From Pristiophorus japonicus (taxonomy: Eukaryota), in NCBI RefSeq assembly GCF_044704955.1, contig NC_091997.1:5890001-5954000 (forward strand): a stretch of DNA of 64,000 nucleotides, read 5' to 3'. The stretch's first letter is position 1, and every line of letters starts with the position of its first letter. The translations under genes were made by a program, and so were the position numbers. Positions 1 to 64,000 of the stretch are shown here, in pieces. The notes below the pieces were generated by a model that did not search any database, was not told the origin of the DNA, and was given only the letters and a program-made list of their open reading frames with translations.

Positions 1-2139
1 TCAAAGGATGATAAATGCTATGACATGTCAGATAAGGTGGTAGTCAAAAATGTCCTTTATGTTTTTTTTTCCCAAGTCAGAGTTGTAGAGAGATGAGCTG
101 ATTGTGACTGTCACTGCCATATTCTACCTGCAAAATGCAGTGCAGCCACAAACTGGTAGTGTTGAAAAGAAACAACTGTTCTGAGTATTTCCTAGTTGGT
201 TTTTGTGACTTTAGTGAACCTTTAACACCATGCATAGCTTCAGTGTTGGGCCACAGACAGGTAGTCACCTTCAAACTTTATATGTGTGTATAAAAATAAC
301 TTCTCAACTGCTGGTATTCAACAAATAGTGTAGCCCTTAATTATTGAGTTAGTACTTGCACATCTTGTGGGTTCACCATAACGTTCATTACTTGGCAGTT
401 CATACATTGTGGATTAATTGCCATCAGTCTGTTTCCAAGCAATTTTAATGTGGTGACAAACTAATTGGTCTTGGGTGGGGTGGGAGTTTCACAGTTTTAT
501 TCAGCACTCTTAATTTATATTTTAAAAAATTAATGGATGTGGGAATCTTGCTAGTTCCAGCCAGGTGCACATTAATTCTGCCAGGAATAATGGGTAACAG
601 TATGCCACACATGGCCTTGCATAAACTGCTGTATTAGTTATTCAAGCTTTAGTTGGAATTATTTATTAATCAGTCACAAAGCTAGACTTGGCTATAAGTA
701 ACTGCCTTCCTTATATCAAAGGTTATTGAAATACCAGGTTAGATTTTTGCCTTCACTGCCTGGTGGAATGAAAATTGGCTGGATCTAAAATGGACAAATG
801 ATCTGCTCCCCAGGCAGTGAAGACACAAATTTACCCTACTGTTTTTTTTTTTATCCTCTTAAATGTGAGCTCAAGCTGGGGTTGATTGGTGTGTAGGGAG
901 GTTCTGGGATTGCTGGGAGTGAGTTCAAGGTCTAGGGAAAATGAGTGGTTATAGGTTTAGGGAATTGAGAATGTTCTAGGTGTTTATAAGCATTGAAAAT
1001 CTAAATGGGAAAGAAGGAGGGAGCAGTGGGACTCGATGGGATTTTTTGGGGCATTGTGGGGGAGCAGGTGGCCCAGGAGAATGGGACCAAAACTCATTGG
1101 CTCCTTCTGAATCATTAGGCTTCAACCCTCCATCACTACCTCTTTCTCATCATCAGCCAGTTTCTGTCTTTGTTCTTGCCTTCAAGTGTTTAAACTGCTC
1201 GAAGAAAATCATGGGCTGGAAGTGCACAATTGCTAGGTTTGTACAAAGTGCTTGCTGACTTTTTTTTTAAAAAGACAAACCAATTATCTCAACACTGAAT
1301 TCAGCACTTGTAGTTTCCTTTTTCTTGTATAAAAAATCATTAAGATTCAAATGTTTTTTTTGACAAACCGTTCAGTCTTAAACATTTTTCTTTTGAGCAG
1401 TAACACAGAATTTTGTATGTTTGTTTTCCAAATGCTGCTGCAGTTTTCTGTGGAGTTCATAAGGCATTGAAATTTGTATAAATCCATCCCTTGCCTGAAG
1501 TAAAAGCTTTGAGAATTCAATTTTTGCTTTTAGAATCTCATCCTCAGGATGAAAGGCAGCTCTCTCATCTATCTACTTTTGGATATAAAAGATGGTTAGT
1601 GAGGAAAATGGCAGATAACATTTTCAAGAGATTGGTCAATCTGCTCCAGTGCTGCCCAGTGGCCAAAGTATGGAACTGTGACTTGAACCAAGCTTCATCG
1701 CAACCCAGACTTTTGTGACTGAAAAACATAAAGGGAAACCCTTATTACAGTTTCCCTTACAGACCTCCAGGGCAACTATAGGTGTGGATATAAGTAATGT
1801 TAAAATTTTCACAAGGAATGTTGACAGGACATCGCAATGCATACATAGTGGGAATGTCAGTGTGGCAATCCAGCACTTCATGGTAGGTTGGCTCAAATGC
1901 CCAGCATAAAACATTTTCTCTTTTTTGGGGGGGGGGGAGGAAGAAAGAAGGAGGGAGGAGTCTTTTGTAGAAAGAATATAATACAAAAATGTAGAGGTGT
2001 TGGGAGGAGGAAAAAAGAGGAATAATAGTATATTTTTGTCAATCATTTAAATATTGTTTGCGTGCTAGCTGCATTCATTTCGGCAAATGCAATTGGCACT
2101 TTATGGTTCACTTTGAACTATGTTTCTATTCCTGAATAG

Positions 2140-2182
2140 ATTGAAGCGCAAGAGGAGGAAGATGAGGGCGAGGTCAAAGTGA
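2140..2182 (+). CDS. rpl41: Last coding exon of ribosomal protein L41 (eL41/eS32); upstream exons not found in the window
   Basis: Acceptor tttctattcctgaatAG (AG at 2138-2139), then A|TTG AAG CGC AAG AGG AGG AAG ATG AGG GCG AGG TCA AAG TGA = (R)LKRKRRKMRARSK*. This matches the RPL41 C-terminus (human LKRKRRKMRQRSK) with a phase-2 junction. Too short for the ORF track. Confidence 0.9.
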
Positions 2183-2361
2183 GACCCGCTACTAAGGAGC
2201 GGCAAGACCACGGTGACTGGCGGCTGTTTTACAGTTCAACTTTGTCAGTGGTGAATGGAAGATTTTCCGGCTTCAGTATTTCAAGGGCTGCTTGTTTGTT
2301 TCAGTTACTGAACTTTGTTATGGAATGTGTTTTAATGCTGTTTTTGACTTTTTGTTATAAA

Positions 2362-2372
2362 ATTAAATTAAA
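2362..2372 (+). terminator. Candidate polyadenylation signals of rpl41 (two overlapping ATTAAA)
   Basis: ATTAAATTAAA about 180 nt after the stop codon, followed by T/GT-rich sequence. Confidence 0.45.
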
Positions 2373-2973
2373 ATTATTGACTGTTTTGAAAGGTTTTTTA
2401 AATCTAGAGAAGTGCACTTTAAAGCCAAGCAAGAAAGTAGAATGATCATTTTACTATAATGGCAGATTTATATTTTCCCCCATTTCTAGTGATTCTAAAG
2501 TTAATAAGCAAAATGCTGGTTCTTGTTTCTCATATAATTGAATTTCAGTTTGGCACTCTTGTATTATTTAACAACCTGATTATTATCCACTGGAATTTAC
2601 ATCTGACAACACTGCCACATTGCACAACTCATTGATGCCTCTCCTGTCTGGTGTAAATCACCCTTGCAGTGCAAGAAAGATTAAGTTCAATATTTGTATT
2701 GATTGTCTTTTTTCCTGTGCCAAGGGTATTGTTCTAGCATGGGCAAAATGTGGAAAATATCCACTAAAGGGGTTAGAATTGTACAACACAGAAGGAGATC
2801 AATCGGCCTATTGTGGCTGCTGGTTCTGAAAAGAGCTCTCTAATTCATTCTCTTTTCCCCATGGCACTGCAGATTTTTTCTTTTCACGAATATATCCTGT
2901 TCCCTTTTTGAAAGTTACTGAATGGTTCTTTGTCATTATTATGGATGATAGAGGTTCCACTTTGCAGTGTTTA

Positions 2974-4387
2974 TATTGTACAACTGCCCAAGTAAACCAG
3001 ACACCAATTATAACCTACCTGAGCAAGGCAAGTTTATACAGGCAATATCCATTATAGATTTATGAAAGGGAAATCATGCTTGACAAATCTAGTTTTTTGA
3101 GGATGTAACTAATAGAGAGGATAAGGGAGAACTAGTGGATGTGGTGTATTTGGCCTTTCAAAAGGCTTTTGACTAGGTCCCACACAAGAGATTAGTGTGC
3201 AAAATTAAGGTACATGGTATTGGGGGTAATGTGTTGGCAGACAGGCAGCAAAGGGAATAAATTGGTTCTTTTCAGAATGGCAGGTAGCGACTCACGGTTT
3301 GGTGCTGGGATCCCAACTAAAAATATATAATGATTTAGACAAAGGAATTGAATGTAATATCTCAAAGTTTGCAGATGACACTAAGCTGGGTGGCAGTGCG
3401 AGCTGTGAGGAGGCTGCAGGGGGACTTGGACAGGTTAGGTGAATGGGCAAATTAATGACAGATGCAGTATAATGTGGATGAGTATGAGGTTATCCACTTT
3501 GGTGGCAAAAACAGGAAGGCAGATTATCTGAATGGTAACGGATTAGTAAAAGGAGGTGCAACGAGACCTGGGTGTTATGGTACATCAGTCATTGAAGGTA
3601 GGCATGCAGGTACGGCAGGCAGTAAAGAAAGCAACTGGCATGCTAGCCTTCATAGTGAGGGGATTTGAGTATAGGATCAGGAGGTCTTACTGCAGTTGTA
3701 CAAGGCATTGGTGAGACCACACCTTGAGTACTGTGTGCAGTCTTGGTCTCCTAATCTGAGGAAGGACATTTTTGCTATTGAAGTGCGTTGAAGGTTCACC
3801 AGACTAATTCCTGGCAGAGCAGGACTGACATGAAGAAAGACTGGATCGACTAGGCTTATATTCACGAATTAAGAATGGGAGGGGATCTTACAGAAACATA
3901 AAATTCTGATGGGATTGGACAGGTTAAATGCAGGAAGAATGTTCCCTATGTTGAAGTCCAGAACCAGGGGTCACAGTCTAAGGATAAGAGGTAAGCAACT
4001 TAGGGCTGAGATGAGGAGAAACTTATTCACTCAGCATTGTGAACCTGTGGAATTCTTTACCACAAAGTTGTTGAGGCCAGTTCGTTAGATTCAAAAAGGG
4101 AGTTAGATGTGGCCCTTATGGCTAAAGGGATCAAGGGGTGTGCAGAGAAAGCATGAATGGGATACTGAAGTTGCATGATCACATTGAATGGTGGTGCAGG
4201 CTCGAATGGCCTACTGCACCTATTTTCTATGTTTACTCATTGCTTGAATCATTACTGTCCTAAAAATCTTACTATTTTGCATTCTAAATTCCTATTTCCA
4301 TATCTATAATGGATATTGCCTGTGTAAACTTGTCTTGCTCAGGCAGGTTATAATTCGTGTCTGGTTTACTTGGGCAGTTGTACAATA
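2974..4387. repeat. ~86-bp inverted repeat arms (2974-3059 and 4302-4387) flanking a CR1 fragment
   Basis: tattgtacaactgcccaagtaaaccagac...atatccattatagat is the reverse complement, with few mismatches, of atctataatggatat...gtctggtttacttgggcagttgtacaata. Confidence 0.85.
3057..4234 (+). mobile_element. 5'-truncated, decayed CR1 LINE (RT C-terminal part and 3' tail)
   Basis: [19 protein letters not shown] and RPHLEYCVQ-like coding remnants; ends cctattttctatgttt. Confidence 0.9.
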
Positions 4388-4959
4388 CAAATGTGCACTT
4401 TGGGAGTTAAATATCAATAACAATGTATTGCAACAAAATAGAGACTGAATTTCATGGCTGGCAGTGCTTAAGCAGGAACTTCTTATCATAGGCTGATGGA
4501 AAATAACTTCATGCTCAATAGCTTAGATATTTAATGAGATTCTGGTGAGGTGCTGATTTTTCTCTTGTACTTTTCATACAAAACAAATACTGTGTCAAAT
4601 TCAGACCAACACCACTAGGTTACATAGTGATGCCTTTTTTTGAGCCTATTTAATGAATTATTAAACTTAAGGTTTTCAATTTTGTTCTTAGTGCACTAAC
4701 AATAGGTGGCAGCAAATCTCCAGTTTAATCAAGTGGTTCTGCTGAGATCAAACAAAGAGCAAAGGTTTCCAAATAATAGCAGAGGCCCACAATTGCACTT
4801 ACATTTACTGTCTGCTCTAATACTGTTCTTTTAGTTACAATGTGGATATGTTTGCAGAAGACAGTCGGAGGAAGGCGAAGAGGATTTTTAAAAAAAAACT
4901 TATAATTTATAAAGGATTGGAGGAATGCAGAAGTTGCTAGATGAAAAGAGACCATGATC

Positions 4960-5885
4960 CTAGAATAGTACAGCACAGGAGGCAGCCATTCAGTCTGTGC
5001 CAGCTCTTTTGAAAAGCAAACTAGTTAGTCTCGTTGCACTGAAATTATTTTCTGCAAGTATTTATCCAATTCCTTTTTGAAGGCTGCAATTGAATCTGTA
5101 TCCACCCAATAAGGCAATCCATAAAAGATTTTCCTCGTGTTGCCTCTGTTTCTTTTGCTAATCGCCTTAAATCTGTGCCCTCTGGTTTTCAACCCCAGCC
5201 ATTGGAAATAGTTTCCAATTTATTTACTCTTAACTAAATCCTTAATTTTAAACACCTGTATCAAACCTCCTCTTGGCCTTCTCTGGTCCAAGGAGATTAA
5301 TCCCAGCTTTTCCAGTCTATTCACGTAACTAGTTCCTCATCCCTGGAACCATTCTCGTAAATTTCTTATATACCCTTTGGGGTCAAACTAGTGTTTTAAA
5401 TAGATTTTGACTAACTTCCTGGCTTTTTGTACTCTATGCCTCTATAAAGCCCAGGATCCTATATGCTTTGTTAACCTGTCCTGCCACCTTCAAAGATTTG
5501 TGCATAAACACCCCCAGGTCTCTTGCAGCATTGTATCCTCTCTCATTCTTACTAAAATATATCACCTCATTTTTCTGCATTGAATTTCATCTGCCCATGT
5601 CCTCTTGAAGTCTATTACCTGTACTATCTTCCTCACTGTTCACTACACTTCCAAATTTCATGTAATTTGCAAATTTTGAAATTGTGCCCTGTACCCACAA
5701 GTCTTTACTGCATATCAAAAACAGTGGTCCTAGTACTGAACCCTGGTGAATACCACTGTATATCTCCCTCCAGTTTGGAAAAAACAGCCATTCATCACAA
5801 CTGTTTTCTATTCCTTAGCCAATTTTGTATTCATGCAGCTTCCCCTTTTATCATATGGGCTTCAATTTTGTTAACCAATCTTATA
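4960..5885 (-). mobile_element. Old, degraded CR1/L2-type LINE 3' remnant
   Basis: 3'-end motif agtacagcacaggagg..gccatt and decayed RT-like sequence (aatttgcaaattttga). Confidence 0.55.
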
Positions 5886-6896
5886 TGTTACGTAGGATAT
5901 ACGACACAGAAACAGGCCATTCGCCCCAACCAGTCCATCATCATTATGGGCGGTCCCTCAAAATCGAGGAAGACTTGCTTCCATTCCAAAAGTGAGTTCT
6001 CAGGTGACGGAACAGTCCAATAAAGAAATTAGTCTGTCGCAAGTGGGACAGACAGGCGTTGGAGGAAAGGATGGGTGGTTTGCCGCACGCTCCTTCTGCT
6101 ATCTGCACTTGTTTTCTGCATGCTCTCGGTGATGAGATTAGGTGCTCAGCGCCCTCCTGGATGTTCTTCCTTCACTTAGGGCAGTCTTTGGCCAGGCACT
6201 CCGAGGTGTCGGGGATGTTGCATTTTATCAAGGAGACTTTGAGGTTATCCTTGAAACATTTGCCCACCTGGGGCTCGCTTGCTGTGTAGGAGTTGCAAGT
6301 AGAGCGCTTGCTTTGGGAGTCTTGTGTCTGTAATGCGGACAGTGTGGCCCACCCAACAGCTGGTTGAGTGTGGTCAGTGCTTCGATGCTGGGGATGTTGG
6401 CCTAATCGAGAACATTGACGTTGGTGTCTGTCCTCCCAGTGGATTTGCAGGATCTTGCAGAGGCATCGTTGGTGGTATTTCTCCAGCGATTTGAAGTGTC
6501 TACTGTATATGATCCACGTCTCTGAGCCATACAGAAGGGCGGGTATCACGACAGCCCTGTAGACCATAAGCTTGGTACCAGACACTCTTCCTCAGGCGGC
6601 CAAAGACTGCGTTGGCGCACTGGAGGCGGTGTCTGCCCTTGGTGATAATAGGCTCCCGAGGTGTGGAAAGTGGCCCACGTCGTCCAAGGTCATGCCGTGG
6701 ATCTTGATGACGGGGCAGTGCTGTGTGGCGGGGTCAGGTTGGTGGAGGACCTTTGTCTTATTGATGTTTAGTGTAAGGCCCATGCTTTCATACACCTCGA
6801 TGAAGGTGTTGACATAGAAAATAGGTGCAGGAGCAGGCCATTCAGCCCTTCGAGCCTGCACCGCCATTCAATGAGTTCATGGCTGAACATGAAACT

Positions 6897-9650
6897 TCAG
6901 TACCCCCTTCCTGCTTTCTCACCATACCCCTTGATCCCCCGAGTAGTAAGGACTTCATCTAACTCCCTTTTGAATATATTTAGTGAATTGGCCTCAACTA
7001 CTTTCTGTGGTAGAGAATTCCACAGGTTCACCACTCTCTGGATGAAGAAGTTTCTCCTCATCTCGGTCCTAAATGGCTTACCCCTTATCCTTAGACTGTG
7101 ACCCCTGGTTCTGGACTTCCCCAACATTGGGAACATTCTTCCTGCATCCAACCTATCCAAACCCGTCAGAATTTTAAACGTTTCTATGAGGTCCCCTCTC
7201 ACTCTTTTGAACTCCAGTGAATACAAGCCCAGTTGATCCAGTCTTTCTTGATAGGTCAGTCCCACCATCCCGGAATCAGTCTGGTGAATCTTCGCTGCAC
7301 TCAATAGCAAGAATGTCCTTCCTCAAGTTAGGAGACCAAAACTGCACACAATACTCCAGGTGTGGCCTCACCAAGGCCCTGTACACTGTAGCAACACCTC
7401 CCTGCCCCTGTACTCAAATCCCCTCGCTATGATGGCCAACATGCCATTTGCTTTCTTAACCGCCTGCTGTACCTGCATGCCAACCTTCAGTGACTGATGT
7501 ACCATGACACCCAGGTCTCGTTGCACCTCCCCTTTTCCTAATCTGTCACCATTCAGATAATAGTCTGTCTCTCTGTTTTTACCACCAAAGTGGATAACCT
7601 CACATTTATCCACATTATACTTCATCTGCCACGCATTTGCCCACTCACCTAACCTATCCAAGTCACTTTGCAACTTCATAGCATCCTCCTCGCAGCTCAC
7701 ACTGCCACCCAACTTAGTGTCATCCGCAAATTTGGAGATACTACATTTAATCCCCTCGTCTAAATCATTAATGTACAACAGCTGGGGCCCCAGCACAGAA
7801 CCCTGCGGTACCCCACTAGTCACTGCCTGCCATTCTGAAAAGTACCCATTTACTCCTACTCTTTGCTTCCTGTCTGACAACCAGTTCTCAATCCACGTCA
7901 GCACACTACCCCCAATCCCATGTGCTCTAACTTTGCACATTAATCTCCTGTGTGGGATCTTGTCGAAAGCCTTCTGAAAGTCCAAATATACCACATCAAC
8001 TGGTTCTCCTTTCTCCACTTTACTGGAAACATCCTCAAAAAATTCCAGAAGATTTGTCAAGCATGATTTCCCTTTCACAAATCCATGCTGACTTGGACCT
8101 ATCATGTCACCATTTTCCAAATGCGCTGCTATGACATCCTTAATAATTGATTCCATCATTTTACCCACTACTGAGGTCAGGCTGACCGGTCTATAATTCC
8201 CTGCTTTCTCTCTCCCTCCTTTTTTAAAAATTGGGGTTACATTGGCTACCCTCCACTCGATAGGAACTGATCTAGAGTCAATGGAATGTTGGAAAATGAC
8301 TGTCAATGCATCCGCTATTTCCAAGGCCACCTCCTTAAGTACTCTGGGATGCAGTCCATCAGGCCCTGGGGATTTATCGGCCTTCAATCCCATCAATTTC
8401 CCCAACACAATTTCCCGACTAATAAAGATTTCCCTCAGTTCCTCCTCCTTACTAGACCCTCTGACCCCTTTTATATCCGGAAGGTTGTTTGTGTCCTCCT
8501 TAGTGAATACCGAAACAAAGTACTTGTTCAATTGGTCTGCCATTTCTTTGTTCCCCGTTATGACTTCCCCTGATTCTGACAGCAGGGGACCTACGTTTGT
8601 CTTTACTAACCTTTTTCTCTTTACATACCTATAGAAACTTTTGCAATCCGCCTTAATGTTCCCTGCAAGCTTCTTCTCGTACTCCATTTTCCCTGCCCTA
8701 ATCAAACCCTTTGTCCTCCTCTGCTGAGTTCTAAATTTCTCCCAGTCCCCGGGTTCGCTGCTATTTCTGGCCAATTTGTATGCCACTTTCTTGGCTTTAA
8801 TACTATCCCTGATTTCCCTTGATAGCCACGGTTGAGCCACCTTCCCTTTTTTATTTTTACGCCAGACAGGAATGTACGATTGTTGTAATTCATCCATGTG
8901 GTCTCTAAATGTCTGCCATTGCCCATCCACAGTCAACCCCTTAAGTATCATTCGCCAATCTATCTTAGCCAATTCACGCCTCATACCTTCAAAGTTACCT
9001 TTCTTTAAGTTCTGGACCATGGTCTCTGAATTAACTGTTTCATTCTCCATCCTAATGCAGAATTCCATCATATTATGGTCACTCTTCCCCAAGGGGCCTC
9101 GCACAATGAGATTGCTAATTAATCCTCTCTCATTACCCAGCACCCAGTCTAAGATGGCCTCCCCTCTCGTTGGTTCCTCGACATATTGGTCTGGAAAACC
9201 ATCCCTTATGCACTCCAGGAAATCCTCCTCCACCGTATTGCTTCCAGTTTGGCTAGCCCAATCTATGTGCGTATTAAAGTCACCCATTATAGCTGCTGCA
9301 CCTTTATTGCATGCACTCCTAATTTCCTGTTTGATGCCATCCCCAACATCACTACTACTGTTTGGAGGTCTGTACACAACTCCCACTAACGTTTTTTGCC
9401 CTTTAGTGTTCTGCAGCTCTACCCATATAGATTCCACATCATCCAAGCTAATGTATTTCCTAACTATTGCATTAATCTCCTCTTTAACCAGCAATGCTAC
9501 CCCACCTCCTTTTCCTTTTATTCTATCCTTCCTGAATGTTGAATACCCCTGGATGTTGAGTTCCCAGCCCTGATCATCCTGGAGCCACGTCTCCGTAATC
9601 CCAATCACATCATATTTGTTAACATCTATTTGCACAGTTAATTCATCCAC
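6897..9650 (-). pseudogene. CR1 ORF2 (APE endonuclease and reverse transcriptase), frameshifted near the C-terminus
   Basis: 760-aa ORF with [24 protein letters not shown] and SKFADDTKL; C-terminus continues in another frame (6897-7310). Confidence 0.93.
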
Positions 9651-9867
9651 CTTATTGCGGAAATCCTTGCATTAAGACACAAAGCCTTCAGGCTTGTTTT
9701 TTTAACACCCTTTGTCCTTTTAGAATTTTGTTGTACAGTGGCCCTTTTTGTTCTTTGCCTTGGGTTTCTCTGCCCTCCACTTTCCTTCATCTCCTTTCTG
9801 TCTTTTGCTTTTGCCTCCTTTTTGTCTCCCTCTGTCTCCCTGCATAGGTTCCCATCCCCCTGCCATA

Positions 9868-10912
9868 TTAGTTTAACTCCTCTCCAACAGCACTAGCAAA
9901 TACTCCCCCTAGGACATTGGTTCCGGTCCTGCCCAGGTGCAGACCGTCCGGTTTGTACTGATCCCACCTCCCCCAGAACCGGTTCCAATGCCCCAGGAAC
10001 TTGAATCCCTCCCTGCTGCACCACTGCTCAAGCCACGTATTCATAGCGCCGCGGATCAAAGTTGAATGTTCAGCCATGAACTCATTGAATGGCGGTGCAG
10101 GCTAGAAGGGCCGAATGGCCTACTCCTGCACCTATTTTCTATGTTTCTATCCTGCGATTCCTACTCTGACTAGCACGTGGCACTGGTAGCAATCCCGAGA
10201 TTACTACTTTTGAGGTCCTACTTTTTAATTTAGCTCCTAGCTCCTTAAATTCTTTTCGTAGGACCTCATCCCTTTTTTTACCTATGTCGTTGGTACCAAT
10301 GTGCACCACGACAACTGGCTGTTCTCCCTCCCATTTCAGAATGTCCTGCACCAGCTCCGAGACATCCTTGATCCTTGCACCAGGGAGGCAACATACCATC
10401 CTGGAGTCTCGGTTGCGGCCGCAGAAACGCCTATCTATTCCCCTCACCATCGAATCCCCTATCACTATCGCGCTCCCAATCTTTTTCCTGCCCTCCTGTG
10501 CAGCAGAGCCAGCCATGGTGCCATGAACTTGGCTGCTGCTGCCCTCCCCTGATGAGTCATCCCCCCCAACAGTACTCAAAGCGGTGTATCTGTTTTGCAG
10601 GGGGATGACCACAGGGGATCCCTGCACTGTCTTTCTTGCACTGCTCTTCCTGCTGGTCTTCCATTCCCTATCTGGCTGTGGACCCTTCTCCTGCGGTAGG
10701 ACCAACTCACTACACGTGATACTCACGTCATTCTCAGCATCGTGGATACTCCAGAGTGAATCCACCCTCAGCTCCAACTCCGCAACGCGGACCGTCAAGA
10801 GCTCGAGGCGGATACACTTCCCACACATGTAGCCCCCAGGGACACTGGAAGTGTCCCCGAGTTCCTACATGGTACAGGAGGAGCATATCACGTGACCGAG
10901 CTCTCCTGCCAT
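9868..10912 (-). pseudogene. CR1 ORF1 (CxxC zinc-finger motifs, coiled coil, SGNH/GDSL esterase), disrupted
   Basis: ATG at 10912 gives MAGELGHVICSSCTM* (premature stop), then MCGKC...VIGDSMVRG...HIGTND...DGLHL; interrupted by a short insertion at ~10045-10146. Confidence 0.85.
10045..10146 (+). mobile_element. ~100-bp CR1 3'-tail fragment inserted antisense into CR1 ORF1
   Basis: tgttcagccatgaactcattgaatggcggtgcagg...cctattttctatgtttctat, same 3' UTR family as 6814-6895 but on the opposite strand. Confidence 0.85.
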
Positions 10913-11102
10913 GCCTTAACCTTAGATACCCTTAAATTGGTAATAACAATGCTAAAGTTCACTTACTGATATAAAAAATAAAGGAAAAGCTACTCACCAA
11001 TCACCAGCCAATCACTTACCCCATTGGCTGTGACGTCACTTTTTGATTCCTTTCTACTTCTATTTTGCTTTCTCTCCCGCTGTAGCTGCACCGGTTGCCT
11101 TT

Positions 11103-11321
11103 ATAGGCCGCTCCCCTCTCACCAACTGCCGCTGGCTCTCGATCTCCCGCTGGGCCTTTGATAGGTCGCTCCCCTCTCACCAACTGCCGCTGGCTCTCGA
11201 TCTCCCGCTGGGCCTTTGATAGGTCGCTCCCCTCTCACCAACTGCCGCTGGCTCTCGATCTCCCGCTGGGCCTTTGATAGGTCGTTCCCCTCTCACCAAC
11301 TGCCGCTGGCTCTCGATCTCC
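11103..11321. repeat. 58-bp tandem repeat (~3.8 copies) in the CR1 5' UTR
   Basis: Unit ataggtcgctcccctctcaccaactgccgctggctctcgatctcccgctgggcctttg starts at 11103, 11161, 11219 and 11277. Confidence 0.92.
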
Positions 11322-12706
11322 ATTGACGATGACTTGGAGTTCAACCTCTGAATGTGCGCAGACACAAGCGGTGTCCGCATACTGTGGTTAGACGACAGAG
11401 GATGGGACGGTCTTGGATCTGGCCTGGAGGTGACGAAGGTTGAACAGGTTCCCACTGGTTCAATAGTTTAGTTCCACTCCAGCAGGGAGCTTGTTGAGTG
11501 TGAGGTGGAGCATGGCAGCGAGGCTGATCGAGAAGAGGGTTGGCGCGATGGCGCAGCCCTGCCTGACCCCGGTTCAGACGTTCATTGGGTCTGTGGTGGA
11601 TCCGTTGGTCAGGATCACGGCTTGGCCATCGTGGAGCAGGTGAGGATGGCGACAAACTTTTGGGGGCATCCGAAACGGAGGAAGACGCTCCATAGTCCCT
11701 CGTGGTTAACCATGTCAAAGGCCTCTGTAAGGTCAAAGAAGCCATGTACAAGGGTTGGTGCTGTTCCCTTCATTTCTCTTGCAGTTGTCGCGCTGTAAAG
11801 ATCATGTCCGTTGAACCCGTAATGGACGGAATCCACACTGTGACTCCGGGCAGGGCTCCTGAACCACAGGGAGAAGACGGTTGAGGAGTATTCTAGCGAT
11901 GACTTTCCCAGTGGCTGATAACAGGAAGATTCCTCTGTAGTTGCCGCAGTCTGACTTGTCCCCTTTTTTAAAGATGGTCACAATTGCTGCATCTCTGAGA
12001 TCTCCCGGCATGCTCTCCTCCTACCAGATGAGGTCATGCAAATAGTGCCTCTCCGCCATACTTTAGTGCCTCAGCGGGGATTCCATCCGCTGTTCTTGCT
12101 TTGTTCTTGAGCTGACTGAGGGCCTTTTCTACCTCGTGCAGGGCTGGGGTTATGCTGAGATGGTGGTGGGTAGCATGCTGCGGGATGGAATCAAGAGAGC
12201 CCTATACAGCCAGCGCCTCACAGCTAACCTGGCGACCCCTAATGAGCCCGAGACGCACAGTGCCCACGGCGCTTGGTCTGCCCTCCAGGCCACCATAACC
12301 AGTGCCTGTGAAGAGATGCTCGGTCACTCAACCAGGAAATACCAGGACTGGTTTGATGAGAATGACCAGGAGATCCAAGAGCTAATAGATTGCAAGTGCA
12401 GGGCATTTCTGAACCTAAAACAACAACCCAACTCGGGAGCAGCAAAGCAGCTTTAAGGCGGCTTTAAGGCCGAGGTCGAACAAAAAGCCCGCGACCTAAA
12501 GAATAGATGGTGGGTGGAGAAAGCACAGGCGATTCAGCAGCTGGCCGACAGCCATGGTGTGCGAGGATTCTTTACCGCAGTCAAATCCACCTACGGCCCA
12601 AGGTCCCACCCCACTGCTGGCCAAGAACAGGGAGATACCTCAAGGACACCGTGGCAGTCAGGACTCGCTGAAAGGAGCACTTCGACTCTGCCTTTGACAC
12701 GAGTGT

Positions 12707-13130
12707 CCAACCAGTCCATGTCGGCATTTATGCTCCACTCGAGCCTCCTCCAGTCTTTCCTCATCTGAATCTATCAGCATAACCCTCTATTCCCTTCTCC
12801 CTCATACGCTTGTCTAGCTCCCCTTAAATGCATCTATACTATTTGCTTCTACTATGGCACGAGTTCCACATTCTCACCATTCTGGGTAAAGAAGTTTCTT
12901 CTGAATTCCCTATTGGATTTCTTGGTGACTATCTTATATGCTCCTCCCCACAAGTGGAAACATTCTGTATCCACTCTATCAAAAGCTTTCATCATTTTAA
13001 AGACCTCCATTAGGTTACCCCTCGGCCTTTTAACAAGAGAAGAGACTCAGCCTGTTGATCCTCTCCTGATATGTATATCCTCATATTTCTGGTATCCTTG
13101 TAAATCTTCTCTCACCCTTTATCAAATGCC
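12707..13130 (-). mobile_element. Old CR1-like 3' remnant, the host of the RTE insertion (its other part is at ~5895-5938)
   Basis: acacagaaacaggccattcgccccaaccagtccat joins to gtcggcatttatgctccac across the TSD. Confidence 0.6.
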
Positions 13131-13339
13131 TTTTGAAAGTCCATATACACATCATCTAAGGCACATCTAGTTTGCCTTCTGCCATCCTGGTTATTGCATG
13201 ATCCAATGAAAATTGAGTTGTTGACTAATCATAGCTATCAATGTCTACATCACTCCCAACTGACACCAGGAAATACCCCCCCCCCCCCCACACACACACA
13301 CACACAGTGGTTGAGAGCATTGGGTCAAGTTCCAAAAAA

Positions 13340-13710
13340 AATCCCCTCTAAACCTCCTACCAATTATTTTAAATCTATGCCTCCCTGGTTGTTGACCCCA
13401 CTGCTAAGGGAAATAGATCCTTCCTATCCACTCTTATCTAGGTCCCTCATAATTTTATACACCTCAATAACATCTCCCCTCCGCCTCCTCTGTTCCAAAG
13501 AAAACAACTCCAGCCTATCCAATCTTTCCTCATTGCTAAAATTCTCCAGTCCAGGCAATATCCTCATAAATCTCCTCTGTACCCTCTCTAGTGCAATCAC
13601 ATCTTTCCTGTAATGTGACCAGAACTGCACGCAGTACTCGAGCTGTGGCTTAACTAGTGTTTTATACAGTTCAAGCATAACCTCCCTGCACTTGTATTCT
13701 ATGCCTCGGA
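13340..13710 (-). mobile_element. CR1 fragment (different subfamily)
   Basis: ORF 13424-13732 contains [18 protein letters not shown] and LERVQRRF. Confidence 0.85.
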
Positions 13711-14112
13711 TAATATACTTTAGATTTTCCAAAAATTACTGATTTGGCTTAAAGAATAAATTAGCATCCACTGTTATTGGTTCAATAAGGATGTTATTGA
13801 AGGACTTTAAACGTCAGAGATTGATTCCACCTTTCATTTTGACACTGGGATGGGTCCTGAAAATCCTAGCCTGGGAGGGTAGGATGGTGGATAACCCAAT
13901 GCTACTGGGTCTCTCCCCAGTGGAAGTGATCTCACAATGCCATATCCCTAATGGCAATTGATTCAGCGTGATCGATTGCTACTGGAAGCAGCAGCTTCAA
14001 TATAAGATTAGTAGGTTGCTGCGATTGTCTTTGGGCGGGAAGCTGCTCTGTTATCCTTGGCTCCCTGCCCCACCTCCCCCACTCACGGCAGATGCCCAAG
14101 CAGCATTATGGG

Positions 14113-14825
14113 CATAAGAAATAGGAGCAGGTGTAGGCCATTTGGCCCCTCGAGCTTGTTCCGCCATTAAATAAGATCATGGCTGATCTGATCCTGGCCT
14201 CAACTCCACTTCCCTGCCCGCTCCCCATAACCCTTTACTCCCATATCATTCAAAAATCTGTCCATCTCCACCTTAAATGTATTCAAATACCCAGCCTCCA
14301 CAACTCTCTGCGGTAGAGAATTCCAAAGATTCCTTCTGAGAAAAGAAGTTCCTCCTCATCTCCGTTTTAAATGGGCGACCCCTTATTCTGAAATTATGCC
14401 CCTTAGTTCTAAATTCCCCCATGAGGGGAAACATCCTCTCTGCATCAATCCTGTCAAGTCCCCTCAGAATCTTATATATTTCAATAAGATCACCTCTCAT
14501 TTTTCTAAACTCCCAAGGAGTATAGGCCCAACCTGCTGAACCTTTCTTCATATGACAACCCCTTCATCTCAGGCATCAACCTCGTGAATCTTCTCTGAAC
14601 TGCCTCCAATGCAAGTATATCCTTGCTTAAATAAGGAGATTAAAACTGTACGCAGTACTCCAGGTGTGATCTTACCAACGCCCTGTACAGTTGGAGCAGG
14701 ACTTCCCTACGTTTATACTCCATCCCCTTTGCAATAAAGGCCAACATTCCATTTCCCTTCCTGCTTACTTGCTATGCCTGCAAGCCAACTTTTTGCATTT
14801 CATGCACAAGAACCCCCAGATCACT
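14113..14825 (-). mobile_element. CR1 3' fragment
   Basis: Tail cataagaaatagg; ORF 14273-14551 MRGDLIEIYKILRGLD. Confidence 0.85.
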
Positions 14826-14830
14826 TTCAT

Positions 14831-15940
14831 GGCCCCAAGTTTCGCCATGATTTGCTCCTGATTTTTAGGAGCAACTGGTGTAGAACGGAGTATCTTAGAA
14901 ATCGGAATTCTCGCCATTTAGTTTGCTCCAGTTCTAGTCAGTTAGAACAGTTTCACTTTGGAACAGAATTTTTTTTTCAAAAGGGGGCGTGTCCGGCCAC
15001 TTACGCCTGTTTTCAAAGTTTCGTCAGTGAAAACTTACTCCAAACTAACTTAGAATGGAGTAAGTGAAGATTTTTGTACGCTGGAAAAAACCTTGTCTAC
15101 ACTTTAGAAAATCAGGCGTAGGTTACAAATTAGGCCTAGGGAATGGGGGGGGGGGGGGGGGGGGGGAAGGGAAGTCATTAAATTCTACAATCAATCCTTA
15201 GTTATACTTATACAAATATTATACAAATAAATCAAACCTGAATAAAAATGTATAAGCAAAGAAAATATTAAATAAACCATCTTCCCACCTGTGTGAAATA
15301 GCATCAGCCTTCGAGCTGCTGTGCTTCAGGCAGGCCTTTCATGTTGGAGACAGGCAGGGGTGTGGCGTCAGTGTCTCGACGGCAGTGGTAGGCGGGAAGC
15401 AGCCTTCGAGCTGAGCTGCGGTGCTTGAGGCAGGCCTTCATTCCCCGCGAAGATGCAGCTCCCGGACGGACTTGAGGCCATTCGGCCATGAGATAGCAGC
15501 GGCGTCAGTGGCTGGCCGGGAGCCGAAGAAAGAACACAGGACACACGCAGCTGATTAAGATTCTTTAGGCCGTTCGGCCACGCTTATGGGGCGGCGTCAG
15601 TGGGTCCAAGAAACAAATCTTCACTTTTTCTGCAGTCCTTTTAAAAATGGCCGAGTGCCAAGGTTTGTTTGAGACTGCGCATGCGCGCACGCTCCAACGC
15701 GCACGCGCAGGGTTGCCGGCACCACGAAGGCTAATTTAAATTGTACCCGCCCCCTGCTACTTAGAAAATCGGCGCGAGTGTTAGGCTCCGTCCCCCTGCT
15801 GCGAAGAGCGCGCCAAGCAGACATCGAGCTCCAAGGAGCTCGAGAATATCGGACTTTTGTTTAAGCGCAGTTTTCGGCGCGAAAAACAGGCGCCCAGCTC
15901 GGAGGTGCGCCATTTTTGCCGCGGGACGAAACTTGGGGCC
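14831..15940. mobile_element. Non-autonomous DNA transposon (MITE-like, probably PIF/Harbinger)
   Basis: Perfect 14-bp TIRs GGCCCCAAGTTTCG...CGAAACTTGGGGCC; 3-bp direct repeat CAT on both sides; no transposase ORF. Confidence 0.75.
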
Positions 15941-15994
15941 CATATGTTAACATTTTATGTTAATGACCTCATGTCAAGGATTTGAGGCTGGGTC

Positions 15995-16422
15995 AGACCA
16001 GCGGCTGGATGTATTCACTGGAGTTCAGAAGGATGAGAGGGGATCTCATAGAAACATATAAAATACTGACGGGACTGGACAGGTTAGATACAGGAAGAAT
16101 GTTCCTGATGTTGGGGAAGTCCAGAACCAGGGGACACAGTCAAAGGATAAGGGGTAAGCCACTTAGGACCGAGGTGAGGAGAAACTTCTTCACTCAGAGA
16201 ATTGTTAACCTGTGGAATTCTCTACCGCAGAGAGTTGTTGAGGCCAGTTCGTTGGATATATTCAAGAGGGAGTTAGATATTGCCCTTACGGCTAAAGGGA
16301 TCAAAGGGTATGGAGAGAAAGCAGGAAAGGGATACTGAGGTGAATGATCAGCCATGATCTTATTGAATGGTGGTGCAGGCTCGAAGGGCCGAATGGCCTA
16401 CTCCTGCACCTATTTTCTATGT
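15995..16422 (+). mobile_element. CR1 3' fragment
   Basis: ORF 15982-16338 YSLEFRRMRGDLIETYK; tail cctattttctatgtt. Confidence 0.9.
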
Positions 16423-17489
16423 TAAAAGATGAGCGGCATTTTAAAAAGGAACAGACAAAAGGGGATGAAAAAACAAACATACGAGGGAGGAAGTAGAATG
16501 ACCTGTAGTATGTTTAAAAGGAAAGCAAGCTTTGTACTGGAGTGATATTAATATTATACAGTAGCATAATTAAAGACAATTAGGAGACACCAAAAATATA
16601 TGGATAGCTAAGGTGGTTGTGGGGGGTGGTGGATTTGGGATATGGCGGGTTTTAAATGGATACGGGAAAGCTGGCTGTAAAGAAAGTGTGGGCTATAGTT
16701 GAGGTCTGAAATTATTAAAGTCAATGTTAAGGCTGGGGGACTGAAAACTTTCACAATCTTGTGCTGTTTAGTTTTTCAACCATTTTGTAAAGATTACTCA
16801 CTCTAGTAGATAAATTGCCCAAATGAAATGTCACGATTCAGGGACATGAAAGTGCAACTACTTAAGAAAGTACTAATTGTGCTTTGATGCTGACCAGCGA
16901 CAAGGAAAGCTAAAATAATCAACTGAATAACTCAAAAGAGACAGCTGGTTTACGGATAACTCTATGATGCAGGCTATTTGCACGATTTACCGTCCAATAA
17001 ACCACTAGAAATTAGATCTAATTATATTGTTTTAGAATATGTAATACAATATTGTACAGCTAATAAATTTAATTTAAACAAAATTGGAACATGTAACCAT
17101 ATTTGCAAACATATCACTATTCAGCAGCATTGACTTAATTTTCATAAACTGATACAGAAACAAGTATAATGATTGCAATTTTTACAAATGACAGTTTAAA
17201 TGTTTTTAGACCATTGATACTGACGTGACTAATGCTGGTCTATTTCTGACTTAATGCTGTTCCTGTGCAGCACAATAAATAGTTAGGCACTAAGTAAAAC
17301 CAAAATGCTATCAGGGTAAATTCACGAAGGGTCTTGAATTAGATGTGGAAGGCAGAGGTCATCAAGCATCATGTGGCATAATTATGCAGTTACAGAAATT
17401 GCCAAGTCTCTGGACCTGAGGTGGGACAGTGCAAGAGCTGTGAGTCACAGCACTACTTTCAGAGTATGGTCACGCCTTCAAACCTTCAA

Positions 17490-17660
17490 TTACAACAACA
17501 ATTTACATTTATATAGCGCATTTAACATAGCAAGACGCCTCAAGGTGCTTAACAAGAGCGATATCACTAAAAACACCAAGCCACAGAAGGAAATATCAGG
17601 ACAGATGACCAAAAGCTTAGTCAAGGAGCATCTTAAAGGTGGAGAGAGAGGTTTAGGTTT
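17490..17660 (-). mobile_element. L2-type LINE/SINE 3' end remnant
   Basis: acaacaacaatttacatttatatagcgcatttaac resembles the reverse complement of an L2-type 3' terminus. Confidence 0.5.
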
Positions 17661-17855
17661 ACCTACCAGCAGCCTGTTAAACACTTCTACTTCACCAGGC
17701 ATATTTGCAGCTAACTTTTTGAGTACTTTATTTGCACGATTTACCCTCCACTAAACCACCACTAATTGACTTAATTACTGTTTTACAACATGTAATACCA
17801 TATTAGCACAAAATGTGTTGCCTGTTATCTAACTGTTACGCCACTGGGACAAATA

Positions 17856-18015
17856 ATTCCAGAAGTTTCTAAAGTTACACCGATGTGTCACTGAGTCGAG
17901 TCATTCTGTTTAAAGTAAGTCTGAGACCTCGGTTATTTTCTGCTCACGTGTCATAACCCCAGCAATGTTGAGCTAATTCTGGAAGTGTCTGGAGTTCTGG
18001 GAGTGCAATATATAA
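17856..18015 (+). promoter_or_regulatory. Heat-shock promoter of hsp30 copy 1: distal HSE, E-box, proximal HSE, TATA
   Basis: aTTCcaGAAgtTTCt (17856-17870, perfect 3-unit HSE); CACGTG 17945-17950; aTTCtgGAAgtGTCtgGAG from 17976; TATATAA 18009-18015. Confidence 0.82.
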
Positions 18016-18109
18016 GGCGGGTGTTCTGAGTGCTGTAGCAGATCAGAGACTGAAGACCGGGAGTTCACATCAGTCGTGTTTGTGAGAAGTGATAGAAGAG
18101 GCAGAGACA

Positions 18110-18772
18110 ATGCTGAGCTGTCGGGCTGTCCACCCTTCACGTCTGTGCCAGCAGCCTGTGTGCACATTGTGGCCTGTCCCACACACAGTCTTTGAGCCGT
18201 TTGAATGCAACAGGTGGGAACAGGAGGAAGAAGTGAGAAAGATCATGAACTTCATGAACCGAGTTCTTGGGGAGCTGGCCAAAGAATTCTGGGAGGGAAG
18301 ACCAAAATATCAGGACAACAGACCTGATGATAATGAAGACGGTAAAAGCCAATCAGAGGGCAAGGATGGAGATGGCTTTTCTCTGTCCCTGGATGTCCAG
18401 CAGTTCTCCCCAGAAGAACTGAAGGTGAAAGTATTTGGAAGAAAAGTGCTGGTGACAGGAAAACACGAGAAGAAAAGTGATGATGGGAGCGGCTCTTACA
18501 GCTACAAATATGAAGAGTTCAGGAGAGAATTTCAGCTGCCAGAAGATGTCGATGCTCAAGCTCTTAACTGCTGTTTGTCACAGGACGGTCGGTTAAAGGT
18601 TCAAGCCCCACGCCTGGCACTGCCAGCTGTGAATGGACGAACCGTCCCCATCAACATCACCTCTGATACAACAACCGCTCCCCGGCTAAACCCAGGCAAA
18701 GAGGCACAGAAACAGGACGGTGGAAAGGATGAGGGGAACAAGGAAGAGGCGGAAGCAAAAAAGGATATTTAA
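18110..18772 (+). CDS. hsp30: Small heat-shock protein, Hsp30-like, intronless (copy 1; C-tail ...EAEAKKDI)
   Basis: Alpha-crystallin domain FSLSLDVQQFSPEELKVKV...FRREFQLPEDVD...LSQDGRLKVQAP and IXI-like VPI motif. The ATG at 18110 is the likely start; the track start is a GTG. Confidence 0.92.
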   Translation: MLSCRAVHPSRLCQQPVCTLWPVPHTVFEPFECNRWEQEEEVRKIMNFMNRVLGELAKEFWEGRPKYQDNRPDDNEDGKSQSEGKDGDGFSLSLDVQQFSPEELKVKVFGRKVLVTGKHEKKSDDGSGSYSYKYEEFRREFQLPEDVDAQALNCCLSQDGRLKVQAPRLALPAVNGRTVPINITSDTTTAPRLNPGKEAQKQDGGKDEGNKEEAEAKKDI

Positions 18773-19659
18773 GACTCATTTACAATGATTTTATCTAGTT
18801 ATAAAAAAAGAATTAAATATTGCCAGAAGTGAGCTTCTCGGAAATTGATGTCATAGTGTTGAAAATCTGATATTGTTTAATGTTGCATTACTGTAGATAA
18901 CTAGATTATTTTTTTCTACATGGTATAACAATGAAATGTTCAGAAAAGTGATTCCCTTTGTTATTTTATTAAAATTAAATTCTACTAGTCTATGGCTACA
19001 GGTGTTTCATTGAAGTTTACAGCACAGAGGGAGACCATTCGGCCCATCATGCTGCAGGGGTAATCACACCATCTCACAACAACCAGCAACTGGAGCTCGG
19101 TTCTAAAATATTCCTTCCCGGTAGTGAATGATTGAGACCCATTTCACTTAGATTCTGTTCACTTAGAATTGAAACAAGTTTGTAGTTGTATTGATCTCTG
19201 GGCAGGAATCTGGGCAAGGTGAGCACATTACATTCGCAAAAGAAAGAAAAACATAGCTACCAACTTTCATCAATTGTATATAAAATATTAAATAATGTTC
19301 ATAGCATACACCTAAAATATTATTTAAAGGTAAACTAGGAAAGTAGGATATGAAATTAAATTAGTAAAAAGTAAATTAAAAACAGATACCAGGAAGAACC
19401 TCTTCACTCAGAGAATGAATAATGTTTGCACTAATCTGCCAGGCTGGGATGTCGAGACGGCATCATTTGAGACGCTTAAAATACAACTGGATGCTGTAAT
19501 CAGACAGCTTGAGGACGACAGGAATTAGCTTCAATGGGTTAATCTCATCCTACAGACAACTCAGAGTGAAATATTAGGAGGGTGATCAACTTTTAAGACA
19601 TCCCTGATTTGTTGATCAATCTCTCACATATCTGCAAAAATGTTTCCAGAAAAATCTTT

Positions 19660-19812
19660 TCTGAGTTTTGGACTCGCGGGGAATCAAGGAATATGGGAAT
19701 CGGGTGGGAAATGGAGTTGAGGTCGAAGATCAGCCATGATCTTATTGAATGGCGGAGCGGGCTCGAAGGGCCGTATGGCCTACTCCTGCTCCTAATTTTT
19801 ATGTTCTTATGA
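19660..19812 (+). mobile_element. Short CR1 3' tail fragment
   Basis: gatcagccatgatcttattgaatggcggagc...tatgttcttatg. Confidence 0.75.
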
Positions 19813-20329
19813 GTTGGGCACTGACCGAAACAAAGCGTTTTGGGTTCCTGCCATGTGCTCACATTCCAAATGGGTGCCTCGTATTTCCAGAATCTGAAGT
19901 GATGCCACAAGCAGCCAGACACTTGGTCCCGCTCTTTTCATATGGCTCAAGAGGAAGCAACTCAGAGCCCTGGGAGTGGCTTCTTGCTCATTTGCAGTGT
20001 ATGCTGACTCCTTCATGCGCTGGACACAGGGAGTTAATAGATCCTGTGAGAGCAACACATTATAATCACTAGCACAAACTAACACACATTTTGCTAACAT
20101 GAATAATAATCATGTTTTATGGATGGGCAGAGGGATGAGAGTCAGACCTGTGAGAAAGAGATGTCAATTATTTCTTCAGTGGTTTGTTCCACAGAATATC
20201 AAGTCACCCACTCCAGGCCCTGTGATACATTCTTACCATATCACTAAAACACACCTTACAAGACGGCTCTTAACAGAAAACTCATTATGTGACTTTGCCA
20301 TATGATCGTTTACTATTTACACCAGTGGT

Positions 20330-20359
20330 TGCAGTACCAAGGAGTCCACTAGGTGGAGC
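20330..20359 (+). promoter_or_regulatory. Candidate CTCF site with upstream module
   Basis: TGCAGTACC-aaggagt-CCACTAGGTGGAGC; core has one mismatch to CCASYAGRKGGCRS. Confidence 0.45.
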
Positions 20360-20434
20360 AGTAGTGCACTCGGGGGAGCTCTATTACAGGCCCCAGTGCA
20401 TCTCTGCTGGAGGAAGAATAGGGAAAAAGGTACA

Positions 20435-21065
20435 CATTTGCATATAATTAGCATTTTATAGTGGCTTTAATGTAGAAGCGTACCAAGGCACGTTACAGAG
20501 TGGAGAAAATAATAGATAAAAGTAAACGGAATGGTCCCTAAGCAATGGAGGGAGATGAGCGGGAGTGTCTGAAAGTTTTGTAAGAAAGATGGATTCTGAC
20601 GGTTTTTATAGCTGGAGAGAGAAGTAGGGAGTTGTTGAGGTGTAGGGAGGGAGTTGCAGAGAGTAGGCCGAGGTGGCTAACGGCTCTGATAGGAAGGCGG
20701 ATGCTGAAAACAGCCAGATGATTGAAGGAATATGGAATGTAAGGCTGGAGGTAACTGCGGAGATAGAGTGGGGCAAGGCCACTGAGATATTGGAAAATAA
20801 AGTTTAGGACCTTAAAACAATGTGTTGTGGGATAGGGAGCCAGTGTAGGTCAGCAAGGATGGAGGTGATGGGCAAGTGGTGTGTAAAATATTACACATGG
20901 CCGGATTTTGGACAAGTTGTAGTTTATGGGATGGGAGTCGGGCAAACAGGGCATTCGATAAATTGAGGCTAGAGATAATAAGAAGTTAAATGAGGGGTTA
21001 AGGACCTGTGGGACTGAGGCGGGTGATGTTTATCGTTGGAAATAAGTGGCCCTGGTGACAGAAAG
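20435..21065 (-). mobile_element. Old L2-type LINE remnant
   Basis: gcattttatagtggctttaatgtag 3'-end motif followed by purine-rich decayed L2-like sequence. Confidence 0.45.
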
Positions 21066-21201
21066 TTCAGTTCAAAGCTCAACCAATGTCAAAGACAAAA
21101 TGAATTCTCACTTGGAGCCAACACAGACTTGTCAAAGGCAAATCATGTCTGATAAAGCTGATACAGTTCTTTAATGAAGTAACAGACAGTTGATTAAGGT
21201 A

Positions 21202-23291
21202 GTTATTGTGTATGCAAGCACTCTAATAATGACTCCACGAGGTACGGTTATAGTACTTGAACTGTAGTGACCTTAGTCCTTTTATTGCAGCTCCTAGAGT
21301 GAGGACACCAAGAGGTGAGCTCCCTTTTATACTGTGTTACCTGCAGTGTACAGGTGACCCTTCGGTCTCCAGCAGCAGCACCCTCTGGTGTACAGGTATA
21401 GTTTATACAGGGTGAAGGTACATTCAGTGGTCTAGTGTTACAGTACATACATTAACATGCATACATAACAACATTCTCCCCTGAGCCTTTCCCAAGTCCT
21501 TATTGCCATGACATGGAGAGGTGATCAGTAGTGGGCTGTGGGAGGTTGTGGTGAGGGTCGTGTGGGTGCCAGGTGTGATCCATGTGCTTGCGGCTGCACT
21601 TGTCCATCTTCACGTTGGTGGATTCCGCAGTGGTGGAGTAAGTGCTGTGAGTAAGGTACATACATTGTAGAATGGGTAGGTGGTGGTGTTTGGTGGTGAG
21701 CAGGGCCACAGGGCTGTGTGGCCTCCTTGTCCCCCATTGGTGGTGGGAGTCTGGTCATCCCAGGTTCTGCCGGGAAAGCTGGAGAGTACTGGCTTCTTGC
21801 TCCCGGTGCTGGCCCTGGTGGCCAGGGGGTATAGGGCCGATCTGGGACAGGTTGCCAGTGGTGGTGACTGTGCTGCCCATTGACCGCTGTCCCTGCAGTG
21901 GGTATTCTCCCACTGAGTGTGTGTGAACCCTTCCTGGGGCATCACATTGGTCCCGGAAGCACAGGCTACATGATCGGGTAGCCCGCTGGACCTGGGTGTT
22001 TCCCACGGGGGTTTCCTTTGGCATTGACAGTATACCTGTAGAACCCGGTGTCATTTATCATTCTATCAATAGCATACATGACACATTGGCTCCGATTGCA
22101 TCTAGTTGACTCGACATTGTTATATCTCTTTACATTTTCAAATTTGTCACTTACAACGCTTTCTTGTGAACTATCAGTATTTCTGTACAAGGTTGCATTT
22201 ATCACGTTAGCATTACTGGCATCACTGTTCAACAGTACAAACTTGTTACTTACATAACTTTTTGAAGCATTCATTACATTTCTCCCATTAGCATTGTCGG
22301 CATCACCATTTAACAGTACTTTTGTATACCTGCATTCATTTACTACACTTTTATCTTTAATATCACTGGCATCGCTGTGCCTAGAGTGGAACTGTCCCTT
22401 TAATTGTTTTGGGTTGCCGGTCTCCTTTAAGAGGGCCTTACAATCTTTACACCAATCCGGTTCGCCGCTCGGTGACACATGTTGCTCCCTCAACGCTGCC
22501 CCTCGTGGTCTGGTCGTGGCCATCTTGATTCCAGGTGCTTCGCCTCGTGGTGCGGGCGCCATTTTCTCTCTCCGCGAGGTAGGCTGCGGTGATCCTTTTC
22601 TCCCCAGGTTCTGCCACGGACGCCGGGAATCTATCTTCTGCACCGATCTTCTTCCCTCGGAGTCCTGCTACTGGAGCCTGGTTGTTCAGGTTGGATCATC
22701 TTGCCGCTGAGTTGTGCATTGTCTGTGTCGTCGCCACGCAGTCGAGTCGGACGGTAGGTGCCGTGATGGATCCAAGTTTGTGGCCGCGTGGGATGTCGAT
22801 CGCTGGGGCCTGGAGATTTGGACTTGCTTCATCCATCTTTTACCCAGCAGTGTTGGACCATCACTGGCAACAATCCACAAGGGGAGCTTGTGCATCGCGC
22901 CGCCATGGGACACCTGGACGTCCACGCTGCCAACGAGTGGGATGGTGCCTTCTGTTTAGGTGAGCAGCTTTGCCTGGACTGTGGACATTTTTGGTCGTTC
23001 GGCGGGATTGTCCCAGAGTTTCTCTAACGCCGTCTGAGTCATCAACGACTGGCTCGCCCCCGTGTGATCGCCAATTATTGTGTATGCAAGCACTCTAATA
23101 ATGACTCCACGAGGTAAGGGTATAGTACTTGAACTGTAGTGACCTTAGTCCTTTTATTGCAGCTCCTAGAGTGAGGACACCAAGAAGTGAGCTCCCTTTT
23201 ATTTTTGGTAACCTGCAGTGTACAGGTGACCCTTAGGTCTCCAGCAGCAGCACCCTCTGCTGCACAGGTATAGTGTGTACAGGGTGAAGGG
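21202..23291 (-). mobile_element. Non-autonomous LTR retroelement (LTRs 21202-21470 and ~23074-23291, the latter truncated) inside an old CR1 RT remnant
   Basis: Direct repeats starting ttattgtgtatgcaagcactctaataatgactccacgagg; PPT-like caggggagaatg and PBS remnant tggcgat on minus; protease remnant LPLWIVASDGPTLLG; no RT or integrase; flanks join as GKSCL...AFDKVP. Confidence 0.82.
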
Positions 23292-24374
23292 CATTTGATA
23301 AAGTACCACGTACTGACATCACAGGTGGGAGGGGCCTACCTGGAGCTCTGCTTCAGATCATTTTGTTTTAATATAATAAATGCAACAGAGGATCTTTTGT
23401 CTCGCTAACTTCTCAGTTTATGACCGAGGCTCAATTGAATTCTCAGTGTCTTTGCCTCCCAATAAAAGAGCAAAGAGTGACGTAAACTGGACGTTATTCA
23501 GCCATGGAGTTCTCTATTGCCCTTGACACCAGATCTTATCAGAAATGTGTTTAACAAAATGGGTATTGTGTTGTTAAAGCATTCTAGGAAACTGAGTAAC
23601 AAGAAGAAATCATGATATGCTCTCACTTATTTAAGAAAAGCTAATTCCAAGATCTGGAGCGGGTGTGTAGAGGAATCATGAATAGAAATATAGCAACACA
23701 TTGGAAACTACCCCAGCACAAAGAATTACACTGGGATAAAGTTTGGGAACAATCGGGAATTAGGTCGACTGAAAATTGTCTGAGATAAGGAACTCAGTGT
23801 GCTGGGGTCCTCCACTGAGTGGGGCATCCCCGAGAACATAAATAACCTCAGGCTCACATCTGGTAGTCAGTGTTGAGCTGAATTTTCTGCAAATAACAAA
23901 CTATTTAACATGATAGACTTTTAAACATCATTTGACTACAATATAATGTCCATGGAGTATTTCCAGACAGTAGGAATGAGAAGGCCATCACTCCATCATC
24001 TCAGAACACTGGACTGTAACACATTACCATAGCAACGCACTGTGGGAAATGAAACAGAAAACAAGGGAATTGATGACCCTCTATTGGGCAGAATCAGAAC
24101 ATTACTTGATTTAAACCAAACTGATCTGAATTTCATTCTTTCTGATCACTCTGCTCTGCTGTGGTTAAATGTCACTTTAATATCTTGAACATGACTGAAA
24201 ATAGCAGAGCTAGAAAGTCACTGACCGACTCTTCATTATCTCACAATGTTAGTTTATCGTTCACTAAGTTGAACACATCTACTTCTCAGCAAACACCCCT
24301 TTACCACAAAGTCTGCCTTGTACTGGCCTGTCAATCATTTGCCCCTCCCACCTGTGCTGTCACTGGGTGAGTAC

Positions 24375-24543
24375 ATTCCACAAGTCTCTGGAATTGCACC
24401 AGTGGGTGTCACTGAATCCCAGTCATTCTTGTTTAAAGCAAGGCTGAGATGAGACGTCAGTTATTTTCTGCTCACGTGTCATAACCCCAGCAATGTTGAG
24501 CTAATTCTGGAAGTGTCTGGAGTTCTGGGAGTGCAATATATAA
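24375..24543 (+). promoter_or_regulatory. Promoter of hsp30 copy 2 (degenerate distal HSE, proximal HSE, TATA)
   Basis: aTTCcaCAAgtCTCtgGAAt; aTTCtgGAAgtGTCtgGAG at ~24504; TATATAA 24537-24543. Confidence 0.78.
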
Positions 24544-24637
24544 GGCGGGTGTTCTGAGTGCTGTAGCAGATCAGAGACTGAAGACCGGGAGTTCACATCA
24601 GTCGTGTTTGTGAGAAGTGATAGAAGAGGCAGAGACA

Positions 24638-25300
24638 ATGCTGAGCTGTCGGGCTGTCCACCCTTCACGTCTGTGCCAGCAGCCTGTGTGCACATTGTGG
24701 CCTGTCCCACACACAGTCTTTGAGCCGTTTCAATGCAACAGGTGGGAACAGGAGGAAGAAGTGAGAAACAGCATGAACTTCATGAACCGAGTTCTTGGGG
24801 AGCTGACCAAAGAATTCTGGGAGGGAAGACCAAAATATCAGGACAACAGACCTGATGACAATGAAGACGGTAAAAGCCAATCAGAGGGCAAGGATGGAGA
24901 TGGCTTTTCTCTGTCCCTGGATGTCCAGCGGTTCTCCCCAGAAGAACTGAAGGTGAAAGTACTTGGAAGAAAAGTGCTGGTGACAGGAAAACACGAGAAG
25001 AAAAGTGATGATGGGAGCGGCTCTTACAGCTACAAATATGAAGAGTTCAGGAGAGAATTTCAGCTGCCAGAAGATGTCGATGCTCAAGCTCTTAACTGCT
25101 GTTTGTCACAGGACGGTCGGTTAAAGGTTCAAACCCCACGCCTGGCACTGCCAGCTGTGAATGGACGAACCGTCCCCATCAACATCACCTCTGATACAAC
25201 AACCGCTCCTCGGCTAAACCCAGGCAAAGAGGCACAGAAACAGGACGGTGGAAAGGATGAGGGGAACAAGGAAGATGCGGAAGCAAAAAAGGATATTTAA
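24638..25300 (+). CDS. hsp30: Hsp30-like small heat-shock protein (copy 2; C-tail ...DAEAKKDI)
   Basis: Intact ORF nearly identical to copy 1; AATAAA at ~25471. Confidence 0.92.
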   Translation: MLSCRAVHPSRLCQQPVCTLWPVPHTVFEPFQCNRWEQEEEVRNSMNFMNRVLGELTKEFWEGRPKYQDNRPDDNEDGKSQSEGKDGDGFSLSLDVQRFSPEELKVKVLGRKVLVTGKHEKKSDDGSGSYSYKYEEFRREFQLPEDVDAQALNCCLSQDGRLKVQTPRLALPAVNGRTVPINITSDTTTAPRLNPGKEAQKQDGGKDEGNKEDAEAKKDI

Positions 25301-25614
25301 GACTCATTTACAATGACGTTTTGTAAGATATAAGAAAGTTTATATGCAATAAGTTTAAGACAATGATCTGAAGTCATAATGCTAAACATTAATTATTGTT
25401 TTCTTCTTGTATATCTGAAATTGTTCACTGTGCCATTATTCACATTATGTTTATATATATGTATTGAGTCAATAAACATTTTGGAACAGTGATGTCCATG
25501 ATTCACCTTGTTAACTTGTTCAATAGATAATATCCGACAATTCAAAGACTAGCCACTTACTTCGTTTCACACTCAGTAAAGGCACTAATTTGAATTTGGC
25601 TTAACTTAAAAGCA

Positions 25615-26322
25615 GAAAAAGGATGCAAAAAGTTAGTATGCAGGTACAGCAATTAATCAGGAATGCAAATGGAATGTTGGTCTTTATTGCAAGGGGGAAT
25701 AGAGTATAAAAGCGGAGAAGTCCTCCTGCAACTATAAAGGGTATTAGTGAGGCCACACCTGGAGTACTGCGTACAGTTTTAGTCTCCGTATTTAAGGAAG
25801 GATATACTTGCATTGGAGGCTGTTCAGGTAAGGTTCAGTCGGATGATTCCTGAGGTGAGGGGATTGACTTTTGAAGATAGTTTGAGTAGGTTGGGCTTAT
25901 ACTCATTGGAGTTCAGAAGAATGAGAGATGATCTTCTCGAAACATATCAGATAATGAGGGGGCTCGACAAGGTGGATGCAGAGAGGATATTTCCACTCAT
26001 AGGGGAAACTAAAACTAAGGGACATAGTCTCAGAATAAGGGGCCGCCCATTTAAAACTGAGATGAGGAGGAATTTCTTCTCTCAGAGGGTTGTAAATCTG
26101 TGGAATTCTCTGCTCCAGAGAGCTGTGGAGGCTGGGTCATTGAATATATTTAAGGCGGAGATAGACAGACTTTTGAGCGATAAGGGAATAAAGAGTTATG
26201 GGGAGCGGGCAGGGAAGTGGAGCTGAGTCCATGATCAGATCAGCCATGATCTCATTAAATGGCAGAGCAGGCTCAAGGGGCCAGGTGGGCTAATCCTGCC
26301 CCTATTTCTCATGTTCTTATAT
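25615..26322 (+). mobile_element. CR1 3' fragment (same insertion as 48040-48750)
   Basis: ORF 25813-26226 LGLYSLEFRRMRDDLLETY; tail atgttcttat. Confidence 0.88.
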
Positions 26323-26730
26323 ATAAAGATCTGCCTCAGATTGAACTGAGTCCGGTAAAAGTATGAAAACATTGCACAGACCCACTGCACCAATAGCTGA
26401 GTACATCTCTGTGACCAGAGACATTCCCTGCAGCCTCATAATGACCAGCAATAACAGCCCGCCTTCCAACACAGGCACCAGACGGCCCACCATTCATTTG
26501 GTGCATGGTCGTAACCCTTTCATTGGCGTTATCTGCTCAATATAAATAATTGGGAGGAAAAGGAAAGTTACTTGCTGTGCAAGCATGTTTCTTAAAGTTT
26601 TAGTTAAATAGTATTACTAGTCCTTCACCCTTCAGCCCTCTATCTTTCAGTATCATAGAATCATAGCACAGGAGGACATTTGGCCCATCGAATCTATGGT
26701 GTCTCTTTTGAAGAGTAATCTAGTTAGTCC

Positions 26731-29700
26731 TGTTAAGTTCAGAATAACTCCACGAGACTGTGTTGTAAGCTCAAACCATTGTGACCTTGGTCTCTTTAAT
26801 ATAACTCCAAAATCAGGCAGCAGCATGGTGGACTGCCTTTTGTACCTGCTTGCTCCAGGGTACACAGGTGACTCATAGGTCTCACACAGGTGTGGCCCCT
26901 AGTGGCAAGTCTTAAAACAGGTGAGGTTCACATACATAACATCACTTCTCCCCAAAATCTTGAGTACAAGTTATTTACAGGTTGAGGCGATCCGGGGCTC
27001 TGCGTTCCCGGGTCGATTGCCTGAGTTGAAATCTTGGCCTGGGTGAGTGGGTTGGATCATTGCTGCGCTGCGGTGTGGCTGGTCTGATCGGACTGTCGGG
27101 CACGGTGGGTTCATCCTCGTGGTTGACAGCGAGGTCAATTTCTGGTTGGATGTGTGTTGGTGGATCATAGATGGTAGGGTCTTCTTCAAACTGTTCTTGG
27201 TAGTCCGTGAATCGCAGTTTGGTCTGATCCAGGCGCATGTTTGCCCATTCAGCAATTTCACAACAAACACTCTATTCCCCTCCTTGGCTAAGACAGTGCC
27301 AGCAACCCACTTGGGACCGTGACCATAATTTAGAACAAACACCGGATCATTAACCTCAATGTCACGCGAGGCCGCCGCGTGATCGTGGTACACGCTATGC
27401 CTTTGCTGTCGGGTATCTACGTGATCATTGAGATCTGGGTGAACTAAGGAGAGCCTGGTTTTGAATGCTCTCTTCATTAACAATTCTGCAGGGGGAACCC
27501 CGGTGAGCGAGTAAGGGCGTGTCCGGTAGCTGAACAGGACCCTAGATAACCGAGTCTGCAAGGAGCCGTCCGTTACGCGTCTCAAGCTTTGCTTGATTGT
27601 TTGGACTGCCCGTTCCGCTTGGCCGTTGGATGCAGCCTTAAATGGGGCAGACCTGACATGCTTGATGCCATTGCAGGTCATGAACTTGTTGAATTCCAAG
27701 CTGGTGAAACATGGTTCATTGTCACTGACAAGGTCGTCAGGCAAATCATGGGTGGCGAACATGGCCCTGAGGCTTTCAATGGTGGCACTGGACGTACATG
27801 ATGACATTATTATACATTCAATCCATTTTGAGTAAGCGTCCACTACTACTAGAAACATCGTCCCTGGAAAGGGGCCAGCGAAATCTACGTGGACCCTGGA
27901 CCATGGTTTGGAGGCCCATGACCACAGGCTCAAGGGGGCCTCCCTGGATGCGTTGCTCAGCTGTGAGCAAGTGTCGTATTGGTGTACGCATGACTCTAAT
28001 TCAGAGTCAATGCCATGCCACCAGACGTGCGTCCTGTCGATAGCCTTTATCATGACTATGTAGGTTGCTGTGTAGGTTGCGTATAAACGTTTCCCTGCCC
28101 TTTTTGGGCAAAATCACGTGATTCTCCCATAGGAGGCAATCCGACTGGACTGACAGTTTGTCCTTGTGTCGGTGAAAAGTCTGAATTTCCTTTTGCATTT
28201 CCCCAGGAACCCCCGACCACCTCCCATTGAGGATGAATCTTTTTATTAGTGATAGCAGGGGGTCTTGGCTGGTCCAGGTCCTGATCTGGCGAGCCGTGAC
28301 AGGTGACCCCTCGCTCTCAAAAGCATCCGTTACCAGAAGCAAGTCTGCGGGTTGTGCCACTTCCATCCCGGTGGTGGGCAATGGCAGCCGACTGAGGGCA
28401 TCAGCACAGTTCTCCGTGCCTGGTCTGTGGTGGATTACAGAGTCGTACGTAGATAACGTTAGTGCCCATCTTTGGATGCGGGATGAAGCATTGGTGCTGA
28501 TATCTTTGCTTTCTGAGAGCAGTGAAGTAAACAGTTTGTGGTCGGTTTCGAGGTCGAACCGGAGGCCAAATAGATATTGGTGCATTTACTTAACCCCTTT
28601 TACACAAGTCATAGCTTCTTTCTCAACCATACTGTAGGCTCTTTCAGCCTTGGATAAACTTCTGGATGCATATGCAACCGGTTGCAGTTTGCCTGTAACA
28701 CACAACCGACCCCGTACGACGAATCACAAGCTAGTACTAAACGTTTACACGGGTCATACAATACAAGTAACTTGTTAGAGCATAGCAGGTTTCTGGCCTT
28801 GTTAAAGGCTGTCTCTTGAGATTTACCCCAAACCCAGTCGGCACCCTTGCGTAGCAACAAATGCAAGGGTTCCAGCAAAGTGCTCAACCCCGGTAGAAAG
28901 TTACCAGGAACGAACGCAGCTCCGTCACATTCTGTGGTCTGGGTGCATTCTTGATGGCCTCCGTCTTGGAGTCTGTGGGTCTGATGCCGTCCGCCGCAAT
29001 CTTTCTGCCCAGAAATTCGACCTCTAGCGCCAGGAGAACACACTTGGAGCATTTCAGCCTGAGTCCCACTCTGTCCAGTCGCTTTAGAACCTCTTCCAGG
29101 TTGTGCAAGTGTTCGGTAGTGTTGCTACCAGTGATCAAGCTGTCGTCTTGAAACACCACGGTGCATGGAACCGATTTCAGCAGACTCTCCATGTTCCTCT
29201 GGAAGATGGCCGCCACCGAGCAAATCCCAAAGGGGCATCGGTGGTACACGAACAGTCCTTTGTGCGTGTTGATGAACGTTAACTTCTTTGATGGTTTAGC
29301 CAACTCCTGTGTCATGTAAGCGGAGGTTAGGTCTAGCTTTGTGAAGGATTTTCGCCCCGCTAGCATTGCGAATAAGTCCTCTGCTTTGGGTAGTGGATAC
29401 TGGTCCTGTAACGAGACTTGGTTGATCGGTACCTTGTAGTCCCCGCAGATTCTGATCGTCCCATCGCTCTTTAGTACCTGCACGATTGGACTGGCCCACT
29501 CGTTGAACTCGACTGGCGATATGATTCCCTCTCGTTGAAGTCTGTCCAGCTTGATTTCAACTTTCTCTCGCATCATATATGGGACTGCTTGGGCCTTGTG
29601 ATGAACGGGCCGTGCCCCAGGAACAAGATGGATCTGCACTTTGGCGCCTGTGAAGTTGCCGATGCCTGGCTCAAAGAACGCCGGGAATTTGTTTAGCACC

Positions 29701-31188
29701 TGGGCGCACAGAGGGTCATCCACCAAGGACAGTGCTTTGATATCGTCCCAGTTCCACCGGATCTTGCCTAGCCAGCTCCTGCCGAACAGCGTTGGGCCAT
29801 CGCCTGGTACAATCCATAGTGGTAAATCATGCACCCTTCCGTCATACGATTCTTTCACTGCCACGCTGCCGATAACAGGTATGAGTTCTTTGGTGTAAGT
29901 GCGCAGCGTAGTGTGAATTGGGCTCAGTTTTGGCCTCTGTGCCTTGTTACTGCACAGTTTCTCAAACGCCTTGGCTCATAATCGAGTGACTCGCCCCCGT
30001 GTCCAATTCCATGGAGACTGGAATGAAATTAAGTTTGGCTATTAACATTATTGGAGGGCTTTTGGTGGTGAAGGTGTGCACCCCATACACTTCCTTCTCA
30101 TCCTCCGGTTGAGTTGCCTCACCTGCTCGTTCAGTGTGACCCACGCTGGATCGGTCGCTCTCTGCTGACTCTGCCACGTGGTGAGTCCGAGGTTGCTTGC
30201 ACATTCGCTGGAGGTGCCCCATTGTTCCACAGCCCTTGCACACATAGTGCTTGAATCGACATTGATGGGCTCTGTGACTGCCCCCGCATTAGCACTCCCC
30301 AGCGGCCTCTGAGTCACCCTAGGCCTGGCCTCTGCGGTCGTGTGGGCCCTACTATGTACAGTTCTGCCTGCTGAGGGCATTATTTTATGCACAGTACTTG
30401 CCGGTGAGCTTCGGTTCTGTGAAGATATCTGTTTCGTGTTGTCGCTCGTGGATATGAAGGCCTGGGCTATCATGATGGCCTTGCTCAGATCTAAGGATTC
30501 GGCAGACAGCAGTTTGCGGAGGATGGCCCCGTGGCCGATTCCGAGCACGACAAAGTCCCACAACATTTCCCCCAAAGATCCTGCAAATTCGCACTGCCCC
30601 GCTCGGCGTCTTAAGTCGGCAACAAAGCTCGCCACGTTATGGCCCCCGGAGCGATGGTGCGTGTAAAAGCACTACCTGGCCAATAAGATGTTCTCCTTCG
30701 GCTGGATGTGTTCTCGAGCCAGCGCAGACAGCTCTGTGTAAGTCTTGCCGATGGTTTGTCTGGGACCAGTAGATCTTTGAGGAAACCCTATACCGACGAC
30801 CTGCATGTGGTGAGGAGAATCGCCCTGCGCTTGGTCTCCGTCTCAGCCATGTCCAGCTCATTCGCCATGAAGTACTGGTCGAGACACTCAACGAAGGCTT
30901 CCCAATCATCACCCTCAACAAATCTCTCAAGAATACCAACGGCAGCCATTTCCGAGTGAAAGTTCATGATCTGTAACTCGTTAAATTCAGAATAACTCCA
31001 CGAGACTGTTGTAAGCTCAAACCATTCTGATGTTGGTCTCTTTAATATAACTCCAAAGTGAGGCAACAGCATGGTGGACTGCCTTTTATACCTGTTTGCT
31101 CCAGGGTACACAGGTGACCCATAGGCCTCCCAGATGTGTGCCCCCTAGTGGCAAGTCTTACACGCAGGTGAGGTTCACATGCATAACA
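26731..31188 (-). mobile_element. Full-length but decayed Gypsy/Ty3 LTR retrotransposon (Mag-like): gag, PR, RT, RNase H, IN
   Basis: LTRs 26731-26941 and ~30980-31188; 5-bp TSD AGTCC; PPT next to 26941; MELDTGAS (PR), FTKLDL and FQDD (RT), ETDHK and NCADALSR (RNase H), HVDFAGP, VSDN and SNGQAER (IN); several frameshifts; PBS partly deleted. Confidence 0.95.
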
Positions 31189-31648
31189 AGTCCCATTCCT
31201 GCTCTTTCTCTATATCCCTGCAATTTTACCTCCTTCAAATATTTATCCCATTCCCTTTTGAAGGCTACGACTGAATCTCTCTCCATCAGCCTATCAGGCA
31301 GTGCGACCCAAATCCTAACCATAGTCAAAAGTTTTTCCTCACGTTGTCTCTTGTTCTTTTGCCAATTTCCTTAAATCTGTGCCCTCTCCTGATCGACCCT
31401 GTGTAATAATTCTCGCAGTGTCAGTCAGCGGTTAGATTGCTTCGGTAAATTTACTGTGTTACAGCATCGGACAAACTGCTCGTGTTTAGGCTGCTGCAGG
31501 ACAGCTGGAAACATCAATAACCGTATCACAGCTCCCAGAGTACACATGAGCAATGCCACAGGAGATCGAGTAGTAAAGTATTAAATGGTGTACAATCTGT
31601 AAACTCTCAATATGAACTTAAATCAACTCTGGAATATATTTAATTGTT

Positions 31649-31972
31649 TTTTTAAATTTTATTATTCGTAGCCAATCTTTCCAATTCTTTAGTCAAATCA
31701 CAAACGCCAGAGGTCACCTTGCACACATCAAGGATCACTCTGCGCCAATGCTCTTAGCCAAAAGGCCGAGAGCCCAAGCACCATTCCTGGAAGTACTGCA
31801 ATACCAGGTTCGTGCCATGGAGGTGGATGGGTCAAGCCACCCCACCCACCTCCTATTTCCAAAAAGCATAGGAGAACCACCTTCCTGATCCAGAGAGAAC
31901 CACTTTGGGGTCATGGTTACTCCCCTGTCAGGTCAGTTACGCATGATCTTAGCCAAAAGGCCGAGAAGCGAT
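31649..31972 (-). mobile_element. U2/U1 snRNA-chimeric retroposon (SINEU-like), copy a
   Basis: Minus strand begins ATCGCTTCTCGGCCTTTTGGCTAAGATCA (U2 nt 1-29); U1-like and U2 3'-half segments follow; A-rich tail; TSD atttaattgtt(t)n at 31638 and 31973. Confidence 0.82.
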
Positions 31973-31983
31973 ATTTAATTGTT

Positions 31984-32337
31984 TTTTTTATTTTTTATTT
32001 TTATTTATTTATTTATTTATTTTTAAATTTTTCGTTGCCAATCTTTCCAATTCTTTGTCAAATCACAAACGCCAGAGGTCACCTCGCACACATCAAGGAT
32101 CACTCTGCGCCAATGCTCTTAGCCAAAAGGCCGAGAGCCGCTGCACCGTTCCTGGAAGTACTGCAATACCAGGTTTGTGCCGTGGAGGTGGATGGGTCAA
32201 GCCACCCCACCCACCTCCTATTTCCAAAAAGCATAGGAGAACCACCTTCCTGATCCAGAGAGAACCACTTTGGGGTCATGGTTACTCCCCTGTCAGGTCA
32301 GTTACACATGATCTTAGCCAAAAGGCCGAGAAGCGAT
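31984..32337 (-). mobile_element. U2/U1 snRNA-chimeric retroposon (SINEU-like), copy b
   Basis: Near-identical to copy a with an (AAAT)n/A tail; both copies are absent from the paralogous site at ~49845-49870. Confidence 0.82.
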
Positions 32338-33189
32338 AGCCAAACACAGCAGGGAATAAAGATTCATGTTGCAGTCCGTAGGAGACAGGTGTATGTATGG
32401 ATACTGTCAAGGAACCATTTACCAAGTTATGGTGTTGGAAGTGGGGTTGCCAGCTCCCCTTGGAGGCATTCCTGGAAATTTGATCACGTGACATTCTGAT
32501 CACATGATATCTGCCCATGTGATGCCAATGTCTATCCCATTCACATTGAAAGCAGGTTTTAGTCACTACCACAATAGCCACATGTGGTGAAGGATCCCAT
32601 GGTCCAATAGCCCTCAGTTAAAGCAGCTTCCTCCTCCCTTCCCCCTTGTTTCTTTCAGTGAGAATGTTTGGGTTTCATTCCCTCGTTCCCCATTTGCCTA
32701 CCAGTGGAATCAACATTTCACTATTTATCTACAGTGAAGTCTCCAGGTTTCACGCAGCCTTTTATTGGTTGTTGATCTCTCAGTGACAAGCTCTGTGGAA
32801 GAGGCTGGGAATGATTCTGATTAAAATTAACACGATTTAACCTCGTACTGACTCCCAACTCCAGACTAACAGTCAGTAACTATTCACAGCACATCACAGC
32901 ACCTCGCATGGGATAGAACTGACAGCATGAATATAATTGGGTTTACTAATAGCATGTCACAATGGAAGTAGCGTTAGTGATAGTAATGCCCGATTCCTGG
33001 AAACTCCTGGTCATTCCAGGAGGGTTGGGAAGCCTAGTTGGGAGTGTTACAACCACATTAATTGTAGGGCCCTCATTGTTGTTCATTTAATATTATAATT
33101 CACTAGAACTTAAAACATTGCTACATGTTATCAGTAAACCCAATTATATTCATGCTGCCAGTTCTCTCCAAAGCCGAAGAAGGAAATTA

Positions 33190-33605
33190 GGTGGCAGTCT
33201 TGGGTTCAAGCCCCAGTCTATCGGACTCAGCACATAATTTAGGCTGACAGTTCAGTGAGGGAATGCTGCACTGTAGGAGGTGCCATCTTTCAGATGGGAC
33301 ATTAAACTCAAGCCCCATCTGCCCTCTTGGGTGGAAGTAAAAGATCCCATGACACTATTCAAAGAACAGCTGCAGAATTCTCACAGATTCCTGGGCAACA
33401 TTGGCCCCTCAACCAAACCCAACAAAAACAGATTATCTGCTCATTTCTCACATTGTGTGTGTGAGACTCTGCTCGTTGTAATATGTGCTGCTGCATGTGG
33501 CTATATTGCAACAATGACCGCACTTCAAAAGGATCTAATCGGATGTGAAGCACTTTGAGATATCCTGAGTGCATGGAATGTACTATATCAATGCAAATTC
33601 TTGCT
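33190..33605 (+). mobile_element. tRNA-headed Deu-domain SINE (SacSINE1/AmnSINE-like); paralogs at ~36845-37290 and ~52398-52815
   Basis: B-box-like gggttcaagccc; Deu-like core gtaaaagatcccatgacactattc...ccctcaacc; L2-like tail ctatatcaatgcaa. Confidence 0.7.
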
Positions 33606-33959
33606 TTCTTTATACGGAAATAATATATTTTTAAACTTAAATTGGTAGAAAATAAAAAATTATATATTTTATTCTGAGATTCGCAAATACAGCAAAAATA
33701 TGATAAATTACTGATGACGAGAGAATCATACAGCATAGATGGATTCCATTCAGAGATTTGTACTTTCGTCCCACAATATACAACTTAAAATATAACGCTC
33801 ATAATCAAGAAAAGATATTGTTAACAGAAAGCATTTTTCAGACATACAGAATGAACAGAATGAATCACTTATTTAGTTTTACACAAATTCACTTGATTCT
33901 CATTTCCCCAGTATAAAATTGCTCTGTGATGTGCGGCACAAGTTCACTGTAAATGAGTA

Positions 33960-34622
33960 TCAACAGTCCTCATTCCTTTCAGCCTGTGTCTTGTTCTCAA
34001 CAACCAGGCCCCTGTCCTGTTTCTGTGCCTCTTTGCCTGGGTTTAGCCGGGGAGCGGTTGTTGTATCAGAGGTGATGTTGATGGGGACGGTTCGTCCATT
34101 CACAGCTGGCAGTGCCAGGCGTGGGGCTTGAACCTTTAACCGACCGTCCTGTGACAAACAGCAGTTAAGAGCTTGAGCATCGACATCTTCTGGCAGCTGA
34201 AATTCTCTCCTGAACTCTTCATATTTGTAGCTGTAAGAGCCGCTCCCATCATCACTTTTCTTCTCGTGTTTTCCTGTCACCAGCACTTTTCTTCCAAGTA
34301 CTTTCACCTTCAGTTCTTCTGGGGAGAACCGCTGGACATCCAGGGACAGAGAAAAGCCATCTCCATCCTTGCCCTCTGATTGGCTTTTACCGTCTTCATT
34401 GTCATCAGGTCTGTTGTCCTGATATTTTGGTCTTCCCTCCCAGAATTCTTTGGCCAGCTCCCCAAGAACTCGGTTCATGAAGTTCATGATCTTTCTCACT
34501 TCTTCCTCCTGTTCCCACCTGTTGCATTGAAACGGCTCAAAGACTGTGTGTGGGACAGGCCACAATGTGCACACAGGCTGCTGGCACAGACGTGAAGGGT
34601 GGACAGCCCGACAGCTCAGCAT
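33960..34622 (-). CDS. hsp30: Hsp30-like small heat-shock protein (copy 3; C-tail ...QAERNEDC)
   Basis: Intact ORF with alpha-crystallin domain. Confidence 0.92.
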   Translation of the reverse strand: MLSCRAVHPSRLCQQPVCTLWPVPHTVFEPFQCNRWEQEEEVRKIMNFMNRVLGELAKEFWEGRPKYQDNRPDDNEDGKSQSEGKDGDGFSLSLDVQRFSPEELKVKVLGRKVLVTGKHEKKSDDGSGSYSYKYEEFRREFQLPEDVDAQALNCCLSQDGRLKVQAPRLALPAVNGRTVPINITSDTTTAPRLNPGKEAQKQDRGLVVENKTQAERNEDC

Positions 34623-34716
34623 TGTCTCTGCCTCTTCTATCACTTCTCACAAACACGACTGATGTGAACTCCCGGTCTTCAGTCTCTGATCTGCTACAGC
34701 ACTCAGAACACCCGCC

Positions 34717-34885
34717 TTATATATTGCACTCCCAGAACTCCAGACACTTCCAGAATTAGCTCAACATTGCTGGGGTTATGACACGTGAGCAGAAAATAAC
34801 CGAGGTCTCATCTCAGCCTTGCTTTAAACAAGAATGACTGGGATTCAGTGACACCCACTGGTGCAATTCCAGAGACTTGTGGAAT
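34717..34885 (-). promoter_or_regulatory. HSE/TATA promoter of hsp30 copy 3
   Basis: Reverse complement of the copy 2 promoter; TATATAA at 34717-34723. Confidence 0.78.
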
Positions 34886-35489
34886 GTACTCACCCAGTGA
34901 CAGCACAGGTGGGAGGGGCAAATGATTGACAGCCCAGTACAAGGCAGACTGTGTGGTAAAGGGGTGTTTGCTGAGAAGTAGATGTGTTCAACTTAGTGAA
35001 CGATCAACTAACATTGTGAGATAATGAAGAGTCGGTCAGTGACTTTCTAGCTTGCTATTTTCAGTCATGTTCAAGATATTAAAGTGACATTTAACCACAG
35101 CAGAGCAGAGTGATCAGAAAGAATGAAATTCAGATCAGTTTGGTTTAAATTAAGTGGTGTTCTGATTCTGCCCAATAGAGGGCCATTAATTCCCTTGTAA
35201 TTTGATTAATTTGTGTGAGACTTATCTTCAGTTTACAGAGTTGAGTCTTGTGGAACCGACAATTCAAAAGAGATGGATATAACGTTTATCCTCACGGGGT
35301 AATCTTTATTTAAGAACAATAACACGGGTACAAGTAACAATAATAGCACGTCTAACAGTTTATCTACTTTACATTCAAGCAATTTTGAGCAAAAGCCCAC
35401 GTGTAGCTAATACCAACGGTGGTCAGGTTCTCAGTGATCTACTCGGTGGCTCTCCACAGCACCGTATCACTTTCTTCACAGCGCAAGTA

Positions 35490-36155
35490 CATCATCATTA
35501 TCATCATCAGAGGCAGTCCCTCGAAATCGAGGAAGCCTTGCTTTCACTCTAAAAGTGAGTTCTCAGGTGACTGAGGAGTCCAAGGCGGGAATCACAGTCT
35601 CTGTCGCAGGTGGGACAGACAATCGGAGGAGGAAAGGGTGGGTGGGGAGTCTGGTTTGCTGCACGCTCCTTCCGCTGCCTGCGCTTGTTTTCTGCATGTT
35701 CTCGGCGACGAGATTCAAGGTGCTCACCGCCCTCCAGGATGCTCTTCCACCACTTTGGCCAGGGTCTCCCAGGTGTCAGTGGGGATGTCGCATTTTATCA
35801 GGGAAGCTTTGAGGGCGACCTTGAAACGTTTGCTCTGCCCACCTGGGGCTTGCTTGCTGTGTAGGAGTTCCGACTAGAGCACTTGCTTTGGGAGTCTTGT
35901 TTCAGGCATGCGAACAATGTGGCCCACCCAACGGAGCTGGTCGCGTGTGGTCAGTGCTTCGATGCTAGAGATGTTATCCTGATCGAGAACACTGACGTTG
36001 GTGCGTCTATCCTCCCAGGGGATTTGCAAGATCTTGCGGAGACATCGTTGGTGGTATTTCTCCAGTGACTTCAGGTGTCTACTGTATATGGTCCATGTCT
36101 CCGAGCCACACAGGAGGGTGGGTATCACTACAGCCCTGTAGACCATAAGCTTGGT
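35490..36155 (-). mobile_element. RTE LINE 3' fragment (apparently chimeric)
   Basis: (CAT)n tail; TKLMVYRAVVIPTLLCGSETW...QLRWVGHIVRMP. Confidence 0.88.
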
Positions 36156-37666
36156 GTTACTCGCTGCTTGCACTCACCACCTTGCTGCTGTTGCTCCCAC
36201 TCTGTGGCAAATGCTGGTCCCATCCCCACCCCACTCTCCCTTTCTATCCCCCAAACCCCATTCCCCTGTCTTGATCACTCTCCCCGATCACCCATTCCCC
36301 ATTCTCCTTCTCTTTCCCTGAGCCCCCATTCCCCTTTCTGTCTGTTTTTACCCCCACTCTCAATTCCCGACTCTCCCCGGCCAGTTGGGAATCTCTGCCT
36401 GAGCTGGCACTGAGCAGCACCCAGTGACAAGCTCCATGGAACGCCGGCAAATGATTCTCATTAAAATTAACACGGTTTAAGATCATTCTGACTCCCATCC
36501 CCAGGCTAACAGTCGGTAACTACTCACAGCACCTCACATGTGTGTCGGCAAGGGATAAAACTGACAGCATGAAAATAATTGGATTCACTGATGACAAGTA
36601 GCAATAGAAGCAGCGCTTGGGAGAGGAATACCCGATTCCTGGAAACTCCTGGTCATTCCAGGAAGGTTGGGAAGCCGAGTTGGGAGTGTTACAACCACAT
36701 TACTTGTAGGGCCACCATTGCTGTTCATTTAATATCACAATTCACTAGATACTTAAAACATTGCAATGTTTTATCAATAAACTCAATTATATTCATTCTT
36801 TTAGTTCTGTCTAATGCCGAACAAGTTTATTACCTAAATTAGATGGCAGTCTTGGTTGAGGCACTCGTCCCTGAGCCAGAAGGAGTTGGGTTCAAGCCCC
36901 AGTCTATCGGACTCAGCACATAATTTAGGCTGACACTTCAGTGAGGGAATGCTGCACTGTAGGAGGTGCCATCTTTCAGATGGGACATTAAACTCAAGCC
37001 CCATCTGCCCTCTTGGGTGGAAGTAAAAGATCCCATGACACTATTCAAAGAACAGCTGCAGAATTCTCACAGATTCCTGGCCAACATTGGCCCCTCAACC
37101 AAACCCAACAAAAACAGATTATCTGCTCATTTCTCACATTGTGTGTGTGAGACTCTGCTCGTTGTAACATGTGCTGCTGCATGTGGCTACATTGCAACAA
37201 TGACCGCACTTCAAAAGGATTTAATCGGATGTGAAGCACTTTGAGATATCCTGAGTGCATGGAAGGTGCTATATCAATGCAAATTCTTGCTTTCTTTATA
37301 CAGAAATAATATATTTTTAAACATAAATTCGTGGAAAATAAAGCTGCGATGAGTTTCGAAAGAAATTATATATTTTATTATGAGATTCGCAAATACAACA
37401 AAAATATAATAAAATTCTGATGAATATAGAATCATACAGCATAGATGGATTCCATTCAGAGATTTGTACTTTAGTCCCACAATATACAACTTAAAATATA
37501 ACGCTCGTAATCAAGAAAAGATATTGTTAACAGAAAGCATTTTTCAGACATACAGAATGAACAGAATGAATCACTTATTTAGTTTTACACAAATTCACTT
37601 GAATCTCATTTCCACCGGTATAAAATTGCTCTGTGATGTGCGGCACAAGTTCACTGTAAATGAGTA

Positions 37667-38323
37667 TCAACAGTCCTCATTCCTTTCAGCCTGTGTCTTG
37701 TTCTCAACAACCAGGCCCCTGTCCTGTTTCTGTGCCTCTTTGCCTGGGTTTAGCCGGGGAGCGGTTGTTGTATCAGAGGTGATGTTGATGGGGACGGTTC
37801 GTCCATTCACAGCTGGCAGTGCCAGGCGTGGGGCTTGAACCTTTAACCGACCGTCCTGTGACAAACAGCAGTTAAGAGCTTGAGCATCGACATCTTCTGG
37901 CAGCTGAAATTCTCTCCTGAACTCTTCATATTTGTAAGAGCCGCTCCCATCATCACTTTTCTTCTCGTGCTTTCCTGTGACCAGTACTTTTCTTCCAAGT
38001 ACTTTCACCTTCAGTTCTTCTGGGGAGAACTGCTGAACATCCAGGGACAGAGAAAAGCCATCTCCATCCTTGCCCTCTGATTGGCTTTTACCGTCTTCAT
38101 TGTCATCAGGTCTGTTGTCCTGATATTTTGGTCTTCCCTCCCAGAATTCTTTGGCCAGCTCCCCAACAACTCGGTTCATGAAGTTCATGCTGTTTCTCAC
38201 TTCTTCCTCCTGTTCCCACCTGTTGCATTCAAACGGCTCAAAGACTGTGTGTGGGACAGGCCACAATGTGCACACAGGCTGCTGGCACAGACGTGAAGGG
38301 TGGACAGCCCGACAGCTCAGCAT
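37667..38323 (-). CDS. hsp30: Hsp30-like small heat-shock protein (copy 4; 6-nt in-frame deletion removing SY)
   Basis: Intact ORF; GSGSYKYEE versus GSGSYSYKYEE in the other copies. Confidence 0.92.
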   Translation of the reverse strand: MLSCRAVHPSRLCQQPVCTLWPVPHTVFEPFECNRWEQEEEVRNSMNFMNRVVGELAKEFWEGRPKYQDNRPDDNEDGKSQSEGKDGDGFSLSLDVQQFSPEELKVKVLGRKVLVTGKHEKKSDDGSGSYKYEEFRREFQLPEDVDAQALNCCLSQDGRLKVQAPRLALPAVNGRTVPINITSDTTTAPRLNPGKEAQKQDRGLVVENKTQAERNEDC

Positions 38324-38417
38324 TGTCTCTGCCTCTTCTATCACTTCTCACAAACACGACTGATGTGAACTCCCGGTCTTCAGTCTCTGATCTGCTACAG
38401 CACTCAGAACACCCGCC

Positions 38418-38586
38418 TTATATATTCCACTCCCAGAACTCCAGACACTTCCAGAATTAGCTCAACATTGCTGGGGTTATGACACGTGAGCAGAAAATAA
38501 CCGAGGTCTCATCTCAGCCTTGCTTTAAACAAGAATGACTGGGATTCAGTGACACCCACTGGTGCAATTCCAGAGACTTGTGGAAT
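38418..38586 (-). promoter_or_regulatory. HSE/TATA promoter of hsp30 copy 4
   Basis: Same motifs as the copy 3 promoter. Confidence 0.76.
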
Positions 38587-39191
38587 GTACTCACCCAGTG
38601 ACACCACAGGTGGGAGGGGCAAATGATTGACAGCCCAGAACAAGGCAGACTGTGTGGTAAAGGGGTGTTTGCTGAGAAGTGGATGTGTTCAATTTAGTGA
38701 ACGATCAACTAACATTGTGAGATAATGAAGAGTCGGTCAGTGACTTTCTAGCTCTGCTATTTTCAGTCATGTTCAAGATATTAAAGTGATATTTAACCAC
38801 AGCAGAGCAGAGTGATCAGAAAGAATGAAATTCAGATCAGTTTGGTTTAAATTAAGTGGTGTTCTGATTCTGCCCAATAGAGGGTCATTAATTCCCTTGT
38901 AATTTAATTAATTTGTGTGAGACTTATCTTCAGTTTACAGAGTTCAGACTTGTGGAACCGACAATTCAAAAGAGATGGATATAACTTTTACCCTCACGGG
39001 GTAATCCTTACTTTAGAACAATAACACGGGTACAAGTAACAATAATAGCATGTCTTACAGTTTATCTACTTTGCATTCAAGTAATTTTAAGCAAAAACCC
39101 ACGTGTAGCTAATACCAACGGTGGTCAGGTTCTCAGTGATCTACTCGGTGGCTCTCCACAGCCCCGTATCACTTTCTTCACAGCGCAAGTA

Positions 39192-39850
39192 CATCATCAT
39201 TATCATCATCAGAGGCAGTCCCTCGGAATCGAGGAAGCCTTGCTTTCACTCTAAAAGTGAGTTCTCAGGTGACTGAGGAGTCCAAGGCGGGAATCACAGT
39301 CTCTGTCGCAGGTGGGACAGACAGTGGTTAAAAGAAAGGGTGGGTGGTGAGTCTGGTTTGCCGCACACTCCTTCCACTGCCTGCACTTATTTTCTGCCTG
39401 CTCTCACCGCCGGGATTCGAGGTGCTCAGCGCCCTCCCGGATGCTATTCCTCCACTTATGGAGGTCTTTGGCCAGCGTCTCCCAGGTGTCGGTCGGCATG
39501 TTGCACATTATCAAGGAGGCTTCGGGTGTGTCCTTGAAACGTTTCCTTTGCCGAGCTGGGAGTTCCAAGTAGAACGCTTGCGTTGGGGTCTTGTGTCGGG
39601 CATACGAACAATATGGCCCGCCCAACGGAGCTTGTCGAGTGTGGTCAGTGCTTCTGACGTTGGCCTGATCGAGAACACTGACGTTGGTGCGTCTGTCCTC
39701 CCAGAGGATTTGCAGGATCTTGCGGAGACACCGTTGGTGGTATTTCCCGAGCGATTTGACCATAAGCTTGGTGCCAGATTTGAGGTGACCGAAGGCTGCG
39801 CTGGTGCACTGGAGGCAGTGTTGAACCTCGTCGCCAATGTCTGCACTTGC
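39192..39850 (-). mobile_element. RTE LINE 3' fragment
   Basis: (CAT)n tail; SLGKYHQRCLRKILQI; LRWAGHIVRMPD. Confidence 0.88.
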
Positions 39851-40183
39851 TGATAAATGCAAGTACTGCTAAAACTTGGCAACTGGCCCACTACGTGCGT
39901 GTGTTTTTCTTCACTTTCTGATTATCAATAGTCCTTTCATTAAAAGAAAAAGTAATGTCTGAGAAAAGGTTGTTTTCACCCAGCTTTATCGGGGCCCAAG
40001 TGGTGAGAATAGTCTGAAGAACGGTCGGTTGAATAGCTTTCCTTTTCTCACAGACACTTCCCAAGGTCTCCTTTCTGAAAAGCGGTCTTGCAGCTGCAGT
40101 ATTTCTCACCTGGCCTCGCCAGGTATACTGGGTTATCAGAATTTGGTCAGCTTTTAAGTTCGGCCATTTTAAAACACAGTGAC

Positions 40184-43100
40184 TGTCATATATCGAGACA
40201 TGTGATGTGCCACCAGAGGGCACTACTATGGGAAACTTGTACAGCAGCTGTATGGTCACTGAGGTGTGCCACCAGAGGGCACTGCAGTGGGAGACTTGTA
40301 GGTTACCTGTACAGGTGTGCCTGGCCTAGTATAAAAGGCAGGCCGCCATGTATGATCTTCACTCAGGAGTTATATTAAATGGACTTAGGTCACTACAGTT
40401 CAGGTGCAATACATTGCCTCGTGGAGTCATTATCAGAGCATCTAAAGACATAACAATTGGCGACGAGATTACGGACTATCACGCGAAAATGGCTACCCTT
40501 GGTACGTTGCAGCAGTTCGCCGATGGTGACAATTGGGATGCCTTTGTGGAGAGGCACGACCATTCCTTCACAACAAACGACCTGGCAGACGATAATTTGG
40601 ACACACTGGCTGCTCACCAGTTGTGGGCCCACCGTCTATGGCCTCGTCAGGGACTTGCTGGCACCAGCGAAGACAACGACCAAGACATACGAGGTGCTCG
40701 TAACTCTGATCCAAGAACAACTCAAGCCCAAGGTGAGCATCCTCACAGCCAGACACCGGTTTTATACCCACCGACGGCCCGAAGGCCAGGAAATCGCAAA
40801 ACATGCTGCAGACCTCAGGAGGCTGATGGCAACGTATGATTTCGGCGGACACCTCACCGAAGCGCTGTGGGATATCTTTGTCATCGGAATCGGCCACGAG
40901 GGCCTTCTTCACAGGCTACTGTCGGCGGATACCACAGTCACACTGCAGAAGGCCATCTCCGTGAGCCAGGCATTCATGACCTCGACCTGCGGCTTTAGGC
41001 AGATGACTCATCCTCAGGACTCAAACCCGGCAAGTACCAGCACAGCACCCGAGGCACAGAGCGCTCAGCACGACTGCGTGGAGATGATCCAGCTGAGACA
41101 ACCCAAACGCACCTTCATGGCTCCAGTGGCAGGACTCCGGAGGAAGAAAACCGGATCCAAAGGCGACTTCCCAGCATCGGTGGCAGAACCTGGGAAGAAG
41201 AGGATCACAGCAGTCGGCATCGTGGATGGAAGAAAGATGGCGCCCAAACCACGAGGTGAATCGCTGAAGAAAAAGATAGCGGCAGCCAGACCACGAGGTG
41301 CAGCGCTGATGGAGCAACACGTGGTACCAAGCGAAGAAGAGGATTGGGGTAAAGATAGCAAGGCTCCCATAAAGGAGGCCAGCAAACCACCACACTTAAA
41401 GGGACAGTCTACAGTCTCAATCAATGTAATAGTAACTGTGAATTCAATGTAAAGCTTGTAATTGATGATCAGAGTTTTATACGTGTAATAAGCAAAGAAA
41501 AGTCATGTGATTGCGATCGGAGCTACAGTTTATCTACAATAAGTAATGAAACGCTGTGCGATGTAGGATTTCAACAGTATTCAGATAATGTAGCGGGCAA
41601 ACACCCATCGGGAGCACACAAGTTCAGCGGGCTAACCAATGCTGTTGCCTGTGTCCCTGGGACCAGAGTGATGCACCACGGAGTGTGGCCAAAAGCGGCT
41701 AATATAGACAAGCTGCAGAGCACGCGATCTCAGGAGGGCAATGGCACCGGTATCGATACCCTGCCCCTGATCGGCTCCACCTCTCAGGCACCCGATGGCA
41801 CCAACCGCCACGAGCCTGAAAGAGCAAACTGTGCTAAGGCGCAGTCCCCAGACCCTATCGCCTCCAAGGCTACACCTGCAATGGTTCTCCCAAATGGGAC
41901 CGGGACCAGCCAGCATCCCAAACCAAGTAACGCCCAGGCAAGCGAATCATAGAAACATAGAAAGTAGGTGCAGGAGTAGGCTAGTCAGCCCTTCAAGCCT
42001 GCACCACCATTCAATATGATCATGGCTGAACATGCAACTTCAGTACCCCATTCCTGCTTTCTCTCCATACCCCTTGATCCCTTTAGCCGTAAGGGCCACT
42101 ACTAACTCCATTTTGAATATATCTAACAAACTGGCCTCAACAACTTTCTGTGGTAGAGAACTCCACAGGTTCACAATTCTCTGAGTGAAGAAGTTTCTCC
42201 TCATCTCAGTCCTAAATTGCTTACCCTTTATCCTTAGACGGTAACCCCTGGTTCTGCACTTCCCCAACATCGGGAACATTCTTCCTGCATTTAACCTGTC
42301 CAATCCCGTCAGAATTTTATATGTTTCTATGAGATCACCTCTCATTCTGCTAAATTCCAGTGAATATAAGCCTAGTCGATCCAGTGTTTCTTCATATATC
42401 AGTCCTGCCATCCCAGGAATCAGTCTGGTGAACCTTCGCTGCACTTCCTGAATAGCAAGAATGACCTTCCTCAGATTAGGAGACCAAAACTGAACACAAT
42501 ATTCCAGATGTGGCCTCACCAAGGCCCTGTACAACTGCAGTAAGACCTCCATGTTCCAATACTCAAATCCTCTTGCTATGAAGGCCAACATGCCATTTGC
42601 CTTCTTCACCGCCTGCTGTACCTGCATGCCAACTTTCAATGACTGATGTACCACGACACCCAGGTCTCATTGCACCTCCCCTTTTCCTAATCTGTCACCA
42701 TTCAGATAATATTCTGCCTTCCTGTTTTTGCCACCAAAGTGGATAACCTCACATTTATCTACATTATACTGCATTTGCCAAACATTTTCCTACTCATCTA
42801 ACCTGTCCAAGTCACCCTGCAGCCTCTTAGCATCCTCCTCACAGCTCACACTGCCACCCAGCTTTGTGTCATCTGCAAACTTGGAGATATTACATTCAAT
42901 TCCTTCGTCTAAATCATTAATGTATATTGTAAAGAGCTGGGGTCCCAGCACTGAACCTTGCGGTACCTCACTAGTCACTGCCTGCCATTCTGAAAAGGAC
43001 TCGTTTATTCCTACTCTTTGCTTCCTGTCTGCCAACCAGTTCTCTATTCACGTCAATACATAACCCCCAGTACCATGTGCTTTAATTTTGCACACTAATC

Positions 43101-44367
43101 TCTTATGTGGGACCTTATCAAAAGCCTTTTGAAAGTCCAAATACACCACATCCACTGGTTCTCCCTTGTCCACTCTACTAGTTACATCCACAAAAAATTT
43201 TAGAAGGTTTGTCAAGCATGATTTCCATGCTGACTTGAACCGATCCTGTCACTGCTTTCCAAATGTGCTGCTATTACATCTTTAATAATTGATTCCAACA
43301 TTTTACCCACTACCGATGTAAGGCTAACCAGTCTATAATTCCCTGTTTTCTCTCTGCCTCCTTTTTTAAAAAGTGGGGTTACGTTAGCTACCCTCCAGTC
43401 CATAGGAACTGATCCAGAGTCGAGAGAATGTTGGAAAATGACCACCAATGCATCCACTATTTCTCGGTCAGCAGTTCCCTGCGCACTGCTAGATGACTGC
43501 CCCTCAGGGAGCAGCAACGACCCGGGGCAGAAGGAAAGAACAGGGAGATCACAGGCATCTGTGAACTTGCCCTATGCTAGGAGCAACAGCATAGGCCCAG
43601 AGAGCAGGCAACTTGAGCCACCCGGGCCCCCACTGCCAGCACTGGGCACTGCGCCACCACCAGACTACCTGGACACCATCCAGCAGTTCTGGTACTAGCT
43701 TGTCCTCACGCACCGGTGCTGACACCAGTACTGAGTCCAACTATGTATCAAGAATGTATCTCACCAGTCAAGTGTACTTGCCTCACAACTGTACCACAAA
43801 TGTAATGATGTAAATGCAAATTAATTTTTTTCTGGACTTGAATGTATATGAATGTAACTAGCCACCAGCATAATCTATATGTGGGGCGGGGGTGGAGAGA
43901 ATGGAATGGTCATGGACTCACAAACAGAAACCACCAGCACCTCTACTGCCAACGAAACACCACCTACTCACCCAAGATGGAAACGACCCTCCAAGCGCCA
44001 ATCAGATAGAGCTAAGCCCAGAGCACAGTCGATGTATGAAGGCGATTTGCAACAAGGACTTAGGCGAGAGTGATGTCATGTATCTAGACATGTGTACTGC
44101 TTGTACTATTACATATGATGTGCCACCGGAGGGCACTACTATGGGAAACTTGTACACCAGCTGTAAGGTCACTAAGGTGTGCCACCAGAGGGCACTTCAG
44201 TGGGAGACTTGTAGGTTACCTGTACAGGTGTGCCTGGCCTAGTATAAAAGGCAGGCCACCATGTGTGATCTTCACTCAGGAGTTATATTAAATGGACGAA
44301 GGTCACTACAGTTCAAGTGCAATACATTGCCTCATGGAGTCATTATCAGAGCATCCAAAGACATAAT
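40184..44367 (+). mobile_element. Non-autonomous Gypsy-type LTR element (LTRs 40184-40455 and 44074-44367) with gag remnant and nested CR1
   Basis: TG...CA 5' LTR; PBS TGGCGACGAG (40458-40467), complementary to the 3' end of tRNA-Ser(GCU); gag-like ARHRFYTHRRPEGQ...LRRL...IFVIGI; no RT or integrase; TSD not recognisable. Confidence 0.88.
41948..43464 (-). mobile_element. 5'-truncated CR1 nested in the LTR element
   Basis: Tail catagaaacatag; ORFs 42040-42654, 42790-43035 and 43212-43517. Confidence 0.92.
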
Positions 44368-45404
44368 TTACAGCAAAAGAAAATGCTGTAGTCTTACATT
44401 TGCTCAGGTGCTTTGCTATGGGAATGTTTTGCTGACCAGTTTTCCGAGATGATGGAGTGATGGCTTTCACATTCCTACAGTCTGGAGGAGATGTTCCATG
44501 GACATTGTTTTGTAGCCAGAAATTACACGGTTTGATAATGTTTATAAGTCTATCATAATAAATAGTTTGGTAGTTACAGAAAATTCAGCCAAACACTGAC
44601 TGCCGGACAGACTAACGTTTCACCAGATGTGAGCATGAGGATATTTATATTCCAAGGGATACCCCACTCAATGGATGGCCCAGCCCACTGAGTTCCCTAT
44701 CTCAGGCAGCTTTCAGTGAACCTAATCCCCGATTGATCCCAAACTATCTCCCAGTGTAATTCTTTGTGCCGTAGCGAGCTTGAAATTTGTTGCTATATCT
44801 CTATTCTTGTTTCCTCCATGCCCGTCCCTAATCCTGAAATTAGTTTTTCATAAATAAGTAAAATTATATCATGATTCCCTTTTGTTATTCAGTATCCTAA
44901 AATCCGTTAACAACATAAATGCACATTTTCTTAAACAGGTTTCCGATGAGAACTGGTGATGAGGACAATAGTGAACCCCATGGCTGAATAACCTCCTGTT
45001 TAAGTCACTCCCTGCTTCTTTACTGGGAGGCAAAGATACTGAGAATTCAACTGAGCCATTGTCACAAACTAAGAATTCTGGGAGACAAAAGATCCTCGAT
45101 TGCATTTATTGTATAAACACAAAATCATCTGAGGCAGAGCTCCAGGTAGGCCCCTCCCACCTGTGATGTCACTCAGTCAGGACATGCCAGAAGTCTCTGG
45201 AATTGTGCCGCAATGTCATTGGGTGAAGTCATTCTTTCCTGCTCACCTGACATGAACCCAGCAATCTTCATTGTGGAAGTGTGTGGATTGCTGGGAGTGC
45301 AATATATAAGGCGGGTGTTCTGAGTTCTGCAGCAGATCAGAGACTGAAGACTTGGAGTCGACAGGATTCGGGTTTGAGAGAAGTGATACTTAGAACAAAC
45401 AGCC

Positions 45405-47721
45405 ATGGTGCTGAGCTTTCAGGTGTCCCAGTCTTCACATGTGAGCCAGCAGCCTGCAGTCACTCTGAGGCTGCTCCCACACAGTATCTTTGAACAGCTC
45501 GAACACAACAGGCCGAAAGCAGTGGTGGAAGCAAGGAAGACCATGTATTGGCTTCATGAGCTGCTGGCAAAAGGATTGTCGGAGCTAAGATCAAAATATC
45601 AGGACAATGGTACTGATGTCATAGAAACATAGAAACATAGAAAATAGGTGCAGGAGTAGGCCATTCAGCCCTTCGAGCCTGCACCGCCATTCAATGAGTT
45701 CATGGCTGAACATGCAACTTCAGTACCCCATTTCTGCTTTCTCGCCATACCCCTTGATCCCCCGAGTAGTAAGGACTACATCTAACTCCTTTTTTGAATA
45801 TATTTAGTGAATTGGCCTCAACAACTTTCTGTGGTAGAGAATTCCACAGGTTCACCACTCTCTGGGTGAAGAAGTTTCTCCTCATCTCGGTCCTAAATGG
45901 CTTACCCCTTATCCTTAGACTGTGACCCCTGGTTCTGGACTTCCCCAACATTGGGAACATTCTTCCTGCATCTAACCTGTCTATACCCATCAGAATTTTA
46001 AACGTTTCTATGAGATCCCCTCTCATTCTTCTGAACTCCAGTGAATACAAGCCCAGTTGATCCAGTCTTTCTTGATATGTCAATCCCGCCATCCCGGGAA
46101 TCAGTCTGGTGAACCTTCGCTGCACTCCCTCAATAGCAAGACTGTCCTTCCTCAAGTTAGGAGACCAAAACTGTACACAATACTCCAGGTGTGGCCTCAC
46201 CAAGGCCCTGTACAACTGTAGTAACACCTCCCTGCCCCTGTACTCAAATCCCCTCGCTATGAAGGCCAACATGCCATTTGCTTTCTTAACCGCCTGCTGT
46301 ACCTGCATGCCAACCTTCAATGACTGATGTACCATGACACCCAGGTCTCGTTGCACCTCCCCTTTTCCTAATCTGTCACCATTCAGATAATAGTCTGTCT
46401 CTCTGTTTTTACCACCAAAGTGGATAACCTCACATTTATCCACATTATACTTCATCTACCATACATTTGCCCACTCACCTAACCTAGCCAAGTCACTCTG
46501 CAGCCTAATAGCATCCTCCTCGCAGCTCACACTGCCACCCAACTTAGTATCATCCGCAAATTTGGAGATACATTTAATCCCCTCGTCTAAATCATTTGTA
46601 AACAGCTGGGGCCCCAGCACAGAACCTTCCGGTACCCCACTAGTCACTGCCTGCCATTCTGAATAGTACCCATTTACTCCTACTCTTTGCTTCCTGTCTG
46701 CCAACCAGTTCTCAATCCACGTCAACACGCTACCCTCAATCCCATGTGCTTTAACTTTGCACATTAATCTCTTGTGTGGGACCTTGTCGAAAGCCTTCTG
46801 AAAGTCCAAATACACCACATCAGCTGGTTCTCCCTTGTCCACTCTACTGGAAACATCCTCAAAAAATTCCACAAGATTTGTCAAGCATGATTTCCCTTTC
46901 ACAAATCCATGCTGACTTGGACCTATCATGTCACCTCTTTCCAAATGCGCTGCTATGACATCCTTAATAATTGATTCCATCATTTTACCCACTACTGATG
47001 TCAGGCTGACCGGTCTATAATTCCCTGTTTTCTCTCCCTCCTTTTTTAAAAAGTGGGGTTACATTGGCTACCCTCCATTCCATAGGAACTAATCCAGAGT
47101 CAATGGAATGTTGGAAAATGACTGTCAATGCATCCGCTATTTCCAAGGTCAACTCCTTAAGTACTCTGGGATGCAGTCCATCAGGCCCTGGGGATTTATC
47201 GTCCTTCAATCCAAACAATTTCGCAACACAATTTCCCGACTAATAAGGATTGCTTTCAGTTCCTCCTTATGAAGACGGTCAATGAAGACGGTAAAAGCCA
47301 ATCAGAGGGCAAGGATGGAGATGGCTTTTCTCTGTCCCTGGATGTTCAGCGGCTCTCCCCAGAAGAACTGAAAGTGAAAGTACTTGGAAGAAAAGTGCTG
47401 GTGACAGGAAAACACGAGAAGAAAAGTGATGATGGGAGCGGCTCTTACAGCTACAAATATGAAGAGTTCAGGAGAGAATTTCAGCTGCCAGAAGATGTCA
47501 ATGCTCAAGCTCTTAACTGCTGTTTGTCACAGGACGGTCGGTTAAAGGTTCAAGCCCCACGCCTGGCACTGCCAGCTGTGAATGGACGAACCGTCCCCAT
47601 CAACATCACCTCTGATACAACAACCGCTCCCCGGCTAAACCCAGGCAAAGAGGCACAGAAACAGGACGGTGGAAAGGATGAGGGGAACAAGGAAGAGGCG
47701 GAAGGAAAAAAGGACATTTAA
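45405..47721 (+). pseudogene. hsp30: hsp30-like copy 5 with divergent N-terminus, disrupted by an antisense CR1
   Basis: TATA at ~45302 and ATG at 45405 give MVLSFQ...SKYQDNGTDV; CR1 at 45622-47268; then NEDGKSQSEG...KKDI* to 47721. Confidence 0.88.
45622..47268 (-). mobile_element. 5'-truncated CR1 inserted in hsp30 copy 5
   Basis: (catagaaa)n tail; RT ORFs 45700-46455 and 46456-46992. Confidence 0.93.
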
Positions 47722-48039
47722 GACTCATTTACATTAATATTTTCTCATATATAAGAAACAATATATGCAGAAATTAGTTTAAGACAATGATATGAAGTCA
47801 CAATGCTAAACATTAATTCTTGTTTTTATCTTGTATTTCTGAAATTGTTCACTATGCCATTATTCACATTAGACGGTATTATAATTATATATGTGTATTG
47901 AGCCAATAAATATTTTGGAACAGTGATGTCCATGATTCACCTTGTTAACTTGTTAAATAGATAATATTACACAATTCAAAAACTAGCCACTTACTTCCTT
48001 TCACTCTCAGTAAAGGCACTCATTTGAATTTGGCTTAAC

Positions 48040-48750
48040 TTAGAAACAGAAACAGGATTCAAAAAGTTAGTATGCAGATAGAGCAAGTAATCAGGAAGGC
48101 AAATGGAATGTTGGTCTTTATTGCAAGGGGGATAGAGTATAAAAGCAGAGAAGTCCTGCTACAACTGTACAGGGTATTGGTGAGACCACACCTGGAGTAC
48201 TGCGTACAGTTTTGGTCTCCGTATTTAAGGAAGGATATACTTGCATTGGAGGCTGTTCAGGGAAGGTTCAGTCGGTTGATTCCGGGGATGAGGGGGTTGA
48301 CTTTTGAAGCTAGGTTGAGTAGGTTGGGCTTATACTCATTGCAGTTTAGAAGAATGAGAGATGATCTTCTCGAAACATATCAGATAATGATGGGGCCCGA
48401 CAAGGTGGATACAGAGAGGGTATTTCCACTCATAGGGGAAACTAATACTAGGGACATAGTCTCAGAATAAAGGGCCGCTCATTTCAAACTGAGATGAGAA
48501 GGAATTTCTTCTCAGAGGGTTGTAAATCTATGGAATTCTCTGCCCAGAGAGGTGTTGAGGCTGTGTCATTGAATATATTTGAGGCTGAGATAGACAGATT
48601 TTTGAGTGATAAGGGAATAAAGGGTTATGGGGAGCGGGCAGGGAATTGGAGCTGAGTCCATGATCAGATCAGCCATGATCTTATTAAATGGCAGAGCAGG
48701 CTCAAGGGGCCAGATGGCCTACTCCTGCTTCTATTTCTCATGTTCTTATA
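48040..48750 (+). mobile_element. CR1 3' fragment
   Basis: ORF 48072-48470 [13 protein letters not shown]. Confidence 0.88.
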
Positions 48751-49207
48751 TGTAAAGATCTGCCTCAGACTGAACTCAGTCCGGTAAAACGTGTGAAAAC
48801 ATTGTACAGACCCACTGCACCAATAGCTGAGTACATCTCTGTGCCCAGAGACATTCCCTGCAGCCTCACAATGACCAGCAATAACAGCCCATCTTCCAAC
48901 ACAGGCACCAGACGGCCCACCATTCATTTAGTGCATGGTCGTAACCCTTTCATTGGCGTTATCTGCTCAATATAAATAACTGGGAGGAAAAGCAAAGTTA
49001 CTTGCTGTGTAAGCATGTTTCTTAAAGTTTAAGTTAAATAGTATTACCAATCCTTCACCCTTCAGCCCTCTATCTTTAAGTATCAATGAGATCATAAAAC
49101 CATGCAATAGTACAGCACAGAAGGACATTTGGCCCATCGTGTCTGTGCTGTCTCTTTTGAAGAGTAATCTAGTTAGTCCCTTTCTTGCTCTTTCCCCATA
49201 TCCCTGC

Positions 49208-49419
49208 TGTTGTATATGGAGAAAGAGTCAAACTGAACACTGTGAGCTCAAAGTAAAGTGTTACCTTCGTCTTTTACTGCAGGTCTCCAGAGTACCTCTC
49301 CAACCTGTGAAGCCTCCTTCAATACCTGTGCTCCCAAGGGATTATGGGATCCCTTGGGACTCCAGGAGATGAGCCCTCTGGTGGCTGTACAGAGTAGATG
49401 CAAGTTTACCTATATAACA
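49208..49419 (-). mobile_element. Solo LTR (212 bp)
   Basis: TGTTG...TAACA termini; 5-bp TSD CCTGC (49203-49207 and 49420-49424); absent from the paralogous site at ~31217. Confidence 0.85.
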
Positions 49420-50409
49420 CCTGCAATTTTACCTCCTTCAAACATTTATCCCATTCACTTTTGAAGGCTACGACTGAATCTCTCTCCATCAGCCTATCAG
49501 GCAGTGCGACCCAAATCCTAACCAGGCGTCGAGTTAAAACGGTTTTTCCTCACGTTGCCTCTTGTTCTTTTGATAATTTCCTTAAATCTGTGCCCTCTCC
49601 TGATCGACCCTGTGTAATAATTCTCGCAGTGTCAGTCAGCGGTGAGATTGCTTCGGTAAATTTACTGTGTTACAGCATCGGACAAACTGCTCGTGTTTAG
49701 GCTGCTGCAGGACAGCTGGAAACATCAGTAACCGTATCACAGCTCCCAGAGTACACATGAGCAATGCCACAGGAGGTCAAGAAGTAAAGTATTAAATGGT
49801 GTACAATCTGTAAACTCAGAATATGAACTTAAGTCAACCCTGGAATATATTTAATTGTTACACTAGCCAAACACAGCAAGGAATAAAGATTCATGTTGCA
49901 GTCCATAGGAGACGGGTTTGTGTATGGATACAGTCAAGGAACCATTTACCAAGTTATGGTGTTGGGAGTGGGGTTACCAACTCTCCTTGAAGGCATTCCT
50001 GGAGATTTGATCATGTCACATTCTGATCACATGACATCTGAGCATGTGATGCCGGATCATGTGTCATCTGATCACATGATCCAATGTCTATCCCATTCAC
50101 TTTGAAATGTAGTTTTAGTCACTACCTCAATAGCCACATGTGGTGAAGGATCCCACGGTCCAATAGCCGTCAGTTGAAGAAGCTCCCTCCTCCCTTCCAC
50201 CTTGTTTCTTTCAGTGTGAACTTTTGGTTTCCGTTCCTAAATTCCCCATTTGCCTACCAGTGTAATCAACCTTTCACTATTTACCTACAGTGAAGTCTCC
50301 AGGTTTCACGCAGCCCTTTATTGGCTGCTGCTCTCTCAATACCGCTCGCACTCATCACCTTGCTGCTGTTGCTCCCGCTCTGCGGCAAATGCTGGTCCCC
50401 ACCTGCCAT

Positions 50410-52150
50410 GTATAATGGGGAACAAAGAAATGGCAGACCAATTGAACAAATACTTAGGTTCTGTTTTCACGAAGGAAGACACAAATAACCTTCTGGAAGC
50501 ACTAGGGGACCGAGGGTCTAGTGAGAAGCAGGAACAGAAGGATATCCTTATTATGCGGGAAATTGTGTTCGGGAAATTGATGGGATTGAAGGCCAATAAA
50601 TCCCCGGGGGCCTGATAGTCTGCATCCCACAGTACATAAGGAAGTGGCCCTAGAAATAGTGGATGCATTGGTGATCCTTTTCTAACAGTCTATTGACTCT
50701 GGATCAGTTCCTATGGACTGGAGGGTAGCTAATGTAACACCACTTTTTAAAAAAGGAGGGTGAGAGAAAACGAGTAATTATAGACCGGTTAGCCTGACAT
50801 CAGTAGTGGGGAAAATGTTGGAATCAGTTATTAAAGATGAAATAACAGCACATTTGGAAAGCAGTGACAGGATCGGTCCAAGTCAACATGGATTTATGAA
50901 AGGGAAATCAGCTTGACAAATCATCTGGAATTTTTTGAGGATGTAACTAGTAGAGTGGACAAGGGAGAACCAGTGGATGTGGTGTATTTGGATTTTCAGA
51001 AGGCTTTTGACAAGGTCCCACACAAGGGATTGGTGTGCAAAATTAAAGCACATGGTATTGGGGTAATGTACTGACGTGGATAGAGAACTGGTTGGCAGAC
51101 AGGGAGCAGAGAGTCGGGATAAACGGGTCCTTTTCAGAATGGCAGGCAGTGACTAGTGGGGTGTCGCAGGGCTCAGAGCTGGGAACTCAGCTATTTACAA
51201 TATACATTAATGATTTGGATAAAGAAATTGAGTGTGATATCTTAAAGTGTGCAGATGACACTAAGCTGGGTGGCGGTGTGAGCTGTGAGGGGGATGCTAA
51301 GAGGCTGCAGGGTGACTTGGACAGGTTAGGTGAGTATAATGTGGATAAATGTGAGGTTATCCACTTCGGGGGCAAAAACACAAAGGCAGAATATTATCTG
51401 AATGGCGGCAGACTAGGAAAAGGGGAGGTGCTCCGAGACCTGGGTGTCATGGTACATCAGTCATTGAAAGTTGGCATGCAGGTACAGCAAGCGGTGAAGA
51501 AGGCAAATGGTATGTTGGCCTTCATAGCTAGGGGATTTGAGTATACGAGCAGGGAGGTCTTACTGCAGTTGTACAGGGCCTTGGTGAGACCTCACCTGGA
51601 ATATTATGTTCAGTTTTGGTCTCCTAATCTGAGGAAGGACGTTCTTGCTATTGAGGGAGTGCAGCAAAGATTCACCAGACTTATTCCCGGGATGGCTGGA
51701 CTGATATATGAGGAGAGACTGGGCCTGTATTCACTGGAGTTTAGAAGGTTGAGCAGGGATCTCATATAAACATATGAAATTCGGACGGGACTGGACAGGT
51801 TAGATGCAGGAAGAATGTTCCCGATGTTGGGGAAGTCTAGAACCAGGGGACACAGTCTAAGGATAAGGGGTAAGCAATTTAGGACTGAGATGAGGATAAA
51901 CTTCTTCACTCAGAGAGTTGGTAACCTTTGGAATTCCTGCCGCAGAGAGTTGTTGAGGCCAGTTCGTTAGATATATTCAAGAGGGAGTTAGATATGGCCC
52001 TTACAGCTGAAGGGATCAAGGGGTATGGAGAGAAAGCAGGAAAGGAATACTGAGGTGAATGATCAGCCATGATCTTATTGAATGGTGGTGCAGGTTCGAA
52101 GGGCCGAATGGCCTACTCCTGCACCTATTTTCTATGTTTCTATATTTCTG
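50410..52150 (+). mobile_element. 5'-truncated CR1 (ORF2 remnant with stops)
   Basis: MADQLNKY...; ORF 51092-51769; tail ttctatgtttctatatttc. Confidence 0.92.
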
Positions 52151-52375
52151 TGTATGTAAATTATTTGTATTCACTATGTAACTATGTACGATGTACCACC
52201 TGAGGGCGCTGCTGTTGGAGGCCCCAGGGGTTTCCTGCCCTGGTGTGCAGGGGCATAGACAAGGCAGCCAGCCATGCTGCCCCTCACTTTGCAGTCGTAT
52301 AAAATGGACTGAAATCACACAGCTCTCATGGTACAAGGCCTCGTGGAGTTATTCGATGGTAATTGCAGACATAAT
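52150..52375 (+). mobile_element. Probable solo or truncated LTR
   Basis: Shares ctcgtggagttatt...gacataa and the CTCF-like box with other LTRs in the window; ends are not clean. Confidence 0.55.
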
Positions 52376-53193
52376 CCGACCATCACTCCACTTGCACCTG
52401 AACCAGAAGGAGTTGGGTTCAAGCCCCAGTCTATCGGACTCAGCACATAATTTAGGCTGACACTTCAGTGATGGAATGCTGCACTGTAGGAGGCGCCATC
52501 TTTCAGATGGGACATTAAACTCAAGCCCCATCTGCCCTCTTGGGTGGAAGTAAAAGATCCCATGACACTATTCAAAGAACAGCTGCAGAATTCTCACAGA
52601 TTCCTGGCCAACATTGGCCCCTCAACCAAACCCAACAAAAACAGATTATCTGCTCATTTCTCACATTGTGTGTGTGAGACTCTGCTCGTTGTAACATGTG
52701 CTGCTGCATGTGGCTACATTGCAACAATGACCGCACTTCAACAGGATCTAATCGGATGTGAAGCACTTTGAGATATCCTGAGTGCATGGAAGGTGCTATA
52801 TCAATGCAAATTCTTGCTTTCTTTATACAGAAATAATATATTTTTAAACATAAATTCGTGGAAAATAAAGCTGCGATGAGTTTAGAAAGAAATTATATAT
52901 TTTGTTATGAGATTCACAAATACAACAAAAATATAATAAAATTCTCATGAATATAGAATCATACAGCATAGATGGATTCCATTCAGAGATTTGTACTTTA
53001 GTCCCACAATATGCAACTTAAAATATAACGCTCGTAATCAAGAAAAGATATTGTTAACAGAAAGCATTTTTCAGACATACAGAATGAACAGAATGATTCA
53101 CTTTCTCAGTTTTACACAAATTCACTTGAAGCTCATTTCCCCCAGTATAAAATTTCTCTGTGATGTGCGGCACAAGTTCACTGTAAATGAGTA

Positions 53194-53856
53194 TCAACAG
53201 TCCTCATTCCTTTCAGCCTGTGTCTTGTTCTCAACAACCAGGCCCCTGTCCTGTTTCTGTGCCTCTTTGCCTGGGTTTAGCCGAGGAGCGGTTGTTGTAT
53301 CAGAGGTGATGTTGATGGGGACGGTTCGTCCATTCACAGCTGGCAGTGCCAGGCGTGGGGCTTGAACCTTTAACCGACCGTCCTGTGACAAACAGCAGTT
53401 AAGAGCTTGAGCATCGACATCTTCTGGCAGCTGAAATTCTCTCCTGAACTCTTCATATTTGTAGCTGTAAGAGCCGCTCCCATCATCACGTTTCTTCTCG
53501 TGCTTTCCTGTGACCAGCACTTTTCTTCCAAGTACTTTCACCTTCAGTTCTTCTGGGGAGAACCGCTGGACATCCAGGGACAGAGAAAAGCCATCTCCAT
53601 CCTTGTCCTCTGATTGGCTTTTACCATCTTTATTGTCATCAGGTCTGTTGTCCTGATATTTTGGTCTTCCCTCCCAGAATTCTTTGGCCAGCTCCCCAAG
53701 AACTCGGTTCATGAAGTTCATGCTGTTTCTCACTTCTTCCTCCTGTTCCCACCTGTTGCATTCAAACGTCTCAAAGACTGTGTGTGGGACAGGCCACAAT
53801 GTGCACACAGGCTGCTGGCACAGACGTGAAGGGTGGACAGCCCGACAGCTCAGCAT
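53194..53856 (-). CDS. hsp30: Hsp30-like small heat-shock protein (copy 6; C-tail ...QAERNEDC)
   Basis: Intact ORF; TATA at 53951-53957 with HSEs beyond it. Confidence 0.92.
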   Translation of the reverse strand: MLSCRAVHPSRLCQQPVCTLWPVPHTVFETFECNRWEQEEEVRNSMNFMNRVLGELAKEFWEGRPKYQDNRPDDNKDGKSQSEDKDGDGFSLSLDVQRFSPEELKVKVLGRKVLVTGKHEKKRDDGSGSYSYKYEEFRREFQLPEDVDAQALNCCLSQDGRLKVQAPRLALPAVNGRTVPINITSDTTTAPRLNPGKEAQKQDRGLVVENKTQAERNEDC

Positions 53857-54722
53857 TGTCTCTGCCTCTTCTATCACTTCTCACAAACACGACTGATGTG
53901 AACTCCCGGTCTTCAGTCTCTGATCTGCTACAGCACTCAGAACACCCGCCTTATATATTGCACTCCCAGAACTCCAGACACTTCCAGAATTAGCTCAACA
54001 TTGCTGGGGTTATGACACGTGAGCAGAAAATAACCGAGGTCTCATCTCAGCCTTGCTTTAAACAAGAATGACTGGGATTCAGTGACACCCACTGGTGCAA
54101 TTCCAGAGACTTGTGGAATGTACTCACCCAGTGACAGCACAGGTGGGAGGGGCAAATGATTGACAGCCCAGTACAAGGCAGACTGTGTGGTAAAGGGGTG
54201 TTTGCTGAGAAGTGGATGTGTTCAACTTAGTGAATGATCAACTAACATTGTGAGATAATGAAGAGTCGGTCAGTGACTTTCTAGCTTGCTATTTTCAGTC
54301 ATGTTCAAGATATTAAAGTGACATTTAACCACAGCAGAGCAGAGTGATCAGAAAGAATGAAATTCAGATCAGTTTGGTTTAAATTAAGTGGTGTTCTGAT
54401 TCTGCCCAATAGAGGGTCATTAATTCCCTTGTAATTTGATTAATTTGTGTGAGACTTATCTTCAGTTTACAGAGTTGAGTCTTGTGGAACCGACAATTCA
54501 AAAGAGATGGATATAATGTTTATCCTCACGGGGTAATCCTTACTTTAGAACAATAACACGGGTACAAGTAACAATAATAGCATGTCTTACAGTTTATCTA
54601 CTTTGCATTCAAGCAATTTTGAGCAAAAACCCACGTGTAGCTAATACCAACGGTGGTCAGGTTCTCAGTGATCTACTCGGTGGCTCTCCACAGCACCGTA
54701 TCGCTTTCTTCACAGCGCAAGT

Positions 54723-55382
54723 ACATCATCATTATCATCATCAGAGGCAGTCCCTCGGAATCGAGGAAGCCTTGCTTCCACTCTAAAAGTGAGTTCTCAG
54801 GTGACTGAGGAGTCCAAGGCGGGAATCACAGTCTCTGTCGCAGGTGGGACAGACAATGGTTGAAAGAAAGGGTGGGTGGTGAGTCTGGTTTGCCGCACAC
54901 TCCTTCCGCTGCCTGCACTTATTTTCTGCCTGCTCTCACCGCCGGGATTCGAGGTGCTCAGCGCCCTCCCGGATGCTATTCCTCCACTTATGGTGGTCTT
55001 TGGCCAGCGTCTCCCAGGTGTCGGTCGGCATGTTGCACAATATCAAGGAGGCTTCGGGGGTGTCCTTGAAACGTTTCCTTTGCCCAGCTGGGAGTTCCAA
55101 GTAGAACGCTTGCGTTGGAGTCTTGTGTCGGGCATACGAACAATATGGCCCGCCCAACGGAGCTTGTCGAGTGTGGTCAGTGCTTCTGACGTTGGCCTGA
55201 TCGAGAACACTGACGTTGGTGCGTCTGTCATCCCAGGGGATTTGCAGGATCTTGCGGAGACACCGTTGGTGGTATTTCCCGAGCGATTTGACCATAAGCT
55301 TGGTGCCAGATTTGAGGTGACCGAAGGCTGCGCTGGTGCACTGGAGGCAGTGTTGAACCTCGTCGCCAATGTCTGCACTTAC
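54723..55382 (-). mobile_element. RTE 3' fragment (duplicate of 39192-39850)
   Basis: Same tail and peptides as the first copy. Confidence 0.88.
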
Positions 55383-55715
55383 TGATAAATGCAAGTACTG
55401 CTAAAACTTGGCAACTGGCCCACTGCATGCGTGTGTTTTTCTTCATTTTCTGATTATCAATAGTCCTTTCATTAAAAGAAAAAGTAATGTCTGAGAAAAG
55501 GTTGTTTTCACACAGCTTTATCGGGGCCCAAGTGGTGAGAATAGTCTGAAGAACGGTCGGTTGAATAGCTTTCCTTTTCTCACAGACACTTCCCAAGGTC
55601 TCCTTTCTGAAAAGCGGTCTTGCAGCTGCAATATTTCTCACCTGGCCTCGCCAGGTATACTGGGTTATCAGAATTTGGTCAGCTTTTAATTTCGGCCATT
55701 TTAAAGCACAGTGAC

Positions 55716-58700
55716 TGTCATATATCGAGACATGTGATGTGCCACCAGAGGGCACTACTATGGGAAACTTGTACAGCAGCTGTATGGTCACTGAGGTGTG
55801 CCACCAGAGGGCACTGCAGTGGGAGACTTGTAGGTTACCTGTACAGGTGTGCCTGGCCTAGTATAAAAGGCAGGCCGCCATGTATGATCTTCACTCAGGA
55901 GTTATATTAAATGGACTTAGGTCACTACAGTTCAGGTGCAATACATTGCCTCGTGGAGTCATTATCAGAGCATCTAAAGACATAACAATTGGCGACGAGA
56001 TTACGGACTATCACGCGAAAATGGCTACCCTTGGTACGTTGCAGCAGTTCGCCGATGGTGACAATTGGGATGCCTTTGTGGAGAGGCACGACCATTCCTT
56101 CACAACAAACGACCTGGCAGACGATAATTTGGACACACTGGCTGCTCACCAGTTGTGGGCCCACCGTCTATGGCCTCGTCAGGGACTTGCTGGCACCAGC
56201 GAAGACAACGACCAAGACATACGAGGTGCTCGTAACTCTGATCCAAGAACAACTCAAGCCCAAGGTGAGCATCCTCACAGCCAGACACCGGTTTTATACC
56301 CACCGACGGCCCGAAGGCCAGGAAATCGCAAAACATGCTGCAGACCTCAGGAGGCTGACGGCAACGTATGATTTCGGCGGACACCTCACCGAAGCGCTGT
56401 GGGATATCTTTGTCATCGGAATCGGCCACGAGGGCCTTCTTCACAGGCTACTGTCGGCGGATACCACAGTCACACTGCAGAAGGCCATCTCCGTGAGCCA
56501 GGCATTCATGACCTCGACCTGCGGCTTTAGGCAGATGACTCATCCTCAGGACTCAAACCCGGCAAGTACCAGCACAGCACCCGAGGCACAGAGCGCTCAG
56601 CACGACTGCGTGGAGATGATCCAGCTGAGACAACCCAAACGCACCTTCATGGCTCCAGTGGCAGGACTCCGGAGGAAGAAAACCGGATCCAAAGGCGACT
56701 TCCCAGCATCGGTGGCAGAACCCGGGAAGAAGAGGATCACAGCAGTCGGCATCGTGGATGGAAGAAAGATGGCGCCCAAACCACGAGGTGAATCGCTGAA
56801 GAAAAAGATAGCGGCAGCCAGACCACGAGGTGCAGCGCTGATGGAGCAACACATGGTACCAAGCGAAGAAAAGGATTGGGATAAAGATAGCAAGGCTCCC
56901 ATAAAGGAGGCCAGCAAACCACCACACTTAAAGGGACAGTCTACAGTCTCAATCAATGTAATAGTAACTGTGAATTCAATGTAAAGCTTGTAATTGATGA
57001 TCAGAGTTTTATACGTGTAATAAGCAAAGAAAAGTCATGTGATTGCGATCGGAGCTACAGTTTATCGACAATAAGTAATGAAACGCTGTGCGATGTAGGA
57101 TTTCAACAGTATTCAGATAATGTAGCGGGCAAACACCCATCGGGAGCACACAAGTTCAGCGGGCTAACCAATGCTGTTGCCTGTGTCCCTGGGACCAGAG
57201 TGATGCACCACGGAGTGTGGCCAAAAGCGGCTAATATAGACAAGCTGCAGAGCACGCGATCTCAGGAGGGCAATGGCACCGGTATCGATACCCTGCCCCT
57301 GATCGGCTCCACGTCTCAGGCACCCGATGGCACCAACCGCCACGAGCCTGAAAGAGCAAACTGCGCTAAGGCGCAGTCCCCAGACCCTATTGCCTCCAAG
57401 GCTACACCTGCAATGGTTCTCCCAAATGGGACCGGGACCAGCCAGCATCCCAAACCAAGTAACGCCCAGGCAAGCGAATCATAGAAACATTGAAAGTAGG
57501 TGCAGGAGTAGGCTAGTCAGCCCTTCAAGCCTGCACCACCATTCAATATGATCATGGCTGAACATGCAACTTCAGTACCCCATTCCTGCTTTCTCTCCAT
57601 ACCCCTTGATCCTTTTAGCCGTAAGGGCCACTACTAACTCCATTTTGAATATATCTAACAAACTGGCCTCAACAACTTTCTGTGGTAGAGAACTCCACAG
57701 GTTCACAATTCTCTGAGTGAAGAAGTTTCTCCTCATCTCAGTCCTAAATTGCTTACCCTTTATCCTTAGACGGTAACCCCTGCACTTCCCCAACATCGGG
57801 AACATTCTTCCTGCATTTAACCTGTCCAATCCCGTCAGAATTTTATATGTTTCTATGAGATCACCTCTCATTCTGCTAAATTCCAGTGAATATAAGCCTA
57901 GTCGATCCAGTCTTTCTTCATATATCAGTCCTGCCATCCCAGGAATCAGTCTGGTGAACCTTCGCTGCACTTCCTGAATAGCAAGAATGACCTTCCTCAG
58001 ATTAGGAGACCAAAACTGAACACAATATTCCAGATGTGGCCTCACCAAGGCCCTGTACAACTGCAGTAAGACCTCCATGTTCCAATACTCAAATCCTCTT
58101 GCTATGAAGGCCAACATGCCATTTGCCTTCTTCACCGCCTGCTGTACCTGCATGCCAACTTTCAATGACTGATGTACCACGACACCCAGGTCTCATTGCA
58201 CCTCCCCTTTTCCTAATCTGTCACCATTCAGATAATATTCTGCCTTCCTGTTTTTGCCACCAAAGTGGATAACCTCACATTTATCTACATTATACTGCAT
58301 TTGCCAAACATTTTCCTACTCATCTAACCTGTCCAAGTCACCCTGCAGCCTCTTAGCATCCTCCTCACAGCTCATACTGCCACCCAGCTTTGTGTCATCT
58401 GCAAACTTGGAGATATTACATTCAATTCCTTCGTCTAAATCATTAATGTATATTGTAAAGAGCTGGGGTCCCAGCACTGAACCTTGCGGTACCTCACTAG
58501 TCACTGCCTGCCATTCTGAAAAGGACTCGTTTATTCCTACTCTTTGCTTCCTGTCTGCCAACCAGTTCTCTATTCACGTCAATACATAACCCCCAGTACC
58601 ATGTGCTTTAATTTTGCACACTAATCTCTTATGTGGGACCTTATCAAAAGCCCTTTGAAAGTCCAAATACACCACATCCACTGGTTCTCCCTTGTCCACT

Positions 58701-59893
58701 CTACTAGTTACATCCACAAAAAATTTTAGAAGGTTTGTCAAGCATGATTTCCATGCTGACTTGAACCGATCCTGTCACTGCTTTCCAAATGTGCTGCTAT
58801 TACATCTTTAATAATTGATTCCAACATTTTACCCACTACCGATGTAAGGCTAACCAGTCTATAATTCCCTGTTTTCTCTCTCCCTCCTTTTTTAAAAAGT
58901 GGGGTTACGTTAGCTACCCTCCAGTCCATAGGAACTGATCCAGAGTCGAGAGAATGTTGGAAAATGACCACCAATGCATCCACTATTTCTCGGTCAGCAG
59001 TTCCCTGCGCACTGCTAGATGACTGCCCCTCAGGGAGCAGCAACGACCCGGGGCAGAAGGAAAAAACAGGGAGATCACAGGCATCTGTGAACTTGCCCTA
59101 TGCTAGGAGCAACAGCATAGGCCCAGAGAGCAGGCAACTTGAGCCACCCGGGCCCCCACTGCCAGCACTGGGCACTGCGCCACCACCAGACTACCTGGAC
59201 ACCATCCAGCAGTTCTGGTACTAGCTTGTCCTCACGCACCGGTGCTGACACCAGTACTGAGTCCAACTATGTATCAAGAATGTATCTCACCAGTCAAGTG
59301 TACTTGCCTCACAACTGTACCACAAATGTAATGATGTAAATGCAAATTAATTTTTTTCTGGACTTGAATGTATATGAATGTAACTAGCCACCAGCATAAT
59401 CTATATGTGGGGCGGGGGTGGAGAGAATGGAATGGTCATGGACTCACAAACAGAAACCACCAGCACCTCTACTGCCAACGAAACACCACCTACTCACCCA
59501 AGATGGAAACGACCCTCCAAGCGTCAATCAGATAGAGCTAAGCCCAGAGCACAGTCGATGTATGAAGGCGATTTGCAACAAGGACTTAGGCGAGAGTGAT
59601 GTCATGTATCTAGACATGTGTACTGCTTGTACTATTACATATGATGTGCCACCGGAGGGCACTACTATGGGAAACTTGTACACCAGCTGTAAGGTCACTA
59701 AGGTGTGCCACCAGAGGGCACTTCAGTGGGAGACTTGTAGGTTACCTGTACAGGTATGCCTGGCCTAGTATAAAAGGCAGGCCACCATGTGTGATCTTCA
59801 CTCAGGAGTTATATTAAATGGACGAAGGTCACTACAGTTCAAGTGCAATACATTGCCTCATGGAGTCATTATCAGAGCATCCAAAGACATAAT
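55716..59893 (+). mobile_element. Non-autonomous LTR element with nested CR1 at ~57480-58990 (duplicate of 40184-44367)
   Basis: Same LTRs, PBS and gag-like ORF (55989-56984). Confidence 0.88.
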
Positions 59894-60930
59894 TTACAGC
59901 AAAAGAAAATGCTGTAGTCTTACATTTGCTCAGGTGCTTTGCTATGGGAATGTTTTGCTGACCAGTTTTCCGAGATGATGGAGTGATGGCTTTCACATTC
60001 CTACAGTCTGGAGGAGATGTTCCATGGACATTGTTTTGTAGCCAGAAATTACACGGTTTGATAATGTTTATAAGTCTATCATAATAAATAGTTTGGTAGT
60101 TACAGAAAATTCAGCCAAACACTGACTGCCGGACAGACTAACGTTTCACCAGATGTGAGCATGAGGATATTTATATTCCAAGGGATACCCCACTCAATGG
60201 ATGGCCCAGCCCACTGAGTTCCCTATCTCAGGCAGCTTTCAGTGAACCTAATCCCCGATTGATCCCAAACTATCTCCCAGTGTAATTCTTTGTGCCGTAG
60301 CGAGCTTGAAATTTGTTGCTATATCTCTATTCTTGTTTCCTCCATGCCCGTCCCTAATCCTGAAATTAGTTTTTCATAAATAAGTAAAATTATATCATGA
60401 TTCCCTTTTGTTATTCAGTATCCTAAAATCCGTTAACAACATAAATGCACATTTTCTTAAACAGGTTTCCGATGAGAACTGGTGATGAGGACAATAGTGA
60501 ACCCCATGGCTGAATAACCTCCTGTTTAAGTCACTCCCTGCTTCTTTACTGGGAGGCAAAGATACTGAGAATTCAACTGAGCCATTGTCACAAACTAAGA
60601 ATTCTGGGAGACAAAAGATCCTCGATTGCATTTATTGTATAAACACAAAATCATCTGAGGCAGAGCTCCAGGTAGGCCCCTCCCACCTGTGATGTCACTC
60701 AGTCAGGACATGCCAGAAGTCTCTGGAATTGTGCCACAATGTCATTGGGTGAAGTCATTCTTTCCTGCTCACCTGACATGAACCCAGCAATCTTCATTGT
60801 GGAAGTGTGTGGATTGCTGGGAGTGCAATATATAAGGCGGGTGTTCTGAGTTCTGCAGCAGATCAGAGACTGAAGACTTGGAGTCGACAGGATTCGGGTT
60901 TGAGAGAAGTGATACTTAGAACAAACAGCC

Positions 60931-63247
60931 ATGGTGCTGAGCTTTCAGGCGTCCCAGTCTTCACATGTGAGCCAGCAGCCTGCAGTCACTCTGAGGCTGC
61001 TCCCACACAGTGTCTTTGAACAGCTCGAACACAACAGGCCGAAAGCAGTGGTGGAAGCAAGGAAGACCATGTATTGGCTTCATGAGCTGCTGGCAAAAGG
61101 ATTGTCGGAGCTAAGATCAAAATATCAGGACAATGGTACTGATGTCATAGAAACATAGAAACATAGAAAATAGGTGCAGGAGTAGGCCATTCAGCCCTTC
61201 GAGCCTGCACCGCCATTCAATGAGTTCATGGCTGAACATGCAACTTCAGTACCCCATTCCTGCTTTCTCGCCATACCCCTTGATCCCCCGAGTAGTAAGG
61301 ACTACATCTAACTCCTTTTTTGAATATATTTAGTGAATTTGCCTCAACAACTTTCTGTGATAGAGAATTCCACAGGTTCACCACTCTCTGGGTGAAGAAG
61401 TTTCTCCTCATCTCGGTCCTAAATGGCTTACCCCTTATCCTTAGACTGTGACCCCTGGTTCTGGACTTCCCCAACATTGGGAACATTCTTCCTGCATCTA
61501 ACCTGTCTATACCCATCAGAATTTTAAACGTTTCTATGAGATCCCCTCTCATTCTTCTGAACTCCAGTGAATACAAGCCCAGTTGATCCAGTCTTTCTTG
61601 ATATGTCAATCCCGCCATCCCGGGAATCAGTCTGGTGAACCTTCGCTGCACTCCCTCAATAGCAAGACTGTCCTTCCTCAAGTTAGGACACCAAAACTGT
61701 ACACAATACTCCAGGTGTGGCCTCACCAAGGCCCTGTACAACTGTAGTAACACCTCCCTGCCCCTGTACTCAAATCCCCTCGCTATGAAGGCCAACATGC
61801 CATTTGCTTTCTTAACCGCCTGCTGTACCTGCATGCCAACCTTCAATGACTGATGTACCATGACACCCAGGTCTCGTTGCACCTCCCCTTTTCCTAATCT
61901 GTCACCATTCAGATAATAGTCTGTCTCTCTGTTTTTACCACCAAAGTGGATAACCTCACATTTATCCACATTATACTTCATCTACCATACATTTGCCCAC
62001 TCACCTAACCTAGCCAAGTCACTCTGCAGCCTAATAGCATCCTCCTCGCAGCTCACACTGCCACCCAACTTAGTATCATCCGCAAATTTGGAGATACATT
62101 TAATCCCCTCGTCTAAATCATTTGTAAACAGCTGGGGCCCCAGCACAGAACCTTCCGGTACCCCACTAGTCACTGCCTGCCATTCTGAATAGTACCCATT
62201 TACTCCTACTCTTTGCTTCCTGTCTGCCAACCAGTTCTCAATCCACGTCAACACGCTACCCCCAATCCCATGTGCTTTAACTTTGCACATTAATCTCTTG
62301 TGTGGGACCTTGTCGAAAGCCTTCTGAAAGTCCAAATACACCACATCAGCTGGTTCTCCCTTGTCCACTCTACTGGAAACATCCTCAAAAAATTCCACAA
62401 GATTTGTCAAGCATGATTTCCCTTTCACAAATCCATGCTGACTTGGACCTATCATGTCACCTCTTTCCAAATGCGCTGCTATGACATCCTTAATAATTGA
62501 TTCCATCATTTTACCCACTACTGATGTCAGGCTGACCGGTCTATAATTCCCTGTTTTCTCTCCCTCCTTTTTTAAAAAGTGGGGTTACATTGGCTACCCT
62601 CCATTCCATAGGAACTAATCCAGAGTCAATGGAATGTTGGAAAATGACTGTCAATGCATCCGCTATTTCCAAGGTCAACTCCTTAAGTACTCTGGGATGC
62701 AGTCCATCAGGCCCTGGGGATTTATCGTCCTTCAATCCAAACAATTTCGCAACACAATTTCCCGACTAATAAGGATTGCTTTCAGTTCCTCCTTATGAAG
62801 ACGGTCAATGAAGACGGTAAAAGCCAATCAGAGGGCAAGGATGGAGATGGCTTTTCTCTGTCCCTGGATGTTCAGCGGCTCTCCCCAGAAGAACTGAAGG
62901 TGAAAGTACTTGGAAGAAAAGTGCTGGTGACAGGAAAACACGAGAAGAAAAGTGATGATGGGAGCGGCTCTTACAGCTACAAATATGAAGAGTTCAGGAG
63001 AGAATTTCAGCTGCCAGAAGATGTCGATGCTCAAGCTCTTAACTGCTGTTTGTCACAGGACGGTCGGTTAAAGGTTCAAGCCCCACGCCTGGCACTGCCA
63101 GCTGTGAATGGACGAACCGTCCCCATCAACATCACCTCTGATACAACAACCGCTCCCCGACTAAACCCAGGCAAAGAGGCACAGAAACAGGACGGTGGAA
63201 AGGATGAGGGGAACAAGGAAGAGGCGGAAGGAAAAAAGGACATTTAA
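60931..63247 (+). pseudogene. hsp30: hsp30-like copy 7, CR1-disrupted (duplicate of copy 5)
   Basis: Same N-terminal ORF, CR1 at 61148-62794 and C-terminal ORF 62795-63247. Confidence 0.88.
61148..62794 (-). mobile_element. CR1 inserted in hsp30 copy 7
   Basis: Junctions identical to 45622-47268. Confidence 0.92.
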
Positions 63248-63565
63248 GACTCATTTACATTAATATTTTCTCATATATAAGAAACAATATATGCAGAAAT
63301 TAGTTTAAGACAATGATATGAAGTCACAATGATAAACATTAATTCTTGTTTTTATCTTGTATTTCTCAAATTGTTCACTATGCCATTATTCACATTAGAC
63401 GGTATTATAATTATATATGTGTATTGAGCCAATAAATATTTTGGAACAGTGATGTCCATGATTCACCTTGTTAACTTGTTAAATAGATAATATTACACAA
63501 TTCAAAAACTAGCCACTTACTTCCTTTCACTCTCAGTAAAGGCACTCATTTGAATTTGGCTTAAC

Positions 63566-64000
63566 TTAGAAACAGAAACAGGATTCAAAAAGTTAGTATG
63601 CAGATAGAGCAAGTAATCAGGAAGGCAAATGGAATGTTGGTCTTTATTGCAAGGGGGATAGAGTATAAAAGCAGAGAAGTCCTGCTACAACTGTACAGGG
63701 TATTGGTGAGGCCACACCTGGAGTACTGCGTACAGTTTTGGTCTCCGTATTTAAGGAAGGATATACTTGCATTGGAGGCTGTTCAGGGAAGGTTCAGTCG
63801 GTTGATTCCGGGGATGAGGGGGTTGACTTTTGAAGCTAGGTTGAGTAGGTTGGGCTTATACTCATTGCAGTTTAGAAGAATGAGAGATGATCTTCTCGAA
63901 ACATATCAGATAATGATGGGGCCCGACAAGGTGGATACAGAGAGGGTATTTCCACTCATAGGGGAAACTAATACTAGGGACATAGTCTCAGAATAAAGGG
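63566..64000 (+). mobile_element. CR1 3' fragment (duplicate of 48040 onward, cut by the window end)
   Basis: ORF 63598-63996. Confidence 0.88.

Follow-up and report, generated by a model that had tools for sequence, protein, structure and literature searches.

A young U2/U1 snRNA-derived retroposon family of Pristiophorus japonicus and its candidate source copies in U2 gene arrays

Introduction

The closest described relatives of the retroposons analysed here are the SINEU families. According to the accessible text of the original report they are found only in crocodilians and a Keno-related Tx1 helper was inferred for them, while their transcription was left open and flanking promoters were suggested (Kojima 2015, PMC4494074). 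For snRNA heads, the accessible part of a SINE paper from 2020 cites only this report (PMC7245038). Keno and Utopia are LINEs that insert into U2 genes, with the Keno insertion junction located ~37 nt into U2; both are autonomous, and no SINE partner is mentioned in the accessible text of the two papers (PMC4640811, PMC6136364). The closest working analogue is provided by the R2 SIDEs of Drosophila, i.e. deleted LINEs with a ribozyme that reside in the rDNA (PMC3414825). Processed pseudogenes of U2 and U1 and snRNA-L1 chimeras also exhibit snRNA sequence, poly(A) and target duplications, but they arise singly (Kojima 2015).

Here we investigate a pair of retroposons in a window of 64,000 nucleotides, which denotes the whole stretch of DNA that was analysed, and the corresponding U2/U1 family in the 5.92-Gb genome that harbors it. 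Both this family and SINEU-1, -2 and -3 with Tx1-Mar represent short poly(A) retroposons with a U1/U2-derived head, and they are alike in the repeated gain and duplication of snRNA pieces, in tandem insertion, internal oligo-T, the absence of a LINE-like tail and a putative Keno-group Tx1 partner deduced from shared targets. A sister family, family B, resembles SINEU-3 in its modified U2 and short tail. The differences concern the target, which is the U2 gene itself instead of a Mariner element, the host, given that SINEU was not found outside crocodilians (Kojima 2015), the order of the pieces (U2-U1-U1-U2-U2-tail), the very young age and the presence of candidate sources at U2 +1, whereas the mode of transcription was left open for SINEU. 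We consider the U2/U1 family a variant of SINEU. Its origin is likely to be independent of the crocodilian elements, with which it was compared by description.

The partner LINE described below shares with Keno the 3' junction ~37 nt into U2 and the APE-type endonuclease, but unlike in the Keno/Utopia setting the majority of its copies, and almost all of the SINE copies, lie scattered across the genome. Like the R2 SIDEs, the U2/U1 family is non-autonomous, occurs in a multicopy RNA-gene array and combines, as far as can be judged, host-gene transcription with a site-specific LINE; unlike them, it contains no LINE sequence, is derived from the target RNA itself and has spread genome-wide. In contrast to processed pseudogenes and chimeras, its subfamilies inherit their junctions. 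Searches of the open literature retrieved no description of a U2-homing SINE or a fish SINEU; Repbase, Dfam and subscription papers may hold entries.

Anatomy of the tandem copies

An earlier note, made from the letters of the window alone, had proposed two tandem U2/U1 chimeric copies on the minus strand, and both are confirmed at 32337-32030 (copy A) and 31972-31665 (copy B) in head-to-tail orientation with an A-rich tail after each. Copy A comprises 308 nt and is full length from U2 nt 1. Its head (32303..32337) is an exact match to U2 nt 1-29, just as stated, and U2 likeness continues to about nt 35. The head is followed by a first U1 piece (32260..32302; U1 nt 3-46), whose splice-site-pairing motif is indeed altered by a T-to-G change, a second U1 piece (32236..32255; U1 nt 28-47, 19/20 bases), the U2 3' half (32140..32233; U2 nt 97-187) with an Sm-like U run, a 13-bp remodelled stem III and stem IV, a second U2 5' stem (32114..32136; U2 nt 7-29), a tail that is homologous to the one of family B (32030..32113) and an A-rich tail (31984..32029). 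Copy B (31665..31972), which is also full length from U2 nt 1, exhibits the same architecture and ends with an A-rich tail of its own (31649..31664). U2 nt 30-96 are replaced, so that the branch-point sequence and stems IIa/IIb are lacking and the element is not a normal U2 gene; the earlier statement that the branch-point motif is absent is borne out, and the head of copy A is also devoid of the Keno target site. An snRNA upstream flank is missing from the window copies. The two copies are 93% identical with tails included in the alignment, differ at more than 10 positions and have one rare base in common; relative to the majority of 28 close copies, six differences are found in copy A and seven in copy B.

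The U1, U2 and U6 genes of this genome served as reference snRNAs, and significance was taken from 2000 shuffles. The proposed pieces U1 3-46, U1 28-47, U2 97-187 and U2 7-29 each beat 2000/2000 shuffles, with an alignment score of 57 versus a shuffle maximum of 34 for U1 nt 3-46. Rfam recovers U2 in copy A with 76.3 bits and in copy B with 70.4 bits, both above the gathering score (cut-off 46); U1 is recognized only weakly (19.7 bits, E 0.9), as nothing but the U1 5' stem is present. At positions where the U1 sequence quoted in the earlier note deviates, the U1 piece follows the U1 of this genome, which speaks for a local origin. A series leading from near-intact U2 via family B to the U2/U1 family is present within the genome. 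The segment of ~90 nt that had been left unassigned keeps this status, since the tail matches neither U1, U2, U6, Rfam families nor the partner LINE significantly. A search against U1 and U2 in both orientations yielded no match, an origin from U6 was rejected (best p 0.08 versus the U6 of this genome; p 0.64 for the tail of family B), and Rfam applied to the tail alone returned only two weak matches far below their gathering scores.

Insertion history and surroundings of the pair

Copy B is bracketed by a duplicated target of 11-13 bp, which refines the boundary of the element. The left copy lies between the two elements (31973..31983) and the right copy at 31638..31648, both on the minus strand. 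A paralogous empty site (49849..49870, minus) contains the target once, together with the 5 bases that are missing at the 5' side of copy A. A second empty paralog is located just outside the window (locus L322). Copy A occupies the same nick in front of B with 5 bases missing on the 5' side, and the window site accordingly displays both duplication (B) and truncation (A) of the target. The simplest reading is that the pair represents two independent insertions at one nick, B first. A tandem duplication was rejected as the source of the pair, in spite of the rare base in common, in view of more than 10 differences and an empty site that fits two insertions, and tandem stacking of family copies is common in the sample examined.

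The window also contains a cluster of HSP20-family small heat-shock genes (18086-18772, 24614-25300, 33960-34646, 37667-38347 and 53194-53880) with partial copies at 47281-47721 and 62807-63247 and one more in L322. They occur in both orientations, their proteins are 92-100% identical to the one encoded at 33960-34646, and the SINE pair sits in the downstream flank of one HSP20 unit. The segments 36870-48474 and 52397-64000 are 99.1% identical over at least 11.6 kb and represent a recent duplication or possibly an assembly duplicate. An LTR-retrotransposon-like element with reverse transcriptase and integrase frames adjoins the SINE pair (26971-31200). A LINE at 7368-10864, which we take to be CR1/L2-like, harbors an endonuclease-reverse transcriptase frame and an upstream GDSL-esterase-like frame, and partial copies of it are found elsewhere in the window.

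Size and subfamilies of the U2/U1 family

The existence of a U2/U1-derived family in this genome is near certain. Its 18-nt tail motif has 5,540 exact matches genome-wide compared with 0 for the reversed control, thus indicating at least 5,540 copies and disposing of the scenario, named in the earlier note, that only two copies exist. In a DNA search, 40 of 2,101 candidates were scored and most matches listed are near full length with 93-97% identity. The family consists of a U2 head, two U1 pieces, the U2 3' half, a second U2 stem, the tail and poly(A); its members are short (<500 bp) and non-coding, have their junctions in common and are dispersed in thousands of copies with variable 5' truncation and several young subfamilies. 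These traits support the assignment of copies A and B to a young SINE-like snRNA-derived retroposon family. Of the two options of the earlier note the SINE family is hence supported, and retrocopies of a chimeric small RNA are a weak alternative, given that all candidate sources that were found retain the A-tail and interrupt a U2 gene.

A sample of 98 copies, taken from 100 listed tail-motif places that are all on contig C1, was examined individually. Their 5' starts fall within nt 1-15 (48 copies), at the base of stem III (35), between these two regions (10) or further 3' (5). A target duplication is detectable in 57/98 copies with a median length of 15 bp among the 52 without a tandem flag, a few short ones of which could be due to chance. 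The subfamilies, which are set by a tail loop, show a median divergence of 0-0.8% over 128 nt.

Family B is represented by 587 matches. In the 30 copies examined, it combines a near-complete U2 with a second U2 piece, which ends at nt 38 in the most U2-like variant, and a short tail that is homologous to the tail of the U2/U1 family (p 0.0005). The history likely began with a short sequence inserted at U2 nt 38 and continued with a complete U2 being placed before it; later on, U1 pieces probably replaced U2 nt 30-96, and duplications occurred in the stem and the tail.

The partner LINE and shared insertion sites

An A-tail that runs directly into U2 nt 38 is found at 58 places genome-wide, and at most ~1% of the family copies sit at this site. 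Among the first 30 places, the 3' flank belongs to family B in 18 and to a genuine U2 gene in 12 cases, and the preceding element is a member of the U2/U1 family (20), a LINE (8) or family B (2; L065, L072). The LINE has a size of 5.7 kb with open frames of ~584 and ~1147 codons, and an intact copy is located in the U2 array. Pfam assigns ZCCHC3/CCHC domains to ORF1 and an endonuclease, which is of the APE type, a reverse transcriptase and zf-RVT to ORF2, an arrangement that we take to be the Tx1 layout. Among the loci retrieved, 13 LINE 3' ends are joined to genuine U2 nt 38. This base is the junction of an intact LINE as well as of SINE copies. Domain layout and insertion site suggest that the partner LINE is a Keno-type Tx1 element. 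Its best full-length protein relatives are 38-49% identical, none of those listed being named Keno, and a short segment of the LINE protein shares 81% identity with a part of a horn shark protein.

The LINE 3' motif occurs 126 times. A U2/U1 family copy directly follows 10/30 dispersed LINE ends by eye and 8/30 under a strict rule; from the remaining 22 ends, 4/22 have a flank that matches a SINE flank in another repeat; 300 control draws gave 0.02 on average and never more than 1. The SINE target RY^A, which resembles the U2 site, was found at 23/36 sites versus a background of 35% (p 0.0004), with a bias to A after the nick that is partly built in by the A-tail. L1-type targeting of TT^AAAA was rejected, TT^A being present at 1/36 SINE sites. 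The comparison of the 3' segment with a LINE end, as proposed in the earlier note, revealed nothing in common with the partner LINE beyond the A-tail. Because the SINE and LINE tails share no sequence, the LINE presumably recognises the SINE RNA via poly(A). The shared-target and tail comparisons covered one Keno-type LINE among the genomic Tx1/L1 families. As indirect evidence for a mobilisation of the family by a Tx1 LINE, they are on the level of the original SINEU paper.

Several further observations pertain to the LINE. Recurrent hotspots in other repeats that received both SINE and LINE comprise three sets of loci: L134, L156, L169, L217 and L260; L101, L141, L205 and L209; and L098 and L215. 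The short LINE 5' UTR carries an exact octamer motif directly behind the U2 head (L082:4100-4135, minus), and tandem LINE copies start headless at this octamer-bearing 5' UTR. A second diverged LINE variant, 74-89% identical to the array LINE, is joined to U2 nt 38 in genes of contig C9 (L317, L319).

Candidate source copies in the U2 arrays

Two types of U2 genes were observed. Type 1 is arranged in a tandem array (~770 bp), has microsatellite spacers and lacks a clear PSE; type 2 comprises the C9 genes, which are ~20 kb apart and exhibit a PSE-like motif (L085, L188-L195 and L087). The main array contains 290 starts with an identical upstream flank type, and in 17/290 of them (~6% of units) U2 nt 1-28 runs straight into the SINE body of a sister subfamily, followed by the A-tail and U2 nt 38-191. 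The array loci retrieved, which were picked around matches, comprise 54 intact units, 11 with a LINE and 17 with a SINE. Among the 17 SINE units, which stand in register behind the U2 flank, 15 are identical over 340 nt and the remaining two deviate at 2 bases. One more unit, with 5 differences, is located behind the unrelated C9-type U2 flank.

The array-type tail occurs 212 times. Thirty dispersed copies with this tail were examined; they are 97.9-100% identical to the array unit, 26/30 start within nt 1-12, and no U2 flank was seen in the 25 bases upstream of any of them. The dispersed copy L271 corresponds to the variant of the 15 units at 336/336 bases, and 28/29 long dispersed copies lack this commonest array variant and have older bases instead. 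A window-type head was not found behind either U2 flank (0/18 and 0/17), and the only window-type copy inside a U2 gene has lost ~470 nt of the proximal flank; the flank-linked candidate sources belong to a sister subfamily and not to that of the window. The branch-point sequence and the Keno target site are spoiled by two changes in all 11 array LINE heads and deleted in the U2/U1 family; family B retains both and has received insertions there.

The upstream flank of the main array revealed no clear PSE or octamer, and a comparison of the main-array U2 and U1 flanks provided no convincing common PSE. The U1 genes of this genome have an octamer at about -205, and the C9-type U2 flank shows an 11/17 match to the U6 element in register. 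The main flank probably acts as a promoter because it precedes intact, top-scoring U2 genes. Among the public sequencing runs, none recorded as RNA from Pristiophorus japonicus holds the stretch, and 15 public runs with a 0.05 share of words were discarded as evidence for the element.

An orphan array piece on contig C14 (L323:33-8006) consists of a LINE end, the U2 3' part, spacer and a fused U2 head, in which U2 is joined to a few bases of the LINE 5' end and the 3' half of another SINE variant; two full LINEs come after the fused SINE. No target duplication was seen around this piece, which is a possible source locus outside the arrays.

Truncation hotspot and Sm site

The second cluster of 5' ends comprises 35/98 copies that start between -8 and +8 bases of the stem III base, about half of them within the 5' strand of stem III, and the Sm site adjoins this hotspot directly upstream. 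In a subfamily with a changed Sm-like run, 0/12 copies start at the hotspot versus 35/86 in the rest (p 0.004). The proportion is 3/30 in the array-tail set, which has 4 loci in common with the 98-copy sample, and 3/30 copies of family B start at U2 nt 110-113. In the minimum-energy fold of the array unit (z -6.4), the Sm run pairs with the tail; the mean probability of this pairing is 0.34 in the array subfamily and 0.01-0.08 in other groups of three or more copies, with one single copy at 0.31.

A block just upstream of the hotspot fits these starts better than exonuclease trimming, because trimming should halt before stem III. The sequences suggest that an Sm ring bound to the SINE RNA may block reverse transcription and cause the hotspot; the difference between the subfamilies could also stem from their age or from another helper.

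Proposed cycle and alternative explanations

The distribution of SINE and LINE copies is probably best explained by source copies in the U2 arrays that would be transcribed from the host U2 promoter and mobilised in trans by the Keno-type LINE. The U2 head would let the cDNA join the 5' end of a host gene, so that the SINE then starts at U2 +1. RNA polymerase II would synthesize the SINE RNA from the U2 promoter, and the LINE protein would take it by the A-tail. Binding of an Sm ring would block reverse transcription and create the truncation hotspot, and the loss of U2 nt 30-96 would have taken away the branch-point sequence together with the element's own target site. Source units would be amplified and removed by turnover of the array, which would account for the replacement of one subfamily by the next and for the lack of a visible present-day source for the window's subfamily. 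Several results weigh against this cycle: none of the public runs recorded as RNA from this species holds the stretch, the main-array flank is devoid of a clear PSE or octamer, window-type heads were not found behind either flank, at most ~1% of the copies sit at U2 nt 38, 28/29 long dispersed copies lack the commonest array variant, SINE and LINE have no 3' sequence in common, and the Sm run pairs with the tail at a mean probability of only 0.34.

An unlikely alternative employs the same LINE and assumes that dispersed copies with chance upstream promoters or LINE read-through are the sources, and that the array copies are passengers multiplied by turnover of the array. Flank-driven transcription has been proposed for SINEU-2 (Kojima 2015, PMC4494074), numerous copies immediately follow a LINE 3' end, the array flank is without a clear PSE, and the window's subfamily lacks a flank-linked source. 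However, full-length dispersed copies that start at U2 nt 1-15 show no common 5' extension in the flanks inspected, L271 bears the array-specific variant, and SINEs are found in register behind two unrelated U2 flanks.

It is very unlikely that the element has its own internal promoter for polymerase III or II and does not need the host gene, even if its 5' ends cluster near nt 1 as in ordinary SINEs and the octamer-like motif in the LINE 5' UTR documents that internal elements exist in the system. Rfam detects no tRNA, 5S or 7SL match and hence no classical polymerase III head, and polymerase III would terminate at the internal stretches of at least four T (nt 15-18 and Sm site), an argument that was also raised for SINEU in the original report, according to which an internal snRNA promoter is unknown (Kojima 2015, PMC4494074).

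Highly improbable is the idea that the array units constitute a variant snRNA gene that was domesticated for a function of its own, with the dispersed copies as its retrocopies. The units are nearly identical, have a strong fold (z -6.4) and retain stems I, III and IV, but they bear long A-tails of variable length, interrupt U2 at the LINE cut site and have lost both splicing-pairing motifs; the fast subfamily turnover and a large share of words in one organism only (run index) also contradict this function. A separate origin of each copy by template switching between snRNAs and LINE RNA, for which jumps to snRNA are known (PMC3414825; Kojima 2015, PMC4494074), is extremely improbable and largely refuted by the junctions and diagnostic changes common to the copies and by the subfamily median divergence of 0-0.8%.

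The array-based cycle agrees with dispersed copies that are 98-100% identical to the array SINE units and lack their flank. In a broader sense, the family may, with the balance about even, exemplify an external-cycle class of SINEs that homes to its parent gene at U2 +1, uses the snRNA promoter, undergoes concerted evolution in the array and acts as an Sm-bound snRNP mimic; its subfamilies would delete the LINE target and the branch point from the head and weaken the Sm site to escape the block of reverse transcription.

Significance

If the proposed cycle is true, it answers how SINEUs are transcribed, a question that has been open since 2015 and is directly testable with 17 near-identical flank-linked units, an intact LINE in the array and diagnostic bases. 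A protein ring bound to a retroposon RNA may have left its genomic footprint in the truncation hotspot. With the U2/U1 family, SINEU would have arisen a second time, and likely independently, among vertebrates, and the family would be a case of a SINE that parasitises a spliceosomal gene array.
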